Assembly: GCA_017935625.1 (NCBI GenBank) | Contig: JAGBHC010000027.1 | Coordinates: forward strand, 17,913 to 81,912 | Direction: 5' to 3' | Source: Rikenellaceae bacterium | Lineage (GTDB): Bacteria; Bacteroidota; Bacteroidia; Bacteroidales; Rikenellaceae | Length of the DNA stretch: 64,000 nucleotides | In this document: one piece after another, positions 1-64,000 of the stretch | Layout of the letters: each line of letters begins with the position of its first letter | How positions within the stretch are numbered: position 1 is the stretch's first letter | The notes under the pieces: model-generated | Database searches by the model: none | Told to the model about the DNA's origin: nothing | What the model saw: the letters and a program-made list of their open reading frames with translations, nothing else | Program-made: the position numbers and the translations under genes

Positions 1-1
1 C

Positions 2-382
2 TCGCTCCGCCATGCGGGCATCCGCACCTCGGTCGGCTCGTCGGGCCCCATCGAGAACGTGCGCTACGTGCTGCGGGAGTGCGGCGTGGAGGAGCTCTTC
101 GACAAAATCGTCTGCGGCGACATGGTGACCCGCCGCAAACCCGACCCCGAAATCTTCCTGCGGGCCGCCGCCGAGCTGCGACTCGACCCGGGCCGCTGCG
201 CGGTCATCGAAGATTCGCTCTCGGGCATCGAGGCCGCCCGCCGCGCGGGATGCCGTGTGGTGGCCATGGCCACCACCTTCAAACCCGCCTACCTGGCCGA
301 ACGCAGCGACAACGACCTCATCGTCGAGGATTTCACGCAGCTCTCGCCCGACATCGTGCGTGCGCTCTCCCCGGCCGAATAG
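2..382 (+). CDS. HAD-superfamily phosphatase/hydrolase, C-terminal part (5' end outside window)
   Basis: The frame is open from the window edge. ...RRKPDPEIFLRAA...AVIEDSLSGIEAARRAGCRVVAM matches the conserved Lys and E-D-S-x-x-G-I-x-A-A motif region of beta-phosphoglucomutase-type HAD enzymes. Confidence 0.8.
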   Translation, partial: SLRHAGIRTSVGSSGPIENVRYVLRECGVEELFDKIVCGDMVTRRKPDPEIFLRAAAELRLDPGRCAVIEDSLSGIEAARRAGCRVVAMATTFKPAYLAERSDNDLIVEDFTQLSPDIVRALSPAE

Positions 383-389
383 CCCCGCC

Positions 390-896
390 ATGAAACGCAT
401 CGGCATCCTCTCCGACACCCACGGCACGTTCGACGACACGCTGCGGGAGTTTCTCTCGCCCGTGGATGAGATTTGGCACGCCGGCGACATCGGCTCGCTG
501 GCCCTGGCCGACGAAATCGCCCGGTTCCGCCCCCTGAGAGCCGTGTGCGGCAACATCGACGACGCCCGCACCCGCACCGTCTGCAAACCCTTCTGCCGGT
601 TCGAGACCGAAGGGGTCGGCGTCGTGATGACCCACATCGGCGGCCACGGCTCCTACTACGCCCCGCAGGTAGCGGAGATACTCCGCCGGGACCGCCCCCG
701 AATCTTCGTCTGCGGCCATTCGCACATTCTGCGCGTCTTTTTCGACAAACGCTTCGAGGTGCTCCACATCAATCCCGGAGCCGCCGGGAACTATGGATTC
801 CACGCCGTTAGAACCGCCCTGAGGATGGTCATCGACCGGGGCGACATCCGCGACATGGAGGTCGGCGAGTGGCCCCGGTCCGCGAGTGTAAAATAA
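390..896 (+). CDS. YfcE/MJ0936-family metallophosphoesterase
   Basis: Internal ATG at 390 (MKRIGILSDTHG). Motifs SDTHG, AGDIGS, GNID, THIGGHG and GHSH are typical of calcineurin-like phosphoesterases. Confidence 0.85.
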   Translation: MKRIGILSDTHGTFDDTLREFLSPVDEIWHAGDIGSLALADEIARFRPLRAVCGNIDDARTRTVCKPFCRFETEGVGVVMTHIGGHGSYYAPQVAEILRRDRPRIFVCGHSHILRVFFDKRFEVLHINPGAAGNYGFHAVRTALRMVIDRGDIRDMEVGEWPRSASVK

Positions 897-907
897 TTAG
901 ACACTTT

Positions 908-943
908 TCTCCGTTATTATTGCGAAAAAACAAATAACGGAGA
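908..943 (+). terminator. Hairpin between the phosphoesterase stop and the clpC start (terminator or 5' regulatory stem)
   Basis: 11-bp inverted repeat tctccgttatt / aataacggaga with a 14-nt loop. It ends 5 nt before the clpC ATG and has no T-run. Confidence 0.3.
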
Positions 944-948
944 GAACA

Positions 949-3456
949 ATGCAAATCAAACAATCCAGAATGCTTGAGAAGATACTCTCTCAAGGCGCTT
1001 TCAATATCGAAAGAGACAACTCCCGGTTCCCGATGGAGAGTCTGTTCCTGATGATGCTCTCGGAAGAGAGATGCAACGCCACGCAGATTCTCAAACGCTT
1101 GCTCAAGGATTGGGAAATATACCAGCTCAAGATACGCATCGAGCGCGAGACGGGCAAAGCCTCGGCTTCGCCGGCGGAGCGCACCGACACCAACGGCTTT
1201 TTCGAAAGGCTGGCCGTGCGCCTCGAAGAGGTCGCCTCGCGCAGCCACTGCCCCGACGGCATCGTCCGCACCGCCCACCTGCTGCTGCTCATCGCCGAAG
1301 ACAAAAGCCTGATGAGCGCACGCGCCATGGAGCTCTACCACATCACCCCCGGACTCATCGGCGACTGGATGGGCCGTCTGAGCTTCGACGAGGAGCAGAA
1401 CGCCTCCGCCGCCCAGCCCGACCGCAGCCTTCCGCCCCGCGCGACCGACGAGCCCGACGACGAGGAGGAGGACTACACCCCGGCCCGACGCAGCCGGCGC
1501 ACCGCGTCGATGCTCGACAAATACGGAATCGACCTCACCCAGGCCGCTGCCCGGGGCGAGATTGACCCCGTCATCGGCCGCGACAAGGAGATTGAGCGGG
1601 TGATTCAGATACTGGGCCGCCGCAAGAAGAACAACCCCATCCTCATCGGCGAGGCCGGTGTGGGCAAAAGCGCCATCGTCGAGGGGCTGGCCCTGAAGAT
1701 GGTGGGCGGAGAGGCCCCCCTGTCGCTGCGCGACAAACGGCTCTTCTCGCTCGACATCACCTCGCTGGTGGCCGGCACCAAATACCGCGGCGAATTCGAG
1801 GAGCGCATCAAGGCGCTGCTCGACGAACTCGCACGCAACAAGCAGGTGGTGGTCTTCATCGACGAAATCCACACCATCGTGGGAGCCGGCAGCACCCAGG
1901 GCAGCCTCGACACGGCCAACATACTCAAACCGGCGCTGGCCCGCGGCGAGCTGCAGTGCATCGGCGCCACCACCCTGGACGAATACCGCGAGAACATCGA
2001 AAAAGACAGCGCCCTGGAGCGCCGCTTCCAGAAGGTGATGGTGGAGCCCACCACCAAGGAGCAGACCCTGGCCATCCTGCGCAACATCCGCAGCCACTAC
2101 GAGCGCCACCACTCGGTGCGCTACACCGACCGGGCGCTGGAGGCCTGCGTGGAGCTCACCGACCGCTACGTGACCGACCGCCACTTCCCCGACAAGGCCA
2201 TCGACGTGCTCGACGAGGCGGGCTCCAAGGCCCACATCTTCGGCACCTGCGAGCCGGAATACATCCGCTCTCTGGAGCGCGACCTGGGCGAAGTGTCGCG
2301 CCAGCGCAAACAGGCGGTGGCCGAGCTGGTCTACGAGCAGGCCGCGGCGGCCCGCGTCAGGGAGCTCTCGCTGCGCCACGAGCTCAGCCAGAGCCGCCAC
2401 CGGTGGGAGGAGTCGCTGCGCACCAATCCGGTGACCGTCGATACGGAACACATCGAGCAGGTCATCACCTCCATGACGGGCATCCCCGTGGAGAAGGTCT
2501 CGTGCAGCGAGCAGAACCGCCTGCGCGGCATGGCCGACCACCTCGACAGCGTGGTCATCGGCCAGCACGAAGCGGTGAACAAGGTCTGCAGGGCCATCCA
2601 GCGAAGCCGTGCGGGACTCAAATCCCCCGACAAGCCCATCGGCGTGTTCATGTTCGTGGGACCCACGGGCGTGGGCAAGACGCACCTGGCCAAAGAGCTT
2701 TCGCACTGGATGTTCGACCGGCGCGACTCACTGGTGCGCATCGACATGAGCGAATACGGCGAAAAGCACAACGTGAGCCGCCTCATCGGGTCGCCTCCCG
2801 GATACGTGGGCTACAACGAGGGCGGACAGCTCACCGAGACCGTCCGCCGCCAGCCCTACTCGGTGATACTCTTCGACGAAATCGAGAAGGCCCATCCCGA
2901 CGTCTTCAACATCATGCTGCAGATTTTCGACGACGGACAGCTCACCGACGGACTCGGCCGCAAGGTCGATTTCCGCAACACGGTCATCATCATGACCTCC
3001 AACGTGGGCTCCCGGGCCCTGGAGCAAAAGGGCAACATCGTGGGCTACCACACCGTCTCCCAGCCGCGCATCCGGCAGACCGAAGACGAATCGAGCTACC
3101 GCAAGTCGCTGCAGGAGACCTTCGCGCCGGAGTTCATCAACCGCATCGACGACATCGTGATATTCAACACCCTGTCGCTCGAGGAGGTGACCCGCATCGT
3201 GGACCTCGAACTCGAAGGGCTCAACCGCCGCGCCGCCGCACTGGGCTACACGCTGCGCATCGACCCCGAGGCCCGCGAACGAATCGCCCGCATGGGATAC
3301 GACCCCAAGTACGGGGTCCGCTCCCTGAAGCGCACCATCCTCAGCCAAATCGAGGAGCCGCTGGCCCAGATGATTGTGGGCGGCGAAATCGCCGGCGGCG
3401 ACGGAGTGGAAATCGTCCTCTGCGACCAGCATATCTCCCTGCGCAAGGCGGGATAG
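949..3456 (+). CDS. clpC: AAA+ Clp/Hsp100 chaperone, ClpC-like ATP-binding subunit
   Basis: 835 aa. N-terminal Clp_N-like repeats and two Walker A sites ([15 protein letters not shown] and [15 protein letters not shown]). [23 protein letters not shown] signature and a short middle region. Confidence 0.9.
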
Positions 3457-3566
3457 CGGCCGCGGACCCCGAGATACCGGACGCCCCGAGCCGGGAAGCG
3501 GCCGCCGGCCGGCGGCCCCCGCAGGGCGCAAAGAAGCACTCCTTAAATAGACTGAAACCTTAAACC

Positions 3567-3601
3567 GAGAGGGTGCCCCGACTGTGTCGGGGCACCCTCT
3601 T
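3567..3601. terminator. Bidirectional rho-independent terminator between the convergent clpC and birA
   Basis: gagagggtgccccga / tcggggcaccctct stem followed by a ttt run, in the gap between the two convergent stops. Confidence 0.7.
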
Positions 3602-3633
3602 TTCGTCATGCCGTCATCCGGTCCGCAGCGGAA

Positions 3634-4371
3634 TCACTCCCGGCCCGCGATGACGAACTCTATCTCCTTGAACAGGTAGCTGCGACAAGCTCCGTCGGGA
3701 TGCTCCACCAGCAGACCGCCCGCCGGCTCCACGCCGCGGATAACGCCCCCGAACACCGTGCCGTCGGGCAGGCGGAAGGGATGGCGCTCGCCGAGACGGT
3801 AGAGACGCCCGTTGTACTCCTGCGCAATCCGTTCGGCCGCCGAAAAGTCGCGGCGCACCGTCTCGTACATCCGCATGAAGCGGTCGTAGAAGGCCTGCAG
3901 CACGCTCCGCCGGTCGTATTCGCGCCCCGTCTGCCGCACCATCGAAGTCGGGTTCGGCAATTCGGGGTCGAACTCCCGTTGATTGACATTCAGTCCGATT
4001 CCCACTATCGCCCGGCTGAAAAGGCCGTGTCCGAGGTCGTTCTCGATGAGCATACCGCAGATTTTCCGGTCGCCCGCATAGATGTCGTTCGTCCACTTGA
4101 CCGTGGCGTCGATGCCGTACACGGCCAGCGTCTCGACCAGCGACAGCGTCACCATCTGCGAAAGCAGGAACTGCCGCTCGACGGGAATGAACTCCGGCGT
4201 AAGCACCAGGCTGAACATCAGATTCTCGCCCCGGCGGCTGCTCCACCTGTGCCCCCGCTGGCCGCGGCCGGCACTCTGGTACTCGGCGCAAATCACATCG
4301 CCGCACCCGTACGACGGGTCGCGTGCCACGTCGTTGGTGGAGGTCGTCTCCTCCAAAAACACGAAACTCAT
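3634..4371 (-). CDS. birA: Biotin--[acetyl-CoA-carboxylase] ligase
   Basis: 245 aa with TTSTND and GRGQRGHRWSS (GRGRxGRxW-type) motifs. No HTH domain, as in group I BirA. Confidence 0.85.
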   Translation of the reverse strand: MSFVFLEETTSTNDVARDPSYGCGDVICAEYQSAGRGQRGHRWSSRRGENLMFSLVLTPEFIPVERQFLLSQMVTLSLVETLAVYGIDATVKWTNDIYAGDRKICGMLIENDLGHGLFSRAIVGIGLNVNQREFDPELPNPTSMVRQTGREYDRRSVLQAFYDRFMRMYETVRRDFSAAERIAQEYNGRLYRLGERHPFRLPDGTVFGGVIRGVEPAGGLLVEHPDGACRSYLFKEIEFVIAGRE

Positions 4372-4383
4372 GACAACACCTCG

Positions 4384-5208
4384 CTATACCGGAACATTGA
4401 ACTCGCGAAGCGCCTGATTGAGCGAGGTCTTGGTATCGGTCGAAGGCTTGCGCCGGCCGATAATCAGGCCGCAGGGCACCCCGTAGGTGCCGGCCGGGAA
4501 CTCTTTGGGATAGGTGCCGGGAATCACCACCGAACGGGGCGGCACGTAGCCCTTGTACTCGACGGGCTCGCTGCCCGACACGTCGATGATTTTGGTCGAG
4601 CCGGTAATCACCACGTTGGCACCCAGCACCGCCTCGCGGCAGATGTGCGCCCCCTCGACCACGATGCACCGCGAACCGAGGAAACAGTTGTCCTCCACGA
4701 TGACGGGAGCCGCCTGCACGGGCTCCAGCACGCCGCCGATGCCCACGCCGCCGCTCAGATGGACGTGTTTGCCGATTTGCGCGCAGCTGCCCACGGTAGC
4801 CCACGTATCGACCATGGTCCCCTCATCGACATAGGCGCCGATATTGACATAGGAGGGCATCATTATCACCCCCGGAGCCAGATAGGCTCCGTAACGGGCC
4901 ACCGCCTGCGGCACCACGCGCACGCCCTGTGCGCTGTAATCGTGCTTGAGCTCCATCTTGTCGTGGAACTCGAGCTCGCCGGCGTGCATGGTCCGCATGG
5001 GCTGGATGGGAAAGTACATCAGCACCGCCTTCTTCACCCATTCGTTCACCCGCCACTCGCTCTTTTCGAGGTCGGTGGGTTCGGTCGTGCGCAAACGGCC
5101 CTTGTCGAGCATCTCCACCACGGTCCGTATCGCCTCGCGGACGGGCTCCTGCGTCAGCAGGTCACGGTTCTCCCAGGCCTGCTCTATAATGGTTTTCAAT
5201 TCGTTCAT
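4384..5208 (-). CDS. dapD: 2,3,4,5-tetrahydropyridine-2,6-dicarboxylate N-succinyltransferase
   Basis: Start taken at the internal ATG (MNELKTIIEQAWENRD...). The longer ORF to 5598 runs through an intergenic repeat. Left-handed beta-helix hexapeptide repeats, about 274 aa. Confidence 0.85.
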   Translation of the reverse strand: MNELKTIIEQAWENRDLLTQEPVREAIRTVVEMLDKGRLRTTEPTDLEKSEWRVNEWVKKAVLMYFPIQPMRTMHAGELEFHDKMELKHDYSAQGVRVVPQAVARYGAYLAPGVIMMPSYVNIGAYVDEGTMVDTWATVGSCAQIGKHVHLSGGVGIGGVLEPVQAAPVIVEDNCFLGSRCIVVEGAHICREAVLGANVVITGSTKIIDVSGSEPVEYKGYVPPRSVVIPGTYPKEFPAGTYGVPCGLIIGRRKPSTDTKTSLNQALREFNVPV

Positions 5209-5243
5209 GACTTCGTTTCGTTTATTTTCAACAGTCGTTCGCG

Positions 5244-5251
5244 CAAAAGTA
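5244..5251 (-). promoter_or_regulatory. Bacteroidetes -7 box (TAnnTTTG) for dapD
   Basis: The plus strand reads caaaagta, which is TACTTTTG on the minus strand, about 36 nt upstream of the dapD ATG. Confidence 0.5.
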
Positions 5252-5272
5252 CTAAAATCGGGCAAAAATACA

Positions 5273-5280
5273 TAACTTTG
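5273..5280 (+). promoter_or_regulatory. Bacteroidetes -7 box (TAnnTTTG), the only one upstream of lysC
   Basis: TAACTTTG on the plus strand. I found no other TAnnTTTG between here and the lysC ATG at 5643, which implies a leader of roughly 355 nt. Confidence 0.45.
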
Positions 5281-5316
5281 TCTGCTCCGCGGCCGGAAAA
5301 TCCCGGAATACGAGCG

Positions 5317-5460
5317 CCCCGGCCTCGCAGCGCGAGACCGAAGCCCCTGCCTCGGGCGGGGGTGCGGGGGTGGGTCAGAAAATACCGGAAAAAGACCCGG
5401 ACCTGCGGCAACGCCACAACGGTATAACAAAGAAACTTTAGACACGAAGAAGCAGAAACA
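5317..5460 (+). repeat. Direct repeat copy 1 (about 143 bp) in the lysC leader
   Basis: ccccggcctcgcagcgcgagaccgaagcccctgcc...ggtataacaaagaaac...gaagaagcagaaaca recurs at 5501-5642 with about ten differences, by eye. Confidence 0.9.
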
Positions 5461-5500
5461 ACGGCATAGCAGGAACAACGGCACAAACCTCGGGGAAAAT

Positions 5501-5642
5501 CCCCGGCCTCGCAGCGCGAGACCGAAGCCCCTGCCTGAGGCGGGGGTGCGGGGGTGGGTCAGAAAATACCGGAAAAAGACCCGGACCTGCGGCGACACCT
5601 CAACGGTATAACAAAGAAACTAAGATACAAAGAAGTAGAAAC
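5501..5642 (+). repeat. Direct repeat copy 2 (about 143 bp), abutting the lysC ATG
   Basis: Near-identical to 5317-5460 and ends exactly at the lysC start codon. Confidence 0.9.
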
Positions 5643-6902
5643 ATGAAGGTATATAAATTCGGAGGAGCGTCGGTGCGTACGGCCGACGGCGTAAGAAACC
5701 TCGAGAACATAGTACGCGGAGAGAAGGGGCTGTTCGTCATCGTATCGGCCATGGGCAAAACCACCAATGCGCTGGAGCGCATGCTCGACCGCTTCATGGA
5801 GGCGGACCGCGCCGGAGCCCGCAAGGAGTTCGAGGAGGTGAAAGCCTACCACGACGGCATCGTCGCCGACCTGTTCGGTGCGGGATTCCGCCTGCCCGAA
5901 GTGGACGCACGCTACCGCGAGGTGGAGGGCCTGCTCGCCGAAGCCGACCCCGCCGCGGCGGAGTACGAACTGTGGTACGACCGCACGGTGAGCTACGGAG
6001 AGCTCATCTCGACCGCCATCATCGCCGCATACCTCAACCGGGCGGGCATTCCCACCAAATGGATAGACATGCGCCGCACGTTCCTCACCGACGGCCGCCA
6101 CAAGGATGCCAACATCGACATCGAGGCTTCGGCCCCGCTGCTGAAGGCCGAAACCGCAGGCCCCGAGGAGCTCTTCATCGGACAGGGCTTCATCGGCGGA
6201 GCACCCGACGGCGAACCCTCGACCCTGGGACGCGAAGGCTCGGACTACTCGGCCGCCGTGGCCGCCAACATCCTCGACGCGGAGAGCATGTCGGTGTGGA
6301 AAGACGTGGAGGGCATCCTCAACGCCGACCCCAAGATTTTCCCCGACACGGAGTACATTCCCCAGCTGACCTATCTCGATGCCATCGAACTGGCATACAG
6401 CGGGGCGCAGATAATCCACCCCAAGACCGTCAAGCCCCTTCAGAACAAGTCGATACCCCTCTACGTCCGTCCGTTCGGCGACAAGACCAAACCGGGAACC
6501 GTCATCCGGGCCGCCATCGACCGCCCCGTCAGCGTGCCCATCCTCATCCTCAAGCGCAACCAGATACTGGTGTCGGTACGCCCCGACGACCTGTCGTTCA
6601 TGATGGAGGAGCGCATGTCGGGCATCTTCGCCCTGCTGGAGCAGTACCGCATCAAGACCAACCTGGTGCAGAGCTCGGCCGTCAATCTGAGCCTGTGCAT
6701 CGACGCCTCGCGCCACCTTCCGCAGGTGGTGGAGCGTCTGCACAGCGAGGGATTCCGCGTGAAGTACAACGACAACCTGGAACTGCTCACCATCCGCGGC
6801 TACGACGCCCGCATGCTCGACCGCTACGTGGAGCACTCCGACGTCTACCTCTCGCAGAAGACCCGCCGCACGGTGCGCATCGTCCGGCCACGAAGCCTTT
6901 AG
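5643..6902 (+). CDS. lysC: Aspartate kinase
   Basis: 419 aa. MKVYKFGGASV N-terminus, an amino-acid kinase fold and a C-terminal ACT-like region. Confidence 0.9.
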   Translation: MKVYKFGGASVRTADGVRNLENIVRGEKGLFVIVSAMGKTTNALERMLDRFMEADRAGARKEFEEVKAYHDGIVADLFGAGFRLPEVDARYREVEGLLAEADPAAAEYELWYDRTVSYGELISTAIIAAYLNRAGIPTKWIDMRRTFLTDGRHKDANIDIEASAPLLKAETAGPEELFIGQGFIGGAPDGEPSTLGREGSDYSAAVAANILDAESMSVWKDVEGILNADPKIFPDTEYIPQLTYLDAIELAYSGAQIIHPKTVKPLQNKSIPLYVRPFGDKTKPGTVIRAAIDRPVSVPILILKRNQILVSVRPDDLSFMMEERMSGIFALLEQYRIKTNLVQSSAVNLSLCIDASRHLPQVVERLHSEGFRVKYNDNLELLTIRGYDARMLDRYVEHSDVYLSQKTRRTVRIVRPRSL

Positions 6903-6927
6903 CGGCCCGGCCCGACCCCACAAAAAA

Positions 6928-6959
6928 ACGGGGCGTCCGTATCGTTGCGGACGCCCCGT
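6928..6959. terminator. Bidirectional terminator after lysC
   Basis: acggggcgtccg / cggacgccccgt stem, flanked by an A-run upstream and ttt downstream. Confidence 0.7.
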
Positions 6960-6986
6960 TTCCGAAAATCTAACCTATCCGGGATA

Positions 6987-7379
6987 TCAATAACCCCGTT
7001 CCTCTTTGTCGAACCTGCGGCTCAGCAGATAGGCCGTGAAGAGGCCCAGACCCGAGCAGAGAAATATCAGTCCGAAACAAACTCCGGGAATCGCCCGGTG
7101 GAAAATGGCGTTGGTCGCTCCCACCGCGGCATCGAGCACGAACGTGAGAAAAAGACCCAGACCCACGCCCGCCAGCATCAGGCCTACCGCCAGACCCGGA
7201 CGGAGACGTCCGTGGCGCACCGGCTCGTCGCGCATCATCACCTCGTGTATCTGTTCGGGGGTCATGCGCCCGAACTTTTCCGCATCCACCTTACTGGTAT
7301 TGAAAGACCTCACTATCAGATAAGAAAAGAAGCCCACCACACACAGTATCGGTACCATCAAACCCATAAAATCTTCCAT
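6987..7379 (-). CDS. Small multi-pass membrane protein, last gene of the ECF sigma module
   Basis: 130 aa with three or four hydrophobic segments. Lies 15 bp downstream of the putative anti-sigma gene on the same strand. Confidence 0.6.
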   Translation of the reverse strand: MEDFMGLMVPILCVVGFFSYLIVRSFNTSKVDAEKFGRMTPEQIHEVMMRDEPVRHGRLRPGLAVGLMLAGVGLGLFLTFVLDAAVGATNAIFHRAIPGVCFGLIFLCSGLGLFTAYLLSRRFDKEERGY

Positions 7380-7394
7380 AAAGCTATCCGTTTT

Positions 7395-7769
7395 TTAATT
7401 GTTATTTGAATTTTCCAGTTTTACGTTCATCGCCATCTTCGCGGCCAGAGCCAGACCGGTCGCAGCAACCGTCAGCGCCGGCGCCCATTGCAGGTAATCG
7501 GACAAATCGGTCGAATATCCCGCCTGGTCGGGCCACTCCCTCGCCACCCACAGGTAGCACAGGGTCACTACCGCCGCCACGAGCAGGGCCACCCCCGCCA
7601 GGGTCAATAGGTTCTTCAACTGCTGCGGACGTTCCGCCTCCGCCTGCCGGCGTGCCGCGGCACGCATCCGCACCTGCCGCATGATATCGGCCTCCAGGCT
7701 CGCCGGCATCGCCGCTTTCGGTCCGGCGCTGCGCCGGAGCAGCTCCCTGAAATTATCTTCCGTGTTCAT
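7395..7769 (-). CDS. Putative membrane-anchored anti-sigma factor
   Basis: 124 aa with a charged N-terminal region and TM segments. Its start overlaps the stop of the ECF sigma gene by 17 nt. Confidence 0.55.
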   Translation of the reverse strand: MNTEDNFRELLRRSAGPKAAMPASLEADIMRQVRMRAAARRQAEAERPQQLKNLLTLAGVALLVAAVVTLCYLWVAREWPDQAGYSTDLSDYLQWAPALTVAATGLALAAKMAMNVKLENSNNN

Positions 7770-8310
7770 AGTTCATCTCCTCCATCAGTTTTTTCAGCCT
7801 CTGCCGCGAGCGGTGAAGTATCACCTTCACGTTCGAACGGCTGCGCTGCGTGATTATGGCAATCTGTTCAATCGTCTTGTCTTCCATATAGAAGAGGGTG
7901 AGCGCGGTCCGTTCCGTGGCCGGCATCATCGCCAGCGCCCTCTCCATGGCGGCCATGTTGCTTTCGGTCACCTCCCACGTCTGCTCGCTCTCGGCCCGCT
8001 CTCCCACCCGGCCCTCGTCCAGAGGCATCAGGTCGATGTGCGGCCGGCGCCTCAGCGAAGAGACGGCGGCATTGTAGGCGATGCGGTAGAGCCACGTCTG
8101 GAAACCGCCCGTGCCGCGCCACTGTCCCAGGTGGTCGAACACCCTGATGAAGGTGTCCTGCGTTATCTCCTCGGCCTCCATGGCGTTTCCCGTGATGCCG
8201 CAGACCAGGGCGTAGACCTTCTGCGAATAGCGGGCGACAAGCTCTGCGAACGCATCGACGTCACCGCCTCTGACCGACTCCACAATATCCATATCTGTCC
8301 GGGTATCCAT
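7753..8310 (-). CDS. ECF-type RNA polymerase sigma-70 factor
   Basis: Region 2 (FAELVARYSQKVYALVCGITGN...AEEITQDTFIRVF...FQTWLYRIAYNAA) and region 4 (LTLFYMEDKTIEQIAIITQRSRSNVKVILHRSRQRLK). ATG at 8310; the ORF-track start at 8313 is TTG. Confidence 0.9.
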   Translation of the reverse strand: MDTRTDMDIVESVRGGDVDAFAELVARYSQKVYALVCGITGNAMEAEEITQDTFIRVFDHLGQWRGTGGFQTWLYRIAYNAAVSSLRRRPHIDLMPLDEGRVGERAESEQTWEVTESNMAAMERALAMMPATERTALTLFYMEDKTIEQIAIITQRSRSNVKVILHRSRQRLKKLMEEMNYEHGR

Positions 8311-8445
8311 CAACTATCGCTTTTAAACTCCGTCTGTTTTCCTGTTCTGCCTTTTAGACGCCGGTTCGGCCGAAAGGTTACACCCCGCCGTACGTTTTTT
8401 TCGCTCCGCACGCATTTTTCCGCCGGCCGCACGGCCGCACGGCCG

Positions 8446-8453
8446 CAAAGATA
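8446..8453 (-). promoter_or_regulatory. -7 box (TATCTTTG on the minus strand) upstream of the ECF sigma operon
   Basis: The plus strand reads caaagata, about 135 nt upstream of the sigma ATG. Confidence 0.4.
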
Positions 8454-8533
8454 GGCAATATATCCGTCGAAACCCGAAAATTCCGCCCGGCGGGACCGAC
8501 GAGGCCGGCGAAACCGACCCCTGTGAAAACGGA

Positions 8534-8567
8534 GGGGGAGAATCTCCCGAAAAGGAGACTCTCCCCC
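8534..8567 (-). terminator. Terminator after gpmA
   Basis: gggggagaatctcc / ggagactctccccc stem (13 of 14 bp paired), followed by tttt on the minus strand. Confidence 0.6.
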
Positions 8568-8595
8568 GCAGCCCGCGACACGGTCCCGAGGGCCT

Positions 8596-9339
8596 TTATC
8601 GGCACCCCTGCCGGGCCACGGCATCCATCAGTTTGTCAATCACCTCCCGGTCGCCCAGAAAATAGTCCTTCGCATAGCTGAGGTTGTCGTCGAACTCGAA
8701 GACGTAGGGCACCGCCGTCGGCAGATTGAGCTCCACGATTTCCTCGTCGGAGATTCCCTTCAGGTGTTTGACGATGCCGCGCAGGCTGTTGCCGTGGGCC
8801 ACCACCAGCAGCGCGTCGTAGCGCCGCAGCGCCGGCAGAATCTCGCACGACCAGTAGGGCATGAGCCGGGCGATGGTGTCGCGCAACGATTCGGTGCGGG
8901 GCAGCTCGTCGCCCGGCACCTCGGCATAGCGTGCCTCGCGCGAGGCGCTGCGCGGGTCCTCGGGCGAGAGCGGGGCCGGCGCCACGTCGTAGCTCCGGCG
9001 CCACATCCGCACCAGCTCCTCGCCGTAGCGCGATGCCGTCTCGCTCTTGTTCAGCCCCTGAAGCGCCCCGTAATGCTTCTCGTTCAGGCGCCAGCTCTTA
9101 CGGACCGGAATCCAGTCCCGGTCGAGCGTATCGAGCACGATGTCGAGGGTCTTGACGGCCCGTTTGAGATAGGAGGTGAAGGCCGCGCCGAACTCGAAGC
9201 CCGCCTCACGAAGCGCCTTGCCGGCCTCCCGGGCCTCGGTCACCCCGCGGGGGCTCAAATCCACGTCGGTCCACCCCGTAAACCGATTCTCCTTATTCCA
9301 CAGGCTCTCGCCGTGACGGAGCAAAACAATCCTTTTCAT
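8596..9339 (-). CDS. gpmA: 2,3-bisphosphoglycerate-dependent phosphoglycerate mutase
   Basis: Internal ATG ([29 protein letters not shown]). RHGES catalytic His motif, about 247 aa. Confidence 0.9.
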
Positions 9340-9517
9340 AGCACGATTCCGTTTAGTCGTCGAACACCACGACCCTGCACGTTTTGTTCCACAATGCTCC
9401 GAAGCGCCCGCCCCGAAGGATAATATCTCCGTTTTGCGGCCTCCGAGGGCCGGAAAAACGACACGGTTCCCCCGGGAACACCCCCAAAGGAACCGCATCC
9501 TATCCATCCGCCGCACG

Positions 9518-10765
9518 CTACCGCTCCAGGCTCCACACCCCGGCGCTGCACTCCAGCTTCACCTGCGAGACCATGCTCTCGTAGAGACTCTCCGCATAAT
9601 CGCGGCACACCTCGTTGTAGGTGCGCTGGGCATCGAGCACCTCGAGCAGAGAGGACTCGCCGCGACGGTAGGCGTAAATCCGCCCCTCGAGCACACGCTT
9701 CGCCCGCGCCATCAGCTCGCCGTCGTAACCGGAGGCACGCCGCAGAGCCGTTTCATAGTCGTTGTAGTTGCACATCACCTCGGCCCGCACCTCGGCTCGA
9801 GCCTGTTCATAGGCCTTGCGGGCCTGCTGCACCCGCAACTTGCCGGCCTCGACCGCTCCCCGGTTGAAGTTGGAGAAACGCAGCGGAACGCTCAGCCCCA
9901 CCGTGAAACCCGTGAAGCGCGGCGCCGGGGCCTCCTCGTTGCGCACCCGCGTGTTGTAGTTGGCACCCACGGCGACGTCCACATCGGTGTTGCGCTCGCG
10001 GCGCACCACCTGCAGTTCGCGGCCGGCCACCTCGGCGCTGCGCGAGGCCGCCACCAGGTCGGCCCGCTCCTCCTCGGCCGCACCGAGCAGCTCATCGAGC
10101 GAATAGAGCCGCCCGGGACAACGGAGCTCCCCGGCAATCTCCTCCGGCACGGAAGCCTCGCCGCCCATCATCACCGAGAGCGACACCAGCGCATTGCGGG
10201 CCTCGGTGCGGGCACGCAGCAGCTCCTGCCGGGCCACTCCCGCCTCCAGACGCGACTGAAGCGCATCTATCTCCGAAATCTTGCCGCCGACCATGCGCAC
10301 GCTGTCGCCGTCGGCCAATCCGCGGATGTTTTCGTAGGCGTCCTGTTCGATTTCCGCCATGCGGCGGGCCCGCAGCGCATCGAGGTAAGCGACCGTGGCC
10401 TCGGCCCGCAAACGGCGCAGGTAGTCGTCGAGCAACGCCTCTGCGAGCGCCTTTTCGCTCTGCGCCAGTTCGATGCCCGCACGGCGCTTGCCGAACGAGA
10501 GGGTTTTGCTCAGCTCGGCCGACACCCCCTGTCCCATGCGGATGTTCCAGTCGTCGTTATTGGAGTACTCCAGCGACAGACTCGGGTCGTTGAATATCTT
10601 CGCCGCCCGCAATTCGGCTTCGGCGATGGGGACGTTGAGCCGTTCGCCCGCATAGCCGATATTTCCGGCATACACCTTTTCCATGTACTCCCCGTAGGAG
10701 AGCGGCTGGGCCGCGGCGGCCGTCCCGACCGCCGCGGCTATGATTGCAAACAGAATCCGTTTCAT
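9518..10765 (-). CDS. TolC-family outer membrane efflux protein of the RND metal efflux operon
   Basis: 415 aa with a signal peptide and a two-fold coiled-coil/beta repeat pattern. Overlaps the RND pump stop by 4 nt. Confidence 0.8.
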
Positions 10766-13700
10766 TTCTCTGTCTTCACTTTTTCGGATTGATTTTCATA
10801 TCTTCTCTCCACCATATAATAGATGACCGGCAGGACGTAGAGCGTGATGACCGTCGCGAACAGCAGACCGTAGACGATGACCGTCGCCAGAGGCCGCTGC
10901 ACGTCGCTGCCGATGCCGGTCGATACGGAAGCGGGAAGCAATCCGAGAATGGCCACCGTGGCGGTCATCAATATCGGCCGGAACCGGTGCATGGCTCCGT
11001 TCACCACCGCTTCGCGCAGCGTCTTGCCCCGCTTGCGCAGGTTGTTGATGTGGGATATCATAATCACCCCGTTCTGAATGGCCACGCCGAACAGGGCGAT
11101 GAAGCCCACGGCCGAGGAGACGTTCAGGGTCATACCCCGCACATTGAGTGCCAGCATGCCGCCGAAAAGCGCCAGCGGCACCACGCACATCAGCAGCGCC
11201 GCCTGACGCAGACGCCCGAAAGCGAATATCAGCAGCAGGAACATGATGCCCAGCGCCAGGGGCACCACCAGCGCCAGACGCGAATAGGCCCGGTTGCGGT
11301 TCTCGAACTGGCCGGCCCAGTGCATGGAGGTGGTCGCCGGGTCGTAATCGACCTCGCTTTCGATGCGCCGGTTCGCCTCGCGAAGGAAGGTCGAGAGGTC
11401 CACGCCCCGCAGATTGACCCGCACCGTGGTGTGACGGGCATTCATCTCGCGCATGATGGTGTTGGCTCCCAGCGTGGTTTTGATTTCGGCCACCTGGGAG
11501 AGGGGTATCTTGACCCCGTCGGCGGTGGTAAGCATCAGATTCCCGATTTTCTCGGGCGTATCGCGATAGCGCTCGGCATAGCGGCAGGTGATGTCGTAGA
11601 CCTTGCTGCCCACGAAGAGCTGCGAGACGGCCTTGCCGCCGACAGCCAGTTCGATGAGCTCGGCCACGTCCGAGGCATTCAACCCGTACTGCGCGATGCG
11701 CTCCCGGTTCACCGCCACCTGCAACTGGGGCGACGGCGGCTCCTGGTCCACCGCCACGTCGGTGGCGCCCTCGATGTCGCCCAGCACCGCCGCCACGCGT
11801 TCGGCCACCCGGCGCCCCTCGGCGATGTCGTCGGTGTAGACCTTGACGGCCAGGTCGCTGTGCGTACCGGCAATCTGGTCCATCACCATGTCGATGATGG
11901 GCTGCGAGAAGCCCACCGTGTACCCCGGCATCCGTCCGACGGCCTCCGCCATCGCCTCGATGAGCTCGGCCTTGGTGCGTCCGCTCTTCCACTGTCCGTA
12001 GGGGTGCAGACCCACCCCCACCTCGACATGGGAGAACGAGAAGCACTCGGCCCCCTCGTCGTCGCGCCCCACCTGGGTCATCACGTAGGAGGTTTCGTCG
12101 AATGCCTTGACCGTATGCCGCAGCTCGCGCTCCATCTCCTTGGCCCTCTCAATCGAGATGCCGGAGGGCAGCTGCGCCTGTATCCAGATGGAGCCCTCGT
12201 CCAGCGGAGGCAGGAAGTCCTTGCCCACGCTCCAGGTCAGCAGCCCCGCGCCGAGCAGCGCGGCGCCCAGCAGCGCCTTGACCGGCCCGGGGCGGTCCAT
12301 GATGCAGTCCACCTGCCGGTGGTAGGCCTCGGTCATGCGCTCCAGCCAGCGGTTGCGGTATATCTTGCGCGGACGGCGGTAGGTCATGTAGGAGAGGCCC
12401 GGAATGAGCAGCAGCGCCACGGCCAGCGCACCCAGCAGCGCATAGCCCACGGTGTAGGCCATGGGGGTGAAGAGCTTGCTCTCGATGTGCTCGAAGGCGA
12501 ACAGCGGGATGTAGGCGGTGATGATGATTATCGTGGCGAAGAAGATGGGTTTGGCCACCTCGCCCGCACGGGCGGAGATGTTGGCCTGGGTGAGTTCGGC
12601 ATCGGGATAGCGCTCGCGCTGTTTGAGGATGGTCTCCATCATCACGATGGCTCCGTCCACCAGAATGCCGAAGTCGATGGCCCCCAGCGAGAGCAGATTG
12701 GCCGGTATGCCCGTCAGCTTCATCAGCGAAAAGGCGATGAGCAGCGCCACGGGAATGGTGACGGCCACCAGCAGCGCCCCGCGCAGATTGCCCAGATAGA
12801 CCATCAGCACGACCGCCACCAGCAGCATGCCCACGAAGAGGGTGTGTCCCACCGTGTGCAGCGTGGTCTCCACCAGCTCGGTGCGGTCGAGGAAGGGATG
12901 GATGCGCACGCCCTCGGGCAGCATTCCGCCGTTGAGCTCCTCCACCGCGGCATGAATGCCCTCCAGCACCTGCGAAGGGTTCTCGCCGCGCAGCATCTGC
13001 ACGATGCCCTCCACCGCGTCGTCGTAGTCGCGTTCGGCGTCGCTGAACCCCAGCACGCCCTTGCGCTCGAGATTTCCGTACTTCAATTCGCCCAGCTCGC
13101 GGAGGTAGACGGGCACCCCGTCGCAGCTCTTGATGACGATGTTGCCCAGGTCCTCCAGACCGCGCACCAGACCGATGCCGCGGATGACGTAGCTCAAATC
13201 ACCCTCCGAGAGCATGCTGCCTCCGGCATTGACGTTGTTCTGTTCGATTTTTTCGGTGATGTCGCTCAGCGAAACGCCATACTCCTGCAGCTTGTAGGGC
13301 GAAAGCTCAATCTGGTACTGCGTGGTGATGCCGCCGTAGTTGCTCACGTCGGCCACGCCCGTCACCTGCTTCAGCCGCGGAATTATCGTCCACTTGTGCA
13401 GGTCGGTCAGCTCCCGCAGGTCGTGGCCGTCGCCCTCGACCAGATAGCGGAAAATCTCGCCCGTGGGCGAAGTCAGCGGATTGAGCTCCGGTTCGGCGCC
13501 GTAGGGGAGCTCCACCCCCGCCAGCCGTTCGTTCACACGCTGGCGCGCCCAATAGTCGTCTATGTCGTCTTCGAAGACCAGAATCACGGTCGATATGCCG
13601 AACGCATTCTTGCTTCGCATCACCCGCAGACCGGGCATTCCGTTCATGGCCCGTTCGAGGGGAATGGATATCTGCTGTTCGATTTCCTCGGCAGCCAGTC

Positions 13701-13863
13701 CCGGCACCTGGGTCACCACCTGCACGGTGGTGTCGGAGATATCGGGATAGGCGTCGATGGCCAGACGGCTCCACGAATAGAGACCCGCCAACGACAACAT
13801 CACGAAAACTGCCGCCATCAGCGCCCGCCGACGCACGGCAAAACCTACGATGCGCTCCATCAT
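10762..13863 (-). CDS. CusA/CzcA-family heavy-metal efflux RND transporter
   Basis: 1033 aa with 12-TM RND topology and N-terminus MMERIVGFAVRRRALMAAVFVMLSLAGLYSW. Size and neighbours (MFP, TolC) are typical of HME-RND systems. Confidence 0.9.
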   Translation of the reverse strand: MMERIVGFAVRRRALMAAVFVMLSLAGLYSWSRLAIDAYPDISDTTVQVVTQVPGLAAEEIEQQISIPLERAMNGMPGLRVMRSKNAFGISTVILVFEDDIDDYWARQRVNERLAGVELPYGAEPELNPLTSPTGEIFRYLVEGDGHDLRELTDLHKWTIIPRLKQVTGVADVSNYGGITTQYQIELSPYKLQEYGVSLSDITEKIEQNNVNAGGSMLSEGDLSYVIRGIGLVRGLEDLGNIVIKSCDGVPVYLRELGELKYGNLERKGVLGFSDAERDYDDAVEGIVQMLRGENPSQVLEGIHAAVEELNGGMLPEGVRIHPFLDRTELVETTLHTVGHTLFVGMLLVAVVLMVYLGNLRGALLVAVTIPVALLIAFSLMKLTGIPANLLSLGAIDFGILVDGAIVMMETILKQRERYPDAELTQANISARAGEVAKPIFFATIIIITAYIPLFAFEHIESKLFTPMAYTVGYALLGALAVALLLIPGLSYMTYRRPRKIYRNRWLERMTEAYHRQVDCIMDRPGPVKALLGAALLGAGLLTWSVGKDFLPPLDEGSIWIQAQLPSGISIERAKEMERELRHTVKAFDETSYVMTQVGRDDEGAECFSFSHVEVGVGLHPYGQWKSGRTKAELIEAMAEAVGRMPGYTVGFSQPIIDMVMDQIAGTHSDLAVKVYTDDIAEGRRVAERVAAVLGDIEGATDVAVDQEPPSPQLQVAVNRERIAQYGLNASDVAELIELAVGGKAVSQLFVGSKVYDITCRYAERYRDTPEKIGNLMLTTADGVKIPLSQVAEIKTTLGANTIMREMNARHTTVRVNLRGVDLSTFLREANRRIESEVDYDPATTSMHWAGQFENRNRAYSRLALVVPLALGIMFLLLIFAFGRLRQAALLMCVVPLALFGGMLALNVRGMTLNVSSAVGFIALFGVAIQNGVIMISHINNLRKRGKTLREAVVNGAMHRFRPILMTATVAILGLLPASVSTGIGSDVQRPLATVIVYGLLFATVITLYVLPVIYYMVERRYENQSEKVKTEK

Positions 13864-13865
13864 GG

Positions 13866-14972
13866 CTATTTGACGTCTACCAGATAAAACGCACCCGAAA
13901 CCACAATCTCCTGGCCGGCATCCACGCCGCCGAGCACCACGACCCGTTCGCTATCGGCCGAGGCCACCTGCACATCGACCTTGCGGAAAGCCCTCTCGCC
14001 CGCCTTCACCAGCACGTAACGGGCTCCGTCGCGCTGCAGCACGGCGGTTTTCGGCACCAGCACCGCCGCGCCGCCGCGAGCCGTCAGATTGACCGTGGCG
14101 AACATGTTGGGCATCATTTCGCGCCCGGCGTTGTCGCACGCCACGATGACCTCCACCGACCGGGTCTGCGGGTCGAGCAGCCCGCCCGTATAGCAGAGCT
14201 CGCCCGCGAAGCGGCGGCCCGGCTGCGACACGAGCTCGATGCTCACCGAGTCGATGTCCTTCAGCAGCCGCACCTCATTCTCCATCACGTTGGCCGCCAC
14301 CCACACTTTGCGCAGGTCGGCGACCGCAATCCGCGGGTCGGCATCCTCGCGAAGGTATTCGCCCACCACCAGGTCGTTGCGCAGCACCTCGCCGCCGACG
14401 GGGGCACGCACCGTCAGCGGCTGGCCCACCGCGCAGCGGGCCGGGTCGATATCGTAGACCCGAAGAGCCGCCACGGCGTGGTCGTACTCGTCGCGGGCCC
14501 CTTCGAAGGCCGCCTCGGCCTCCTCCACGTCCTTGACCGCACCCACCCGGTTGGCGAGCAGGTCGCGTTCGCGGGCCAGCGTCTTACGCGCCAGCTCCAT
14601 CTGCTCGCGGGCCTGCGAAAGGCTTTTCACGGCATCGGAAAAATCGGCCGACGAAATCTCGAAAAGGGGCGCCCCCTTCTCCACCCGCTGGCCGATGCGC
14701 ACCAGCGAGCGCACGATGCGGCCGGCGAAGGGCGAAGCCACCTCGGCATAGTTCGACGGAATGGCCTTCACCACGCCCGAAGTGGAAAACGAGGCCGCAT
14801 AGGGCTCGCTCTCCAGACGCGAAACCGAAATCTTGGAGAGCAGCGGCGAAGAGGCGGAGACGAACACGGTGTCGCCGGAGAGCCAGGCCTCGCGGCTCTC
14901 CTCCGCAGGTTTGTTACCGCCGCAGCCGAAAAGCAGGCCGAGGGCGAGTAACGGAAATATCTGTTTTTTCAT
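13866..14972 (-). CDS. Efflux RND periplasmic adaptor (membrane fusion) subunit
   Basis: 368 aa with a lipoprotein-type signal (LLALGLLFGCGG). Lies 2 bp upstream of the RND pump. Confidence 0.85.
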   Translation of the reverse strand: MKKQIFPLLALGLLFGCGGNKPAEESREAWLSGDTVFVSASSPLLSKISVSRLESEPYAASFSTSGVVKAIPSNYAEVASPFAGRIVRSLVRIGQRVEKGAPLFEISSADFSDAVKSLSQAREQMELARKTLARERDLLANRVGAVKDVEEAEAAFEGARDEYDHAVAALRVYDIDPARCAVGQPLTVRAPVGGEVLRNDLVVGEYLREDADPRIAVADLRKVWVAANVMENEVRLLKDIDSVSIELVSQPGRRFAGELCYTGGLLDPQTRSVEVIVACDNAGREMMPNMFATVNLTARGGAAVLVPKTAVLQRDGARYVLVKAGERAFRKVDVQVASADSERVVVLGGVDAGQEIVVSGAFYLVDVK

Positions 14973-15177
14973 TGTTTGGTCGTTTGTCGATTATCGAATA
15001 GGAGACGCTTCCGCGACACGCCGTCCGTTGCGGACCGGGCGTTCGGGAAGAGAGCTCCGTTTTCCGGCCGCAGCCGTCGCACCGAAGCGACTCCGCGGCC
15101 CGTTCCACGCCGGCGGACACACGGCCGGGCCCTCTTCGGTAGAGAAGAGCCCGACGGCATCGACCGGTCGTATTTTT

Positions 15178-15522
15178 TCAGAGACAAACGACTGCCGGAG
15201 GCGCACGCAACCTAACCGCCGAAGAGCGGACCCCGACGGCAATCCGCTGCTGCGACACGACGAAGACACTCAGCAGCAGCAGAAAAGCTCCCATCGCCGA
15301 CACCGACGACTGGGCCAGCGGCACCGACGAAGAGAGGTAGGCGATGAAATCGATTTCGCTCTGCGAGTGAGCATGCCCCTTGTCCGAGGGCAGATAGGGA
15401 TGGGAGTGGGTCACCCTGCCCCACGAGAAGATGTGGGTGTGGATGAACAGCGAGGTGGATGCGAAGTAAAACAGATACGTCGCAACCAGCAGCAGTCGGG
15501 TTATTTTCGCCGCCTTTTTCAT
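15178..15522 (-). CDS. Small His-rich membrane protein upstream of the metal efflux operon
   Basis: Internal ATG (MKKAAKITRLLLV...). 114 aa with two TM segments flanking HTHIFSWGRVTHSHPYLPSDKGHAHSQSE. Confidence 0.5.
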   Translation of the reverse strand: MKKAAKITRLLLVATYLFYFASTSLFIHTHIFSWGRVTHSHPYLPSDKGHAHSQSEIDFIAYLSSSVPLAQSSVSAMGAFLLLLSVFVVSQQRIAVGVRSSAVRLRAPPAVVCL

Positions 15523-15679
15523 CCGGGAGACAAAGATACCGACTCGCAGGCAAAGCTGCAAATTCCGACCCGGTTTTTCCTGCATTTCGTGCTGTAAAGT
15601 GGTACGATATGTGCCGGAGGAGAAGCACAGCAGCCGCAACGACGGCTTTTTTCGAACCCTTTTCAAAAACATCCGAAAG

Positions 15680-16750
15680 ATGAACAGCAGAAAAATCCTA
15701 TTGAGCGCCGCTCTGTGCAGCGGAGCATTCCAGGCAATCGCCTGTACGGGAATCGCCCTCTCCGCCCGGGACGGCAGCTACGTCCAGTCGCGCACCATCG
15801 AGTGGGCCCGCGGCCTGTTGGAGAGCCAATACGTAATCATCCCCCGCGGAGAGCGGATAGTCTCCTACACCCCGCTCGATGCCGACGGCATACGCTTCGA
15901 GGCCCGCTACGGCGTGGTGGGGCTGTCGGTGGTGCAGAAGGAGTTCATCGCCGAAGGCATCAACGAAGCCGGACTTTCGGCCGGACTCTTCTTCTTCCCC
16001 CGCTACGGCAGCTACCTGCCCTACGACCCGGCCTTCAAAAGCACCACCCTCTCCGACCTGCAGGTGACCGCCTGGATACTCTCGCAATTCTCCACCATCG
16101 ACCAGCTGCGCGAGGCCATCTCCTCGGTGCGCATCGTCGGACTGGAGGCCACCTCCGTGGTGCACTGGCGCATCGGCGAACCCTCCGGACGGCAGGTCGT
16201 GCTCGAAATCGTGGACGGCCAGCCCCGCTTCTACGAGAACCCGGTGGGCGTGCTGACCAATGCCCCCGGATTCGAGTGGCAGCTCACCAACCTCAACAAC
16301 TACGTCAATCTCCACCCCGGCGACGCGCCGCAGCAGGAGCTGGGGTCGTTCACCCTCCGCCCCATCGGCGGAAACTCCGGATTCCTGGGACTGCCGGGCG
16401 ACGCCACCCCGCCGTCGCGGTTCGTGCGCGCCGCCTTCCTGCGCGCGACGGCACCCCAGCAGCAAACGGGATTCGAGACCGTGCTCCAGTGCTTCCACCT
16501 GCTCAACAACTTCGACATACCCATCGGCATCGAACACCCGGCCGGCCAGGCGCCCGACATCCCCAGCGCCACGCAATGGACCTCGGCCATCGACCTCTCC
16601 GGCCGCAAGGTCTACTACAAAACCGCCTACAACAACACGATTCGCTGCATCGACCTCTCGGAGATAGACTTCGGCCGGGTCGCATACCAGTGGCATCCGC
16701 TCGACGAAGTGCGGGAACAGCCCGTGGAGAAAATCGTCATCGGAAAGTGA
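15680..16750 (+). CDS. Secreted choloylglycine hydrolase / linear amide C-N hydrolase (Ntn family; candidate bile salt hydrolase)
   Basis: The signal peptide ends ...GAFQAIA and is followed directly by Cys (CTGIALSARDGSY), the N-terminal nucleophile arrangement of this family. Confidence 0.8.
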   Translation: MNSRKILLSAALCSGAFQAIACTGIALSARDGSYVQSRTIEWARGLLESQYVIIPRGERIVSYTPLDADGIRFEARYGVVGLSVVQKEFIAEGINEAGLSAGLFFFPRYGSYLPYDPAFKSTTLSDLQVTAWILSQFSTIDQLREAISSVRIVGLEATSVVHWRIGEPSGRQVVLEIVDGQPRFYENPVGVLTNAPGFEWQLTNLNNYVNLHPGDAPQQELGSFTLRPIGGNSGFLGLPGDATPPSRFVRAAFLRATAPQQQTGFETVLQCFHLLNNFDIPIGIEHPAGQAPDIPSATQWTSAIDLSGRKVYYKTAYNNTIRCIDLSEIDFGRVAYQWHPLDEVREQPVEKIVIGK

Positions 16751-16784
16751 CGCGCAGCGGAAAAGCCTCCCCGGAACTCCGAAC

Positions 16785-16824
16785 GAAGAGGGTCTCCTCC
16801 CCGCAGGGAAGAGACCCTCTCTTC
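16785..16824. terminator. Bidirectional terminator between convergent genes
   Basis: agagggtctc / gagaccctct stem, followed by cttctttctc. Confidence 0.6.
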
Positions 16825-16841
16825 TTTCTCCTCTTCCGCCC

Positions 16842-17525
16842 CTATCTCTTCAGCCGCCGCAACGCGGCCTTCGCCTCGGGTGCGACCCGCAGCGACTCGC
16901 ATATCTTCTGAATCGACTTGTTGTGGGTGAAGCGGTCGAGGCGCCCGGATTCGAGCAGCGGGCGCGTCAGCCCGGGATAGCGCACGTAGCAGACCGACAC
17001 GGCCCATGCCACCGCCATCCGCACGTAGTAGGCCTCGCTGCGCACGGCGGCCAGCCGGTCGAGCACCGCCCCGATGTATTCGTCGCACAGATAGTGGTCG
17101 AGCAGCATCACCACCGCAAAACGCAGCGCATAGGTCTGCGGCGAAGCGAGACACTCCTCCAGCAGCGGCCACACCGTCTGCCGGTTCGCGGCCGCGAACT
17201 TGAGCCCCGCACAGAAGATGTCGCACACGGCCCAGTTGTCGATGCGCGGCACGAAATCGCGCACCCAGGCCAGCCGCTGCTCCGGCGACGCGGGAGCCAG
17301 TCCGATGAGCATGCCCCGCAACACCCGCTCCTCGAACCAGCGGTCGTCGTCCGAAGCCAGCATCGCCCGCCAGCCGCCGCTGCGCACCGCCTCGCGGGCG
17401 ATGGCCCGGAGGGCGGGAACCCGCACCCCCATCATATCGCCGCAACCGGGAACAAGCGAAGAGGAGAAGTCGCGAAACTTCTCCTCCGAAAGGGCTTCGA
17501 GTCTGATTCTGACCGCCTCGTCCAT
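16842..17525 (-). CDS. DNA alkylation repair protein (AlkD-like HEAT-repeat family)
   Basis: 227 aa. ...PALRAIAREA...FVPRIDNWAVCDIFC...YALRFAVVMLL...YVRMAVAWAVSVCY pattern is characteristic of the family. Confidence 0.75.
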   Translation of the reverse strand: MDEAVRIRLEALSEEKFRDFSSSLVPGCGDMMGVRVPALRAIAREAVRSGGWRAMLASDDDRWFEERVLRGMLIGLAPASPEQRLAWVRDFVPRIDNWAVCDIFCAGLKFAAANRQTVWPLLEECLASPQTYALRFAVVMLLDHYLCDEYIGAVLDRLAAVRSEAYYVRMAVAWAVSVCYVRYPGLTRPLLESGRLDRFTHNKSIQKICESLRVAPEAKAALRRLKR

Positions 17526-17553
17526 ACGTCTTCTCTCTTCTCCGTGCGCAGCC

Positions 17554-18888
17554 CTACCGGCGGCGGCCGCCGCGGAATCCGGGCATCATCTTGGGCAGAT
17601 TGCCGCCCGCGACGCTCTTCATGATTTTCCGGGTATCCTCGAACTGCTTCAACAGCCGGTTCACATCGGCGAGCGTGGTGCCGCTGCCGGCCGCGATGCG
17701 GTTGCGCCGGCTGGCATTGATAATCGAGGGACTCTCCCGCTCGGCGGGGGTCATGGAGTGGATGATGGCTTCGGTCTGCTTGAATACATCGTCCGAAATA
17801 TCTATGTTTTTCAGCGCCTTGCCCACGCCGGGAATCATCGAGGCGATGTCCTTGATGTTGCCCATCTTCTTGATTTGCTCGATTTGGGCCAAAAAGTCGT
17901 TGAAGTTGAACTGGTCCTTGACCAACCGCTTTTTCAGTTTGCGGGCCTCCTCCTCGTCGTACTGCTCCTGCGCCTTCTCGACCAGCGAAACGATGTCACC
18001 CATGCCCAGAATCCGGTCGGCCATACGCTCGGGATGGAACACCTGCAGGGCATCCATCTTCTCGCCGCTCGAGATGAACTTCAGCGGCTTGTTCACCACC
18101 GAACGAATCGAGATGGCCGCACCGCCGCGCGTGTCGCCGTCGAGTTTGGTGAGCACCACGCCGTCGAAATCGAGCCGGTCGTTGAATTCGCGGGCCGTAT
18201 TGACCGCATCCTGACCGGTCATGGCATCGACCACGAAGAGCGTCTCGCAGGGACGCACCGCCGCCTTGACGGCCGTAATCTCCTGCATCATCGCCTCGTC
18301 CACCGCCAGACGGCCCGCCGTATCGACGATGACCGTGTTGAGCGACCTGCTGCGGGCGTACTTCACGGCATTCTCGGCAATCTGCACCGGATTTTTGTTC
18401 CCCTCCTCAGTGTAGACCTCCACGCCCACCTGCTCGCCCAGAATCTTCAACTGGTCGATGGCTGCGGGACGATAGACGTCGCCGGCGACCAGCAGCACCC
18501 CGCGCCCGCGCTTGCTGCGCAGCAGGGCCGCCAGCTTGCCGGAGAAGGTGGTCTTGCCCGAACCCTGAAGTCCGGCGATGAGAATCACCGCGGGATTTCC
18601 CTCCAGACGGATGTCGGTGGCGGTGCCGCCCATCAGCACGGCCAGCTCGTCGCGCACGATTTTGGTCATCATCTGACCCGGTTTGACGGCCGTCAGCACA
18701 TTGGCGCCCAACGCCTTCTGCTTCACTTCGTCGGTGAAGGTCTTGGCCACCTTGTAGTTCACGTCGGCATCGATGAGGGCCCGCCGTATCTCCTTGAGGG
18801 TCTCGGCCACATTGATTTCGGTGATGCGGCCTTCGCCCTTGAGTATCTTGAACGAACGTTCGAGTTTATCGGTTAAGTTTTCAAACAT
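17554..18888 (-). CDS. ffh: Signal recognition particle protein
   Basis: 444 aa. NG domain with GLQGSGKTTFSGKLA and DTAGR motifs, Met-rich M domain. Confidence 0.95.
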   Translation of the reverse strand: MFENLTDKLERSFKILKGEGRITEINVAETLKEIRRALIDADVNYKVAKTFTDEVKQKALGANVLTAVKPGQMMTKIVRDELAVLMGGTATDIRLEGNPAVILIAGLQGSGKTTFSGKLAALLRSKRGRGVLLVAGDVYRPAAIDQLKILGEQVGVEVYTEEGNKNPVQIAENAVKYARSRSLNTVIVDTAGRLAVDEAMMQEITAVKAAVRPCETLFVVDAMTGQDAVNTAREFNDRLDFDGVVLTKLDGDTRGGAAISIRSVVNKPLKFISSGEKMDALQVFHPERMADRILGMGDIVSLVEKAQEQYDEEEARKLKKRLVKDQFNFNDFLAQIEQIKKMGNIKDIASMIPGVGKALKNIDISDDVFKQTEAIIHSMTPAERESPSIINASRRNRIAAGSGTTLADVNRLLKQFEDTRKIMKSVAGGNLPKMMPGFRGGRRR

Positions 18889-19017
18889 GGCGTGTCGTGT
18901 TTATTAGCGTGCGGCAAAGATAAGCAATTTTCCTCGTATCCCCCGCAGCGCGCCCCCTTTTATGGAATAGTTTTTGATACGTTTTCAGTCGCAATCATAC
19001 CGAAAAAGGGAACACGC

Positions 19018-20007
19018 ATGGAAACGAAACGAATACTGGTCACCGGAGGTGCGGGCCTGATAGGCTCGCATTTGTGCAACAAACTTTTGGAGCGGGGACA
19101 CCGCGTAGTCTGCCTCGACTTCGTGGCCGGAGACGCCCCCGCCGAAGTGGACGCCTTCCATCACGACGCCCGCATGGAATACGTCTCCCACGACATCACC
19201 CTTCCCTTCCGCACGGAGGCCGACGCCGTATTCAACCTCGCTTCGCCCACTTCGCCCGTCTACTTCAACCGCTATCCCGTGGACACCCTGCGCACCAACA
19301 TACTCGGAGCCCTCAACACCCTCGACATCGCACGCGGCAACCACGCACGCCTGGTCTACACCTCCTCGGCCGACATCTACGGATTCCTGCGTTCGCCCAG
19401 CTACTCGGAAAACGCCACGGCCAACGGCCACGCATCGGGGTTCCGGGCCGCCATCGCCGACGGCAAGCGCGCCGCCGAAAGTCTCTGCAACGCCTACCGC
19501 ACCCAGTACGACACCGACACGCGCATCGCCCGCATATTCAACACCTACGGCGACAACATGCCCCTGACCGACAGCCGGGTGATTCCCACATTCGTCACGG
19601 CCGCCCTCACGGGCCGCGACATCGTCATCTACGGCAGCGGCGAGCAGACCCGCAGCTTCTGCTGGGTGGGCGACACGGTGGAGGCCCTGCTGCGGCTCAT
19701 GGAGGTTCCCGCCGCAGCGGTCAAGGGTCCCGTGAACATCGGAGACAGCCACGAGATAACAATCAACTCACTGGCGCAAAAGATAATCGAGCTGTCGGGC
19801 AGCCGGTCGCGCATCGTCCACCTGCCGCCCGTGGGCGACGAACCCCGTCACAAAACCCCCGACATCACCCGCGCCCGCCAGCTGCTGGGCTGGGAGCCGC
19901 AGACCTCGCTCGACGAAGGGCTCGAACGCACCATCGCCTACTTCGAGACCAAACTCTCGGAGGGGAGCCCCATCTACGAACGGCTCTCGTGGGCCGAACT
20001 GAACTGA
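19018..20007 (+). CDS. UDP-glucuronate decarboxylase-like extended SDR; the YxxxK tyrosine appears substituted
   Basis: Internal ATG (METKRILVTGGAGLIGSHL). Alignable by eye with UXS (RIARIFNTYG, GSGEQTRSFC, LGWEP). The canonical C-Y-D-E-G-K reads A-I-A-D-G-K here. Confidence 0.7.
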   Translation: METKRILVTGGAGLIGSHLCNKLLERGHRVVCLDFVAGDAPAEVDAFHHDARMEYVSHDITLPFRTEADAVFNLASPTSPVYFNRYPVDTLRTNILGALNTLDIARGNHARLVYTSSADIYGFLRSPSYSENATANGHASGFRAAIADGKRAAESLCNAYRTQYDTDTRIARIFNTYGDNMPLTDSRVIPTFVTAALTGRDIVIYGSGEQTRSFCWVGDTVEALLRLMEVPAAAVKGPVNIGDSHEITINSLAQKIIELSGSRSRIVHLPPVGDEPRHKTPDITRARQLLGWEPQTSLDEGLERTIAYFETKLSEGSPIYERLSWAELN

Positions 20008-20045
20008 ACCGATTTTCGACACAACGACATAAAACAGAAAACACC

Positions 20046-20378
20046 ATGAAAGATTTCGACGAAACATTCCGCAAGCAAATCGGCAAGGAGGGTCTCACGC
20101 TGGTGGACTTCTTCGCCACCTGGTGCGGTCCCTGCAAGGCCATGCATCCCATACTCACCCAGCTCAAGGAGAAGCTGGGCGACCAGGTGCACATCATGAA
20201 AGTGGACGTGGACCTGCCCGAACACGGCAATGTCATCTCCCACTACAACATCGCCTCCGTACCCACGCTCATCCTCTTCCGTGCGGGCAAGGCCCTGTGG
20301 CGCGGCAGCGGCGTGGTGAGCGCCGAGTATCTGAAGGGCATCATCGAACAGGCCCGCCGCGAACCCATAAAGTGTTAG
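20046..20378 (+). CDS. trxA: Thioredoxin
   Basis: 110 aa with the WCGPC active site (FFATWCGPCKAM). Confidence 0.9.
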   Translation: MKDFDETFRKQIGKEGLTLVDFFATWCGPCKAMHPILTQLKEKLGDQVHIMKVDVDLPEHGNVISHYNIASVPTLILFRAGKALWRGSGVVSAEYLKGIIEQARREPIKC

Positions 20379-21082
20379 ACGGGAAGCCGCCAGGCCACCT
20401 CCTCCGCAAGATAACGCAGCGGAGCCCGGTCGCTGCCGGACCACGAGCCGCAAAGAGCCTCCACGGCCTTGCGGCTCGCTTCGTCTCGGCGGGCCAGGCG
20501 GGCCAGCAGCTCGGCCGACGCCTGGAGCGTGGCGCGGCCGTCGTCGCAGAACCGGCTCTCCAGCAGCGCAATCGCCTCATCGGTGGGGACATCCACCGCC
20601 GCACCCCGCTGCATGGCCTTGAGGGCCGCCACCACGGCACAGTGGCGCAGCAGCGGCTCTCCGCCGTCCAGCCAGCCGCGCATCGCCGCAGCGAGCGCCC
20701 CGCTGCGCGACAGCAGCACGGCCCCCAGGTGCTCGGCCACCTCCGAATTGACCACGCCTGCGGCCCAAAAGGGCAGCGTGTCGGGAGTCACCTGCGCCGG
20801 GTCGGCCACCGTGAGCGCCGCCAGACGCAGCTCGCGCACCTGCTGGCGGTAAAGCAGCCGAGCCAGCCCGTGGTCGGGCGCGAAGTCGGCCGCCACGGCC
20901 CGTATCGTCGGAACCGACACTCCGTAGCTGAGCGGATAGACGATTCCCCGGCTCTCCATCCCGCCGACCACGGCTCCGTTCATCTCCACCTTCAGACGCC
21001 GCAACAGCTCGGCCATACGCGCCGTAGCATTCATATCCTTCATAACAAATCCCGTTTTGAAATCATCGGCGCACCGGAACAT
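20375..21082 (-). CDS. DNA alkylation repair / HEAT-like repeat protein. Start uncertain: alternative ATGs at 21043 and 21034.
   Basis: About 225-235 aa, helical-repeat composition with a YGVSVPTIRAVA motif similar to the AlkD-like family. Confidence 0.55.
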   Translation of the reverse strand: MFRCADDFKTGFVMKDMNATARMAELLRRLKVEMNGAVVGGMESRGIVYPLSYGVSVPTIRAVAADFAPDHGLARLLYRQQVRELRLAALTVADPAQVTPDTLPFWAAGVVNSEVAEHLGAVLLSRSGALAAAMRGWLDGGEPLLRHCAVVAALKAMQRGAAVDVPTDEAIALLESRFCDDGRATLQASAELLARLARRDEASRKAVEALCGSWSGSDRAPLRYLAEEVAWRLPV

Positions 21083-21092
21083 CCCGGCGCCG

Positions 21093-21818
21093 TTACTCTA
21101 TTTTCAGATAAAAATCGCGCATCAGGGCCCTGTACCCGTCGCTCCACACCCCCGGCGCACACTCGACCGCCAGCTCCGAACGCTCCACCCCGCAGGGCGG
21201 CTCCCCCTTGACCAGTTCGGTCATCACCCGCCGGGGCGGCTTGCGCGGCACGGTCCGCACCGCCGTCTCCCGCACCGGACAGAGCCCCGCCCCCACCGCT
21301 TCGGCCACGAACCTCCGCGACTCCTCCGGCGGCAGTATCACCGCCAGCCGGCCGCCCGGCTCCAGCAGGGCCGCCGCACCCGCCGCCAACTCGGCATGAC
21401 TGAGCGAGGCGGTGTGACGGGCCGCCGTGCGCGACGCATCGGGACAGAGGAGCGACCCCACGAAATAGGGCGGATTGGAGACTATCAAATCGTAGCGCTC
21501 GCCCGACGCGGCATACTCCTGCAACGACGCCCGCCACACCCGGCAGCGGTCGCCCCAGGGCGAAGCAGCGAAGTTGGCCGCGGCGCAACGGCAGCTCTCC
21601 GGCACGATGTCGATGGCATCGACCCGTGCCGAGGGGAAGCGCTGCGCAGCCATCAGGGCGATGAGCCCCGTACCCGTGCCGACGTCGAGCACCCGCCGCC
21701 AGTCGTCGCGGGCAGCTCCGCACCAGGCCCCCAGCAGCGCACCGTCGGTGCCCACCTTCATGGCACACCCGCTCTGGTTCACGGTGAAGCGTTTGAATCT
21801 GAACTCGTCGCAACCCAT
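21093..21818 (-). CDS. tRNA1(Val) (adenine37-N6)-methyltransferase (YfiC/TrmN6-like)
   Basis: Internal ATG (MGCDEFRFKRFTVNQSGCAMKVGTDGALLGAW). SAM motif VLDVGTGTGLIALM and catalytic NPPY (IVSNPPYF). Confidence 0.8.
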   Translation of the reverse strand: MGCDEFRFKRFTVNQSGCAMKVGTDGALLGAWCGAARDDWRRVLDVGTGTGLIALMAAQRFPSARVDAIDIVPESCRCAAANFAASPWGDRCRVWRASLQEYAASGERYDLIVSNPPYFVGSLLCPDASRTAARHTASLSHAELAAGAAALLEPGGRLAVILPPEESRRFVAEAVGAGLCPVRETAVRTVPRKPPRRVMTELVKGEPPCGVERSELAVECAPGVWSDGYRALMRDFYLKIE

Positions 21819-21832
21819 TTTCTCCGATTTTT

Positions 21833-22615
21833 TCAATTTCGAACCGCTCCGCCGATACCGGCACCGAACAGCGCGAAGTCGTACTTCACGGGGTCCTCCG
21901 CATCCAGTTCGCGCAGCGCCCCGGTGAGCTCCTCCACCGCTTTCCAGTCGTTCTGACGGCGCCGGAGCAGCCCCAGCGCACGCCCCACGTTGCCCGTGTG
22001 GAGGTCGAGCGGGACATAGAGCGCCGAGGCGGGAATCCCCTCCCACAGGCCGAAATCGACCCCGCGGCCGTCGCGGCGCACCATCCAGCGAATGTACATG
22101 TTGAGCCGTTTGCAGGCCGCTCCCCGGTCGATGGACGAGAGGTGTTTCTCGCAATGGGGGTCGTGCCCTGTCGAGAAGAAGAGCGCCCGGAACTCGGAAA
22201 GCACCCGGCGCATGTCGCCCGTACGGGCATAGGCTTCGGTGAAAAAGGCGCCCAACCCGCCCCGCTCGACGTACAGATGCCGCAGGGCCCGCACGAAAGC
22301 GATGAAATCGGCCCCGTTGAAGGTGCGGTGGACGCAGGTGGCCAGCCGCCCCAGCTCCGCGTCCGAGGCGTTCAGGGTGAAGTCGTAGGGAGAGTCGTCC
22401 ATGTAGCGCATCATGCGGCGGGCACTGCCCACTATCGCCTTGCGGTTGCCCCAGGCGATGGTGGAGGCCAGAAAGCCGCTTATCTCGATATCCTCCGCCG
22501 CGCTGAAGGCATGGGGCACGCTGACGGGGTCGGATTCGATGAACTCCGGACGGTTGTAACGGTCGTGGAGCTCCTCCAGCAACTCCTTCAGTTCGGCCTT
22601 TCGCATCGTCTCCAT
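21833..22615 (-). CDS. TIGR02757/DUF2400-family protein
   Basis: 260 aa. FIESDPVSVPH...ISGFLASTIAWGNRKAI... resembles this conserved family as I recall it. Confidence 0.6.
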   Translation of the reverse strand: METMRKAELKELLEELHDRYNRPEFIESDPVSVPHAFSAAEDIEISGFLASTIAWGNRKAIVGSARRMMRYMDDSPYDFTLNASDAELGRLATCVHRTFNGADFIAFVRALRHLYVERGGLGAFFTEAYARTGDMRRVLSEFRALFFSTGHDPHCEKHLSSIDRGAACKRLNMYIRWMVRRDGRGVDFGLWEGIPASALYVPLDLHTGNVGRALGLLRRRQNDWKAVEELTGALRELDAEDPVKYDFALFGAGIGGAVRN

Positions 22616-22618
22616 AGG

Positions 22619-23284
22619 CTATGCACCGGTTTCGCAGACAATGGCTCCGTCGCTCATGGTAATCACCCGGTCGGCCATACGGGCCAGCCCCGAGTCGTGG
22701 GTGACGATGACGAAAGTCTGCCCCAGCCGCTCCCGCAGCTCGAAAAACAGACGGTGCAGCTCCTCGCGGTTGCGGCTGTCGAGATTGCCCGAGGGTTCGT
22801 CGGCCAGCACCACCGCCGGCGAATTTATCAGCGCCCGCGCCACGGCAAAACGCTGCTGCTCGCCGCCCGAAAGCTGGGCGGGCTTATGCTCCGCGCGGCC
22901 GGCGACTCCCAGCATCTCCGTCAGCTCCCGCGCCCGGCGCTCCACCTCCCCCCGCGGACGGCCGCCGAGGTAGCCCGGCAGACACACGTTCTCCAGAGCG
23001 GTGAACTCCGGCAGCAGGTGATGGAACTGGAAGACGAAGCCTATCCGCCGGTTGCGGAACCGGGAGAGCTCCCGGTCCTGCAGCGCCAGCACGTCGGTGC
23101 CGTCGATAAGCACCCGGCCCGAATCGGGACGGCTGAGCGTGCCCAGTATCTGCAACAGGGTGGTCTTGCCCGCCCCGCTCGCGCCCACTATCGACACGAC
23201 CTGGCCCGCCTCCACCGAAAGCGACACGCCGCGCAGCACCTCCAGTCCGCCGAAACTCTTGTGTATGTCCGTAATCCGTATCAT
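22619..23284 (-). CDS. lolD: ABC transporter ATP-binding protein, LolD-like
   Basis: ATG at 23284 ([11 protein letters not shown]); the track start at 23293 is GTG. Walker [10 protein letters not shown], signature LSGGEQQR and Walker B VVLADEP. Confidence 0.8.
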
Positions 23285-23354
23285 GCGATTCACTTTTTTT
23301 CAATCCGTATCCGCTCTCCGCCGCACGGAGGCGGCACGCCGGCCCCCTTCGGCA

Positions 23355-24188
23355 CTACAACGGAGCCTGCCGGAAAGCCTCGAACAGCGCGACCGTCTCC
23401 ACCGCCTCGCGCACGTCGTGCACGCGAAGCAGCCGGACCCCCTGACGCAGACACTCCCAGTGCAGCGCCGTGGTGCCATTGAGCGCCTCGGCCGGCGACA
23501 CTCCCAGCTGCCGGTAAATCATCGACTTGCGCGAAACGCCGGCCAGCAGCGGCAGGCCCAGCTCCCCCAGCGAGGAGAGGCCCTTGAGCAGCGAGTAGTT
23601 CTGTTCGAGCGTCTTGGCGAACCCGAATCCCGGGTCGAGAATCAACTCCCCGATACCCGCCTCGCGCAGACGGGCCGCCTTCTGCGTGAAATAGCGCTTC
23701 ACCTCGGCGACGATGCCGCAGGCATAGTCGGTCCGGCCCTGCATGTCGGCAGGCGTACCGCGCATGTGCATGGCGATGTAGGGCAATCCCAGACGGGCCA
23801 CGGCGGGAATCATCGCCGGGTCGAGCTCTCCGGCCGAAATGTCGTTCACGATGACCGCGCCGAACCGCTGCACGACGCCCTCGACCACGCTGGCCCGGAA
23901 CGTGTCCACCGAGACCGGCATCGCCGGGGCCAGCTCCCGCACGGCCTCCACCCCCAGACACACGCGCCGCAGCTCCTCGCCGGGCGATACGTCGTCGGCA
24001 CCCGGACGCGAGGAGTAGCCCCCCACGTCGATGACGGAGGCCCCCTGCGCAACCGCCTCGGCAATCCGCTCGCGAAGCGGCCCCGCAGCAGGCGTACGGC
24101 TGCCCGCCCAAAACGAATCGGGCGTCACATTGACGATAGCCATCACGGCCGCACGGCCCGTAACGAGCCCCATATCCTCGAGTTTCAT
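23355..24188 (-). CDS. folP: Dihydropteroate synthase
   Basis: 277 aa. VMAIVNVTPDSF, DVGGYSSRPG and GVSRKSM motifs. Confidence 0.9.
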   Translation of the reverse strand: MKLEDMGLVTGRAAVMAIVNVTPDSFWAGSRTPAAGPLRERIAEAVAQGASVIDVGGYSSRPGADDVSPGEELRRVCLGVEAVRELAPAMPVSVDTFRASVVEGVVQRFGAVIVNDISAGELDPAMIPAVARLGLPYIAMHMRGTPADMQGRTDYACGIVAEVKRYFTQKAARLREAGIGELILDPGFGFAKTLEQNYSLLKGLSSLGELGLPLLAGVSRKSMIYRQLGVSPAEALNGTTALHWECLRQGVRLLRVHDVREAVETVALFEAFRQAPL

Positions 24189-24790
24189 TCTCCCCGGTCG
24201 GTTTTATGTCTCAATATCGCATCGAGCTCCCCGACCTGGCGGGTCAGCTCCTCCATGCTTTCGTTCACAATCGTCCAGTCGGCCCGCCGCTCCCGCTCGC
24301 GGTCGCTCATCTGGTGGGCCATACGCCGCAGCACCGCCTCGCGGTCGCTGCCGTCGCGGGCCATGCACCGGGCGATGCGCAACTCCTGCGGCGCCGAAAC
24401 GGTCACCGTGAAATCCACCCGGGAGTCGAACCCGCTCTCGAAAAGAATCGCACTCTCCAGCAGGACGTAACGCGCCCCCTCGCGGCACCGCTCCTCGGCC
24501 CAGCGCCGGAAATCGCGCCCCACGGCCGGATGGACCACCCCGTCGAGCGCCGCCAGCAGACTGCGGTCGGCGAAAACCCGCGCCGAGAGCCAGGCCCTGT
24601 CGAGCCTCCCCTCCCGGTAGCACGCCTCGCCGAACAGAGCGGTCAGCTCGCGCCGGATGTCCCCGTCGCTGTCCATCAGCAGCCGGGCCCGGCTGTCGGA
24701 GTCGTAGACCGCGACGCCCCGCTGCTCGAAAAGCCGGCAGACGGTCGATTTGCCGCTGCCGATACCGCCCGTTATACCCACTCTTATCAT
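24185..24790 (-). CDS. coaE: Dephospho-CoA kinase
   Basis: Internal ATG (MIRVGITGGIGSGKSTV), 201 aa. Its stop overlaps the folP start as ATGA. Confidence 0.9.
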   Translation of the reverse strand: MIRVGITGGIGSGKSTVCRLFEQRGVAVYDSDSRARLLMDSDGDIRRELTALFGEACYREGRLDRAWLSARVFADRSLLAALDGVVHPAVGRDFRRWAEERCREGARYVLLESAILFESGFDSRVDFTVTVSAPQELRIARCMARDGSDREAVLRRMAHQMSDRERERRADWTIVNESMEELTRQVGELDAILRHKTDRGE

Positions 24791-25182
24791 TTTCTCTCGA
24801 CGGGTACCAGCGGAATGGCTCCGACCGATACGATTTTGATGTCGGCCTTGCGGACCGAAATGGCATTCTGCAGCGAAGCGGGCGTGATGACCGCGAACCC
24901 CACGCTGTCGGAGGGTTTCATCTCCACATCGGTGGGCCGCAGCACCACCCGGTTGCTCACATAGTAGCGGTGGGCGAAGAGACGATAGCCCGCCCCCTCG
25001 ACCACGCACGGCACGTCGAACTCCTCGCCGTTGATGCTCACCCGCACGGGCATTTCGGTGGTGTAGGTGTAGCTGAGCTTGGTGACATACCACAGAATGA
25101 ACGAAGAGAAGAGCAGCATCAGAAATACCGGAGAAGAGTATTTGCGCAGAAGAATCTTGATGTATAGTATCAACCGTTTCAT
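24787..25182 (-). CDS. Membrane-anchored hypothetical protein (possibly YbbR-like)
   Basis: Internal ATG (MKRLILYIKILL...) and one N-terminal TM segment. Its stop overlaps the coaE start as ATGA. Confidence 0.55.
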   Translation of the reverse strand: MKRLILYIKILLRKYSSPVFLMLLFSSFILWYVTKLSYTYTTEMPVRVSINGEEFDVPCVVEGAGYRLFAHRYYVSNRVVLRPTDVEMKPSDSVGFAVITPASLQNAISVRKADIKIVSVGAIPLVPVERK

Positions 25183-25344
25183 ACGGCAAAGATATGAAAA
25201 GCGAAAAGCAAAAGCAAACATGTTCGCACTTTGCCGGACGGGAATATCCCGAACGGAGCCGAAGCGTGTCATTCACGGAAAAAGCGGACACTTCCCGGCC
25301 CGCGATTCGCCGCAGGCCGCGGCGCTGAGCCGCACGGCGGACGT

Positions 25345-26238
25345 CTAATCCCGGTTCCAGCCGCCGTGCGTATTCCGGGTGTAGGAATTTCCGTCGCTGC
25401 CGTAGAAGCGGTTTCCGGAGAAGGTTCCGCCAATCTCCCGCCCGAAGCCGTCCATCAGCGTACCCGGGGTCGTCACGCTCTTGTAGGCCCCGCCCGACAG
25501 GGCTGCCAGGGTTACCAGAATGGCCAGAATCAGGAAATCGTTCCCCTCCTTCATGATGGACAGAATCACGAACAGGAACGTGAAGGTCCACGCGACGCCG
25601 CCCACGACCGACACCAGCGTGAGCAGGATGTTCCTGCGCCAAAAGGTGAAGAGCGACTTGACGGCATCGAGGACCGCCGTGCCCCCGACGACACACACCA
25701 CGCACCACACGATGAAGCCAATCCATCCGAATCCGTTCGCATCGTTCATGAACCAGATGGCCAGACCGTCGTTCAGGTTGGAATAGACATACGACATAAT
25801 GGCGAGCGGAATCACCGCCGGTGCCGCGAGGGTAAGCGTCCCCGCTATCCAGCCCACGAAAAACACGCCCCGGTCCGAAAACACGCCGGCCAGCCACCAC
25901 AGCAGAACGCACAGCAGCGCATAGACTCCCACCCCGATGCCGAGCCACATCAGCCAGGTCCGGGCCTCGGCCACCGTGGCACTCGGACGAACAGTGAAGA
26001 AATCCATCACCCGATTGACAAAGGGCGAGGAAAACGGCGAACCCGACACGCAAAGGAGGGCCGCAGGCAGCGGCAGGGCGCGGCAGGACGGTTGCAGCGA
26101 CCCGACGGGACCATCCGCCGCCGCTCCCACGGCGTGCGGACGGAACGTTCCGCCCGGGGCGGCCATCTCCGCGGCACCGGCGTCGGAGAGCACGGCCGAC
26201 AACACGCAGGTCAAAAACAGAACGAACAACTTTTTCAT
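25345..26238 (-). CDS. Multi-pass integral membrane protein, unknown function
   Basis: 297 aa with a signal-like N-terminus, at least six hydrophobic segments and a Gly/Asn-rich C-terminal tail. Confidence 0.6.
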   Translation of the reverse strand: MKKLFVLFLTCVLSAVLSDAGAAEMAAPGGTFRPHAVGAAADGPVGSLQPSCRALPLPAALLCVSGSPFSSPFVNRVMDFFTVRPSATVAEARTWLMWLGIGVGVYALLCVLLWWLAGVFSDRGVFFVGWIAGTLTLAAPAVIPLAIMSYVYSNLNDGLAIWFMNDANGFGWIGFIVWCVVCVVGGTAVLDAVKSLFTFWRRNILLTLVSVVGGVAWTFTFLFVILSIMKEGNDFLILAILVTLAALSGGAYKSVTTPGTLMDGFGREIGGTFSGNRFYGSDGNSYTRNTHGGWNRD

Positions 26239-26317
26239 AGAAGTGCAATTTTCAGGTTAGTTCCGCTCCGGCACGGCACCTTCGGGAAAAATTCCGGGGC
26301 CACGCACAAAGCGAAAA

Positions 26318-26325
26318 CAAAGATA
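26318..26325 (-). promoter_or_regulatory. -7 box (TATCTTTG on the minus strand) for the membrane protein gene
   Basis: The plus strand reads caaagata, about 80 nt upstream of the ATG at 26238. Confidence 0.45.
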
Positions 26326-26457
26326 ACATGCAACTTTCGGAAAAGCAAACATTTCGCCCGGATTTTTCCAATCCGCCCTCCGGTCTCCGGCGCCGCCTCT
26401 CCGGAGCGCCGTCCCGCTGAATCCGCCGATTCCCGTCCCGCCTCCGGACTCCGCACC

Positions 26458-26645
26458 CGTCGAACCCCCGGCGCCGCACACGAAAGCCGCAGCCGTCGAA
26501 TCCACCGACACCACACGCAAAAGCCGCACCCCGTCGAATCCACCGGCGCCGCACACGAAAGCCGCACCCCGTCGAACCCACCGGCGCCGCACACGAAAGC
26601 CGCAGCCCGTCGAACCCACCGGCGCCGCACACGAAAGCCGCAGCC
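26458..26645. repeat. Tandem array of five units with a 36-38 bp period
   Basis: cgtcgaaYccaccgRcRccRcacRcgaaagccgcaSc begins at 26458, 26494, 26532, 26570 and 26608. The units are contiguous with no spacers. Confidence 0.95.
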
Positions 26646-26734
26646 GCCCTTTCACGCACGAAAGACTGCTCACCACACAGTTCTCAGTCACTCCCGCATA
26701 CTCCCAATCGCCCCGCATGTTCCCCACAAACACC

Positions 26735-26793
26735 CCGCACACGAAAGCCGCACCCGTCGAATCCACCGACACCGCACACGAAAGCCGCCCGCC
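26735..26793. repeat. About 1.5 further copies of the same 38-bp unit, 90 bp from the main array
   Basis: ccgcacacgaaagccgcacc + cgtcgaatccaccgacaccgcacacgaaagccgcc. Confidence 0.85.
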
Positions 26794-26804
26794 CGTATGC
26801 ACGA

Positions 26805-26837
26805 AAAAAGAGCGGCATTGCCCATACCGCTCTTTTT
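26805..26837 (-). terminator. Terminator after ompH/skp
   Basis: aaaaagagcgg / ccgctcttttt stem with A/T runs on both sides. Confidence 0.7.
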
Positions 26838-26885
26838 CCTGTCCGATGCGCCGGCCGCGACGACTCGCGCCCGGGGACGCAACAA

Positions 26886-27479
26886 CTATTTCGAAGCCTT
26901 CTTCTCGGCCGCGTACTTCGCATTCAGCCCCTCGACCACCTGGTCGGTGATGTCCAGCGCCGGGTCGGCGTGGAGAATGGGTGCCGAACCCGAAGTGGTG
27001 AGAATCATCTTGTATTTGTAGTCGGCGTTGAACTCCTGCAGGAAAGTCATCAGGTTGTTGTAGATATTGTTGTTCATCACCTGCTGGTCCTCGGCCAGTT
27101 CGGCCATCATATTGTTGTAGTAGGCCTCCAGATTCTGCTGTCTCTTGCCGAGATTCTCCTCCAGCTCGGCAGCCTGGGCACGGGTCACCAGACCTTTCTG
27201 CACCTTTTCGTTGGCATCGGCCACCGCGGATTCGAGACTGCGGCGCTTCGAGGTGAGCTCCTTGTCCACCTTATCGGCCTTGGCCTGCACCTCGGCCCCC
27301 TTTTCGGTCACGTAGTCGTAACGGGCCATCAACGAATCCATGTTCACATAGGCGATATCGTAGACGCCCACCTCCTGTACGGGCTGCGCGCCAGCCACCG
27401 CTTCGTTCTTAACGCCATTGTTTTTGCAGCCAACCAGAGCGAATGCGACCAGGGAAGCCACCAACAGAACTTTTCTCAT
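26886..27479 (-). CDS. OmpH/Skp-family periplasmic chaperone (lipoprotein form)
   Basis: 197 aa. Signal plus Cys (LVGCKNN) and a long coiled-coil-like K/E/Q/A-rich core. Confidence 0.75.
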   Translation of the reverse strand: MRKVLLVASLVAFALVGCKNNGVKNEAVAGAQPVQEVGVYDIAYVNMDSLMARYDYVTEKGAEVQAKADKVDKELTSKRRSLESAVADANEKVQKGLVTRAQAAELEENLGKRQQNLEAYYNNMMAELAEDQQVMNNNIYNNLMTFLQEFNADYKYKMILTTSGSAPILHADPALDITDQVVEGLNAKYAAEKKASK

Positions 27480-27525
27480 AACAGTTTCAGAGATTTTAAA
27501 ATAAACAATTCCTTAATTTTAGCCA

Positions 27526-27533
27526 CAAAGATA
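27526..27533 (-). promoter_or_regulatory. -7 box (TATCTTTG on the minus strand) for ompH
   Basis: The plus strand reads caaagata, about 47 nt upstream of the ATG at 27479. Confidence 0.5.
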
Positions 27534-27556
27534 TAAATTTTATTTCGGTTTATTGC

Positions 27557-27564
27557 TAACTTTG
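27557..27564 (+). promoter_or_regulatory. -7 box (TAACTTTG) for ruvA
   Basis: Lies 18 nt upstream of the ruvA ATG and is divergent from the ompH box. Confidence 0.5.
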
Positions 27565-27581
27565 CCAAAAACATTACACCG

Positions 27582-28175
27582 ATGTACGAATACATAACCG
27601 GCAGAATCGACGAAGCGACCCCCGCCTACGCAGTGGTGGAGGCGGCGGGCGTGGGATACTTTATAAATATATCGCTCCACACCTACTCCAAAATCGAACG
27701 CCAGACCGAAGCCAAAATATACACCCACTACATCGTGCGCGAAGACGCGCAGATACTCTACGGATTCGCCTCCCGCCAGGAACGCGAGCTCTTCCGGCTG
27801 CTGATAAGCGTCTCGGGCGTGGGCGGCAACACCGCCCGCATGGTGCTCTCCACCTATTCGCCCTCGGAGCTGGTCTCCATCATCGGCAGCGGCAACGCCG
27901 CCCTGCTCAAGAACGTCAAGGGGCTGGGGCTGAAAACGGCCCAGAAGATAATCGTGGAGCTCAAGGACAAAATCGCCGCGACGGCCGTCGCCCCCGAACT
28001 CCCCGCCCAGGCGGCGGAGAGCGCCGATACGGCCTCTGCGGAAGCCGTATCGGCGCTGGTGATGCTCGGCTTCCCGAAGGCCGCCTCCGAAAAGGCGGTC
28101 AAGAGCATCCGCAAACAGGCCCCCTCGCTGCAGGTGGAGGAGATTGTCAAGCTGGCCCTCAAAAGCTACATGTAA
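27582..28175 (+). CDS. ruvA: Holliday junction branch migration complex subunit RuvA
   Basis: 197 aa. MYEYITGRI...GVGYFINISLHTY, LISVSGVGGNTARMVLS and helix-hairpin-helix GLGLKTAQKII. Confidence 0.95.
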   Translation: MYEYITGRIDEATPAYAVVEAAGVGYFINISLHTYSKIERQTEAKIYTHYIVREDAQILYGFASRQERELFRLLISVSGVGGNTARMVLSTYSPSELVSIIGSGNAALLKNVKGLGLKTAQKIIVELKDKIAATAVAPELPAQAAESADTASAEAVSALVMLGFPKAASEKAVKSIRKQAPSLQVEEIVKLALKSYM

Positions 28176-28385
28176 CCCGGGCGCCCCGCTCCGAAACCTT
28201 TCGGCAGCAGACCGATGCGGCGGCCGCCGGCACCCCCGCGACGCCCGCCGCAAGGCCTTGCCCCATGTTACCGCTATGTTACCAAATAGTTAAGCGAAAG
28301 TTAAGGAATCTTTACAATTGAGCGTGGCCCCTCGGCCTCTGCGCAATATTTACTATCTTTACGCCCGATTCAGAAAAAACAGGAC

Positions 28386-30587
28386 ATGAGTACGCTATTT
28401 ACAGTCATCATCGTCATCCTGGCGATTCTTGCCGTCACCGGTCTTTTCGTCGGCGTCACCAACGATGCGGTCAATTTCCTCAACTCGGCTCTCGGCTCCA
28501 AGGCCGCGCCCAAACGAATCATCCTGCTGGTCGCCTCCGCGGGCATCATCATCGGCGCCATCACCTCCAGCGGCATGATGGAGGTGGCCCGCAGCGGCAT
28601 GTTCGACCCGTCGCTCTTCACCTTCAAGGATGTCATGTTCCTCTATCTGGGTGTGATGTTCGCCAATGTCATCCTGCTCGACCTCTACAACTCGTGGGGA
28701 CTCCCCACCTCCACCACCGTATCGCTCGTCTTCTGTCTGCTCGGTTCGGCCATCGCCGTATCGACCTACAAAATAGCCAACGACCCGGCCCTCTCGATGA
28801 ACAGCCTCGGCGAATTCATCAACACGGGACGCGCCATGGGCATCATCTCCGCCATCCTCCTCTCGGTGGTGCTCTCCTTCACCTGCGGCTCGATAGTGAT
28901 GTACGTCTCGCGCCTGATTTTCTCGTTCCGCTACCAGAAGCCGCTCAAGCGGTTCGGAGCCCTGTGGTGCGGCATCTCCTTCACGGCCATCGTCTACTTC
29001 GCCCTGTTCAAGGGACTCAAGGAGCCACTCAAGGAGAGCCTGCTCATCGAATACATGAGCAACCACACCTTCAACTCGCTGCTCGTCATCTGGCTCCTGA
29101 GCAGCCTGGTGCTGTGGCTGCTCCAGCGCGGAGGAATCAACATACTGAAGACCACCATCCTCGCCGGCACCTTCTCGCTGGCCCTCGCCTTCGCGGGCAA
29201 CGACCTGGTGAACTTCATCGGCGTGCCCGTCGCCAGCTTCGAATCCTACGGCATGGCCTCGGCCACGGGCAACATGAACATGATGATGGACGGACTCAAG
29301 GCCAACGTCCCGGCCAACTTCTATCTGCTGGCCACGGCGGGCGTCATCATGATAGTGGCGCTGTGGACCTCCAAAAAATCGATGAGCGTCAGCCAGACCG
29401 AGCTGAGCCTCTCCAGCCAGAACGAGGGCAAGGAGAAGTACGGCTCGTCGCTCTTCTCGCGTTCGCTGGTCCGCTTCGCCATGAGCATCAACTCCGGCTA
29501 CACGCGCATCGTCCCCAAGCGCATGCAGGCCGCCATCGAGAAACGATTCGAACCGCTGCCCGAAAACGAACGCAGCGACGCCTCCTACGACCTGATTCGG
29601 GCGACGGTCAATCTGACCACCGCCTCGATACTCATCTCGCTGGCCACCTCGCTCAAGCTCCCCCTCTCGACCACCTACGTCTGCTTCATGGTGGCCATGG
29701 GCAGCTCGCTGGCCGACCGGGCCTGGGGCCGCGAAAGCGCCGTCTATCGCATCACGGGCGTGATGACCGTCGTGGCCGGCTGGTTCGTCACCGGCTTCGG
29801 AGCCTTCCTCATCGCCTACGTGGTGGGCCTGGCCCTGGTCTACGGTGGCGCCATCGCGGTGGCCGCGGTATCGCTTCTGTGCGGCTGGATGCTCTACAAC
29901 AGCAACTTCCGCAAGAAAGAGGGCGCCGACACCCCCGCCGTCGAACCCAAGGAACAGACGGGCGAAGTGCTCGAGGACGTGCTCTCCGAAGTGTGCAGCA
30001 CCATGGACCGCGTGAACAAGATATACGACCGCACGCTGGTGGCCGTATTCAAGGAGAACCGCAAAGTGCTGCGCGACATGGTCAAGGAGTCGAACGAAAT
30101 CTTCTATCAGTCGCGCGAACGCAAATACGAAGTGCTCCCCACCCTGCTCAAGCTGCAGGACAACGACATCAACACCGCCCACTACTACATTCAGATTGTG
30201 GACTATCTGAGCGAGGTGGCCAAAGCCCTGGTGCACATCACCCGCCCCTGCTTCGACCACATCGACAACAACCACGAGGGACTCTCCAAAGAGCAGGTGG
30301 TGGACCTGATGCGGGTGAACGACGAAGTGGAGAACATCTACAACCGAATCAACAACATGCTGCGCAGCAAGGATTTCGGCGACCTCGACGTGGTGCTCCA
30401 GCTGCGAGACCAGCTCTTCGACACGATAGCCGAGGCCATCAAGAACCAGCTCAAGCGCATCAAGGCCAAAGAGACCAGCACCAAGGCCAGCATGCTCTAC
30501 CTGACCATCCTCAACGAGACCAAGACCATGGTGCTCCAGTCGAGGAACCTGCTCAAGAGCCAGAGCTATTTCCTCGAACACAAATAG
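28386..30587 (+). CDS. PiT-family inorganic phosphate transporter with a long C-terminal helical (PhoU-like?) domain
   Basis: 733 aa. GVTNDAVNFLNSALGS and AGNDLVNFIGV are the duplicated PHO4 signature. The C-terminal roughly 230 aa are soluble and helical. Confidence 0.85.
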   Translation: MSTLFTVIIVILAILAVTGLFVGVTNDAVNFLNSALGSKAAPKRIILLVASAGIIIGAITSSGMMEVARSGMFDPSLFTFKDVMFLYLGVMFANVILLDLYNSWGLPTSTTVSLVFCLLGSAIAVSTYKIANDPALSMNSLGEFINTGRAMGIISAILLSVVLSFTCGSIVMYVSRLIFSFRYQKPLKRFGALWCGISFTAIVYFALFKGLKEPLKESLLIEYMSNHTFNSLLVIWLLSSLVLWLLQRGGINILKTTILAGTFSLALAFAGNDLVNFIGVPVASFESYGMASATGNMNMMMDGLKANVPANFYLLATAGVIMIVALWTSKKSMSVSQTELSLSSQNEGKEKYGSSLFSRSLVRFAMSINSGYTRIVPKRMQAAIEKRFEPLPENERSDASYDLIRATVNLTTASILISLATSLKLPLSTTYVCFMVAMGSSLADRAWGRESAVYRITGVMTVVAGWFVTGFGAFLIAYVVGLALVYGGAIAVAAVSLLCGWMLYNSNFRKKEGADTPAVEPKEQTGEVLEDVLSEVCSTMDRVNKIYDRTLVAVFKENRKVLRDMVKESNEIFYQSRERKYEVLPTLLKLQDNDINTAHYYIQIVDYLSEVAKALVHITRPCFDHIDNNHEGLSKEQVVDLMRVNDEVENIYNRINNMLRSKDFGDLDVVLQLRDQLFDTIAEAIKNQLKRIKAKETSTKASMLYLTILNETKTMVLQSRNLLKSQSYFLEHK

Positions 30588-30618
30588 CCCGGCACCGCCG
30601 CCCGGACCCCATGCACAG

Positions 30619-30650
30619 CAGGCTGCCCGCAAATCGCAGGCAGCCTGTTT
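30619..30650 (+). terminator. Terminator after the phosphate transporter
   Basis: caggctgcc / ggcagcctg stem followed by tttc. Confidence 0.55.
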
Positions 30651-30796
30651 CATCCGCACGATTTCCGGAAGCGCACGCCGCCGCACCCCCGGGCGATGCG
30701 ATTCGCGGAGAAAAAACGGCCCGATTTTTTCTCGCTCCGTTTTTTTTTCGTAGCTTTGCAAGATTGAAACCCCCGAGTGACAAGTAAAAAGACCGG

Positions 30797-31390
30797 ATGA
30801 AAACCAGATACGCACGCATACTTCTCCTGCTGGCCGCCGCCGTGACCGGATGGCTGGCCGGCTGCGGAAACGACGACGACACCCTGCCCGACGAGGTGAC
30901 CGCCATCGAACGCTGGTTCTCGCGCCAGCAAATCATTCCGCAGGCCGAAGCCGAACAAATCGGAGAGACGCGGTATTACAGCGTCCAGGAGGGGGTCTAC
31001 AAGTACGTGGCCAACCGCAGCCGCCCCGGACGTCCCGCCGACCAGACGGGAGCCGCGCAGGGCGACTCGGTGGAGTTCTACTTCGAGGCCTACACCTTCA
31101 CGACGGCACCGGCCGCGCTGCCCTACTTCACCAACAAGAGAAGCGTCGTGGAGGAGAAGATGCCGGGTCTGAATCCCGAATACTGGTCCTTCGAACCGAT
31201 ACGGGCGAAAATAGGAAGTTCTTCCATAATAAAAGGGGTGGACCTTGCGTTACCGTATTGTCAGCCCGGAGATTCGGTCGTCATGCTCATCACATCCGAC
31301 CTCGGTTACGGCGAAGAGCTGACCGGAGTGGTCGAAAAGAACACGACACTGATGTGGATTGTAAACATCGAGAATGTAAAAAAACAGTAA
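30797..31390 (+). CDS. Lipoprotein with a degenerate FKBP-like domain
   Basis: 197 aa. Lipobox LAGCGND. GDSVEFYFEAY...IKGVDLALPYCQPGDSVVMLITSDLGYG...LMWIVNIENV loosely follows the FKBP_C pattern. Confidence 0.5.
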   Translation: MKTRYARILLLLAAAVTGWLAGCGNDDDTLPDEVTAIERWFSRQQIIPQAEAEQIGETRYYSVQEGVYKYVANRSRPGRPADQTGAAQGDSVEFYFEAYTFTTAPAALPYFTNKRSVVEEKMPGLNPEYWSFEPIRAKIGSSSIIKGVDLALPYCQPGDSVVMLITSDLGYGEELTGVVEKNTTLMWIVNIENVKKQ

Positions 31391-31392
31391 AT

Positions 31393-32760
31393 ATGAAAAT
31401 CTACACGCGCATCGTTTTGCTCCTGACCCTACTCGGCGTGCTGGCATCCTGCGCCGAAGACAAGGATGACAACTACATAGAGATACAGCAGACCTCGTTC
31501 GACGCCTGGATGGCCAAACACGTGAACGCATCCGGCGAAGTGGCTGCCAAGCTCGACAAGATAGGCATGTACATCGAGTTGCTCGAAACGGGCCGGGGCG
31601 GACTGGCGACCAACGACACCACGGTGTGGGTACGGCTCAACATCACCGGCCGCGACCTGCACAACAACGTCTACTACACCCGCTCCGAAGAGATTGCCCG
31701 ACAGCAGGGCACCTTCGACAAACACACCCACTACGTGCCGGAGTACCTCTACTGCGGAAGCATCAACAGCAACATGATTGCCGGGCAGTATTTCGCCCTC
31801 AAGGATACCATCTCCATCCACGGAGGCATCCCCCTCAAACTCACCGAAGGCAGCAAGGTGCGGCTCTATCTCCCCTCGTGGCTGGCCTACGGAGCGAGCG
31901 GAACGAGCAACGACGTGGGCTACGGTGGCCAGTTCGCACTCAAGGGCGACGTGCCCACCATTCTCGACATGGAGGTGGTGACCATCACCAAAGACCCCCA
32001 GAAGTACGAGGAGAAGCAGGTGGACGACTTCCTGGCCGCGCATGCCGACCAAAATTGGACGCTGGTGAACGACACCCTGCCCTATCTCTATGTGGACAAG
32101 AAGTTCCGTCTGTCCGACGACACCCCGGCCTACACGGGCGACTCCATCCACGCCGACTCCATCGTAAAGGTATGGTACGTGGGCAAGTTCCTCGACGGAT
32201 TCGTCTTCGACACCAACATCGACTCGGTGCAGACCCGGCTCTACGGCAAACCCTCCGACAACAACAAATTCTTCCAGCCCGACAGCTCCATAGACGGTTA
32301 CAAAGTGGGAACCGGCGGAACCATCTCCGGCTGGGAGTATGCGCTTCAGGAGCTCCGCTACGGACAATGGGCCAAGCTGGTGTTCACCTCCGAATACGGA
32401 TACGGCATCACCGGAGTGCCCGCCACCAACCCCAACAACAGCTCTTCGTCCTCCTCCAACTACTACTATTACAACAACCTGTACAGCTCCATGTACGACT
32501 ACAACTACGGTTACGGATACGGCGGATATGGCTACGGATACGGCGGATATGGCTACGGATACGACAACTACTACGACTATTACAGCTACTACAACTACCA
32601 GAACTATCTGAATTCGCTCTATTCGCAGAATACGACGACCACCGCCACGACCCAATCGATAACCACCGAAATCCAGTCGTACACGCCCCTGGTATTCGAA
32701 ATCTATATCGAAACCAACCAGAGCTCCGGCAACGACGACGACGATAACGAGGACGACTAA
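31393..32760 (+). CDS. FKBP-type peptidyl-prolyl isomerase lipoprotein carrying a Tyr/Gly-rich low-complexity insertion
   Basis: ATG at 31393 and lipobox LASCAED. FKBP_C pattern VKVWYVGKFLDGFVFDTN...GTISGWEYALQELRYGQWAKLVFTSEYGYG...PLVFEIYIE. About 76 low-complexity residues (SSSSSSN... to ...SITTE; nt 32441-32670) lie before the last strand. Confidence 0.75.
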   Translation: MKIYTRIVLLLTLLGVLASCAEDKDDNYIEIQQTSFDAWMAKHVNASGEVAAKLDKIGMYIELLETGRGGLATNDTTVWVRLNITGRDLHNNVYYTRSEEIARQQGTFDKHTHYVPEYLYCGSINSNMIAGQYFALKDTISIHGGIPLKLTEGSKVRLYLPSWLAYGASGTSNDVGYGGQFALKGDVPTILDMEVVTITKDPQKYEEKQVDDFLAAHADQNWTLVNDTLPYLYVDKKFRLSDDTPAYTGDSIHADSIVKVWYVGKFLDGFVFDTNIDSVQTRLYGKPSDNNKFFQPDSSIDGYKVGTGGTISGWEYALQELRYGQWAKLVFTSEYGYGITGVPATNPNNSSSSSSNYYYYNNLYSSMYDYNYGYGYGGYGYGYGGYGYGYDNYYDYYSYYNYQNYLNSLYSQNTTTTATTQSITTEIQSYTPLVFEIYIETNQSSGNDDDDNEDD

Positions 32761-32826
32761 TCTCATCCCCGACGCCGGGAACTCCCCGACGGCAGGGTCT
32801 TCTTCATAGTGTAATGCGTTAAGTCC

Positions 32827-32862
32827 GACCGTCCCGCCCTCCCGCGGGGCGGTCGCGTTTTT
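32827..32862 (+). terminator. Terminator after the FKBP lipoprotein gene
   Basis: gaccgtcccgc...gcggggcggtc imperfect stem followed by gcgttttt. Confidence 0.5.
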
Positions 32863-32940
32863 CGGGGAGAAGGAACCGGTCGGGAATCCGAAAGCCGCCC
32901 GAAGCAGACCTCTCCCCAACAGTCCGCCGGAAGCAGTCCG

Positions 32941-33049
32941 CCGAGAGCTACCTGCTGAAAGGAAGCTCCTCCCCCAAAGGCTGCCCAAGAGGGCACCGGA
33001 AGCACCTTCGGAGCAGCACGCCGCAGCGAAAAGGCCGCCGCCAAGAGCC
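32941..33049. repeat. Degenerate direct repeat copy A inside a T-poor low-complexity intergenic tract
   Basis: ccgagagctacctgctgaaaggaagctcctcccccaaaggctgcccaagag...ccttcggagcagcacgcc...gaaaaggccgccgcc recurs at 33133-33242, about 80 percent identical by eye. Confidence 0.8.
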
Positions 33050-33132
33050 TACTGAGGTCCATCGGGAAATCCCGTCGAACAAAAACCCCTCCCCGAATAA
33101 ACTGCCCCCAACAGACCTCCAAGAGCAGCCTG

Positions 33133-33242
33133 CCGAGAACAGCCTGCCGAAAGGGAAGCTCCTCCCCAAAAGGCAGCCCAAGAAAGCATCGAAAGAACCT
33201 TCGGAGCAGCACGCCTCCGAGAAAAGGCCGCCGCCGGGAGCC
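33133..33242. repeat. Degenerate direct repeat copy B
   Basis: See copy A. The copies are offset by 192 bp. Confidence 0.8.
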
Positions 33243-33348
33243 CGCTCAAAGCGGCGAAGCTGCCGGGCGGGAACCGCCGCGGAGAGAGGAAAACAAAAGA
33301 TTTATGAAAATTAATCGGCAAAATCGGTCGGATTCGCAAAAAAGATAT

Positions 33349-33356
33349 TATCTTTG
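33349..33356 (+). promoter_or_regulatory. -7 box (TATCTTTG) for tRNA-Ser
   Basis: Ends 13 nt upstream of the first tRNA nucleotide. Confidence 0.55.
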
Positions 33357-33369
33357 CACTCGGTTTCAA

Positions 33370-33459
33370 GGAAAGATGCCGGAGTGGTCGAACGGGCCGC
33401 ACTCGAAATGCGGTGTACGGGTAACTGTACCGGGGGTTCGAATCCCTCTCTTTCCGCCA
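33370..33459 (+). tRNA. tRNA-Ser(CGA), class II with a long variable arm and encoded CCA
   Basis: Acceptor GGAAAGA/TCTTTCC, anticodon stem CCGCA/TGCGG with loop CU-CGA-AA, long variable arm GTACGGGTAACTGTAC, T-arm GGGGGTTCGAATCCCTC, and a G-CCA end. Confidence 0.9.
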
Positions 33460-33461
33460 AA

Positions 33462-33492
33462 GGGCTGTCGCAAAGTCGTGACAGCCTTTTTT
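33462..33492 (+). terminator. Terminator after tRNA-Ser
   Basis: ggctgtc / gacagcc stem followed by tttttt. Confidence 0.7.
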
Positions 33493-33965
33493 ATCTCCTG
33501 TCCCCGCAACTCAGGACCCGCGGTTCCCGAACGGAATGCTCCCGATTCCACGAAGCCCATGCGTCGGAATCCGACGTGCGACAGGCAACCGCATCGCAAT
33601 CAGGGCATCCGGCGAATCCTCCGGTTCGCGCCATCACCGGCAAAGCACCTCCCGAACGCACGTTTCACACGGAACGCCCCCAGAGGCTTCCCCCGCAGAG
33701 ACCGGAAAATCGCACCATACGCACCGTCATCCGTTTCGAGAGTCCCATGGGACAGAAATCACAACGGACAACGGACAACGGACAATGAACACCGGACTTC
33801 GCGTTTGTTTGACGCAGTGTAACCGAGATGCCGGACCGGAAGCGGCGGACTCTGCGAACGAGAACGATTGATATGCGGAAAAAATGATATTCGTCATCAT
33901 GAAGAACATTTTTTTCTGTAATTTCACCCCTTGAAAAGACATCGGAATAAAAAGCTACGAACTTC

Positions 33966-34535
33966 ATGGCGCATATAATCCTGGACACCGACAGACTGCA
34001 ATTGCGAGAGATGAATCCTTCGGATATGGAGGCATTGTCGTCCATCCTGCAAGATGAGAGAGTAATGTATGCTTACAATGGAAAGTTCAACGACGAAGAG
34101 ACCGCGGCATGGATGCGGAAACAGCTGAGACGATATAAGGAGTTCGGCTTCGGTTTATGGGGCGTGTTTCTTAAACAAACCGGTGAAATGATAGGCCAAT
34201 GCGGCATTACCATGCAGGAATACAGAGCAACGCAAATACCGGAAATCGGCTATTTGTTCGCATACGGACATTGGCATAACGGTTATGCTGTCGAAGCCGC
34301 GACAGCCTGTCGCGAATATGGATTCAGCACATTGCATTTCGACGCTTTATACTCCATTATCCGAGACACGAACATAGCTTCCCAGCATGTCGCGCTTCGC
34401 AACGGCATGAATCCAATCGATACCATTATCAGGCATTATCGCGGCATAGACATGCCGCACAAGGTGTTCCGCGTAAAAAAAGACGACTCGGAACCAAAAA
34501 CGGACAAATCTCGAGAGAACGCTTTCACCCGTTGA
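33966..34535 (+). CDS. GNAT-family N-acetyltransferase (RimJ/RimL-like)
   Basis: 189 aa. TDRLQLREMNPSD...GLWGVFLK.TGEMIGQCGI...IGYLFAYGHWHNGYAVEAATACREYGF pattern. Visibly lower GC than its surroundings. Confidence 0.8.
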   Translation: MAHIILDTDRLQLREMNPSDMEALSSILQDERVMYAYNGKFNDEETAAWMRKQLRRYKEFGFGLWGVFLKQTGEMIGQCGITMQEYRATQIPEIGYLFAYGHWHNGYAVEAATACREYGFSTLHFDALYSIIRDTNIASQHVALRNGMNPIDTIIRHYRGIDMPHKVFRVKKDDSEPKTDKSRENAFTR

Positions 34536-34812
34536 AAATCAACTCCATAAGAGAAACGGCACATGAATCCCTCCCCAAAAAGGAGGAAGCGTGAAAACTG
34601 TTTCGAGGAGATGAACCGATGGAAAGGCGTGTGTTCAGAAGGTAAGATTTCCGCCCGACTCGACATCTGACCGCCATTCGTCTTCCGGGGGATGCGGGGC
34701 AAAAAGCCGAAACCGCAAAGAATTGTCCGACAGACTCTTGCCGGCGTATAACGCCGCTCCGAATCCCACTGTTCTCACAGAGCAAGCAGCCGAGAAAACC
34801 GGCACGGAAACG

Positions 34813-34989
34813 TCAGATATCCTTGCGCACCTGCACCTCGTGGGCCGGAACGCGGATGACATTGCCCTCCTCGTCGGCGAAGACGAACTTGCCGCCGTCG
34901 CGCCGCTTGCGCTCGACCAGCCGTTCGAAAGCGATATCCACCCCTTTCAGCACCTTATCTCTAAGTTCGATGATTTCAATCTCGCTCAT
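34813..34989 (-). CDS. Unlisted 58-aa ORF overlapping the 3' end of the zeta-like gene (candidate partner/antitoxin)
   Basis: ATG at 34989 and TGA at 34813-34815. MSEIEIIELRDKVLKGVDIAFERLVERKRRDGGKFVFADEEGNVIRVPAHEVQVRKDI. GC-rich third positions like the host genes, and a 14-nt overlap with the upstream gene. Confidence 0.4.
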   Translation of the reverse strand: MSEIEIIELRDKVLKGVDIAFERLVERKRRDGGKFVFADEEGNVIRVPAHEVQVRKDI

Positions 34990-35551
34990 ACTTCTCCAGT
35001 TTACCGTATACTAACGTATCGGCCACGCTTTTTGTTTCACGGCGACAACCGTCGGCGATAATCCGCCGCCCCGGTCCCGTATTGTCAATTATCAGCCAGT
35101 AGTCGCACAACGGCCTGTAAATCCGGAAGAAATTCCGGATTCCCGCCTCGTATCTGCGCCGGACGACCGGTTCCGGTATGTCATGGCCTCCCTCCTCCAC
35201 ACGCGTCTCGACGCGGCTGACCGCCAAATCGGCGGAGCTGAGCCAAAAGTACAAAATATTTACGACGTAGCCATGCGCCCGGGCCTTTTTTATGAGCCGG
35301 GCATAGATGCGCGTGGCGAGCGTGGTCTCGAAGGCGAAATCCTCCCCGCTCTCGATGAGCTCGTCGATGCGCTTGAGCATCAGACGCCCCGCCTCGATGG
35401 CCACCCGGTCGGGACGGAACGGTGAAAGCCCCCGGGCAATCTCGTCGGCATTGACGAATTCGCGGCAGCCGAGCATTTCGGGCAACACCGTGTAGGAGGC
35501 CGTCGTCTTGCCGGCCCCGTTACACCCTGCTATGATATACATAAATGCCAT
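34976..35551 (-). CDS. Zeta-toxin-like P-loop kinase (COG4185-type)
   Basis: Internal ATG (MAFMYIIAGCNGAGKTTASYTVL), 191 aa. Walker A GCNGAGKTT, FETTLA, and EEGGHDIPEPVVRRRY, typical of zeta/PezT-like proteins. Confidence 0.75.
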   Translation of the reverse strand: MAFMYIIAGCNGAGKTTASYTVLPEMLGCREFVNADEIARGLSPFRPDRVAIEAGRLMLKRIDELIESGEDFAFETTLATRIYARLIKKARAHGYVVNILYFWLSSADLAVSRVETRVEEGGHDIPEPVVRRRYEAGIRNFFRIYRPLCDYWLIIDNTGPGRRIIADGCRRETKSVADTLVYGKLEKYERD

Positions 35552-35662
35552 CGCAATGCAGCGTTCGGTCCTCTTGCACCGGTTCGCACCCCGGCCCGGA
35601 AGTCGCAAGTGACAAATTTCGTGCTCACCGCAACGCTCCCCGGCCGGCAGCAGGAACTGCCG

Positions 35663-35836
35663 CTACCACCAGTTGCTGCCGTTGCCCCAGTCGTCGATGC
35701 CGCCGTCGGAGATGGCGAAGCCCTTTTCGACGCACACCTCCACCGCTTCGATGACAGGCGGCTGGTACTCCTCCGCGGGGAGGAGAGTCTTTCGTTCTTC
35801 CATAATCATTCGGTAAAGTTCGCAGTAGTAGTCCAT
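35663..35836 (-). CDS. Unlisted 57-aa (or 48-aa) ORF between ridA and the zeta-like gene
   Basis: ATGs at 35836, 35809 and 35803; TAG at 35663-35665. MDYYCELYRMIMEERKTLLPAEEYQPPVIEAVEVCVEKGFAISDGGIDDWGNGSNWW. Host-like GC-rich third positions. Confidence 0.3.
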   Translation of the reverse strand: MDYYCELYRMIMEERKTLLPAEEYQPPVIEAVEVCVEKGFAISDGGIDDWGNGSNWW

Positions 35837-35905
35837 TCTTTCCGTCCGCTCCCGCAGGAGGGCGGGAACGGCGGAGCACTCCGGCCGCAGAGCCGCAGCG
35901 GCAAG

Positions 35906-36280
35906 CTACTTGACGGCGATGGTGTCGATTTCGACCTTGACGCCCAAAGGCAGCTTGGCCACCTGATAGCATACGCGGGCCGGCATATCTTTTGTATAGT
36001 AACGGGCATAGACGCCGTTCATCGCGGCGAAATCGTTCATGTCGGCCAGCAGAACCGTCGATTTCACCACATCGTCGAACGAGTAGCCGGCCTCGGCGAG
36101 TATCGCTCCGGTGTTCTCCAGCGACTGGGCGGTCTGCTCCTCGATGGTTTCGGGAACGGTGCCGATGGCGGGATTGACGGGCAGCTGACCCGAAACGTAG
36201 AGCGTGCCGTTCGCCTCGACGGCCTGCGAATAAGGTCCCACCGCTTTGGGGGCCAATGGCGAGTTTATGATTTTTTTCAT
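35906..36280 (-). CDS. ridA: RidA/YjgF-family reactive intermediate deaminase
   Basis: 124 aa. APKAVGPYSQAV...LYVSGQLP...ARVCYQVAKLPLGVKVEI. Confidence 0.9.
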   Translation of the reverse strand: MKKIINSPLAPKAVGPYSQAVEANGTLYVSGQLPVNPAIGTVPETIEEQTAQSLENTGAILAEAGYSFDDVVKSTVLLADMNDFAAMNGVYARYYTKDMPARVCYQVAKLPLGVKVEIDTIAVK

Positions 36281-36377
36281 CTCAATGTATTTTGTTTATT
36301 GTTTCAAAGAATCGATTTCACCTCCGCGCGGGCCGAAACCCGGCATTCGCCCTCCAGCGGGTACTTCCTGCACCCGT

Positions 36378-36625
36378 CTCGGACGAATCGCCTCGCGAAC
36401 GCACTCCGGCCTGCGGCCGACCGTGCTTGCGCCCCTCATCGAATATACCCGATATTTGACTCGGGCGAACCGCTTCGCGAACGCACTCCGGCCCGCGGCC
36501 GACCGTGCTTGCGCCCCTCATCGAATATACCCGATATTTGACTCGGGCGAATCGCTTCGCGAACGCACTCCGGCCCGCGGCCGACCGTGCTTGCGCCCCT
36601 CATCGAATATATTTTCGTATATTTG
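36378..36625 (+). repeat. Three tandem 82-bp units ending in the promoter of the META-domain gene
   Basis: Units start at 36378, 36460 and 36542 (ctcgggcgaaccgcttcgcgaacgcactccggcccgcggccgaccgtgcttgcgcccctcatcgaatata...tatttg). The last unit ends in a perfect TATATTTG at 36618-36625. The first two carry GATATTTG. Confidence 0.9.
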
Positions 36626-36659
36626 TCAGCAAATATAACATTTTTAAAGATAACACACC

Positions 36660-37088
36660 ATGAATATCATGAAATTTATTCTGGTCGGCGCAACGATTAT
36701 CGCCCTCGCGGGATGCTGCGCCTGCCGCAAAGGCAAGAGCAACGCGGCGATGACCCTGACCGGAGTCACCTGGCAGGCCGACAAAATCGGCTCCAGCAGC
36801 CTCACCCCCCAGGACGACAGCTTCACCCTCCGCTTCGACGCCGACAACAAGGTGTCCGGCTGCGGCGCATGCAACCGCTTCTTCGGCTCCTACCGGAGCG
36901 ACGCCGAAGGGAAACTGACATTCGGAGAGATGGGCGCCACCAAAATGATGTGCCCCGACATGGAACTCGAAGACCGGATGTTCGACGCGTTGCACCGCAC
37001 CGTCTCCTACTCGTTCGACTCGCGCACCCTGCTGCTGCTCGACGGCGCAGGCGAAGTGGTGGCCGTCTTCTCTCCGAAAGAGGAGTAG
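36660..37088 (+). CDS. META-domain (HslJ-like) lipoprotein
   Basis: 142 aa with lipobox ALAGCCAC. LTGVTWQADKI...FTLRFDADNKVSGCGACNRFFGSY...MCPDMELEDRMFDAL pattern. Confidence 0.75.
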   Translation: MNIMKFILVGATIIALAGCCACRKGKSNAAMTLTGVTWQADKIGSSSLTPQDDSFTLRFDADNKVSGCGACNRFFGSYRSDAEGKLTFGEMGATKMMCPDMELEDRMFDALHRTVSYSFDSRTLLLLDGAGEVVAVFSPKEE

Positions 37089-37272
37089 GCGGTCCGCATT
37101 CCTGTCCCGGGGAGCGAGCGCAGCCCCGTTTCCGGGCAAGCGACGGCTCGCAAAAGCCGGGCCGGGCGATTCCGTCCCGCCGGCCGCAGCAGCCGCAGTG
37201 CCCCCCCGACGCCCCGAATGCCCCGAACACCCGAACGCCTCTCGGCTCCCTACGCGGAGAGCTATACCTACA

Positions 37273-37304
37273 AAAAGGGCTGTCCAGTTAGGACAGCCCT
37301 TTTT
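37273..37304 (+). terminator. Terminator after the META-domain gene
   Basis: aaaagggctgtcc / ggacagccctttt stem with a T-run. Confidence 0.7.
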
Positions 37305-37649
37305 CGACGCCCGGGTCCGCTGCCGGCAAACTACTTAAAAGCTCGGATAAAATGGGATTAGGAATTGCAGCGCCCCGAAGATTGCGTCCCAGAACGGTTC
37401 TCACGTCTCTTTCCCGTATGCTGTTTCTTTCATTCTTTTCAAACGGGCCCCCGCCGGAACACTCCGGCAAGGGGCATTTTGTCGGCTTACAAAACTATTG
37501 CAAAGGTCGGTGTTTGCAAGGCTCCGCACAATCCCCACTTGTTGGGTATTTGCCTCCGACCCCTCGCCACATGAAGTTATCCGCAACGGCCGGGAGCGTA
37601 ACTCTTTTACGGATTTACCTACCAATATGACGGAGATGTGCGACCGGGC

Positions 37650-37790
37650 GCCGATTCGACCCGATTTTTCACTATATTTGTCTCAGACGAATCGCCCGGC
37701 GACCGTATGCCGTCCTGCAGACGACCATACTTTCGTTTTTCACCGAATATGCGTATATTTGTCTCAGACGAACCGCCCCGCCGAGAATGC
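37650..37790 (+). repeat. Two diverged copies (81-bp period) of the same promoter-bearing unit, upstream of the AraC gene
   Basis: tatatttgtctcagacgaaYcgcc occurs twice, with perfect TATATTTG boxes at 37673-37680 and 37754-37761. The unit aligns with the 36378-36625 unit (cgaatat..tatttg.ctc...cgaaccgc). Confidence 0.75.
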
Positions 37791-37827
37791 GATGCCGACC
37801 CGATAACACGAACGAACCAAAAACGCC

Positions 37828-38727
37828 ATGGAAAAAGAGATTACCCGATTCGACTCGATATGCCAATACAACGACTACCTGGGGCAGCCGACGCTCCATC
37901 CGCTGGTGAGCGTAATCGACATGTCGAAGGCTCCGCTACTGAAAAGCAGACGCTATATCTTCGGCTTCTACGTCGTATTTCTCAAAGACGTCAAATGCGG
38001 CGACATGCTCTACGGACGCCACTACTACGACTACCAGGAGGGGACGCTCGTGTTTCTGGCTCCGGGGCAGGTCATCGGAATAGACAATCCCGACCTGACG
38101 GTCCGCCCCAAGGGGATGGCCCTCTGCTTCCATCCCGACCTGCTGCGCAACACCTCGCTGGGCCGCAACATGAAAGAGTACACCTTCTTCTCCTACGAGG
38201 TGAACGAAGCCCTGCACCTCTCGCAGCAGGAGCGGAACACGATACTCGACTGTCTGTCCAACATCGACGTCGAACTGCAACACGCCATCGACAAACACAG
38301 CAAGACACTCATCGTCTCCAACATCGAGCTCTTTCTCAACTACTGCATCCGCTTCTACGACCGCCAGTTCATCACCCGCAACCACGTCAATTCCGACCTG
38401 CTGGGGCGTTTCGAACGGCTGCTCGACGACTATTTCCACTCCGACAAACCCCACACGCTGGGCCTGCCCTCCGTCAGGTGGTGCGCCGGAGAGCTCAACC
38501 TCTCGCCCAACTACTTCGGCGACCTGATTAAGAAGGAGACCGGACAGTCGGCTTCGGAGCACATCCAGCAGAAGCTGATAAACACGGCCAAAGAGCGGAT
38601 TTTCGACACGGGACTATCCATCAGCCAGATAGCCTATTCGCTCGGATTCCAGTATCCCCAGCACTTCAGCCGCCTGTTCAAGAAACACGTCGGCTGCTCG
38701 CCCAACGAATACCGGTTCCGGAGCTGA
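37828..38727 (+). CDS. AraC-family transcriptional regulator
   Basis: 299 aa. Bacteroidetes-type N-terminal domain and a C-terminal double HTH (LNLSPNYFGDLIKKETGQSASEHIQQKLINTAKERI...ISQIAYSLGFQYPQHFSRLFKKHVGCSPNEYR). Confidence 0.9.
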   Translation: MEKEITRFDSICQYNDYLGQPTLHPLVSVIDMSKAPLLKSRRYIFGFYVVFLKDVKCGDMLYGRHYYDYQEGTLVFLAPGQVIGIDNPDLTVRPKGMALCFHPDLLRNTSLGRNMKEYTFFSYEVNEALHLSQQERNTILDCLSNIDVELQHAIDKHSKTLIVSNIELFLNYCIRFYDRQFITRNHVNSDLLGRFERLLDDYFHSDKPHTLGLPSVRWCAGELNLSPNYFGDLIKKETGQSASEHIQQKLINTAKERIFDTGLSISQIAYSLGFQYPQHFSRLFKKHVGCSPNEYRFRS

Positions 38728-38973
38728 CCCCCCCGCGGCACAAACCCCTCCGCCCGCAACGCCAAGAGAGAAAGAGGGCAAACGAATCCGACACCATGCG
38801 ACCAGAGAGGTCGGAACTCGCCCCGTTATTAAAAATTTTACTATCTTCCATCTTTTTCCGCACCTCCGGCAAAAAACGCCCCGACACCCCGCCGTTTCGC
38901 CGAAACATGCAGGAGAAGCGCATATTTTCTACATTTTATTGCCGATTGATGCGAAAAACGGGCAAAAAATCAT

Positions 38974-38981
38974 TACATTTG
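38974..38981 (+). promoter_or_regulatory. -7 box (TACATTTG) upstream of susC-like gene
   Basis: Perfect TAnnTTTG about 258 nt upstream of the ATG at 39239. Confidence 0.35.
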
Positions 38982-39238
38982 TGTCATGCTTGCGAAGAGC
39001 AGATATTTTAAAAAATTTAAACAACTAACTATACCCCTTAACTTAAAGAAACTAAAGAAGACCCTATCCCCCCATTCGGAAACAGACCGGCATTTCTGTG
39101 AGAAACGACGGGCAAGGCCCGCCAAAGCATATACCTTAAATATATAGCCATGTTCTTCGAACCCGGCACGACAGTCGGCGACACATGGTCTCGAAACAAT
39201 GCCAGCCGAAAAACTAACCAGAACTAACCTAATGTATC

Positions 39239-42200
39239 ATGATGAAATCTAGACTATTTCTGAGATTATTCGCCACTATCTCCGCCTTGCTTATCGGGGG
39301 GGGGATTCTGGCTCAGACCCAGACTGTTACGGTATCGGGTACCGTTATTGACGACAAAGGCGCCCCCATCGCGGGCGTAGGAATCACGGTTCCCGGCACC
39401 ACCATCGGTACCGCGACCAACGGCGACGGAACCTACACCATCAGCGTTCCCGCCAACGCGACCCTCAACTTTTCGTTCATCGGTTACACTCCCGTAACCA
39501 AAGCCGTAGGCAACCAGACCAAAATCGACGTCACGATGAACGAGGACGTACTGAAAATCGACGACGTAGTGGTGGTCGGTTACGGTACCCTCACCAAACG
39601 AAGCGTCACCACCGCCATCTCCTCCGTGGAGGGCTCCAAGTTCGCCGACATGCCCGTGAACAACGTGGCACAGGGTATGGTCGGACTGGTATCGGGCGTG
39701 ACCTTCCAGCAGATTAGCGGTCAGCCCGGCGAAGCCCCCGCCATCCGTATCCGCGGTGCGGGCTCCATCAACAACTCCAACGACCCGCTCTTCGTCATCG
39801 ACGGCTATCCGACCGACGACAGCGAGCTGTTCGTGAACCTCTCTCCCGGCGACATCCAGAGCATCGACATCCTCAAGGATGCGGCTTCGGCTGCCATCTA
39901 CGGTTCGAGAGCCGGTAACGGTGTCATCATCGTCACCACCAAACACGGACAGAGCGGCAAACCCAATATCCGCTTCGACGCCCTGGTGGGTATCGACCAG
40001 CCGATGAAGTACCTCGACGTACTCAACCGCGACCAGTTCGTGGACATGGTCAAGGACGCACGGAAAAATCAGGGCATGGACCCCCTGCCCCTGCTCGAAA
40101 ACCCCAGCCTGCTGCCCGACACCGACTGGCAGAAACTCATCTTCCGCAACGCCCTCACCCAGCGCTACAACCTCTCGGTGAACGGCGGTTCGGACAAGAT
40201 GCGCTACGCATTCTCGGCCAGCTACCAGGACCAGGAGGGTATTCTGCTCAACTCGTTCAACAACCGTATCAGCGTCAAGGGTTCGTTCGACGTGAACCTG
40301 AGCAAGTATGTGAAAATCGGCGTCAGCTTCTCGCCCACATACAGCAAGACCCGCAGCCAGGACCCCACCGGAGGCAACACCTCCATCACCTCGGGCGCCG
40401 TGGCCGACGCACTCTCCATGCCGCCCATCTACGAGCCCTACCTCGAGAACGGCGACTACTTCCAGATTAAGCAACACGCCAGCGAAACCGGCTTCAACGT
40501 ACAGTTGCTCAACCCGCTCAGCAAGCTGAACGAAATCAAGAACGACCGTACCGCCATCCGCACCCGCAACCAGGCGTACATCGAAATCAAACCCATCAAG
40601 GGTCTGGTGCTCAACTCCAGCTTCAACTTCTCCTCCAACTCTTCCAAGCAGGAGTACTACGTGACCGCATACAACCCCGGCAGCGACCGTTCGGGTAACA
40701 AATCGACCCCCAACCTGGCCGCCATCGACGCCTACCGCCGCAGCGGCTTCGGCTACAACGTATACTGGTCTTCGACCGCCAACTACTCCTTCACCCTGGC
40801 CGACGACCACAACTTCGTGGCCCTGCTGGGTTACGACGTAGCCTACGACTCGGGCTTCTCGGTTCGTCAGGACGACCGCACCGACTCCGACTACCCCATC
40901 GCCTACGACAACACCACCATCACCAACGTGAACGGCGCCCTGCTCTACAACGGTTCGTCGTCGTTCGACGAGTATGCCTTCGACGCCGTGTTCGGACGTC
41001 TGAACTACGACTACAAGGGCAAATACCTCGTTTCGGGTTCGGTGCGCCGCGACCGCTCCAGCAAGTTCGGCTCCGACAACCGTTCGGGTATCTTCTGGTC
41101 GGCATCGGCCGCATGGAACCTCGCCGAGGAGTCGTGGCTCCAGGGCCAGAAATCGTGGCTCTCGGTGGCCAAAATCCGCGCCAGCTACGGTGTGACGGGC
41201 AACGACCGCATCGGCAACAACTACGCATGGCTCTCGACCATGAAGAAAGACCACCACGTCATCTTCGGACAGGGCACCGACGCTTCGCGCGTGACCGCAT
41301 ACTATCCCGGCGGATACTCCAACTCGCAGCTCGGCTGGGAGAAGAACCGTCAGTGGGACCTGGGATTCGACATCGGCCTGTTCCGCAGGGTGAACATCAA
41401 CATCGACCTCTACAAGCGTAACAGCAACGTCATCATGAACGCCTCCATCCCCAACTTCAACGGCAAGAGCGGCTCCATCATGATGAACGCCGGCGAGGTG
41501 CAGAACAAGGGTCTCGAGTTCAACATCACCTCTCCCATCCTGGTCAAGAACTTCAAGTGGACCTCGAACCTCAACTTCTCGATGAACCGCAACAAAATCG
41601 TCTCGCTGGCCGACGGCATGACCCAGCTCGCGAACGGCCGCGCCGGAGCATGGGGCAATGTCATCCGCAACTACGTGGGCCGTCCGATGGGCGACATGTA
41701 CATGTACATCGTGGAGGGCACCTTCAATACCCCGGAAGACCTGGCCAAGTATGCCAAGAAGGGTTCGCAGGGCCTGGGCGACCTCCGCTTCAAGGACGTG
41801 GACAAGAGCGGCAGCATCGACGTAAACGACATGGAGCATGTGGGCAACTACCAGCCCAAGCTGACCTTTGGTTTCTCGAACCAGTTCTCCTACAAGAACT
41901 TCGACTTCTCGTTCGTGCTCGACGGACAGGTCGGCGGCAAGATTATCTTCGGTATCGCACGCCCCATCTCGCTGAACCGCTGGATGGAGAACGCCCTGAC
42001 CATTTCGGCCGAAAACCGCTGGCGTTCGCCCGAGGAGCCCGGCAACGGCAAATCGCACAAGGCCGGTTCCGCCAACATGGGTTCGAACATCGACGCGAGC
42101 ACCCGATTCCTCTACAAGTCCGACTTCCTGAGAATCCGCAACGTGTCGCTGGGTTACACCGTGCCGGAGCGCATCGTCAAGAAACTCGGCCTGAAGGGCG

Positions 42201-42364
42201 TCCGCTTCAACATCACCGCCCAGAACCTGCACATGTTCACCGAATATCCCGGTTACTCGCCCGAAGCCAACCAGAACGGCAACTCGGCGACCAACAACGG
42301 TGTGGACTTCGGCTGCTACCCCATCGCCCGTTCGATTACCTTCGGTGCGAACTTCAGCTTCTAA
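39239..42364 (+). CDS. SusC/RagA-family TonB-dependent outer membrane receptor
   Basis: 1041 aa. CarboxypepD_reg-like N-domain (TVSGTVIDDKGAPIAGVGI...), DVVVVGYGT TonB-box region, plug, and a C-terminus ending ITFGANFSF. Confidence 0.95.
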   Translation: MMKSRLFLRLFATISALLIGGGILAQTQTVTVSGTVIDDKGAPIAGVGITVPGTTIGTATNGDGTYTISVPANATLNFSFIGYTPVTKAVGNQTKIDVTMNEDVLKIDDVVVVGYGTLTKRSVTTAISSVEGSKFADMPVNNVAQGMVGLVSGVTFQQISGQPGEAPAIRIRGAGSINNSNDPLFVIDGYPTDDSELFVNLSPGDIQSIDILKDAASAAIYGSRAGNGVIIVTTKHGQSGKPNIRFDALVGIDQPMKYLDVLNRDQFVDMVKDARKNQGMDPLPLLENPSLLPDTDWQKLIFRNALTQRYNLSVNGGSDKMRYAFSASYQDQEGILLNSFNNRISVKGSFDVNLSKYVKIGVSFSPTYSKTRSQDPTGGNTSITSGAVADALSMPPIYEPYLENGDYFQIKQHASETGFNVQLLNPLSKLNEIKNDRTAIRTRNQAYIEIKPIKGLVLNSSFNFSSNSSKQEYYVTAYNPGSDRSGNKSTPNLAAIDAYRRSGFGYNVYWSSTANYSFTLADDHNFVALLGYDVAYDSGFSVRQDDRTDSDYPIAYDNTTITNVNGALLYNGSSSFDEYAFDAVFGRLNYDYKGKYLVSGSVRRDRSSKFGSDNRSGIFWSASAAWNLAEESWLQGQKSWLSVAKIRASYGVTGNDRIGNNYAWLSTMKKDHHVIFGQGTDASRVTAYYPGGYSNSQLGWEKNRQWDLGFDIGLFRRVNINIDLYKRNSNVIMNASIPNFNGKSGSIMMNAGEVQNKGLEFNITSPILVKNFKWTSNLNFSMNRNKIVSLADGMTQLANGRAGAWGNVIRNYVGRPMGDMYMYIVEGTFNTPEDLAKYAKKGSQGLGDLRFKDVDKSGSIDVNDMEHVGNYQPKLTFGFSNQFSYKNFDFSFVLDGQVGGKIIFGIARPISLNRWMENALTISAENRWRSPEEPGNGKSHKAGSANMGSNIDASTRFLYKSDFLRIRNVSLGYTVPERIVKKLGLKGVRFNITAQNLHMFTEYPGYSPEANQNGNSATNNGVDFGCYPIARSITFGANFSF

Positions 42365-42410
42365 GCTAAAGCAACGTGCAAAAACTTAAATTCAAAAACG
42401 GACAAGAACT

Positions 42411-43919
42411 ATGAAAAAATCGATATTTATTCTTGCAGCGGGTCTGGCCCTGGCATCTTGCAGCGAATCGTTCTTCGAGAAATTCCCCACGGACAGCCTG
42501 ACCCCCGAAAACTACCTGAAGAGCACCGAGGAGATTCAGAACGAACTCTACGACGGATACTACACCCTGAGAAACCTCACCCAGCCCATCGTCATGATTA
42601 ACGAAGTGGGAACCGACAACGGCTACAACTGGAAGCTCAACAACTCGGAGTCGCACATCCGCCTCAACGAATCGACGCTCACCTCGACCAACAGCTTCTC
42701 GAACGACGTATGGCTCCAGTGCTACACGCTCATCAACCGTTGCAACACCGTGCTCGACAACATCGACCACGTGGCCATGCCCGAAACCACCCGCGCACAG
42801 CTCAGCAACGAGGCCAAGTTCCTGAGAGCCTACGGCTACTTCACGCTGGTACGCATCTTCGGCGCCGTGCCTTTCACCGAGCACGACATCACCAACTACC
42901 GCGAACTCTACTCCTACGGCCGTACTCCCGTGGAGGAGATTTACAGCAACAGCATCATCCCCGACCTGAAAGCCGCCTGCGCGCTGCCCGACTTCTACAC
43001 CGCCAATTCGTCCATCGGACGCGTCACCGGCGTAGCGGCCCGCACGCTGCTCGCCGACGTCTACATGACGCTCAAGGATTTCGATTCGGCCAAACCCCTG
43101 CTCGCCGAAGTGGTCGGCAAAGAGGGCGCACGCCTGGGCCTGATGGACAACTACGCCGACATCTTCACCGCCGACAACTCCAACAACAAGGAGGTGATTT
43201 TCGCCGTGGGCTACGCTTCGGGCTTCTCTCCCGCACTGGGCAACTACCTGATGAATTCGTGCCTGCCCACCAGCTTCGGCACCCTGCCCGGCAGCCGCAT
43301 CACCGGCGTGGGCACCTTCTTCCTCACCTACGACCTGAGAGATTCGTTCGACCCGGCCGACAAGCGTCTGGAGACCATTTACAGAGGATTCCACGACCCC
43401 GACCGCAACAACGTCGAGGTGACCACCACGCTCAAATACTACGACAAGAACAATGACCTGGCAGGACGCGCTTCGGCCGACAGCGGCTGCGACTGGATTA
43501 TCTACCGCTACGCCGACGTGCTGCTGATGTATGCCGAGTGTCTGAACGAGGCCGACAAGAACCCCGCCGGAGCTATCGCCCAAATCGAGCGTGTCCGCAC
43601 CCGTGCCGGTCTGACCACCGACATCCCCGCCAACCAGGCCGACGTGAGACTGGCCATCGAAAACGAGCGCCGTCTGGAGCTCTACGGCGAAGGCCACCGC
43701 TGGTACGACCTGCTGCGTACGGGCCGTCTGCAACCCGTGATGAACGCCCACTTCAAGATGACCGTTCCCGGAGGAACCACCGGAGCCGCCGCCATCAAGG
43801 ACTTCATGTACGGAGACGGAACCTGCTCCATCGAAGATTTCGAGCTGCTCTTCCCGCTGCCTTACGACCAGCAGAAGCTGATGCCCGAAAAACTTCCCCA
43901 GAATCCGCAGTACAACTAA
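42411..43919 (+). CDS. SusD/RagB-family nutrient-binding lipoprotein
   Basis: 502 aa with lipobox LALASCSES. RAYGYFTLVRIFGAVP and ERRLELYGEGHRWYDLLR are hallmark SusD motifs. Confidence 0.95.
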   Translation: MKKSIFILAAGLALASCSESFFEKFPTDSLTPENYLKSTEEIQNELYDGYYTLRNLTQPIVMINEVGTDNGYNWKLNNSESHIRLNESTLTSTNSFSNDVWLQCYTLINRCNTVLDNIDHVAMPETTRAQLSNEAKFLRAYGYFTLVRIFGAVPFTEHDITNYRELYSYGRTPVEEIYSNSIIPDLKAACALPDFYTANSSIGRVTGVAARTLLADVYMTLKDFDSAKPLLAEVVGKEGARLGLMDNYADIFTADNSNNKEVIFAVGYASGFSPALGNYLMNSCLPTSFGTLPGSRITGVGTFFLTYDLRDSFDPADKRLETIYRGFHDPDRNNVEVTTTLKYYDKNNDLAGRASADSGCDWIIYRYADVLLMYAECLNEADKNPAGAIAQIERVRTRAGLTTDIPANQADVRLAIENERRLELYGEGHRWYDLLRTGRLQPVMNAHFKMTVPGGTTGAAAIKDFMYGDGTCSIEDFELLFPLPYDQQKLMPEKLPQNPQYN

Positions 43920-43949
43920 CCGTCCGAACGGAACAACGAAAAACGAGAG

Positions 43950-44660
43950 GTGCGCCCGCCCGGGTGCGCCTCTCGTTTTCTTTCCGCACCCTCCTCCCGC
44001 CTGTTCCCTGCATCCGCTCTCCTTTCATCGGTCATCCCCCTTCACCATCCACCCTCTTTCCATCGACCGCACCATGCCCCTTTGTCAATTTCCGCTCCAT
44101 CGGCCGCACCCTCTTTCATCGTCCACTTCTCTATCCACCGACCCTTCCCCACATCCACCCTCTTCCCATCGGCTGGCCCGTACCTCTTTATTCGTCTCCC
44201 TCCAATCGCTCACCAGCCCTTCTCCATCTGCTCTCTTGTTATCAGCCGTCCCCCACCCCGTCACCCCCAGCTTTCCATCGACCGGCCCATATCTCTTTAT
44301 CCGTCTCCTCTCCATCGACCTGTCCACTTCTCCGGCCGGCCCCTCCAACATCCGCCCTTTCTCCACCGGCCGCCCCCACTCTTATTGTCCTCTTCCTTTC
44401 CCTGTCCACGCCCCTTTTCCGGAGCGGCTCTCCGTCCGCACCCCGACCGCTCTCCGAACGTTTCCCGCTTCCCTTTCCGAAACCCTTTCCCGAGGCCCCC
44501 TCTCCCGAGGCGAAGCCCCGTTCCGCGGGTTCCCCCTCCTTGCCGGGTCACCCGCAGCAGGGCCCTCTCCGCAGCAGCCGGAACCATTCCGTCCCCACGG
44601 TCTCTGCCCGACGAGAAAAAACCTCCGGCGGAAACCGGACGAAACGCTTTTCCTAAACAA
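43950..44660 (+). repeat. About 700-bp pyrimidine-rich (C/T on the plus strand) low-complexity non-coding tract
   Basis: Degenerate reiteration of ctttccatcgaccg / ccctctttcat / tccaccg motifs, with few purines. The ORFs across it are Pro/Ser/Leu low-complexity in all frames. Confidence 0.85.
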
Positions 44661-44891
44661 ATGAAAAATTGCACTAAAAATTCAGGAATCCTGCACAGAA
44701 CGCACTCAACGGCACATTTTCGACCGAAACTATCATTATTAAGGCAATTTAGACTACAAATGGCTTGTTAAAATGTAAGCAAAAATGACAAAAACAGTTA
44801 TAATTATTAATCAACTTTCCCCAATATTACAAAAAGACCGCAACGCGGCAAAAAAAATTTATTTTCCTCTTTAACGAAATTTTTTAATGAA

Positions 44892-44899
44892 TACATTTG
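44892..44899 (+). promoter_or_regulatory. -7 box (TACATTTG) upstream of the TonB-dependent receptor operon
   Basis: Perfect TAnnTTTG in an AT-rich stretch, about 260 nt upstream of the ATG at 45160. Confidence 0.4.
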
Positions 44900-45159
44900 C
44901 CGATACCCTCCAGAATGGTCTGGAAGGCACATTCGGCATTTCGGAACACCGATTTTTTTCGTAATAGCCCCCGCCGGAACGAGTCCCGCCCGATGCGCCG
45001 CAAAGGTCCTCCGAACACCCCCGAAGAGGGGATGGCAGTTCCGACAAATACCGCAAAGTGGCGATTGTCGCCCGGAAACCGACAAACTACCTTTGCCAAC
45101 CGAAACAGGAAACGAAACGATAACAATAGATGAAGAATTCACTTTAAACGACAACGCCT

Positions 45160-48015
45160 ATGAAAAATTTCGCACTCTCAAGTTTGTTTACGGCTGCGGT
45201 ACTCTGCCTCTGGACGGCAGCGCCGGCCCAAAACAAGGCGACGGTAAACATCAAGGGGCATGTGGTCGCTTACCCCGAAAACCAGAAAGAGGGGAAAGAG
45301 GCCGTACCGTTCGCAGTTGTGCTGCTGCCCGACCTCAATGTCGCCGCGACGACCGATTCCGAAGGAGCGTTCGAACTCAAGAAACTCGCTCCCGATACTT
45401 ATAAAGTACAGGTCTCCTCGCTGGGTTACGAAACCCTCGATACCACCATCCTCGTATCCGCCGCAAAGACGGAATACGATTTCGTACTCCGCCAGTCGAA
45501 CTTCCGCATGGAGGAGGTCGTGGTGACGGCCCGCACTTCGAAGGCGGGTGCCTCGACCGCTTCGGTCATCTCCAAGGCGGCCATGGAGCACATGCAGGCC
45601 ACTTCGCTTTCGGATATCATGTCGCTCATGCCGGGCGGTTCGACCACCCGTCCCGACCTGCAGGGCGTATCGACCGCTTCGGTGCGCGGCGGAAGCAGCC
45701 TCGGCACGGCGGTCATCATGGACGGTTCGCCGCTCTCCAACAACGCCAACATGCAGATGCTGTCGGGTGCGATGGGTGCCTCTTCGACAAAAACCGGAGC
45801 AGTCACTCCGTCCAGCGGCGTGGACCTGCGTACCATCACCACCGATAACATCGAGAGCATCGAGGTAATCCGCGGCGTGGCTCCCGTCGAGTACGGCGAC
45901 ATCACCTCCGGCGCCATCATCGTCAATTCCAAGGCCGGACGCCAGCCGCTGACCGTCAAGCTCAACATCAACCCCAATGTCTACTCGGTATCGGCCACCC
46001 AGGGTTTCGCTCTGGGCAAGAAGGCCGGCAACATCAACTACGGCGCCGACTACGCATACAGTATGGCCGACCCCCGCGAGGGATACGACTTCTACCAGCG
46101 CGTCACCGGCCGCATGGGCTACACCAACACCTTCGGCCGCCTGTACACCAACACCTCGCTGAGCATGCTGTGGACCAAAGACAAGGGCGAACCCAACCCC
46201 GACGACTCGCAGGATAAGGAGACCTCCAATCAGCGCGACTGGGGCCTGCGCTTCAACACCAACGGAACCTACAACGTGAACAACGGCTGGTTCAAGAACA
46301 TCCAGTACAACGTGTCGTTCGGATACACCAACCGCAAGAGCTTCTACGAGAACGAAGCCACCAACGCCGACGTTCCCTACTCCTACTCCAAGACCGACGG
46401 CACCGTGCTTTCGAGCTACCCCGGCGGACATATCTACGACGACCAGGGCAACGAAATCACCAACTTCGGCACTTCGCCCAACGGCATTTTCCGTGCCTGG
46501 ATGCTGCCCGCCACCTATACCTACAACTACAACCTCTACGGCAAGGAGCTCAACACTTTCGTCAAGGTGAAAGCCAACTTCGCAGGCAAGCTGGGGGCAA
46601 CGCACCACCGCATGGTCGTGGGCGTCGATTTCAAGAGCGACGGCAACCTGGGCCGCGGCAAGGTCTTCGACCTGGACAATCCGCCCTACCGAAACGTAAG
46701 CTACACCTTCGGCACCCAGCGCGAACGCGCGTTCAAGGACATTCCGTTCGTCAATCAGTTCGGCGCGTTCTTCGAGGAGAATTTCCGCGCCACCATCCTG
46801 GGACGCGAACTGAACATCGCAGCGGGCGTGCGTTACGACCACACGCTGGATTTCGGCGGAGGATTCTCCCCGCGCGTGAACGTGGCCTATGAGATTCTGC
46901 CCAAGAAACTGAGCGTGCATGCCGCCTACGGTATCACCCGCAAGGCGCCCACCCTGGCCTATCTCTATCCCGACGACGCCTACTTCGATATCCTGAACTT
47001 CAACAACGCCTCCTCTTCGAAGGTGCCCGACGCACAGAAGATGCAGCTGGTGACCACCCGCGTCTTCGATGCCAAGAACTACGACCTGAAGATGGCCCGT
47101 CAGGACAAATACGAAATCGGTCTGAACGCCCACATCGGCAAGATGAGCTTCTCGGTGGTGGCCTACTACGACGAGATGCTCAACGGCTACCGGTTCGACA
47201 AGACGCCCGACACCTTCAAGTCGGTGGACCTCATCGAATACAACGCCACCTACCCCACCGACGGGACGAGCGCTCCGATTCTGACCCAGAAGGCCAGCAA
47301 CAAATACCTGCTGGAGTACACCACGGCCACCAACAACAGCGCCTATACGCGTCAGGGAGTCGAGTTCGACTTCAACTTCGGCCGAATCGACGCCATCCGC
47401 ACCTCGTTCATCCTCAACGGCAACATCTACACCCACAAGTCGTGGAACCGGGGTTACCTGTTCTACAACCGGGTCAAGACCAACGACTACTCCCAGTATC
47501 CCGATATGGGCGTATTCAACAGCAAAGACGCATACGGAGTCGGCTATACCGAGAACTTCATCACCAACCTCATCGTAACCCACAACATCCCCAAAATCGG
47601 ATTCGTGATTACGGCGACCGCCAACGTGAACTGGCGGCACAAGAGCTGGGATACCTACGCAGAGGACGATATCGTGCCCATCGCCTACATTTCGCGTCTG
47701 GACGGCAAGATGTACGACTTCGACAAATCGTGGGCAGACCCCTCGTCGGCCCGCTACGAGGAGTTCCGCTACCTGCTGCGCGACGAAGCGGTGGACCCGC
47801 TGCGCAGACTCCACGAAAAGGCCTATTCGCCCATACTCTGCATGAACCTGAACATCACCAAGCAGTTCGGCGACATGTTCGACGTGTCGTTCTTCGCCAA
47901 CAACATGTTCCGGAGCACCCCGGTTCACACTTCGAGCATCAACCCCAGTCACCACACCAGACGGAACGCCAATCTCTTCTTCTTCGGATTGCAGATAAAC
48001 GCGAGAATCAAATAA
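45160..48015 (+). CDS. TonB-dependent receptor (non-SusC type) with a CarboxypepD_reg-like N-domain
   Basis: 951 aa with a signal peptide. ATVNIKGHVV...TDSEGAFELKKLAPDTYKVQVSSLGYE, plug region (EEVVVTAR...SVISKAAMEHMQATSLSDIMSLMPG...IESIEVIRG), and a long beta-barrel. Confidence 0.9.
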   Translation: MKNFALSSLFTAAVLCLWTAAPAQNKATVNIKGHVVAYPENQKEGKEAVPFAVVLLPDLNVAATTDSEGAFELKKLAPDTYKVQVSSLGYETLDTTILVSAAKTEYDFVLRQSNFRMEEVVVTARTSKAGASTASVISKAAMEHMQATSLSDIMSLMPGGSTTRPDLQGVSTASVRGGSSLGTAVIMDGSPLSNNANMQMLSGAMGASSTKTGAVTPSSGVDLRTITTDNIESIEVIRGVAPVEYGDITSGAIIVNSKAGRQPLTVKLNINPNVYSVSATQGFALGKKAGNINYGADYAYSMADPREGYDFYQRVTGRMGYTNTFGRLYTNTSLSMLWTKDKGEPNPDDSQDKETSNQRDWGLRFNTNGTYNVNNGWFKNIQYNVSFGYTNRKSFYENEATNADVPYSYSKTDGTVLSSYPGGHIYDDQGNEITNFGTSPNGIFRAWMLPATYTYNYNLYGKELNTFVKVKANFAGKLGATHHRMVVGVDFKSDGNLGRGKVFDLDNPPYRNVSYTFGTQRERAFKDIPFVNQFGAFFEENFRATILGRELNIAAGVRYDHTLDFGGGFSPRVNVAYEILPKKLSVHAAYGITRKAPTLAYLYPDDAYFDILNFNNASSSKVPDAQKMQLVTTRVFDAKNYDLKMARQDKYEIGLNAHIGKMSFSVVAYYDEMLNGYRFDKTPDTFKSVDLIEYNATYPTDGTSAPILTQKASNKYLLEYTTATNNSAYTRQGVEFDFNFGRIDAIRTSFILNGNIYTHKSWNRGYLFYNRVKTNDYSQYPDMGVFNSKDAYGVGYTENFITNLIVTHNIPKIGFVITATANVNWRHKSWDTYAEDDIVPIAYISRLDGKMYDFDKSWADPSSARYEEFRYLLRDEAVDPLRRLHEKAYSPILCMNLNITKQFGDMFDVSFFANNMFRSTPVHTSSINPSHHTRRNANLFFFGLQINARIK

Positions 48016-48034
48016 CCAAAACCGAAACAAGCGT

Positions 48035-49303
48035 ATGAAAAATTACCTCAAAATAGCATTCAGCATCTCATCCGCCGCAGCGCTCTGTTCCTGCGTCGGC
48101 ATGATGGACGACGCACAGAACGTCCCCGTCATCGAGCCCATCACCGTCTCCTACAAGGTCAGCGCGGCCACCGGGTTCATTCCCAAGGGCGGCATCGTGG
48201 ACCCCGACCCCTCGTTCTCGACACAGGGCGTGACGGTCTCCTTCCTGGAGAGCGCGACGGGTGCCGTGACCACCGGAGTGACCGACGCCGACTGCGTGGC
48301 CACCGTGGAACTCATCCCCGGCGACTACACCATTTCGGTCACCGGCAAAGTCGAGAACGACGGCACGGAGTACTACCTCAACGGCTCCATCAATTCGGTT
48401 TCGCTCGTCAAGGACATCAGCAAGCAGGAGGCAATGGCCAGCTCCGGACTGGTGGTGCGGCCCGCCAAAGTGGGTTCGCTCTGCATCTCCGAAATCTACT
48501 ACTGCGGCATCGCACCCTACTACTTCCGCGACCAGACCTACCAAATCTACAACAACGGCAACCAGGTGGAGTATCTCGACGGACTGTGCTTCGCCCAGCT
48601 CCATCCCAACATCGCCAGCGCCACCTCGGTTCCGCCCGTATGGCCCGACGAAGAGGGTGAGAACAACTACGTCTACGGACTGATGGTATGGCAATTCCCC
48701 GGCTCGGGACAGGAGTATCCCCTGCAGCCCGGCGAATCGGTGGTGGTCGTACAGGAGGCCCGCGACCACCGGGAGAACAACCCCGCCTCGTTCGACAACT
48801 CGATGGCCGACTGGGAGTGCTGGACCGGAAACGTACAGCGCGACAACCCCGACGTGGAGAACATGCCGCTGCTCTATGCCCAGTCGCTCAACAAACTGCA
48901 GTGGCTGACCTCGGTTTTCGGCGCCGCATTCTGCATCTACCGCGCCGACGACGGCACCGTGCTCGACGAAGCCTACTACAAGGACAAGAACAACACGCAG
49001 ACCGAGGTGAACAAGAGCAGCCGCTACGCCCGAATCCCCGCCTCCTACATTCTGGACGGCGTGGAGCTGATGCCCAACATGGACATCCTCGACAAGAAGC
49101 GCATTCCCGGATTCGTGGATGCCGGAGCCGCTTCGGTGGGCGATACCTACTGCGGCAAGGTGGTGGCCCGCAAAGTGGTGGGAACCCGCCCCGACGGCAC
49201 TCCCATCTTCTCCGACACCAACAACTCGACCGACGACTTCGAAGTGCTCGATTCGCCGATGATTCGCCGTTACGGACAGAAAGCACCCGCATGGAGCAAA
49301 TAG
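48035..49303 (+). CDS. Lipoprotein: N-terminal Ig-like region plus a lamin-tail(LTD)-like domain. I recall such proteins being annotated DUF4876.
   Basis: 422 aa with lipobox AALCSC. LCISEIYYCG...YQIYNNGNQVEYLDGLCFAQL resembles the LTD core (ISEi....E.velyN.g...vdL.G). Lies 19 bp after the receptor gene. Confidence 0.6.
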   Translation: MKNYLKIAFSISSAAALCSCVGMMDDAQNVPVIEPITVSYKVSAATGFIPKGGIVDPDPSFSTQGVTVSFLESATGAVTTGVTDADCVATVELIPGDYTISVTGKVENDGTEYYLNGSINSVSLVKDISKQEAMASSGLVVRPAKVGSLCISEIYYCGIAPYYFRDQTYQIYNNGNQVEYLDGLCFAQLHPNIASATSVPPVWPDEEGENNYVYGLMVWQFPGSGQEYPLQPGESVVVVQEARDHRENNPASFDNSMADWECWTGNVQRDNPDVENMPLLYAQSLNKLQWLTSVFGAAFCIYRADDGTVLDEAYYKDKNNTQTEVNKSSRYARIPASYILDGVELMPNMDILDKKRIPGFVDAGAASVGDTYCGKVVARKVVGTRPDGTPIFSDTNNSTDDFEVLDSPMIRRYGQKAPAWSK

Positions 49304-49334
49304 CCACTCGAATGCCTTTAACTAAAACAGAGCA

Positions 49335-50942
49335 ATGACAATGAAGAAAAACACATACTACAAGGCAGCGGGCTGCTTATCGCTGGCGATGGCTGCCGTA
49401 ATGCCCGCATCGGCCCAGAACACCACCACCGCTTCGGTCGAGAGGCAGAAGCTGGAGAACATCTGGGTGAACAACACCGACAACGCCGCAGCCGGCGTAA
49501 TCGACGCCCCCTCCCGTTACAGTCTCAGCGACCTGAACTTCGGCATGACCAAAGGCGACTTCAAACGCGTACAGCAGGGCAAGGACAACAACTCCGTGGG
49601 ATTCCACACCGAAGGCGGCGGCATCTACGAGAAGATGGGCGGCATGTACCTCTGGGGCGAATTCTCCTACTCCAGAGACCGCATCAAGGGCGCCCGCTTC
49701 AACGCCTCGCTCATCGACCCGCTGCGCGGCATGCCCTTCCTGCTGGCCGACAGCACCGCCAGCAAGTGGATTAACCAGGACTACTCGATGCGCATGAAGG
49801 TGGCTTTCCCCAAACTCTTCGACTGCCTGACCCTCGGCGTGGGAGCCTCCTACCAGAATGCGCAGGGAGCCAAGCAGGTGGACCCCCGTCCCCTGATGCG
49901 GCTCTCCAAAATCGGAGTGACCCCGTCGGCCGTGGTGGAAATCGGCAAACACAACTTCCTGGGCGCCCACTTCGACTACTACAACCGGCGCGAAGACGGC
50001 AACCCCACCAACACCAACAACCGCGTCAATCAGGCGGGATGGGACTTCGTGGCGCCCGGATTCTTCCAGACCGGCGAATTCGGTTCCTTCAGCAGCCTCA
50101 GTTCCAAGCGCTTCTACAACGCCAACGCCATGGGCGGCGGAGTGCAGTACGGTTTCAAGAACGACCGGCTCAACCTGCTCGTCTCGGGCAGCTACATGCA
50201 GAAAGTGGAGGACGTGGACAACCAGTACAGCGGCGAATCGACCGCCTCCATCCGTAAAATGATAGGCACCGTGAAGGAAGAGCTCTGGAACGGCAAACTG
50301 GTGGCCAACTACACCTTCAACTCGGGGAACATCCTGGCCCTGAACATCGGCTACACCGACAAGAGCATCGACGGCATCGAGTATCTCCAGACCTATGACA
50401 ACTCCTTCGACGTGCAGGCCTGGATTATCAACGCCAAGTTCACCCGCTCGAACTTCTCGACCAAGCAGACCGACGTGAAACTCGACTACATGGTCACCGA
50501 CGACGGCAACAGCTACAAGTGGTGGATGGGCGCCCAGTACACCAAGCTCACCGACGGATACGTCTACTACCAGCCCCGCTCGACGCAGGACGTCGAAACC
50601 GCCGTGCTCGGTGCGTTCGTCTCGCGCAACATCCGCCTGTGCGACCGCCACGCGCTGACCCTCACCGTAAACGGAGGCTATTCGACCAACCGCAGCGGCG
50701 AACTCGACTACCACGGTTACAAGGCCGACAACGTCGGATTCACCATGCTCACGCTCAAGGACTTCGAGTTCCTGTGCACCGACTACGCCAAATTCGGCGG
50801 CGAGGTGACCTACACCTTCTCGGGATTCAAGAATCCGTCGATGTCGCTCTACGTAACCGCCGACTTCGACTACTACAAGCCCGACTCGGAAATCTTCTCG
50901 AAACGCACCTTCACCAATTTCAAAGTCGGTGTCGCATTCTAA
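49335..50942 (+). CDS. Outer-membrane beta-barrel protein. I recall such neighbours being annotated DUF6850.
   Basis: 535 aa. Signal peptide ending ASAQ, alternating-hydrophobic strand pattern throughout, and a C-terminal ...FKVGVAF with terminal Phe. Confidence 0.65.
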   Translation: MTMKKNTYYKAAGCLSLAMAAVMPASAQNTTTASVERQKLENIWVNNTDNAAAGVIDAPSRYSLSDLNFGMTKGDFKRVQQGKDNNSVGFHTEGGGIYEKMGGMYLWGEFSYSRDRIKGARFNASLIDPLRGMPFLLADSTASKWINQDYSMRMKVAFPKLFDCLTLGVGASYQNAQGAKQVDPRPLMRLSKIGVTPSAVVEIGKHNFLGAHFDYYNRREDGNPTNTNNRVNQAGWDFVAPGFFQTGEFGSFSSLSSKRFYNANAMGGGVQYGFKNDRLNLLVSGSYMQKVEDVDNQYSGESTASIRKMIGTVKEELWNGKLVANYTFNSGNILALNIGYTDKSIDGIEYLQTYDNSFDVQAWIINAKFTRSNFSTKQTDVKLDYMVTDDGNSYKWWMGAQYTKLTDGYVYYQPRSTQDVETAVLGAFVSRNIRLCDRHALTLTVNGGYSTNRSGELDYHGYKADNVGFTMLTLKDFEFLCTDYAKFGGEVTYTFSGFKNPSMSLYVTADFDYYKPDSEIFSKRTFTNFKVGVAF

Positions 50943-50965
50943 AAACACCCATACCAATCGGATAG

Positions 50966-51004
50966 CGATAGGACTACCCCCTCACGGGGCCGGTAGTCCT
51001 ATCG
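50966..51004 (+). terminator. Strong hairpin between the barrel gene and paralogue 1 (partial terminator, processing site or attenuator)
   Basis: cgataggactacc / ggtagtcctatcg 13-bp stem, extendable by cc/gg, followed only by gtattt. Confidence 0.4.
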
Positions 51005-51038
51005 GTATTTAACTCAAACCACAAAAACATGTCGGCTT

Positions 51039-53222
51039 ATGAACCGTAAAACATTTTTCATTCCGGTGTTTCTGACCGTCGCAACGGCTTTCGGCCCCGC
51101 TGCGGCCCGCGACATCGAGAAACCCTCCGTGAAAGGCAAAACCAGTTTCGCCGTGGTGGTGGACAAAACCACGCTCGAACGATGCCGTACCCAAATCGAC
51201 GCCTACAAGCGCACCGTCGAAAGCGAGGGCCTGCCCACCTACATCATCTCGGACGACTGGACCTCGCCCGAACAGATAAAAGAGATATTGCAGGAGCTCC
51301 ACCTCTCCGACCGGCTCGAAGGAGCGTTCCTGGTGGGAGACGTTCCCATCGCCATGGTCACCAAGGCCCAGCACATGACCTCGGCCTTCAAGATGGACGA
51401 ACGCAAATTCCCGCTGCGCGAGGTGTCGGTTCCCACCGACCGCTTCTACGACGACTTCGACCTGGAGTTCGAGCCCATCCGGGATTCGACCGACGGCCTG
51501 ATGCACTTCTACCGCCTCAGCCCCACCTCGCCCCAGTACATCGAATGCGACATCTACACCGGCCGCATCAAGGCCCAGGAGAGCAACGGCGACAAATATC
51601 GCCAGATAAGCGACTACCTGGCCAAGGCCGTGGCGGCGCACAAGGAGCACAACCCGTTCGACACCTTCGTCTCCTACACGGGACACGGCTCCTACTCGGA
51701 CTGCATCACCGCCTGGCGGGCCGAACAGCAGATTCTGCAGGAGCAGTTCCCGGGCGTATTCACCCGCACCAACACCGCCAAGTTCCTGCGCTACTCGATG
51801 GAGCCCTACATGAAAGAGAGCGTCATCCGCGAGCTGCGCCGTCCGGACCTCGACTTCATGGTCTTCCACGAGCACGGCATGCCCGAACGCCAGTACCTCT
51901 CGGCCATTCCCCAGCAGAGCGACCTCGACCAGACCGAGTTCATCAAGACCTCCCTGCGCGAACGGATGAGACGGAGCTCGGCCGCCTCACGCGCTTCGGC
52001 CCTCAGAATCGCCGAAGAGTGGGGACTCGACTCGACCTGGTATGCCGGAGCCGACGACCCGCAGCTGATTGCGCTCGACTCGCTGGCCGACCTGAAGACC
52101 GGCATCATCGTGGAAGAGGTGAACGACATCGCTCCCAACGCACGGATGGTCATCTTCGACGCCTGCTATAACGGCGACTACCGCGAAGGAGACTTCATCG
52201 CCGGCAAATACATCTTCTCCCCGGGCAAGTGCGTGGCCGCTTTCGCCAACAGCGTGAACGTGCTGCAGGACAAGTCGGCCTTCGACCTGCTCGGACTGCT
52301 CGGCGAGGGCATCCGGCTGGGCAACTGGGCCAAGCACATCAACATCCTCGAATCGCACATCATCGGTGACCCCACCTACCACTTCACCGCCCGCCAGGGC
52401 GCCGAGGACATCAACGCCGCGATGGCCATCGACGAGAGCGGCTACTGGAAAGGCCGGCTCGACGACCCCAATCCCGAAATCCAGAACGTGGCCATGATGA
52501 AGCTCGTGCGCAACGACTATCCCGGCATTTCGGACATCCTCTACGGCAAAATGTGCTCGTCGCCCTATGCCATCGTGCGCTACAACGCGCTGGTGCAGCT
52601 CGAGAAACTCAACGACGAGAACTACCGCAAGGCGCTCATCCGCGGCACGGACGACAACTTCGAGTTCATCCGCCGAATCAGCACCCACCGCATGGGCATG
52701 TGCGGAGACGACCGCTTCCTGCCCTATCTGGTGGCAGCCTACGTAAACGACAACTACGCCGCCCGCATGACCTTCAACATCACTTCGGCCCTGCTCTGCT
52801 TCGACAAACACTCCGCCCTGAAGGCCATCGACGAGTGGTTCGCCGGCAAGAAGTTCTACAACGCCGAAAAATACAGACAGCGCCTCGTCGCCCTGGTGTC
52901 GGACGACCCTGCGGGCGAATCGCTCGAGGAGATTAAAGACCCCTCGGCCTCGCTCTCCTACCGCATCGCACGAATCAGCTTCCTGCGCAACCGGCCCTAC
53001 CACCAGATTACCGACGGACTGCTGGAGGTGCTCGCCGACCGGAACGCCGACCCGCAGCTGCGCCATCGAATCATCGAATCGCTGGCCTGGTACCGCCTCT
53101 CGGCCGAGCGGCCCAAAATCCTCGCCGCACTGGAGAAGATGCTGGCCGAGAAAGATTTCCCCACTCCCGAAACCGAACGCGAACTGACCCGTGCCTGCAC
53201 CCGTCTGTGCTCTGCCAAATAG
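51039..53222 (+). CDS. Secreted gingipain-fold (peptidase C25-like) domain protein with C-terminal HEAT-like repeats, paralogue 1 of 3
   Basis: 727 aa with a Sec signal (...GPAAARD). LVGDVPI, PTDRFYDDFD, IYTGRI, SYTGHGSYSD, FHEHG, VIFDACYNGDY and IIGDPTYHF follow the order of C25 motifs. The C-terminal roughly 260 aa are helical repeats. Confidence 0.65.
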   Translation: MNRKTFFIPVFLTVATAFGPAAARDIEKPSVKGKTSFAVVVDKTTLERCRTQIDAYKRTVESEGLPTYIISDDWTSPEQIKEILQELHLSDRLEGAFLVGDVPIAMVTKAQHMTSAFKMDERKFPLREVSVPTDRFYDDFDLEFEPIRDSTDGLMHFYRLSPTSPQYIECDIYTGRIKAQESNGDKYRQISDYLAKAVAAHKEHNPFDTFVSYTGHGSYSDCITAWRAEQQILQEQFPGVFTRTNTAKFLRYSMEPYMKESVIRELRRPDLDFMVFHEHGMPERQYLSAIPQQSDLDQTEFIKTSLRERMRRSSAASRASALRIAEEWGLDSTWYAGADDPQLIALDSLADLKTGIIVEEVNDIAPNARMVIFDACYNGDYREGDFIAGKYIFSPGKCVAAFANSVNVLQDKSAFDLLGLLGEGIRLGNWAKHINILESHIIGDPTYHFTARQGAEDINAAMAIDESGYWKGRLDDPNPEIQNVAMMKLVRNDYPGISDILYGKMCSSPYAIVRYNALVQLEKLNDENYRKALIRGTDDNFEFIRRISTHRMGMCGDDRFLPYLVAAYVNDNYAARMTFNITSALLCFDKHSALKAIDEWFAGKKFYNAEKYRQRLVALVSDDPAGESLEEIKDPSASLSYRIARISFLRNRPYHQITDGLLEVLADRNADPQLRHRIIESLAWYRLSAERPKILAALEKMLAEKDFPTPETERELTRACTRLCSAK

Positions 53223-53249
53223 TTTCACCTTTATAAAAGTTATCAAACG

Positions 53250-55427
53250 ATGAAAAGATTATCCATACTCATAACCGTCATGCTCTGCGTCTCGACCCTC
53301 GCAGCGCAGGTAAAGGTGACAAAACCCCTGAGCAAACAGAGCAACTCGTTCGCCATCGTCACCGACCAGACCACCTTCGACAAAGTCGGCCGGCAGCTGC
53401 TGGCCTATCGCGATGCGCTGGAGGCCGACGGACTCTCGACCTACATCGTCAGCGGCCGCTGGGAGAACCCCGACCAGGTGCGCGACCAAATCGGCAAACT
53501 CTACGCCCGGAGCCGCAACCTGGAGGGAATCGTGCTGGTGGGCGACATCCCCTATGTGATGGTGCGCAACGCCCAGCACATGACCACGGCCTTCAAGATG
53601 GACGAGGAGAAGTTCCCCATCGACCAGTCGTCGGTGGCTTCGGACCGCTTCTACGACGACCTGCACCTGAGCTTCGAGTTCCTGGAGCGCGACTCGCTGG
53701 AGCCCCTCAGATTCTACTACAAACTCTCCGAGAACTCGCCCCAGCAGCTGGCGCCCAACTTCTATTCGGGCCGTATATTCTACCCCCCGCAGCTGGGCGG
53801 CGACAAGTACGAGGCCATCGCCCGCTTTCTGGAAAAGGCGGTGGAGGCCAAGCGCAATCCCGACCCGCTGGACCACATCGTCACCTTCGCCGGACACGGT
53901 TACAACAGCGACTGCCTGCTGGTATGGCAGGACGAGAAGATTGCCATGAAGGAGAACTTCCCCTTCACCGGCAAAACCAACCTCTCGGCCAAGCACCTCA
54001 ACTTCCGCATGGAGCAGTACATGAAGTATAAGCTCTTCGACGAGCTGCAGCGTCCGGAGGTGGACGTGTTCCTCTTCAACGAGCACGGCTCCATCGACAA
54101 GCAGCACATCTCGGGAGGCTCCTCCATCGAGACCGTGCAGGACCGTCTGGCAATGCTTCGCGCATCCATCGAGATGCAGCTGCTCTTCACCCCCAAAGGC
54201 AAGCGTGAGGAGGCCCGCCGGCAAATCATGCAGGAGATGGGCCTCGGCGAGAAGTTCTTCGAAGCCGGAACCGGAGAGGAAGAGACGGACGGGGAGGCCA
54301 CCGACGAGAATATCATCAGCCTCGACGACCTGAAGGGATTCAACCCCCAGCCCCGCTTCGTCATGTTCAACGCCTGCTACAACGGCTCGTTCCACCGGCC
54401 GGGCAATATCGCCGGCTACTACATCTTCGGAGAGGGCCGCACCATCGCCACACAGGGCAACACGGTGAACGTCCTGCAGGACAAGTGGACCTACGAGATG
54501 GTGGGCCTCATTTCGCACGGCGTGCGCATCGGCGAATACAACCGTCAGATTGCCACCCTGGAGGGCCACATCGTGGGTGACCCCACGTTCCACTTCGCCG
54601 ACAGCGAGGGATGCACCCTGCGGCGCGACATCGTAGCCAAGGGCGGCGACGCGGCCTACTGGCGCACGCTGCTCGACGCCCCCTATGCCGACATCCGCTC
54701 CATCGCCCTGCGCAAGCTGACCGACCTGGGAGCCATCTCCTCGGCCGAAATAGTGGCCCGAATGAAGGAGTCGCCCTTCGCCACCACCCGCATGGAGTGC
54801 CTCAAACTGCTGAGCCGCTTCCGCGACGACGCCTACGTGGAGGGCATCCGCCTGGGACTCTACGACAGCTATGAACTCACCCGCCGCAACGCAGCCGACT
54901 ACGCCTGGCGGGCGGGCGACCCGCGGCTGGTTCCCGCCATCATGGACGTACTGGTCAGATATCCCGAATCGCAACGCGTGAACTACCTGTTGCAGAAGGC
55001 CGTGAACCTCTACCCCGCCGACGGGCTCATCGCCGAGCTCGAGCGCATGAAACCCACGCTCACCGACGCCGACCCCGAACAGGCCGCAGCCCGCATCCGC
55101 GAAATGATAGAGGAGCAGCGGTCGGCCAAGGAGAAGACCATGCAGGCGCTGCTCGACAAGCAGGCCCCGCTGGCCCGGCGCATCCAGTCGGCACGCTACG
55201 TCCGCAACTACACCTATCACGAATACGTACCCCAGCTGCTGGCGCTGGTCGGCGACTCCGCCGAAGAGCTCAGCCTGCGCGTGAACGTGGCCGAAGCGCT
55301 GGGATGGTTCAACAAATCGGTCTCCTACGATGAAATCGCCCGGGGATGCCGGCAGCTGCTCGAAAACCCGGCCCTCGAACCGCAGCTGCGCAAGGAGCTC
55401 GTCCAGACCCTGAACCGGCTCAAATAA
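53250..55427 (+). CDS. Secreted gingipain-fold/HEAT-like repeat protein, paralogue 2 of 3
   Basis: 725 aa with signal ...STLAAQ. LVGDIPY, ASDRFYDDLH, FYSGRI, TFAGHGYNSD, FNEHG, VMFNACYNGSF and IVGDPTFHF. C-terminal repeats (DIRSIALRKL..., LSLRVNVAEALGWF...). Confidence 0.65.
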   Translation: MKRLSILITVMLCVSTLAAQVKVTKPLSKQSNSFAIVTDQTTFDKVGRQLLAYRDALEADGLSTYIVSGRWENPDQVRDQIGKLYARSRNLEGIVLVGDIPYVMVRNAQHMTTAFKMDEEKFPIDQSSVASDRFYDDLHLSFEFLERDSLEPLRFYYKLSENSPQQLAPNFYSGRIFYPPQLGGDKYEAIARFLEKAVEAKRNPDPLDHIVTFAGHGYNSDCLLVWQDEKIAMKENFPFTGKTNLSAKHLNFRMEQYMKYKLFDELQRPEVDVFLFNEHGSIDKQHISGGSSIETVQDRLAMLRASIEMQLLFTPKGKREEARRQIMQEMGLGEKFFEAGTGEEETDGEATDENIISLDDLKGFNPQPRFVMFNACYNGSFHRPGNIAGYYIFGEGRTIATQGNTVNVLQDKWTYEMVGLISHGVRIGEYNRQIATLEGHIVGDPTFHFADSEGCTLRRDIVAKGGDAAYWRTLLDAPYADIRSIALRKLTDLGAISSAEIVARMKESPFATTRMECLKLLSRFRDDAYVEGIRLGLYDSYELTRRNAADYAWRAGDPRLVPAIMDVLVRYPESQRVNYLLQKAVNLYPADGLIAELERMKPTLTDADPEQAAARIREMIEEQRSAKEKTMQALLDKQAPLARRIQSARYVRNYTYHEYVPQLLALVGDSAEELSLRVNVAEALGWFNKSVSYDEIARGCRQLLENPALEPQLRKELVQTLNRLK

Positions 55428-55457
55428 CCCGCTGAAAGACAACACAAACTTCCAACC

Positions 55458-57650
55458 ATGACAAACAAAATCAAACTCATCGCTCTTTCGCTGCTCCTGT
55501 TGCCCGTCACGATGCTGGCATCGGCTCAGCGCAAAACGGTCGCTCCGACCGTCAAGTCGCCGACCTCGTTCGTCATCGTCATCGACGAACAGAGCTACGC
55601 CAAACTTCCCGCACAGGTGGAGGCCTACCGCCGCGCCATCGAAAACGACGGCCTGGCCGCCTGGATTGTGGCCGACCGCTGGCAGTCGCCCGAACAGGTC
55701 AAGTCGCTGCTCGTGAAGATGGCCTCGGACAAGAAGATGCCCATCGAGGGTGCCGTGTTCGTGGGCGACATTCCCATCGCCATGCTGCGCGACGCCCAGC
55801 ACCTCTCGTCGGCCTTCAAGATGGACCAGAACCGCGACTGGAAAGAGTCGTCGATTCCCTCCGACCGCTTCTACGACGATTTCGACCTCACCTTCGATTT
55901 CATCCGTCAGGACGAGGAGAAGCCCGAATTCTTCTACTACTCGCTGCGCAGCGACTCGCCCCAGTACGTCAATCAGGATATCTACACCGGCCGCATCCGC
56001 CCCTTCGGCGAGGACAAATACGCCCAGCTGGCCAAATACCTCGACAAAGTGGTGGCGGCGCACGCCGAAGCCAATCCGCTGGACAACCTGCTGGTGTTCC
56101 GCGGACACGGCTATAACTCCGAGGCCAAAGAGGCCTGGTCGGGCGAGCAGATATCGCTGCGCGAACAGCTGCCCACACTCTTCACCACGGGCAATACCGT
56201 GCGTTTCTACGACTTCGAGACCCGCTTCCCGATGAAGCCCTACCTGCTGGAGCACCTCCGCAATCCGGAGCTCGACGTGGCCCTCTGCCACCATCACGGC
56301 TCGGAAGAGATGCAATATCTCAACGGATACCAGACCGTGTCGGGAGCCCAGGCCAGCGCCGAAAACATCAAGCGTTTCCTGCGCAGCAAGGTGGTCGGCT
56401 CGAAAGACCCCGAAGGCAACCTGAAGAAATACATGGAGTACATGGACGTGCCCGCCTCGTGGATAGACACCTCCGACTCGATGCGGCTGGCGGACGAAGC
56501 CTACAACAGGTCGCTGGACATCTATGCCGAGGATATCTACGCAGCGGCTCCCAACGTGCGGTTCATCATGTTCGACGCCTGCTACAACGGCTCGTTCCAC
56601 GTGGGCAACTGCATCTCCAACGCCTATCTGTTCAGCGACGGCAAGACCGTCGTAACCCAGGGCAACACCGTGAACAGCCTCCAGGACAAGCATCCCGACG
56701 CCTTCGTGGGACTGCTGGCCAGCGGACTGCGCATCGGCCAGTGGGGACGCCACGCCCAGCAGTTCATCGAATCGCACATCGTGGGCGACCCCACCTACCG
56801 CTTCGCCAACACCGCCACCCCCGCCCTGGACATCAACCGCGCCATCGCCGTGGAGGGCAAGAACGACAAATTCTGGCTCGAGGCCCTCTCCTTCGACTCG
56901 GCCGACTGGCAGGCCATGGCCGTGCGCAAACTCGCCACGAACAACTACCCCGGCATCGAACGGCTGCTGATGGACACCTATCTTTCGTCGCCCTACGGCG
57001 GCGTGCGTCTGGAGTGCGTGAAGATGCTCGCCCGCAAGGACTCGCCCCTGTTCCTCGAAATGCTGGCACTGGGCATGAACGACAGCTACGAGCTGGTGCG
57101 CCGTCTCTGCACCGAGTACATCGGCATGTGCGGCAACGACGAACTGCTCCCCGTGCTGGTCAAAGCCCTCATCGAGGACAACCTCTCCAACCGCGTCAAT
57201 TACCACGCACGCAGCAACCTCACCTTCTTCTCTCCCGACAAGGCCCGCGCCGAGGTGGAGAAGCAGCTTGCGGCGCACACCCAGCTGATGAATCCCGATG
57301 CCGACGCGAAAAGCCTCTGCGGGGTCATCGAGAGCGGTGACAACCGCGTGAAGGGCAACATGGAAGAGCTCCTGGGCAGCGAATTACCCCCCCGCGAACG
57401 CAAATTCGCCCTCACCACCCTGCGCAACTACCACTACCACTACATCGTGCCGGAGGTGATACGCTTCGCCGAGGACACCACCCAGCCGCTCGACCTGCGC
57501 GTGACCGCCGTCGAGGCACTGGGATGGTTCCACTCCTCCTACCAGAAAGAGGCTATCAACGCCATGTGCGACCGTCTCGTGGCTTCGGGAGCACCCGAAG
57601 CGCTCGTCGCCGAGGCCCGCAAGACCCGTTCGAGACTCAAGCCCTTCTAA
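55458..57650 (+). CDS. Secreted gingipain-fold/HEAT-like repeat protein, paralogue 3 of 3
   Basis: 730 aa with signal ...MLASAQ. FVGDIPI, PSDRFYDDFD, IYTGRI, VFRGHGYNSE, CHHHG, IMFDACYNGSF and IVGDPTYRF. C-terminal repeats (LDLRVTAVEALGWF...). Confidence 0.65.
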   Translation: MTNKIKLIALSLLLLPVTMLASAQRKTVAPTVKSPTSFVIVIDEQSYAKLPAQVEAYRRAIENDGLAAWIVADRWQSPEQVKSLLVKMASDKKMPIEGAVFVGDIPIAMLRDAQHLSSAFKMDQNRDWKESSIPSDRFYDDFDLTFDFIRQDEEKPEFFYYSLRSDSPQYVNQDIYTGRIRPFGEDKYAQLAKYLDKVVAAHAEANPLDNLLVFRGHGYNSEAKEAWSGEQISLREQLPTLFTTGNTVRFYDFETRFPMKPYLLEHLRNPELDVALCHHHGSEEMQYLNGYQTVSGAQASAENIKRFLRSKVVGSKDPEGNLKKYMEYMDVPASWIDTSDSMRLADEAYNRSLDIYAEDIYAAAPNVRFIMFDACYNGSFHVGNCISNAYLFSDGKTVVTQGNTVNSLQDKHPDAFVGLLASGLRIGQWGRHAQQFIESHIVGDPTYRFANTATPALDINRAIAVEGKNDKFWLEALSFDSADWQAMAVRKLATNNYPGIERLLMDTYLSSPYGGVRLECVKMLARKDSPLFLEMLALGMNDSYELVRRLCTEYIGMCGNDELLPVLVKALIEDNLSNRVNYHARSNLTFFSPDKARAEVEKQLAAHTQLMNPDADAKSLCGVIESGDNRVKGNMEELLGSELPPRERKFALTTLRNYHYHYIVPEVIRFAEDTTQPLDLRVTAVEALGWFHSSYQKEAINAMCDRLVASGAPEALVAEARKTRSRLKPF

Positions 57651-57679
57651 TCTCCGAAACGGATTTTCCGACCCTCAAT

Positions 57680-57714
57680 CCCCTGCCGAACTTCCATTCG
57701 GCAGGGGATTTTTT
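57680..57714 (+). terminator. Rho-independent terminator closing the six-gene locus
   Basis: cccctgccgaa / ttcggcagggg stem followed by attttttac. Confidence 0.8.
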
Positions 57715-57719
57715 ACGGG

Positions 57720-58035
57720 GAAAAGAATAGGGCCGCACCCCCGCCGAGAGAAAGCAGCCCCCGAGAGAATGAAGACCGCAGCTCCCGTCAGGAAAGAACA
57801 GGCTGCACCATGAAAAGGGTAAAGAGCTGCGCCCCTGCTCCCCCAAAAACCACCTACCCCTCAAAAGGCTACCCTCCAAGAGAAAGGCCACGACTACTGC
57901 CAAGAAAAGAGCTGCCCCAAAGAATGGTAAGGGCACGACTCCTGTCGAGAAAAGAGCTCCTCCATGAAAATGGCCACAGTTTCTGTCGAGAAAAGAGTAA
58001 GCAGAAACGAGTAAGCCGCCCCTGCAAAAAAGAGA
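57720..58035. repeat. T-poor A/G/C low-complexity intergenic tract
   Basis: Reiterated gagaaag / aaaagagct(g/c)c / aaaggc(c/t)ac motifs. Same flavour as 32870-33300. Confidence 0.7.
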
Positions 58036-58069
58036 AAAAGCCTGTCCGGAAATCCGGACAGGCTTTTTC
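58036..58069. terminator. Bidirectional terminator next to the ThrC-like gene
   Basis: aaaaagcctgtccgga / tccggacaggcttttt perfect stem with A/T runs. Confidence 0.8.
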
Positions 58070-58145
58070 ATGGTAAATCAGAAGAAGGGCTGAATCAAGG
58101 GAGACCCTAAGGGTGAATCAGAGAGAGGCTGACCCAAGGGAGCCC

Positions 58146-59438
58146 CTAAGCGAACAGCGCCTCGACCTTGCTTATCACATCGCTTTCGGAAGGAACCAGC
58201 GGGAATACGCAGCTCGGTTTGAGATACCACAGCTCCTTGCCCTCCTTGAACTTGCGTTCGCCGCCGCCGGTGATGTTGAGCATCACCACTGCCGACTTCT
58301 CGACCTTGCCCTCGCGGACAGCCTTCACCAGCGATGCGGTGGCCACGGCGGCCGCAGGATGGATGTCCACCCCCTCGGTACGCTCGAACAGCTCGGCGGC
58401 CTTGCGGGCCGCAGCGTTGGTCGCCACCAGGATGTCGCCGTCCGTATCCTTCAGGGCATCGTAGAGTCCGCCTGCCAGCCCGTAGGGCGGTTTGCGGTTG
58501 GAGAGCACCTTGGCATCCATAATCTCCACGTCGCGTCGCGCCTTGTCCTCCTCGTAGGGAAGCATCCGGCGCGAATCGGCCCGCCAGGCATCGAACATCG
58601 GCACGAAAGGCGCATTCTGCGACACCATGAGCTTCATCTTGTGGCTGCCGTAACGGCCGTCGCCGATAAGACGCAGGTTGGCCTCCCAGGCGGCGATGGC
58701 TCCGGTGCCGCTGCCCACGGCCTGGAAATAGTAGTCGGGAATGCGGCCGATGGCCGTGGCCGCCGAAAGCACCGTGGTGGACATGCCGTCGCGGCGGGCG
58801 ATGTTCTTGGCGCCCCCCTCGGCATAGAACTTCGGACTCTTGAGGGCCAGGTTGCTCAGATGGATGGCATCGAAATAGTCGCCGCCATGCTGGCAGCAAA
58901 TCAGCTTCACGCACTCCTTCAGCGGCTCCTCGAACCACAGGGCGCCGATGTTGTCCTCGGGAACGCTCAGCAGCAGGGGAATGTCGTTGTCGGAACAAAC
59001 CTTGGCGAACGCACGCGCCGTGTTGCCGGCCGAAGCCACCACCAGCACGCGCTTCTCGCCCTCGCAGGTACGGGCGCACACGGTGTAGGCCTCCGTCTCC
59101 TTGAACGAGCAGGTGGTCATCGCGGCCCCGACGGCCGGATTGTACCCGTTGAAAGTGATATAGAGATTCTCCAGTCCCAGCTCCGCTGCCAGTCCGCGGC
59201 TCTTGTAGGTGACGGGAGCCGACGAACCCTGAAGCATGCGCTTGACGGGCATCCAGTCGCGGAACTTGTACAGTCCCTCGCTGTCGCTCTTGACGTTCAA
59301 CTGTTTGGAAGCATATTCGGCTCGGACCAGCGAAGGACCTTCGCACTCGCAGTCGTCGAGCGTCCAGCCCTCGTCCTGAAAACGGCGGCCGGAAGCCACG
59401 CACAACAGCGTGTACTCTGTGGGGGTAAATTGACTCAT
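58146..59438 (-). CDS. Threonine-synthase-fold PLP enzyme, possibly cysteate synthase
   Basis: 430 aa. PLP-Lys context TTCSFKETEAY and GNTARAF, with a short-ThrC-like layout. The N-terminus is unlike the long Bacteroides ThrC as I remember it. Confidence 0.55.
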   Translation of the reverse strand: MSQFTPTEYTLLCVASGRRFQDEGWTLDDCECEGPSLVRAEYASKQLNVKSDSEGLYKFRDWMPVKRMLQGSSAPVTYKSRGLAAELGLENLYITFNGYNPAVGAAMTTCSFKETEAYTVCARTCEGEKRVLVVASAGNTARAFAKVCSDNDIPLLLSVPEDNIGALWFEEPLKECVKLICCQHGGDYFDAIHLSNLALKSPKFYAEGGAKNIARRDGMSTTVLSAATAIGRIPDYYFQAVGSGTGAIAAWEANLRLIGDGRYGSHKMKLMVSQNAPFVPMFDAWRADSRRMLPYEEDKARRDVEIMDAKVLSNRKPPYGLAGGLYDALKDTDGDILVATNAAARKAAELFERTEGVDIHPAAAVATASLVKAVREGKVEKSAVVMLNITGGGERKFKEGKELWYLKPSCVFPLVPSESDVISKVEALFA

Positions 59439-59466
59439 TGCGTATTGTTCTGATTTTTAAGACCCA

Positions 59467-59474
59467 CAAAGGTA
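59467..59474 (-). promoter_or_regulatory. -7 box (TACCTTTG on the minus strand) for the ThrC-like gene
   Basis: The plus strand reads caaaggta, about 29 nt upstream of the ATG at 59438. Confidence 0.45.
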
Positions 59475-59588
59475 GCCCATTTTCACCGGGCTCACAATAG
59501 GTATTTATACGTATTAATAAGCCCCGCCCGGTAAGTCAAACAGTCGGTAAACCATCGTCATCGGGACCCTGAGCGCAGGCAAAAGGGG

Positions 59589-59830
59589 GCAAGAAGATGC
59601 CGGGAGAGCGTGTGCGAGAAGATGCAAGAGAGAAAGCTGAGAGTGCGAAGGGCTGTGTGCGAGAAGATACAAAAGAGAAAGCAGTGAGTGCGGGGGGCTG
59701 TGTGCGAGAATATGCAAAAGAGGAAGCTGAGAGTGCGAGGGGCTGTGTGCGAGAAGATGCAAAAGAGGGAGCGAGAAGATGCAGGGAGAGCGTGTGCGAG
59801 AAGATGCAAAAGAGACAAGAGAGGGCGGGG
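59589..59830. repeat. Purine-rich tandem array with a 45-47 bp period, about 5 units
   Basis: gtgtgcgagaagatgcaaaagagRaagctgagagtgcgaRgggct begins at 59610, 59655, 59700, 59745 and 59792, with a partial unit from about 59589. Confidence 0.9.
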
Positions 59831-59845
59831 CGTTTCGCCCCGCCC
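59823..59845 (-). terminator. Terminator after nspC
   Basis: gggcggggcg / cgccccgccc stem 12 nt past the nspC stop, with a T-rich run on the minus strand. Confidence 0.6.
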
Positions 59846-59856
59846 GGAACGGCGCC

Positions 59857-60987
59857 TCAGGACATCCGCCCCTTGAAATCCTCGTAACCGAACTCGCGCA
59901 CCGGCTCCAGCGTGCCTCCGCGCCTCCAGATGGCAATCGAGGGATGGGCCACCCCGTTGAACATCGTGGTCTTGACCATCGTGTAATGAATCATATCCTC
60001 GAAAACGATGCGCCGCCCCACCTCGGGTTCGCGCTCGAATATCCACTCGCCGCAGTAGTCGCCCGCCAGACAGCTGTTGCCGCCCATGCGCCAGCCCCGC
60101 TGACCCGGAGCACAGATGCGGGCGCCCACGATGGCGGGCTGGTAGGGCATCTCCAGACAGTCGGGCATGTGGCAGGCGAACGAAACGTCGAGCATCGCCG
60201 TGCGCACGCCGCCGTTCTCCACGATGTCCTCCACCCGCGACACCAGATAGCCCGTGCGCCAGGTGAAGGCGCTGCCCGGCTCCATGATGAGCCGCAGATG
60301 CGGATGGCGGGCCCTGAAACCGTTCAGCACGGCAATCAGCCGCTCGCAGTCGTACCCCTCGCGGGTCATCAGGTGGCCGCCCCCCATGTTGAGCCACCTG
60401 ACCTGCGGCAGGAACTCCCCGAAATTGCGCTCCACGGCCTCCAGGGCCAGGGCCAGGTGTTCGGGCCCCGATTCGCACAGCACGTGGAAGTGGAGCCCCT
60501 CGACCCCCTCGGGCAGCCGGTCGAGCCGGCCGGCCGGAATGCCCAGCCGGGAACCGGCCACGCAGGGATTATAGAGGTCGGTCTCCACGGGCGAGTAGCC
60601 GGGATTGATGCGCAGTCCGCACGAGATGCCGCGCAGAATGGCCTGCGGAGCGAACCGCTCGTACTGGCTCACGGAGTTGAAGGTGATGTGGCTGCTGCAA
60701 CGCATTATCTCTTCGAATCCGCCGTCGGTGTAGACCGGGGCGTAGGTGTGGGCCGGAGCCCCGTACTCCTCGGCCACCAGCCGGGCTTCGGCCACCGAAC
60801 TGGCCGTGGCGCCGTCGCTGTGACGGGCCAGCAGCGGGAATATGCTCCACATGGCACACGCCTTGAGCGCCACGATTATCTCCACCCCCGCGGCCTGCCG
60901 CACGCGGTCGATGACGGCCAGGTTGCGTTCCAGCAACTCCTCGTCGAGCACATAGCACGGCGAGGGAACTCTCTCGAAATCTATCAT
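59857..60987 (-). CDS. nspC: Carboxynorspermidine/carboxyspermidine decarboxylase
   Basis: 376 aa. MIDFERVPSPCYVLDE...ALKACAMWS... and a PLP-dependent fold-III decarboxylase layout typical of NspC. Confidence 0.85.
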   Translation of the reverse strand: MIDFERVPSPCYVLDEELLERNLAVIDRVRQAAGVEIIVALKACAMWSIFPLLARHSDGATASSVAEARLVAEEYGAPAHTYAPVYTDGGFEEIMRCSSHITFNSVSQYERFAPQAILRGISCGLRINPGYSPVETDLYNPCVAGSRLGIPAGRLDRLPEGVEGLHFHVLCESGPEHLALALEAVERNFGEFLPQVRWLNMGGGHLMTREGYDCERLIAVLNGFRARHPHLRLIMEPGSAFTWRTGYLVSRVEDIVENGGVRTAMLDVSFACHMPDCLEMPYQPAIVGARICAPGQRGWRMGGNSCLAGDYCGEWIFEREPEVGRRIVFEDMIHYTMVKTTMFNGVAHPSIAIWRRGGTLEPVREFGYEDFKGRMS

Positions 60988-61239
60988 CGGAAACTTTTTA
61001 TCTGTTTATGCTGCAAATGCGAAACTTCATCGCAGGGACCGGCCGCAACCGGTCTGCGAAGAGAGCGGCATCCGGCTCTTCGGCCGTACCGGCACGGGAG
61101 CCGAAACCGGAGAACCTGCGCCCCCTAAGACTCGGCCGCCCCCGCCGCGCGACGAAAACCGGGGCGGAAGCGCTCCGAAAAGCACCCGCCCCGTCTATTC
61201 CGTGCACCCGTTCCCCGACAAGGGAGAGCGGACGGCGGG

Positions 61240-62433
61240 TCAGTCCACCTCCAGGTCGATGTCGAAGCGCTCGACCCAGGGCAGTCCCTGCGGGCCGAGT
61301 TCGGCCAGGAACGGGTCGGGGTCGAACTGCTCCACGTTGTAGACGCCGGCACCCTTCCACAGCCCCTTGGCGAACATGGCCGCTCCCAGAGCCGCCGGAA
61401 CGCCGGTGGTGTAGCTGACGGCCTGCGTGCCGGTCTCCTTGAAGGCCGCCTCGTGGTCGCAGTTGTTGTAGATGTAGTAGGTGCGCTGCCGGCCGTCCTT
61501 CACGCCGCGGATGCGGCAGCCGATGGAGGTCTGACCGTGGTAGTTGGCTCCCAGCGACTTGGGGTCGGGCAGCACCGCCTTGAGGAACTGGATGGGGACG
61601 ATTTCCACCCCGTTGTAGACGATGGGGTCGATGCGGGCCATGCCGATGTTCTGAATCACGCGCAGGTGGGTGAGGTACTCCTGTCCGAAGGTCATCCAGA
61701 AGCGGGCGCGCTTGATGGTGGGATAGTTCTTGACCAGCGACTCGAGCTCCTCGTGGTAGATGACATAGGATTCGCGTTCGCCAATCTCGGGATAGGTCAG
61801 CGGACGGTGTATCTGGTGCGGCTCGGTCACCACCCACTCGCCGTTCTCCCAGTAGCGTCCCTTCTGGGTCACCTCGCGGATGTTGATTTCGGGATTGAAG
61901 TTGGTGGCGAAAGCCATGCCGTGGTTGCCGGCGTTGCAGTCCACGATGTCCAGGTAGTGAATCTCGTCGAAGTGGTGCTTGGCGGCATAGGCCACGAAAA
62001 TGGCGCTCACGCCCGGGTCGAAGCCGCAGCCGAGAATGGCGGTCAGCCCCTTCTCGCGGAAGCGGTCCTGATAGGCCCACTGCCAGCTGTACTCGAAATG
62101 GGCCTCGTCCTTGGGCTCGTAGTTGGCCGTGTCGAGATAGTTCACCCCGCACTCGAGACAGGCGTCCATGATGGTGAGGTCCTGATAGGGCAGCGCGACG
62201 TTGATGACGATGTCGGGACGGAACTCCCGGAACAACCTGCACAGGTCGGCCACATCGTCGGCATCCACCCGCGCGGTCTTCACCCGACCGCCGCCGATGG
62301 CCTCGGCGATGGCGTCGCACTTGCTCTTGGTGCGGCTGGCCAGCATAATATCACTAAAAACGGGATTGGCGGCCACCTTGTGCGCCACCACGGTACCGAC
62401 TCCGCCGGCTCCGATAATCACGACTCTACACAT
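61240..62433 (-). CDS. Carboxynorspermidine synthase (saccharopine dehydrogenase family)
   Basis: Internal ATG (MCRVVIIGAGGVGTVVAHK), 397 aa. A Rossmann GxGxxG motif, adjacent to nspC. Confidence 0.8.
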   Translation of the reverse strand: MCRVVIIGAGGVGTVVAHKVAANPVFSDIMLASRTKSKCDAIAEAIGGGRVKTARVDADDVADLCRLFREFRPDIVINVALPYQDLTIMDACLECGVNYLDTANYEPKDEAHFEYSWQWAYQDRFREKGLTAILGCGFDPGVSAIFVAYAAKHHFDEIHYLDIVDCNAGNHGMAFATNFNPEINIREVTQKGRYWENGEWVVTEPHQIHRPLTYPEIGERESYVIYHEELESLVKNYPTIKRARFWMTFGQEYLTHLRVIQNIGMARIDPIVYNGVEIVPIQFLKAVLPDPKSLGANYHGQTSIGCRIRGVKDGRQRTYYIYNNCDHEAAFKETGTQAVSYTTGVPAALGAAMFAKGLWKGAGVYNVEQFDPDPFLAELGPQGLPWVERFDIDLEVD

Positions 62434-62560
62434 TGTCTCTGAATGTTTATGTTTTCGTTGTTTGGATTCTCTGCCCGTGCACCCCGCCCCCGGGCAGAAA
62501 GCAGCGTGCACCGAGTTGCAAAAATAATACTTTTTCCGGTTAAAACAACCTCTGTTTCGA

Positions 62561-63511
62561 TTATTTGCCCGTCTCGTCCGCACCGCCGGCGGTGCGGGCC
62601 GCCTCTTCCGCCTCGAGCTGGGCCCGCGACTTGCTGCGCGTCACCAGCCACACGCCCGCGAAGACCAGCAGCACGGCCGCACCCTTGGTGACTCCGAAGG
62701 TATCCATGCCCAGCACCACGGTCACCGTCGAGGCCACCACCGGCTGCACGTAGTTGTACATGCTCACCAGCGTGGGCCGCAGCCTGCGCTGGCCCACCAT
62801 CACGCACAGATAGGCCACGAAAGTGGCGCCCAGCACCACGAACGAGACGCACCAGAGCGTCCGGGCCGAAAACGAGCTCCAGTCGAGGGCCGTCACGTCG
62901 CGGTAGGTGAAGGGGATGTAACACATGGAGGCATAGACGAACATCCACTTCATGACCGTCACGGGCGAATAGCGCGTCACCAGGTCGCGGAACACCGTCA
63001 GGTAGACGGCGAAACTTATCTGCGCCGTGAGGCACAGCAAGTCGCCCCACAGGTTGCCGCCCTGACCCGAAGCCGAAAGGCTGCGGCTGCCCAGGATGAG
63101 CAGCAGCGCCCCCATGGCTCCCACGAAGATGCCCAGCACCTTCGTGCCGGTTATCGGTTCGCGCAGGTAGAGGGCCGCCACAATCATGGTGACGATGGGG
63201 GTCATGGTGGTGACGATGGAGGCGTCGATGGGCGAAGTGAGCGAAAGCCCGAAGATGAAGGTGCCCTGATTGAGGACCACGCCAAACAACGCGGCGAAAA
63301 AGAGTTTTATCATATCCTCGTGACGCACCGCCTCCCGCCGGACGAAAAGCGACAGCAGCCAGAAGGCCACCGCCGCGCCCACCATGCGGAACGTCGTGAG
63401 CGACAGGGCCGTGACACCGCCTTCCATGGCGGTCTTGCCGATGGGGGCGGTCAGTCCCCAAATCACATTGGCCGACAACATGGCCAAATGTCCCTTGTAG
63501 GTCTTTTCCAT
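62561..63511 (-). CDS. EamA/DMT-family transporter
   Basis: Internal ATG (MEKTYKGHLAMLSANVIWG), about 316 aa, 10 TM segments in two EamA halves. Confidence 0.8.
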   Translation of the reverse strand: MEKTYKGHLAMLSANVIWGLTAPIGKTAMEGGVTALSLTTFRMVGAAVAFWLLSLFVRREAVRHEDMIKLFFAALFGVVLNQGTFIFGLSLTSPIDASIVTTMTPIVTMIVAALYLREPITGTKVLGIFVGAMGALLLILGSRSLSASGQGGNLWGDLLCLTAQISFAVYLTVFRDLVTRYSPVTVMKWMFVYASMCYIPFTYRDVTALDWSSFSARTLWCVSFVVLGATFVAYLCVMVGQRRLRPTLVSMYNYVQPVVASTVTVVLGMDTFGVTKGAAVLLVFAGVWLVTRSKSRAQLEAEEAARTAGGADETGK

Positions 63512-63757
63512 CGAATCCGTTTTTTTGTAAAATAGAAAATCGGTGTTCTCCGCCTCCCGCGCCCTCCGTCCGCAGACCGGCCGCAACGGATTCCCGCACC
63601 TGCGGAAGCGGAAAAACGGGCCAAAGTTACTTCTTTTTTCGTTCCGGCGTTCATTTTATATATTAGTATATCTTTTATATCTTTGCAACCTGCAACCGCG
63701 GCCCGCCCCCTGGGAGGCTGCGCAGAGAACGAAAAACACTAATCCGCGCTTTCACTC

Positions 63758-64000
63758 ATGTCTTTCAACTCGTGGCCATTCGCCGTCTTTCTGCCCGTCA
63801 CCTTCCTGCTCTACTGGTTCGTATTCCAGCGGCGGGTGCGCTGGCAGAATCTCTTCGTCGTCGCAGCCAGCTACCTGTTCTACGGCTGGTGGGACTGGCG
63901 CTTTCTGCTGCTCATCGCCTTCACCTCGGGCTGCTGCTACCTGAGCGGCCTGGGCATCGAACGCTATGCCCGCCACGCCAGACTCATCAACGCCGCCAAC
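63758..64000 (+). CDS. MBOAT-family O-acyltransferase (AlgI/DltB-like), N-terminal part (3' end outside window)
   Basis: ATG at 63758 and open to the window end. MSFNSWPFAVFLPVTFLLYWFVFQRRVRWQNLFVVAASYLFYGWWDWRFLLLI is a typical MBOAT N-terminus. Confidence 0.7.
   Translation, partial: MSFNSWPFAVFLPVTFLLYWFVFQRRVRWQNLFVVAASYLFYGWWDWRFLLLIAFTSGCCYLSGLGIERYARHARLINAAN

Follow-up and report, generated by a model that had tools for sequence, protein, structure and literature searches.

What might be imported, and what becomes of it, where a TonB-dependent transporter is encoded together with three exported paralogues of predicted peptidase fold? The cassette that raises this question lies in a 64,000-nucleotide stretch of DNA from a Rikenellaceae bacterium, hereafter the window, in which six open reading frames, all on the + strand, form a single unit (45160-57650) with intergenic gaps of 19, 31, 96, 27 and 30 nt, in full agreement with the initial annotation. 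Its features are as follows.

44892..44899, + strand: distal Bacteroidota-type -7 promoter box TACATTTG (TAnnTTTG match), 268 nt 5' of the g1 ATG
45088..45095, + strand: proximal -7 promoter box TACCTTTG (TAnnTTTG match), 72 nt 5' of g1
45160..48015, + strand: g1, TonB-dependent transporter of non-SusC type, 951 aa; signal peptide, CarboxypepD_reg-like domain, Plug and barrel
48035..49303, + strand: g2, DUF4876 lipoprotein, 422 aa; lipobox ..LCSC, acidic residues soon after the Cys
49335..50942, + strand: g3, DUF6850 outer-membrane beta-barrel protein, 535 aa; signal peptide, C-terminal ...VAF
50960..51010, + strand: strong hairpin within the 96-nt g3-g4 spacer, -33.9 kcal/mol, z -4.9, without a clear U-run
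51039..53222, + strand: g4, 727 aa; signal peptide, predicted C25-like clan-CD domain (~aa 25-455), HEAT-repeat domain (~aa 465-727)
51873-51875 and 52164-52166, + strand: predicted catalytic pair of g4, His279 and Cys376, based on conserved motifs
53250..55427, + strand: g5, 725 aa, paralogue of g4 (34% identity) with the same architecture; His279 at 54084-54086, Cys376 at 54375-54377
55458..57650, + strand: g6, 730 aa, paralogue of g4 (36% identity) with the same architecture; His280 at 56295-56297, Cys375 at 56580-56582
57677..57716, + strand: intrinsic terminator closing the unit; 14-bp stem, 6-nt loop, then U-run

The signals that frame the unit had been largely recognized before: a TAnnTTTG box placed about 260 nt upstream was recovered as the distal box, and the strong hairpin with a T-run said to close the locus was found at 57677-57710, folding with -25.7 to -29.1 kcal/mol (z -5.5; equalled in 0 of 200 shuffles). 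The proximal box was absent from the earlier list. The window holds 26 TAnnTTTG matches against 9.2 expected, a number reached by none of 100 shuffles. The hairpin between g3 and g4 is possibly an attenuator or RNA-processing site dividing the outer-membrane genes from the presumably periplasmic ones. The initial annotation had also described the locus as lacking SusD, which holds for the six genes themselves; immediately upstream, however, and on the same strand, is a SusC/SusD pair (39239-43919) that homologous loci of other species do not have.

The product of g1 is a TonB-dependent transporter, as had been proposed, with Pfam matches to CarbopepD_reg_2 (1.1e-15) and Plug (2.4e-14). Its NCBIfam matches included no SusC model, the sole similarities there being weak ones to FepA-type siderophore receptors, and no related solved structure was found by sequence. 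The earlier description of g2 as an LTD-like lipoprotein was right as to the lipoprotein, given the lipobox and a DUF4876 match (1.9e-44), but LTD was not detected by Pfam at E <= 0.01 and the resemblance is at motif level only. The protein matches the solved DUF4876 structure PDB 4q1z (E 4e-68), which we take to be BT_1938. It is predicted to form a surface 'lid' of g1, a role for DUF4876 that is itself an already published prediction (bioRxiv 10.1101/2023.03.17.533168). The third product, annotated earlier as a barrel with a terminal Phe, indeed ends in that residue and matches DUF6850 (5.3e-90); one source labels a homologue 'DUF6850 family outer membrane beta-barrel protein'. It could serve as an accessory channel or outer-membrane anchor.

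The products of g4, g5 and g6, which the databases label merely "HEAT repeat protein", are the three signal-peptide paralogues of about 727 aa noted previously; at 34-36% mutual identity, they diverged anciently. Each carries an SPI-type signal peptide and neither a lipobox nor a T9SS C-terminal domain, the latter being missing from all six proteins, as had been stated; a lipobox-like pattern occurs in only 5 of 210 family members. The helical repeats reported for their C-terminal domains are HEAT repeats, the HEAT_2 Pfam cut-off being passed by g4 and g6 and narrowly missed by g5, and the HEAT domain of each paralogue has its own invariant set of Arg, Asp, Glu, Asn and Trp residues.

The C25-like character of the N-terminal domains, claimed in the initial annotation, was borne out by a fold search, an orthologue and invariant residue pairs, but the window's own proteins stay under the Pfam Peptidase_C25 cut-off of 23 bits: g4 scores 15.8 bits, and g5 and g6 gave no match to this family. 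A Prevotella orthologue of g6 reaches 28.7 bits (E 1e-6, HMM positions 66-371 of 374), two sub-threshold C25 matches fall at colinear positions, and across 33 members no Pfam family other than C25 came up repeatedly. In hhalign, IFDACYNGDY aligns with IFDVACVNGDF of RgpB and GDPT with GDPS, at probabilities below 11%; by sequence, the resemblance to C25 is weak. Structure prediction and fold comparison, suggested at the outset, returned a clan-CD fold. An AlphaFold2 model of g4 residues 200-455 (pLDDT 88.4) found SAVED-CHAT as its best Foldseek match in the PDB (probability 0.97-1.00, TM up to 0.50), together with caspases-4, -11, -6, -3, -7 and -9, gingipain K (rank 9), the MARTX cysteine protease domain and a C11 peptidase. 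In each paralogue the domain is predicted to be two-lobed and C25/caspase-like, with His-Gly and Ala-Cys coming after strands 3 and 4 of its second lobe, the arrangement known from clan-CD peptidases; neither pair varies among the 210 family members examined. With the window's own domains below the Pfam cut-off, the clan-CD/C25-like assignment is a prediction supported by one orthologue, the predicted fold and the conserved motifs.

The six-gene cassette is conserved across gut Bacteroidales. Relatives occur in at least 569 species, and the gene-neighbourhood comparison that had been suggested showed the trio of receptor (T), lid lipoprotein (L) and barrel (B) adjoining two or three C25-HEAT paralogues (H) in 55/56 complete loci, in the form TLBHH, HTLBHH or TLBHHH, a count that includes one TLBH locus with two fused H genes. 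The fetched Bacteroides loci have the order TLBHHH, and even the remotest DUF6850 homologues found (26-30% identity) lie within such loci. Genes for M16, S9, S15, S37 or papain-like peptidases occur within 10 kb in 42/84 loci and adjacent on the same strand in 19, counts that ignore shared ancestry. M16 is encoded within the operon in Odoribacter and directly 3' of the module in Tidjanibacter, and a papain-like gene (PDB Lpg2622, E 1.4e-7), with a sub-threshold signal for a HmuY-like C-terminus, directly follows the module in 11 two-paralogue loci. No exopeptidase gene adjoins the locus in the window itself.

Homologous loci have also been linked to iron. The B. thetaiotaomicron genes BT1933-39, encoding a TBDR, a DUF4876 protein and a HEAT repeat protein, are up 3.5-7.4-fold under iron depletion (PMC10434189), a modest induction, and in P. 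gingivalis, where the record covers the DUF4876/TBDR genes, strong induction under iron or haem limitation is reported. FecR together with an STN domain is found in two lineages; the regions upstream of 67 loci yielded no Fur-like operator. Transposon mutants of BT1938/BT1939 had no phenotype across 519 conditions, and the author of the lid study holds that non-SusC transporters with lids carry small substrates (bioRxiv 10.1101/2023.03.17.533168). The initial annotation had overlooked this iron-limitation link in B. thetaiotaomicron, as well as the published lid prediction and the adjacent SusC/SusD pair.

We tentatively read the locus, with slightly less than even confidence, as a protease-associated outer-membrane import system, an analogue of Fus/FusC that would employ clan-CD enzymes. 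The cassette would probably import and then cleave protein-like cargo, possibly iron- or haem-bearing. On the extracellular face of g1, g2 would act as a partly open lid aiding substrate capture, as suggested by the published AlphaFold-Multimer prediction and by conserved proximity. The products of g4-g6 would remain periplasmic, probably as a hetero-oligomer, whose HEAT domains may grip the polypeptide brought in by g1 while the clan-CD domains cleave it. General exopeptidases, encoded beside the module in many genomes, would complete the degradation, and a dedicated inner-membrane transporter would therefore be unnecessary. Homologous loci suggest that the system reacts when iron or haem is scarce, and its cargo may therefore be a protein or peptide that carries iron or haem. 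This processing reading fits the context: other peptidase genes recur beside the module, and Fus/PAIS offers an established precedent.

The same iron link could be read differently, and we consider it rather unlikely that g1 and g2 import haem, porphyrin or a (peptidic) xenosiderophore and that no protein cargo is degraded. The paralogues would then be periplasmic binding or handling proteins, with HEAT as the ligand holder and Cys/His as a ligand-processing or ligation site, and the freed iron would enter via general systems such as Feo. Such uptake would suit the presence of DUF4876/TBDR loci in the iron/haem-limitation stimulon of three Bacteroidota, the FecR and STN-type signalling, the FepA-type similarities of g1, the HmuY-like motif of the accessory gene, and the small ligands taken by the non-SusC transporters with lids characterised to date. 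However, the module contains no reductase, PepSY, ABC or other iron-handling partner, all three paralogues keep a full peptidase-type dyad, and the recurrent neighbours are peptidases rather than iron genes; that no Fur-like operator emerged at the 67 loci and that the B. thetaiotaomicron induction is small also argue against it.

A role in envelope biogenesis or attachment seems improbable. Here the C25-like domains would be transpeptidases or maturases with the DUF6850 barrel as partner, acting on envelope proteins such as the receptor, the lid or other surface proteins, by analogy with PorU, which works with the PorV barrel. C25-like PorU does match RgpB by sequence in a PDB search (6za2), a PorV-like gene lies directly 5' of the receptor in one related locus, and barrel and paralogues are always linked. 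Yet none of the six proteins has the T9SS C-terminal domain, the module occurs widely in Bacteroides, a genus not known to have a T9SS, and both the Plug-containing transporter and the neighbouring degradative exopeptidases would be left without a role or explanation. We give still less credence to g4-g6 being non-catalytic pseudo-peptidase scaffolds, with caspase-like and HEAT domains that do no more than bind the cargo or attach to the receptor/TonB apparatus. The position matching RgpB Glu152 varies (H/E/D/S/N/G), and an insertion of ~95 residues between His and Cys, mostly helical, might occlude the site, but the dyad is invariant across three paralogue groups just 34-36% identical, a pattern typical of retained catalysis rather than of pseudoenzymes.

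Import followed by cleavage remains our preferred reading, and in the literature searched, as the initial annotation had anticipated, no characterised pathway claims this architecture. Close relatives in fold and motifs are the C25 peptidases of MEROPS/Pfam (gingipains RgpB and Kgp, and PorU), with which g4-g6 share a predicted two-lobed alpha/beta catalytic domain and the colinear motifs LVGD..IP, SD..Y, GR[IF], h-h-h-H-G, FD(x)AC.NG[DS]F and GDP[ST], in addition to the one orthologue over the cut-off and Kgp among the fold matches. In contrast to these, g4-g6 lack a propeptide, an Ig-like domain and a T9SS C-terminal domain, possess a C-terminal HEAT domain, do not conserve the Glu152 equivalent, fall under the Pfam cut-off in the window, and space His and Cys by ~95 residues against 33 in RgpB. 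They have a Sec signal peptide only and so are presumably periplasmic, not secreted. Separase likewise joins a clan-CD protease domain to an alpha-helical repeat domain, and in CHAT proteins and separase the repeats bind substrate or regulator. The best fold matches of g4, the CHAT proteins (SAVED-CHAT, PDB 8tl0), show the same combination, but CHAT and separase are cytoplasmic or nuclear signalling proteases with another domain order, none is linked to a transporter, and their similarity to g4-g6 is limited to fold, with none in sequence.

The RagAB/SusCD-type peptide and glycan importers of Bacteroidota combine a TonB-dependent barrel with a surface lipoprotein lid, rely on periplasmic dipeptidyl peptidases to finish degradation, and have no dedicated inner-membrane partner in the locus. 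The window's module resembles them in barrel and lid, in the missing inner-membrane partner and, as proposed here, in degradation ending with periplasmic peptidases, whereas g1 is not SusC-type, the lid is DUF4876 instead of SusD/RagB, and the operon adds a DUF6850 barrel and dedicated endopeptidase-like paralogues. Fus/PAIS of Proteobacteria (FusA TBDT with the FusC M16 protease; YddB/PqqL; PMC6071955, PMC6042079, PMC6793856) similarly encodes a TonB-dependent transporter with a dedicated exported protease, both systems are linked to iron limitation, cargo is cleaved after import in Fus and, as proposed here, in this module, and the M16 double-domain peptidases of Odoribacter and Tidjanibacter extend the likeness. 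The two differ in phylum and in the protease, which is M16 in Fus and here a predicted clan-CD (C25-like) enzyme with HEAT repeats in two or three paralogues; the window's module adds a lid lipoprotein at the surface and a further barrel, and includes neither a FusB-like TonB nor an ABC exporter. The same core, a non-SusC TBDT followed by a DUF4876 lipoprotein, is present in B. thetaiotaomicron (BT1939/BT1938), where BT1933-39 was reported with a 'HEAT repeat domain-containing protein' and hypothetical proteins (PMC10434189). That pair has been published only as a predicted pair without fitness phenotype, plus bulk transcript changes, and neither study discussed the barrel, the three paralogues or the peptidase fold (Price, bioRxiv 10.1101/2023.03.17.533168; PMC10434189).

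The locus consists of six genes, g1-g6, separated by spacers of 19, 31, 96, 27 and 30 nt and lying on the plus strand exactly where the initial annotation had placed them.

Features of the locus and its surroundings
39239-44771, plus strand: SusC-like receptor (1041 aa), SusD-like lipoprotein (502 aa) and a 273-aa ORF, directly upstream of the module
44892: distal -7 box, TAnnTTTG match 268 nt upstream of g1
45088: proximal -7 box, TAnnTTTG match 72 nt upstream of g1
45160-48015, plus strand: g1 ORF, receptor
48035-49303, plus strand: g2 ORF, DUF4876 lipoprotein
49335-50942, plus strand: g3 ORF, DUF6850 barrel
50960-51010, plus strand: g3-g4 spacer hairpin, -33.9 kcal/mol, z -4.9
51039-53222, plus strand: g4 ORF, paralogue
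53250-55427, plus strand: g5 ORF, paralogue
55458-57650, plus strand: g6 ORF, paralogue
57677-57716, plus strand: closing terminator, 14-bp hairpin and U-run, -25.7 to -29.1 kcal/mol, z -5.5
58034-58069, minus strand: perfect 16-bp terminator hairpin serving the convergent minus-strand genes
58146-63586, minus strand: PLP enzyme, Orn/DAP-decarboxylase-like, saccharopine-dehydrogenase-like and EamA transporter genes, downstream, convergent and unrelated

The Bacteroidota -7 motif TAnnTTTG occurs 26 times in the window against 9.2 expected, a count reached in 0 of 100 shuffles, and the copy at 44892 that had been noted upstream of g1 is accompanied by an additional one at 45088. The hairpin between g3 and g4 occupies much of the 96-nt spacer, is followed by GUAUUUAAC with no clean U-run, and might tune how much outer-membrane product is made relative to periplasmic product. 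An Rfam search for a leader RNA or riboswitch 5' of g1 gave no match even at E <= 1; the sole Rfam match at gathering level in the window is a tRNA gene (33370-33456, plus strand, 56.4 bits). The minus-strand set downstream may serve polyamine synthesis. The claim that the locus has no SusD holds within the six genes, although it had passed over the SusC/SusD pair directly upstream on the same strand. This upstream set, whose 273-aa ORF has no Pfam match, is separated from g1 by a 388-nt gap bearing the promoter, and the pair is treated here as a separate unit because it is absent from the homologous loci of other species and genera. The module itself is not a SusC/SusD PUL: a SusD domain is absent from the six genes and no SusC-family model is among the NCBIfam matches of g1.

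The paralogues belong to a large family. A word-indexed search that scored only the 8000 candidates with the most shared words returned 1355 homologues of g4 at E <= 0.001, and an exhaustive search gave 535 family clusters at 50% identity, nearly all of 700-750 aa with a few tandem fusions. Homologues that bear a name go by 'HEAT repeat domain-containing protein' or 'hypothetical'. The key proteins of the locus are mis-described in databases, where they are labelled only as HEAT-repeat proteins. At least 569 stretches of GTDB representative genomes (at least 569 species) encode a relative, and among the matches listed these relatives occur in Rikenellaceae, Odoribacter, Butyricimonas, Bacteroides, Phocaeicola, Prevotella, Muribaculaceae, Proteiniphilum and Prolixibacteraceae. 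Alistipes also carries the family.

Gene orders in the 56 loci with complete flanks (T, receptor; L, lid lipoprotein; B, barrel; H, paralogue)
T-L-B-H-H: 23 of 56
H-T-L-B-H-H: 18 of 56
T-L-B-H-H-H: 13 of 56
T-L-B-H with two H fused: 1 of 56
Five H, T-L-B absent within 10 kb: 1 of 56

The six genes are co-conserved, as the initial annotation had asked to be checked, with receptor, lid and barrel standing next to paralogues in 55 of the 56 complete loci, and chance adjacency is rejected by these data. The adjacency of receptor and DUF4876 genes is kept in all complete loci except one, and even the most remote DUF6850 homologues recovered (26-30% identity) are in T-L-B-H-H loci. Across loci the paralogue types also follow the barrel in a constant order; the triplication is therefore old, which suggests that the paralogues are non-redundant subunits. 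One Bacteroidales genome (L038:3040-14437) has five tandem paralogues preceded by an S9 peptidase, with receptor, lid and barrel absent within 10 kb. Elsewhere, two paralogues are fused into one protein of ~1400-1435 aa (L071:9896-14203; proteins P0252 and P0253), and such fusions fit physical cooperation of the paralogues.

The ~430 N-terminal residues of g4-g6 (the N-domain) form a clan-CD domain that is divergent and has C25 as its closest family. Against Peptidase_C25 (PF01364), g4 scores 15.8 bits (E 0.0084, residues 76-199 on HMM 45-147) and g5 and g6 have no match, leaving all three whole proteins below the Pfam gathering cut-off of 23 bits. The Prevotella orthologue of g6 (L054:14274-15653) clears this cut-off (28.7 bits, E 1e-6, HMM 66-371 of 374) and thereby supports homology of the N-domain to C25 by transitivity. 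Another member matches the C25 Cys-motif region (HMM 261-311, E 8e-4), and C25 is the sole recurring Pfam family among the N-domains of 33 diverse members; searching PDB sequences with a profile of 33 N-domains gave no meaningful match.

An AlphaFold2 model of g4 residues 25-462 has a pLDDT of 90.1 and a pTM of 0.90. When the whole 438-residue N-domain was queried, Foldseek returned CHAT and generic two-lobe folds of the periplasmic-binding-protein/LacI kind at TM < 0.3, and its top 50 contained no gingipain; because this search was uninformative the second lobe (residues 200-455, pLDDT 88.4) was searched alone. The majority of its top 20 matches were clan-CD enzymes (CHAT, caspases, Kgp and MARTX CPD), with modest E-values of 5e-4 to 0.1. 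The best were SAVED-CHAT proteins (probability 0.97-1.00, TM up to 0.50); the caspases matched were -4, -11, -6, -3, -7 and -9, gingipain K was at rank 9 (TM 0.41), MARTX cysteine protease domains were also found, and a Bacteroides C11 peptidase was at rank 31. In clan CD, the catalytic His follows one central strand and the Cys follows the next, with hydrophobic residues before each. The g4 model of residues 200-455 has a strand FMVFH followed by His279-Gly280 and, next but for an insert, a strand MVIFD followed by Ala375-Cys376 (in model numbering, strand 74-78 then H-G and strand 171-175 then A-C), so that both the predicted fold and the His/Cys strand order are those of clan CD (caspase-haemoglobinase fold).

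All 210 of the sequences examined, drawn from 84 loci, keep the His-Gly and Ala-Cys pairs unchanged, and the position aligned with RgpB Glu152 (His216 in g4) is variable (H/E/D/S/N/G). His and Cys are separated by 95-97 residues in g4-g6 versus 33 in RgpB, whose sequence was confirmed against PDB 1cvr, and the extra segment is mostly helical. At a probability of no more than 10%, hhalign pairs IFDACYNGDY with IFDVACVNGDF of RgpB and GDPT with GDPS; at low stringency, again at 10% or below, it gives a colinear end-to-end alignment of 318 columns (E 0.013) that includes LEGAFLVGD/LTYVLLVGD, SDRFY/SDQVY and IYTGRI/VFIGRF. Cys376 is aligned to RgpB Cys244 by hhalign at low probability, while the pairing of His279 with RgpB His211, not recovered by hhalign, comes from strand order and manual alignment. 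The hhalign probability was 10% for RgpB alone and < 1% for a 17-member C25 alignment, and an HMM of the 210 N-domains placed 16 of 27 real C25 proteins in its top 41 versus 10 of 540 shuffles, none being individually significant. As neither set of scores is individually significant, C25 membership is not claimed for the window proteins. The clan-CD/C25-like reading of the initial annotation is thus upheld by fold, orthologue and motifs, and g4-g6 themselves remain below the Pfam rule for C25. g4-g6 may carry out Cys-dependent peptide-bond hydrolysis.

The three paralogues have 34-36% mutual identity over their whole length. Each opens with an SPI signal peptide of typical form, as read from the sequence, and a lipobox-like pattern is present in only 5 of 210 family members; Pfam detected no T9SS sorting domain (Por_Secre_tail or other CTD families) in g4-g6, whose C-termini are HEAT repeats. 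The proteins are probably periplasmic. The helical repeat character proposed for the C-terminal ~260 residues was confirmed, as Pfam assigns them to HEAT_2, and this part matches designed alphaRep proteins with E down to 1e-14. A set of HEAT residues kept across the 210 members (R514, D539, E542, R546, R576, N651, W684 and R722) would suit a conserved binding groove.

The g1 product has CarboxypepD_reg-like and Plug domains (Plug 2.4e-14 at residues 131-251, Pfam) and continues for ~700 residues, with weak FepA-type barrel matches at 535-599 (NCBIfam) and no match to the Pfam barrel model at E <= 0.01. With its N-terminal Plug and large beta-barrel it is a TonB-dependent transporter (TBDT), whose NCBIfam similarities are to FepA-type receptors only, all weak, and for which no solved transporter relative is detectable by sequence. 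The g2 product contains DUF4876 (152 bits, 1.9e-44, Pfam) and a lipobox, ..LCSC, with acidic residues a few positions past the Cys, and its match in the PDB is 4q1z ('putative lipoprotein', E 4e-68); Pfam detected no LTD domain, and the earlier label 'LTD-like' is dropped. Having the domain, the lipoprotein signal and the position of a DUF4876 'lid' lipoprotein (same strand, directly 3' of the TBDT, 19-nt gap), g2 is predicted to be the surface lid of g1. The g3 product has a signal peptide, a DUF6850 domain (PF21012, 303 bits vs a cut-off of 27, 5.3e-90) and the C-terminus ...VAF; a homologue is named 'DUF6850 family outer membrane beta-barrel protein' in one source, and no solved relatives were found by sequence.

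At least one of five peptidase types lies within 10 kb in 42 of 84 loci and is adjacent on the same strand in 19 (raw counts that ignore kinship). A double-domain M16 (pitrilysin-type) peptidase of ~935 aa, of the enzyme family that includes FusC of the ferredoxin import system, is found in the operon between barrel and paralogues in Odoribacter splanchnicus (L002:7096-9915), and another of ~935 aa begins 16 nt past the last paralogue in Tidjanibacter (L008:16539-19346). S9 peptidases occur at 19 loci, upstream or downstream and on either strand (only 32-54% identity to the reference S9 sequence), and S15 X-Pro dipeptidyl peptidases and S37/S28 peptidases are also present near module loci. In 11 two-paralogue loci (L042, L049, L052, L061, L062, L067, L070, L071, L077, L078 and L081; e.g. 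L071:14204-15748), the gene immediately after the module, on the same strand and in many cases with an overlap of 4-10 nt, encodes a papain-like protein of ~490-514 aa. Its core matches PDB Lpg2622 (E 1.4e-7), and its C-terminus has a Pfam HmuY match below threshold (20 bits vs a cut-off of 27) in all three members tested. The profile of this C-terminus matches 8b6a, annotated as a conserved hypothetical lipoprotein (E 0.0035), and two named haem-binding proteins, 3h8t HmuY (0.097) and 6eu8 (0.69); we take this as a possible hint of haem, a lead to follow. Two lineages (L002:1-4173 and L050:2673-7022) have a receptor ~100 aa longer, with STN detected in L002, and a FecR anti-sigma gene before it, which would place the module under trans-envelope signalling control in these lineages and not in the window. 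In an Alistipes MAG, a PorV-like (T9SS) gene lies directly upstream of the receptor (L025:2744-3664; Pfam PorV 2.5e-17). Upstream sequences of 67 loci yielded no conserved operator, Fur box or other; enrichment was confined to A/T runs, -7 boxes and the context of the start codon.

Part of this system is already in the literature. AlphaFold-Multimer places the DUF4876 proteins BT1938 and BT3632 on the outer face of their receptors with an opening of ~20 Å, homologues of BT1939/BT1938 are adjacent in 81 genera, and the pair has no phenotype across 519 fitness experiments (bioRxiv 10.1101/2023.03.17.533168). A B. fragilis DUF4876 homologue is surface-exposed. The B. thetaiotaomicron locus BT1933-39, comprising a transposase, hypothetical proteins, a HEAT repeat protein, a DUF4876 protein and a TonB-dependent receptor, rises 3.5-7.4-fold in iron depletion (PMC10434189). 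In P. gingivalis, PG1019-22, a locus with DUF4876/TBDR genes, rises 20.8-214.5-fold under iron depletion, and the DUF4876 gene drops ~40-fold in excess haemin; PG1019/PG1020 was still called an uncharacterised transport system in 2026. Nothing relevant was found on the barrel and the paralogues, including BT1934-37, PG1021/22 and the combination of HEAT, C25 and TonB.

The observations establish the domain identities, the fold, the invariant dyad, the export signals and the co-conservation; from them we infer a mechanism, in which periplasmic residence, assembly into a hetero-oligomer, catalysis, coupling to g1 and the cargo are all proposed. The locus would be a protease-associated import system, a reading to which we give a little under an even chance, in which a polypeptide is captured and taken in by the lidded receptor, then gripped by the HEAT domains of the three periplasmic paralogues, probably acting jointly, and cut at their clan-CD site. 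The remaining steps would fall to exopeptidases and inner-membrane transporters of general function, which would explain a locus lacking an inner-membrane partner. The most attractive cargo would be an iron- or haem-bearing protein, because homologous loci are iron/haem-regulated and an accessory domain is HmuY-like. In its fullest form the proposal is a tentative and somewhat doubtful one, that gut and oral Bacteroidales possess a hitherto unrecognised protein-piracy machine whose lidded TBDT, helped by a dedicated second barrel, would import a host, dietary or microbial iron/haem protein, to be dismantled by a periplasmic hetero-oligomer of three gingipain-fold/HEAT enzymes of a new clan-CD family.

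The same iron and haem responses could belong to a system handling small-molecule iron or haem, a rather unlikely reading in which three clan-CD paralogues with an invariant His/Cys pair would accompany the transporter. A PorU/PorV-like envelope maturase would draw on the gingipain-like fold, and we consider it improbable. Non-catalytic scaffolding by g4-g6 appears very improbable; if the paralogues were non-proteolytic, the strict conservation of His and Cys in three ancient paralogues beside a transporter would still want explaining. Should import followed by cleavage be correct, g4-g6 would found a new clan-CD peptidase family, present in at least 569 species and comprising 535 clusters at 50% identity. 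DUF4876, DUF6850 and the unannotated N-domain, three Pfam families or domains with no assigned role, would then acquire a function. The module is widespread in important gut taxa and testable, and with BT1934-39 genetically accessible it would offer a tractable route to how abundant gut commensals draw iron or amino acids from proteins.

BT1933-39, the apparent counterpart of the window locus, has so far been described only as an iron-responsive transcript and a predicted receptor/lid pair. The window locus is proposed to work like the protease-associated import systems (Fus/PAIS; PMC6071955, PMC6793856), in which a FusA/YddB-type TBDT is encoded together with an M16 protease (FusC/PqqL). Lacking both the M16 protease and a FusA-type receptor, it is not a member of that group, and M16 peptidases are found in only some of the related loci. 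If the proposal holds, the 'import, then cleave' principle, seen in Proteobacteria with M16 enzymes, would also apply to caspase-fold enzymes of Bacteroidota. The paralogues resemble gingipains and PorU in fold and motifs, but they have no propeptide, Ig-like domain or T9SS tail and instead carry a long insertion and a HEAT domain, and the combination of helical repeats with a caspase fold recalls CHAT proteins and separase.

What the first reader, a model, noticed from the sequence alone, without database searches (positions are those of the whole stretch)
51039..57650. Gingipain-like His and Cys motifs conserved at near-identical positions in all three paralogues, with a large insertion between them and no T9SS CTD
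All three paralogues share the ordered motifs (L/F)VGD(I/V)P, (T/S)DRFYDD, Y(T/S)GRI, GHG(S/Y), (E/H)HG, (F)(D/N)ACYNG and I(I/V)GDPT(Y/F)(H/R)F. From memory, RgpB reads NYTGHGSETAW (catalytic His), FIFDVACVNGDF (catalytic Cys) and ends with VFGDPS. P1's SYTGHGSYSD, VIFDACYNGDY and IIGDPTYHF mirror these. The candidate His is residue 216/216/217 (codons at nt 51684, 53895, 56106). The candidate Cys is residue 376/376/375 (nt 52164, 54375, 56580). The His-Cys spacing is about 160 aa, against about 33 aa in gingipain, so a whole extra subdomain containing a second conserved HG (FHEHG/FNEHG/CHHHG) is inserted. C25-family proteins I know of are T9SS cargo with a C-terminal sorting domain. These instead end in HEAT-like repeats. 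The paralogues are diverged at the nucleotide level, so this is an old triplication and not an assembly artefact.
Basis: partly seen in the sequence, partly recalled or inferred. Interest (0 to 1): 0.75.

Follow-up and report, generated by a model that had tools for sequence, protein, structure and literature searches.

The report
Gingipain-like peptidase–HEAT triplet in transporter operon

Summary
Three paralogues (51039-53222, 53250-55427, 55458-57650, + strand) carry every listed motif at the stated codons. They are 34-36% identical in protein and about 53% in DNA.

The C25 (gingipain) idea is supported only indirectly. The window proteins miss the Pfam Peptidase_C25 threshold (P1 16.2 bits against a cut-off of 23; P2 and P3 no hit). 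Relatives of the same family that lack the insertion pass it (26.8-47.2 bits).

The catalytic His is mis-assigned:
- The "second HG" (His279/279/280) is invariant in 204/204, and Cys376/376/375 in 203/204.
- In insertion-free relatives the His-Cys spacing drops to 34 aa (gingipain 33), and the C25 His aligns with that HG.
- So the insertion is about 63 aa of predicted helices after the true His.

There is no T9SS C-terminal domain, and the C-terminal half is HEAT repeats. The triplication predates the Bacteroidales families, and dN/dS is about 0.07-0.10.

The genes end a conserved operon: TonB-dependent transporter, DUF4876 lid, DUF6850, then 2-3 paralogues. All parts are present in 68 of 80 loci. 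Homologous transporter loci are induced by low iron in published work.

Best reading: exported cysteine peptidases serving a protease-associated import system. Activity, location and substrate are untested.

The parts
45160..48015 (+). TonB-dependent outer-membrane transporter, not SusC-type; first gene of the operon
   Evidence: Pfam CarbopepD_reg_2 and Plug. It sits in the same position in 68 of 80 related loci.
48035..49303 (+). DUF4876 lipoprotein, the predicted surface lid of the transporter
   Evidence: Pfam DUF4876, E 1.9e-44. PDB 4Q1Z 'putative lipoprotein', E 4e-68. Lid role predicted for BT1938 in bioRxiv 10.1101/2023.03.17.533168.
49335..50942 (+). DUF6850 protein, probably an outer-membrane beta-barrel
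   Evidence: Pfam DUF6850, E 5.3e-90. It has a signal peptide ending ASA-Q and a C-terminal Phe that is nearly invariant. The barrel fold is inferred. It has no relative by sequence in the PDB.
51039..53222 (+). Paralogue P1 (727 aa): signal peptide, diverged C25-like domain (about residues 26-455), HEAT-repeat domain (about 470-727)
   Evidence: (AlphaFold model pLDDT 90.8). NCBI MBP3356290.1, named 'HEAT repeat domain-containing protein'.
53250..55427 (+). Paralogue P2 (725 aa), same architecture
   Evidence: It falls in its own orthologue class across Bacteroidales.
55458..57650 (+). Paralogue P3 (730 aa), same architecture
   Evidence: In other genomes this class lies either after P2 or upstream of the transporter.
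51873..51878 (+). P1 His279-Gly280, the proposed catalytic His (equivalent to RgpB His211)
   Evidence: Invariant in 204/204 orthologues and 139/140 representatives. It follows predicted strand 273-277. The C25 His aligns here in relatives without the insertion.
54084..54089 (+). P2 His279-Gly280, proposed catalytic His
56295..56300 (+). P3 His280-Gly281, proposed catalytic His
52161..52166 (+). P1 Ala375-Cys376, the proposed catalytic Cys (equivalent to RgpB Cys244)
   Evidence: Cys in 203/204 orthologues. hhalign and HMM alignments place it on RgpB ...DVACVNG.
54372..54377 (+). P2 Ala375-Cys376, proposed catalytic Cys
56577..56582 (+). P3 Ala374-Cys375, proposed catalytic Cys
51684..51686 (+). 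Equivalents are P2 nt 53895-53897 and P3 nt 56106-56108.
   Evidence: His in only 113/204 orthologues and 82/140 representatives. By strand order the loop corresponds to RgpB Glu152-Asp163, which lines the active site (PMC9559808). The exact residue equivalence is not resolved.
51906..52133 (+). P1 helical insertion between catalytic His and Cys, about residues 290-365. Equivalents are P2 nt 54117-54344 and P3 nt 56328-56549.
   Evidence: Predicted helices at 298-311, 315-327, 341-352 and 358-364. The segment is absent or much shorter (His-Cys spacing 34-58 aa) in 13 of 139 representatives.
52446..53219 (+). P1 HEAT-repeat domain, about 15 helices. Equivalents are P2 about nt 54660-55424 and P3 about nt 56874-57647.
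   Evidence: Pfam HEAT_2 scores: P1 36.3, P3 45.4, P2 26.2 bits (cut-off 27.7). PDB alphaRep, deoxyhypusine hydroxylase and YibA matches. Residues R514, D539, E542, R546 and R576 are at least 97% conserved.
58034..58069 (.). Perfect 16-bp-stem hairpin between the operon end and the convergent gene; likely a terminator for both directions
   Evidence: consensus scan only.

Best explanation
Each of the three genes encodes a Sec-exported protein. Each has a signal-peptidase-I type signal, no lipobox, and no T9SS C-terminal domain.

The N-terminal ~430 residues are a highly diverged C25 (gingipain/PorU-type, clan CD) cysteine-peptidase domain. The catalytic dyad is His279-Gly280 after the third strand, and Ala375-Cys376 after the fourth strand, of the caspase-like subdomain. 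About 63 residues of predicted helices are inserted between them. The C-terminal ~260 residues are HEAT repeats.

The three copies are ancient orthologous classes. They are the last genes of a six-gene operon: TonB-dependent transporter, DUF4876 surface lid, DUF6850 (probably an outer-membrane barrel), then P1, P2 and P3.

Most likely they are active cysteine peptidases, or possibly PorU-like transpeptidases. They would process the cargo of this transporter. That cargo is probably a protein- or peptide-bound iron or haem source. The processing would happen in the periplasm or at the outer membrane, with the HEAT domain holding the substrate or a partner.

Shown here: domain homology, residue conservation, operon conservation and purifying selection.

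Inferred: enzymatic activity, cellular location, substrate, and the link to iron or haem.
For: C25 homology through intermediates.
- The family profile finds 981 cluster representatives at E<=1e-3.
- Members with short His-Cys spacing match the family profile at E of about 1e-98 to 1e-106. They pass Pfam Peptidase_C25 above its 23-bit cut-off: P0285 47.2 bits (E 2.4e-12, profile 99-371 of 374), P0283 36.0 (profile 27-371), P0284 33.4, P0290 26.8.
- The second paralogue of locus L082 (726 aa, from the same family and operon) also passes, at 30.4 bits.
- Window-type members sit just below: L040 22.9 bits over profile 45-311; L026 21.5 bits over 261-373; window P1 16.2 bits over 45-147. Six of 15 members hit C25 and no other family recurs.

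Dyad assignment.
- His279 204/204, Gly280 204/204, Cys376 203/204; His and Cys 139/140 each and Gly 140/140 among representatives.
- His-Cys spacing is 34-58 aa in 13 representatives and 91-119 aa in 126. RgpB has 33.
- An RgpB-type HMM aligns 'YtGHGse' with 'HHHGDY' and 'ACvnG' with 'ACFNG' in P0285 and P0283.
- In the high-confidence model (pLDDT 90.8, pTM 0.89), six strands follow the N-terminal subdomain: 209-214, 246-251, 273-277, 370-373, 400-404 and 439-443. His follows the third and Cys the fourth. This matches RgpB strands s5-s10, whose numbering is partly confirmed by PMC9559808.
- One representative, P0295, has lost both His and Cys together.

Selection. dN/dS medians are 0.067-0.103 for all three classes and for both domains.

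Operon.
- All five or six parts lie on one strand in 68 of 80 loci. These span Alistipes, Odoribacter, Butyricimonas, Prevotella, Bacteroides, Phocaeicola, Muribaculaceae and Proteiniphilum.
- Gene gaps in the window are 19-96 nt.

Link to proteolysis and iron or haem.
- An M16 peptidase is inserted in the operon in Odoribacter splanchnicus and Tidjanibacter.
- An HmuY-family gene follows P2 in about 9-10 loci.
- ECF sigma with FecR lies upstream in one locus and FecR in another.
- BT1933-39 (annotated as HEAT repeat protein, DUF4876 protein and transporter) and PG1019-22 are induced by iron limitation (PMC10434189). PG1019/1020 rise under haem limitation (PMC13096392).
Against: - No enzymatic, localisation or substrate data exist for any member.
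- The window proteins themselves fail Pfam's C25 threshold.
- The family profile finds no PDB sequence.
- Foldseek did not retrieve gingipains. The full-length model's hit list is filled by HEAT proteins, with one weak clan-CD hit (SAVED-CHAT 8tl0_C, E 1.1e-3, TM 0.19/0.28). The N-domain-only model was poor (pLDDT 72) and gave only weak periplasmic-binding-protein matches, TM about 0.2.
- No Fur-box-like site lies upstream in this window (best 12/19, which 30 other sites in the window also reach).
- B. thetaiotaomicron BT1938/BT1939 mutants had no phenotype in 519 fitness experiments.
- How a protein with no lipobox or T9SS signal would reach the cell surface is unknown. The periplasm is only the default assumption.
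Confidence: 0.6

Rival explanations
1. The catalytic His is the GHG His216/216/217, homologous to RgpB His211. A ~125-residue subdomain, containing a second and merely structural HG, is inserted before the Cys.
For: 'YTGHGS' in P1 is identical to RgpB 208-213. The local hhalign of the middle regions prefers this pairing, score 23.3 against 12.8. An RgpB-type HMM gives tiny matches of its His region to this site in several orthologues, -0.7 to 3 bits.
Against: Position 216 is not His in 91 of 204 orthologues or in 58 of 140 representatives. It is Q, S, S or D in the members that pass Pfam C25. The other HG is invariant. This model needs two core strands deleted and two others inserted, whereas the colinear model needs one helical insertion that is naturally absent in some members.
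Confidence: 0.05
2. Pseudo-peptidase or binding module. The C25-like fold is kept, but the invariant His279, Cys376 and His440 (with Glu438 and Asp444) bind a metal, haem or another ligand, or only hold a scaffold together. In that case the proteins act as periplasmic cargo receptors or chaperones for the transporter, not as enzymes.
For: Several invariant His, Cys and acidic residues could form a metal site. HEAT-repeat proteins such as deoxyhypusine hydroxylase, a fold match, bind metals (own knowledge). Transporter operons usually need a periplasmic binding partner, and none is otherwise encoded here. The weak Foldseek matches of the N-domain are to periplasmic binding proteins.
Against: The pattern 'hydrophobic strand-x-His-Gly ... 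hydrophobic strand-x-Ala-Cys' is the clan CD catalytic signature (own knowledge). It is kept in all three classes across the order. His and Cys are lost together in the one degenerate member. The Foldseek matches have TM of about 0.2 on a low-confidence model.
Confidence: 0.2
3. PorU-like sortase or processing enzyme. The C25-like domains do not degrade imported cargo. They cleave and perhaps transfer a specific envelope protein of the system, for example maturing the lid, the DUF6850 barrel or each other. They would be docked on the DUF6850 barrel, as PorU docks on PorV.
For: PorU is a C25 relative (RgpB against 6za2_A, E 3.7e-5). PorU works as a transpeptidase bound to an outer-membrane barrel (own knowledge). 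DUF6850 is always encoded directly upstream of P1. Fused two-module ORFs exist, which hints that the paralogues act together.
Against: There is no T9SS signal or C-terminal domain on any operon protein. DUF6850 has no detectable similarity to PorV or anything else in the PDB. The occasional M16 peptidase and HmuY genes fit cargo breakdown better.
Confidence: 0.12

Closest known systems
Gingipains RgpB and Kgp (MEROPS family C25, Pfam PF01364, clan CD)
   Same: The two-subdomain alpha/beta catalytic domain is colinear throughout. The shared motifs are LVGD-P, SDxxY, GR, His-Gly after one strand, Ala-Cys-x-N-G after the next, AxS(V/I)N after the fifth strand, and a closing GDP(S/T). Relatives without the insertion have the same His-Cys spacing (34 against 33) and pass the Pfam threshold.
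   Different: There are about 63 extra helical residues between His and Cys. There is no N-terminal propeptide (PF08126), no Ig-like domain, no haemagglutinin or adhesin domains, and no T9SS C-terminal domain. A C-terminal HEAT-repeat domain is present instead. The genes come as 2-3 ancient paralogues inside a transporter operon. The window proteins fall below the Pfam cut-off.
PorU (C25-like T9SS sortase bound to the PorV barrel)
   Same: It is a diverged C25 domain used for something other than bulk proteolysis, and it is functionally tied to an outer-membrane barrel. PorU's similarity to RgpB is confirmed at E 3.7e-5.
   Different: PorU belongs to the T9SS and keeps a C-terminal domain. Nothing links this operon to the T9SS. 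No similarity between DUF6850 and PorV could be shown.
Protease-associated import systems: FusA/FusC and YddB/PqqL (PMC6793856, PMC6071955)
   Same: A TonB-dependent transporter is encoded together with exported protease(s). In that model the protein cargo is imported and cleaved in the periplasm to release iron. An M16 peptidase of the FusC/PqqL type is itself a member of this operon in Odoribacter and Tidjanibacter.
   Different: Those systems are proteobacterial and use a single M16 metalloprotease. Here the constant partners are 2-3 cysteine-peptidase-like HEAT proteins plus a lid lipoprotein and a DUF6850 protein. No cargo is known.
BT1939-BT1938 (B. thetaiotaomicron) and PG1020-PG1019 (P. 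gingivalis): transporter with DUF4876 lid
   Same: They share the families of the first genes. The pair is reported next to each other in 81 genera and is induced by iron or haem limitation. The B. thetaiotaomicron cluster BT1933-39 is annotated as including a HEAT repeat protein.
   Different: The published work covers only the transporter and its lid. My searches found no paper that describes the downstream HEAT or C25-like genes. Direct orthology of the window operon to BT1939 was not tested here; B. xylanisolvens is among the matched loci.
Separase and CHAT-domain proteases (clan CD domain fused to helical repeats)
   Same: The architecture is analogous: a caspase-like His/Cys domain joined to a large alpha-helical repeat domain. 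The only non-HEAT Foldseek hit of the good model was a SAVED-CHAT protease.
   Different: The domain order is opposite, the families are different, and those proteins are cytoplasmic. The hit is weak (TM 0.19/0.28).

Membership tests
Peptidase family C25 (Pfam PF01364 / MEROPS C25) | Score at or above the curated Pfam gathering threshold (23 bits) | tested here: not met
   Window P1 N-domain scores 16.2 bits (E 0.0066, profile 45-147 only). P2 and P3 give no hit. Close orthologues score 21.5-22.9 bits. Family members without the insertion score 26.8-47.2 bits, and the second paralogue of locus L082 scores 30.4 bits, all above the threshold. Homology therefore follows through these intermediates, not directly.
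Peptidase family C25 (Pfam PF01364 / MEROPS C25) | Catalytic His (followed by Gly) and catalytic Cys (preceded by Ala), in that order, each just after a hydrophobic strand | tested here: met
   FMVFHEH279G and MVIFDAC376 in P1, with equivalents in P2 and P3. Conserved in 204/204 and 203/204 orthologues. Aligned to RgpB His211 and Cys244 in bridging members.
Peptidase family C25 (Pfam PF01364 / MEROPS C25) | His-Cys spacing of about 33 residues | tested here: not met
   The spacing is 97/97/95 aa in the window. It is 34-58 aa in 13 of 139 family representatives.
Peptidase family C25 (Pfam PF01364 / MEROPS C25) | N-terminal subdomain with LVGD, SDxxY and GR motifs, colinear with RgpB residues 72-114 | tested here: met
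   Pfam partial match to profile 45-147. hhalign and HMM alignments pair EGAFLVGD with TYVLLVGD, TDRFYDD with SDQVYGQ, and YTGRI with FIGRF.
Peptidase family C25 (Pfam PF01364 / MEROPS C25) | Caspase-like fold with His and Cys side by side at the sheet edge | tested here: inconclusive
   The number, order and spacing of strands in the pLDDT 90.8 model fit. Foldseek returned no gingipain in the top 50 for either model; HEAT hits fill the full-length list, and the N-domain-only model had pLDDT 72.
Peptidase family C25 (Pfam PF01364 / MEROPS C25) | Cysteine endopeptidase or transpeptidase activity | not testable with these tools
   Needs purified protein, substrates and active-site mutants.
T9SS cargo (typical of characterised C25 proteins) | C-terminal sorting domain (Por_Secre_tail, PF18962, or similar) | tested here: not met
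   No such Pfam hit at E<=1 in P1-P3. The C-termini are HEAT helices up to the last residues.
HEAT repeat proteins (Pfam HEAT_2, PF13646) | Score above the curated threshold (27.7 bits) and an all-helical repeat fold | tested here: met
   P1 36.3 and P3 45.4 bits; P2 26.2 bits, just below. About 15 helices are predicted for residues 479-723. alphaRep, DOHH and YibA match by sequence and fold.
Protease-associated import system (TonB-dependent transporter plus exported protease) | Conserved co-location of a TonB-dependent transporter with exported protease gene(s) | tested here: met
   68 of 80 loci carry the transporter, DUF4876, DUF6850 and the paralogues on one strand. Signal peptides are visible in P1-P3 (read by eye).
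Protease-associated import system (TonB-dependent transporter plus exported protease) | Import of a protein cargo and its cleavage in the periplasm | not testable with these tools
   No cargo is known. BT1938/BT1939 mutants had no phenotype in the published fitness data.

The most novel reading that the evidence does not exclude
Gut and oral Bacteroidales share an undescribed, order-wide protease-associated import system. In it, a TonB-dependent transporter, a DUF4876 lid and a DUF6850 barrel bring in a protein- or peptide-bound iron or haem source. A hetero-oligomer of two or three C25-type cysteine peptidase-HEAT proteins cleaves that source in the periplasm. This would be the first clan CD version of such a system. 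It would also be the first role for gingipain-family enzymes outside T9SS secretion.
Probability: 0.25. Interest if true: 0.8.

Novelty: new variant of a known kind. Interest (0 to 1): 0.6.

Why it matters
C25 peptidases are known almost only as T9SS-secreted virulence proteases (the gingipains) and as the T9SS sortase PorU. This work shows a large, strongly conserved branch of that family that lacks the T9SS signal. It has 981 cluster representatives at 50% identity. It is present in Bacteroides, Prevotella, Alistipes, Odoribacter, Muribaculaceae and others.

This branch has gained a HEAT-repeat domain. It is fixed as two or three ancient paralogues in an outer-membrane uptake operon. Public records name these proteins only 'HEAT repeat domain-containing' or 'hypothetical'.

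Homologous transporter loci are among the genes most strongly induced by low iron in P. gingivalis, and are induced in B. thetaiotaomicron. Their substrate is unknown. Recognising a probable cysteine-peptidase active site next to them gives concrete experiments:
- active-site mutants of His279 and Cys376;
- activity-based probes;
- growth on protein-bound iron or haem sources.

The correction of the catalytic His matters in practice.

Tried and rejected
- **Direct sequence tests of the window proteins against C25 or PDB.** Pfam and NCBIfam on the full proteins found only HEAT. phmmer and a family profile against all PDB sequences found only alphaRep/HEAT or nothing. hhalign of the family against RgpB alone gave probability 2%, only around the Cys. 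Against a 27-sequence RgpB-type profile it gave a colinear end-to-end alignment at probability 7.7%. Too weak to stand alone.
- **Fold search.** The full-length model's top 50 were nearly all HEAT proteins. A second model of the N-domain alone came out at pLDDT 72. It gave only weak periplasmic-binding-protein and LacI matches (TM about 0.2, rmsd about 15 Å), which I do not take as evidence.
- **Deciding which His is equivalent from sequence similarity of the middle region.** Conservation, insertion-free relatives and strand order settled it instead.
- **Exact equivalence of position 216 to RgpB Glu152 or Kgp Asp388.** The register differs by 2-4 residues between alignments, so I claim only the same loop.
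- **Fur box upstream of the operon.** Best match 12/19, no better than background.
- **Sigma-70 promoter and terminator scan.** Counts were at shuffle level. Only the 58034-58069 hairpin stands out.
- **DUF6850 relationship to PorV, FadL or any solved barrel.** None found, with a single sequence or a 24-sequence profile. The transporter also has no PDB match by phmmer.
- **Literature.** Searches for the downstream B. thetaiotaomicron and P. gingivalis genes found nothing beyond the transporter and lid.

Full report
**1. What is in the window**

Three adjacent + strand ORFs occupy the finding's coordinates:
- P1, 51039-53222 (727 aa)
- P2, 53250-55427 (725 aa)
- P3, 55458-57650 (730 aa)

They are 34-36% identical in protein. 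They are about 53% identical in DNA and about 51% at third codon positions. They are therefore real, old paralogues.

The stated codons for the GHG His and the ACYNG Cys are exact. YTGHGSETAW (His211), FIFDVACVNGDF (Cys244) and VFGDPS match PDB 4ief_B and 1cvr_A.

Pfam sees only HEAT_2 in the C-terminal halves. It sees nothing in the first ~460 residues and no T9SS sorting domain. The exact proteins are in NCBI as MBP3356290.1 to MBP3356292.1. They are named 'HEAT repeat domain-containing protein [Rikenellaceae bacterium]'.

**2. Is the N-terminal half a C25 domain?**

Not demonstrably, from the window proteins alone:
- A 15-sequence family profile finds no PDB sequence.
- hhalign against RgpB gives 2-8% probability.
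- Pfam Peptidase_C25 gives 16.2 bits for P1, against a cut-off of 23, and nothing for P2 or P3.

The weak matches are nevertheless consistent and colinear. C25 is the only family that recurs, in 6 of 15 members. Orthologues reach 22.9 bits over profile positions 45-311 and 21.5 bits over 261-373.

The decisive evidence came from an exhaustive profile search:
- It returned 981 representatives at E<=1e-3.
- Among the top 150 are members about 60 residues shorter.
- Four of these pass Pfam's curated threshold: P0285 47.2 bits, P0283 36.0 bits over profile 27-371 of 374, P0284 33.4 bits, and P0290 26.8 bits.
- The second paralogue of locus L082 (726 aa) also passes, at 30.4 bits.

For P0225, P0284 and P0285 I fetched the surrounding DNA. 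P0225 and P0284 sit in the complete operon. P0285's short contig shows a second HEAT paralogue downstream, followed by a relative of the unknown 494-aa gene. The N-domain is therefore a diverged C25 domain by transitive homology.

**3. Which residues are catalytic?**

I collected 204 family proteins from 80 genomes.
By class: P1 E31/H29/D12/S6; P2 H39/G10/A9/N6; P3 H45 of 49.
- The 'second HG' is invariant: His279 204/204 and Gly280 204/204.
- Cys376 is present in 203/204.

The picture is the same among 140 cluster representatives. His279 is 139/140 and Cys376 is 139/140, while position 216 is His in 82/140.

The His279-to-Cys376 distance is bimodal. It is 91-119 aa in 126 representatives and 34-58 aa in 13, with a minimum of 34. 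RgpB has 33.

In the members that pass Pfam C25, position 216 is Q, S, S or D. For the two of them whose alignment reaches the His region (P0285 and P0283), my RgpB-type HMM aligns 'inYtGHGse' with 'AMLHHHGDY' or 'ALLHHHGDW'. It aligns 'ACvnG' with 'ACFNG' or 'ACYNG'.

The high-confidence model of P1 (pLDDT 90.8, pTM 0.89) has six strands after the N-terminal subdomain:

| Strand | Residues | What follows |
|---|---|---|
| 1 | 209-214 | loop containing position 216 |
| 2 | 246-251 | |
| 3 | 273-277 | His279 |
| 4 | 370-373 | Cys376 |
| 5 | 400-404 | |
| 6 | 439-443 | |

This is the count and order of RgpB strands s5-s10. The strand-to-strand spacings are also similar: 37 and 27 aa here, against 35 and 24 in RgpB. 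The RgpB spacings rest on my own reading of its sequence. The s5-h5 and s9-h9 labels are confirmed in PMC9559808.

The colinear model needs one insertion, of about 63 residues and three to four predicted helices (298-364), between His and Cys.

Locally, profile similarity does favour pairing RgpB 'YTGHGS' with GHG216. I treat that as a misleading local resemblance.

Position 216 lies in the loop after the first strand. By strand order this corresponds to the RgpB Glu152-Asp163 segment, which lines the active site. Glu152 (Asp388 in Kgp) is the third catalytic residue (PMC9559808 and PMC12385285). The alignments do not fix the register.

One representative, P0295, has lost both His and Cys.

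**4. The rest of the protein**

Each protein starts with a signal peptide of the signal-peptidase-I type. This was read by eye, and there is no lipobox. The family consensus cleavage site is A-Q.

The domain begins directly after the signal. No Propeptide_C25 region was found, although the RgpB-type relatives carry one.

Residues 479-723 form about 15 helices. They match alphaRep, deoxyhypusine hydroxylase and YibA HEAT proteins. A conserved charged patch is present: R514, D539, E542, R546 and R576.

**5. Evolution**

The three copies are orthologous classes. In 202 of 207 cases, the nearest relative in another genome belongs to the same class.

Pairwise dN/dS between close orthologues has medians of 0.103, 0.103 and 0.067 for the three classes. 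Values are similar for the peptidase-like and HEAT halves.

**6. Genomic context**

In the window the genes follow a TonB-dependent transporter (45160-48015), a DUF4876 lipoprotein (48035-49303) and a DUF6850 protein (49335-50942). Gaps are 19-96 nt. A strong hairpin at 58034-58069 lies before a convergent gene.

Among the 80 loci:

| Arrangement | Loci |
|---|---|
| transporter-DUF4876-DUF6850-P1-P2 | 22 |
| the same, with P3 appended | 21 |
| P3 upstream of the transporter | 19 |
| any arrangement with all three outer-membrane genes plus paralogues | 68 |

Most of the remaining loci are truncated contigs.

Accessory genes seen elsewhere:
- An M16 peptidase of 939 aa lies inside the operon in Odoribacter splanchnicus. 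One lies directly after P3 in Tidjanibacter.
- An unknown 494-aa gene plus an HmuY-family gene follow P2 in about 9-10 loci that have two paralogues.
- ECF sigma plus FecR lies upstream in one locus, and FecR in another.

Published work:
- It predicts DUF4876 to be a surface lid of BT1939-type transporters and finds the pair together in 81 genera. It reports no fitness phenotype.
- It reports iron-limitation induction of BT1933-39, annotated as including a HEAT repeat protein. It reports stronger induction, up to 214-fold, for PG1019-22.
- It reports haem-limitation induction of PG1019/1020.

I found no paper on the downstream genes.

**7. How it most likely works**

Shown: a C25-type domain with an invariant His/Cys pair under strong purifying selection. 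It is exported, fused to HEAT repeats, and always encoded with a transporter, a lid and a DUF6850 protein.

Inferred: the proteins are active cysteine peptidases that process the transporter's cargo. The closest working analogy is the protease-associated import system (FusA/FusC and YddB/PqqL; PMC6793856, PMC6071955). There, a protein is imported and cut in the periplasm to free iron. The sporadic M16 peptidase in this very operon fits that analogy.

A second analogy is the co-operation of gingipains, HmuY and HmuR in haem acquisition in P. gingivalis. This rests on my own knowledge.

The rivals are a non-catalytic ligand- or metal-binding module and a PorU-like processing enzyme docked on the DUF6850 barrel. 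Location, substrate, and whether the paralogues form a hetero-oligomer all remain open. Fused two-module ORFs exist, but they may be gene-calling or sequencing artefacts.

**8. Verdict**

The family, the Cys, the missing sorting domain, the HEAT repeats and the ancient triplication are correct.
- It is wrong on the catalytic His and on the size and nature of the insertion.
- The object is a new variant of a known kind: a T9SS-independent, HEAT-fused, insertion-bearing branch of C25 that is hard-wired into a conserved uptake operon.

Noticed in passing
L084:7096-9915 (Odoribacter splanchnicus) and L008:16527-19340 (Tidjanibacter sp.): A ~939-aa M16 peptidase of the double M16/M16_C type, like FusC and PqqL, sits inside or directly after the same operon in these two genomes. 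L030 has a weaker match.
   Followed up: partly
L082:13081-14909, and the same position in L043, L049, L051, L066, L067, L073, L075 and L076: In operons with only two paralogues, P2 is followed by a conserved ~494-aa protein with no Pfam family and then a small HmuY-family (haem-binding hemophore type) gene.
   Followed up: partly
L083:2408-4103 and L084:1-838: One relative (L083) has an ECF sigma factor and a FecR anti-sigma gene directly upstream. Another (L084) shows FecR at the locus edge and an STN signalling domain on the transporter. The window operon has neither.
   Followed up: no
P0150 (1402 aa), P0151 (1419 aa), L076:9812-14200: Single ORFs carry two complete peptidase-like plus HEAT modules (P1-like then P2-like, or P3-like then P1-like). 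They are either real fusions, which would hint that the paralogues work together, or lost stop codons and assembly errors.
   Followed up: partly
P0295 (636 aa): This family member has lost both the conserved His and the conserved Cys (IRQYP and FADNP). It is an apparent pseudo-enzyme.
   Followed up: no
L040:3034-14431: Five tandem paralogues (three P3-like, then P1, then P2) with no transporter, DUF4876 or DUF6850 gene in the 10 kb upstream. It is the only such locus among the 80.
   Followed up: no
window 59579-59827: A tandem repeat array with period 45/90 bp, about 2.5-4.5 copies and 76-85% matches. It lies in the region between the PALP-enzyme gene (58146-59438, - strand) and the decarboxylase-like gene (59857-60987, - strand). 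A separate 39-bp x2 repeat lies at 58072-58150.
   Followed up: no
window 58034-58069: A perfect inverted repeat with a 16-bp stem (GAAAAAGCCTGTCCGG...CCGGACAGGCTTTTTC), flanked by T-runs. It lies between the convergent operon end and the next gene.
   Followed up: no
window 39239-43919: A SusC-type transporter (1041 aa) and a SusD-family lipoprotein (502 aa) lie just upstream on the same strand. They are followed by a 273-aa ORF with no Pfam family (43950-44771). This looks like a separate polysaccharide-utilisation-type pair.
   Followed up: no
window 48035-49303: The DUF4876 lid protein has a solved but functionally unannotated structure in the PDB: 4Q1Z, 'putative lipoprotein', E 4e-68.
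   Followed up: no
window 53250-55427: Most database copies of P2 are called 10 residues shorter (715 aa against 725 aa), so the start codon of P2 is uncertain.
   Followed up: no
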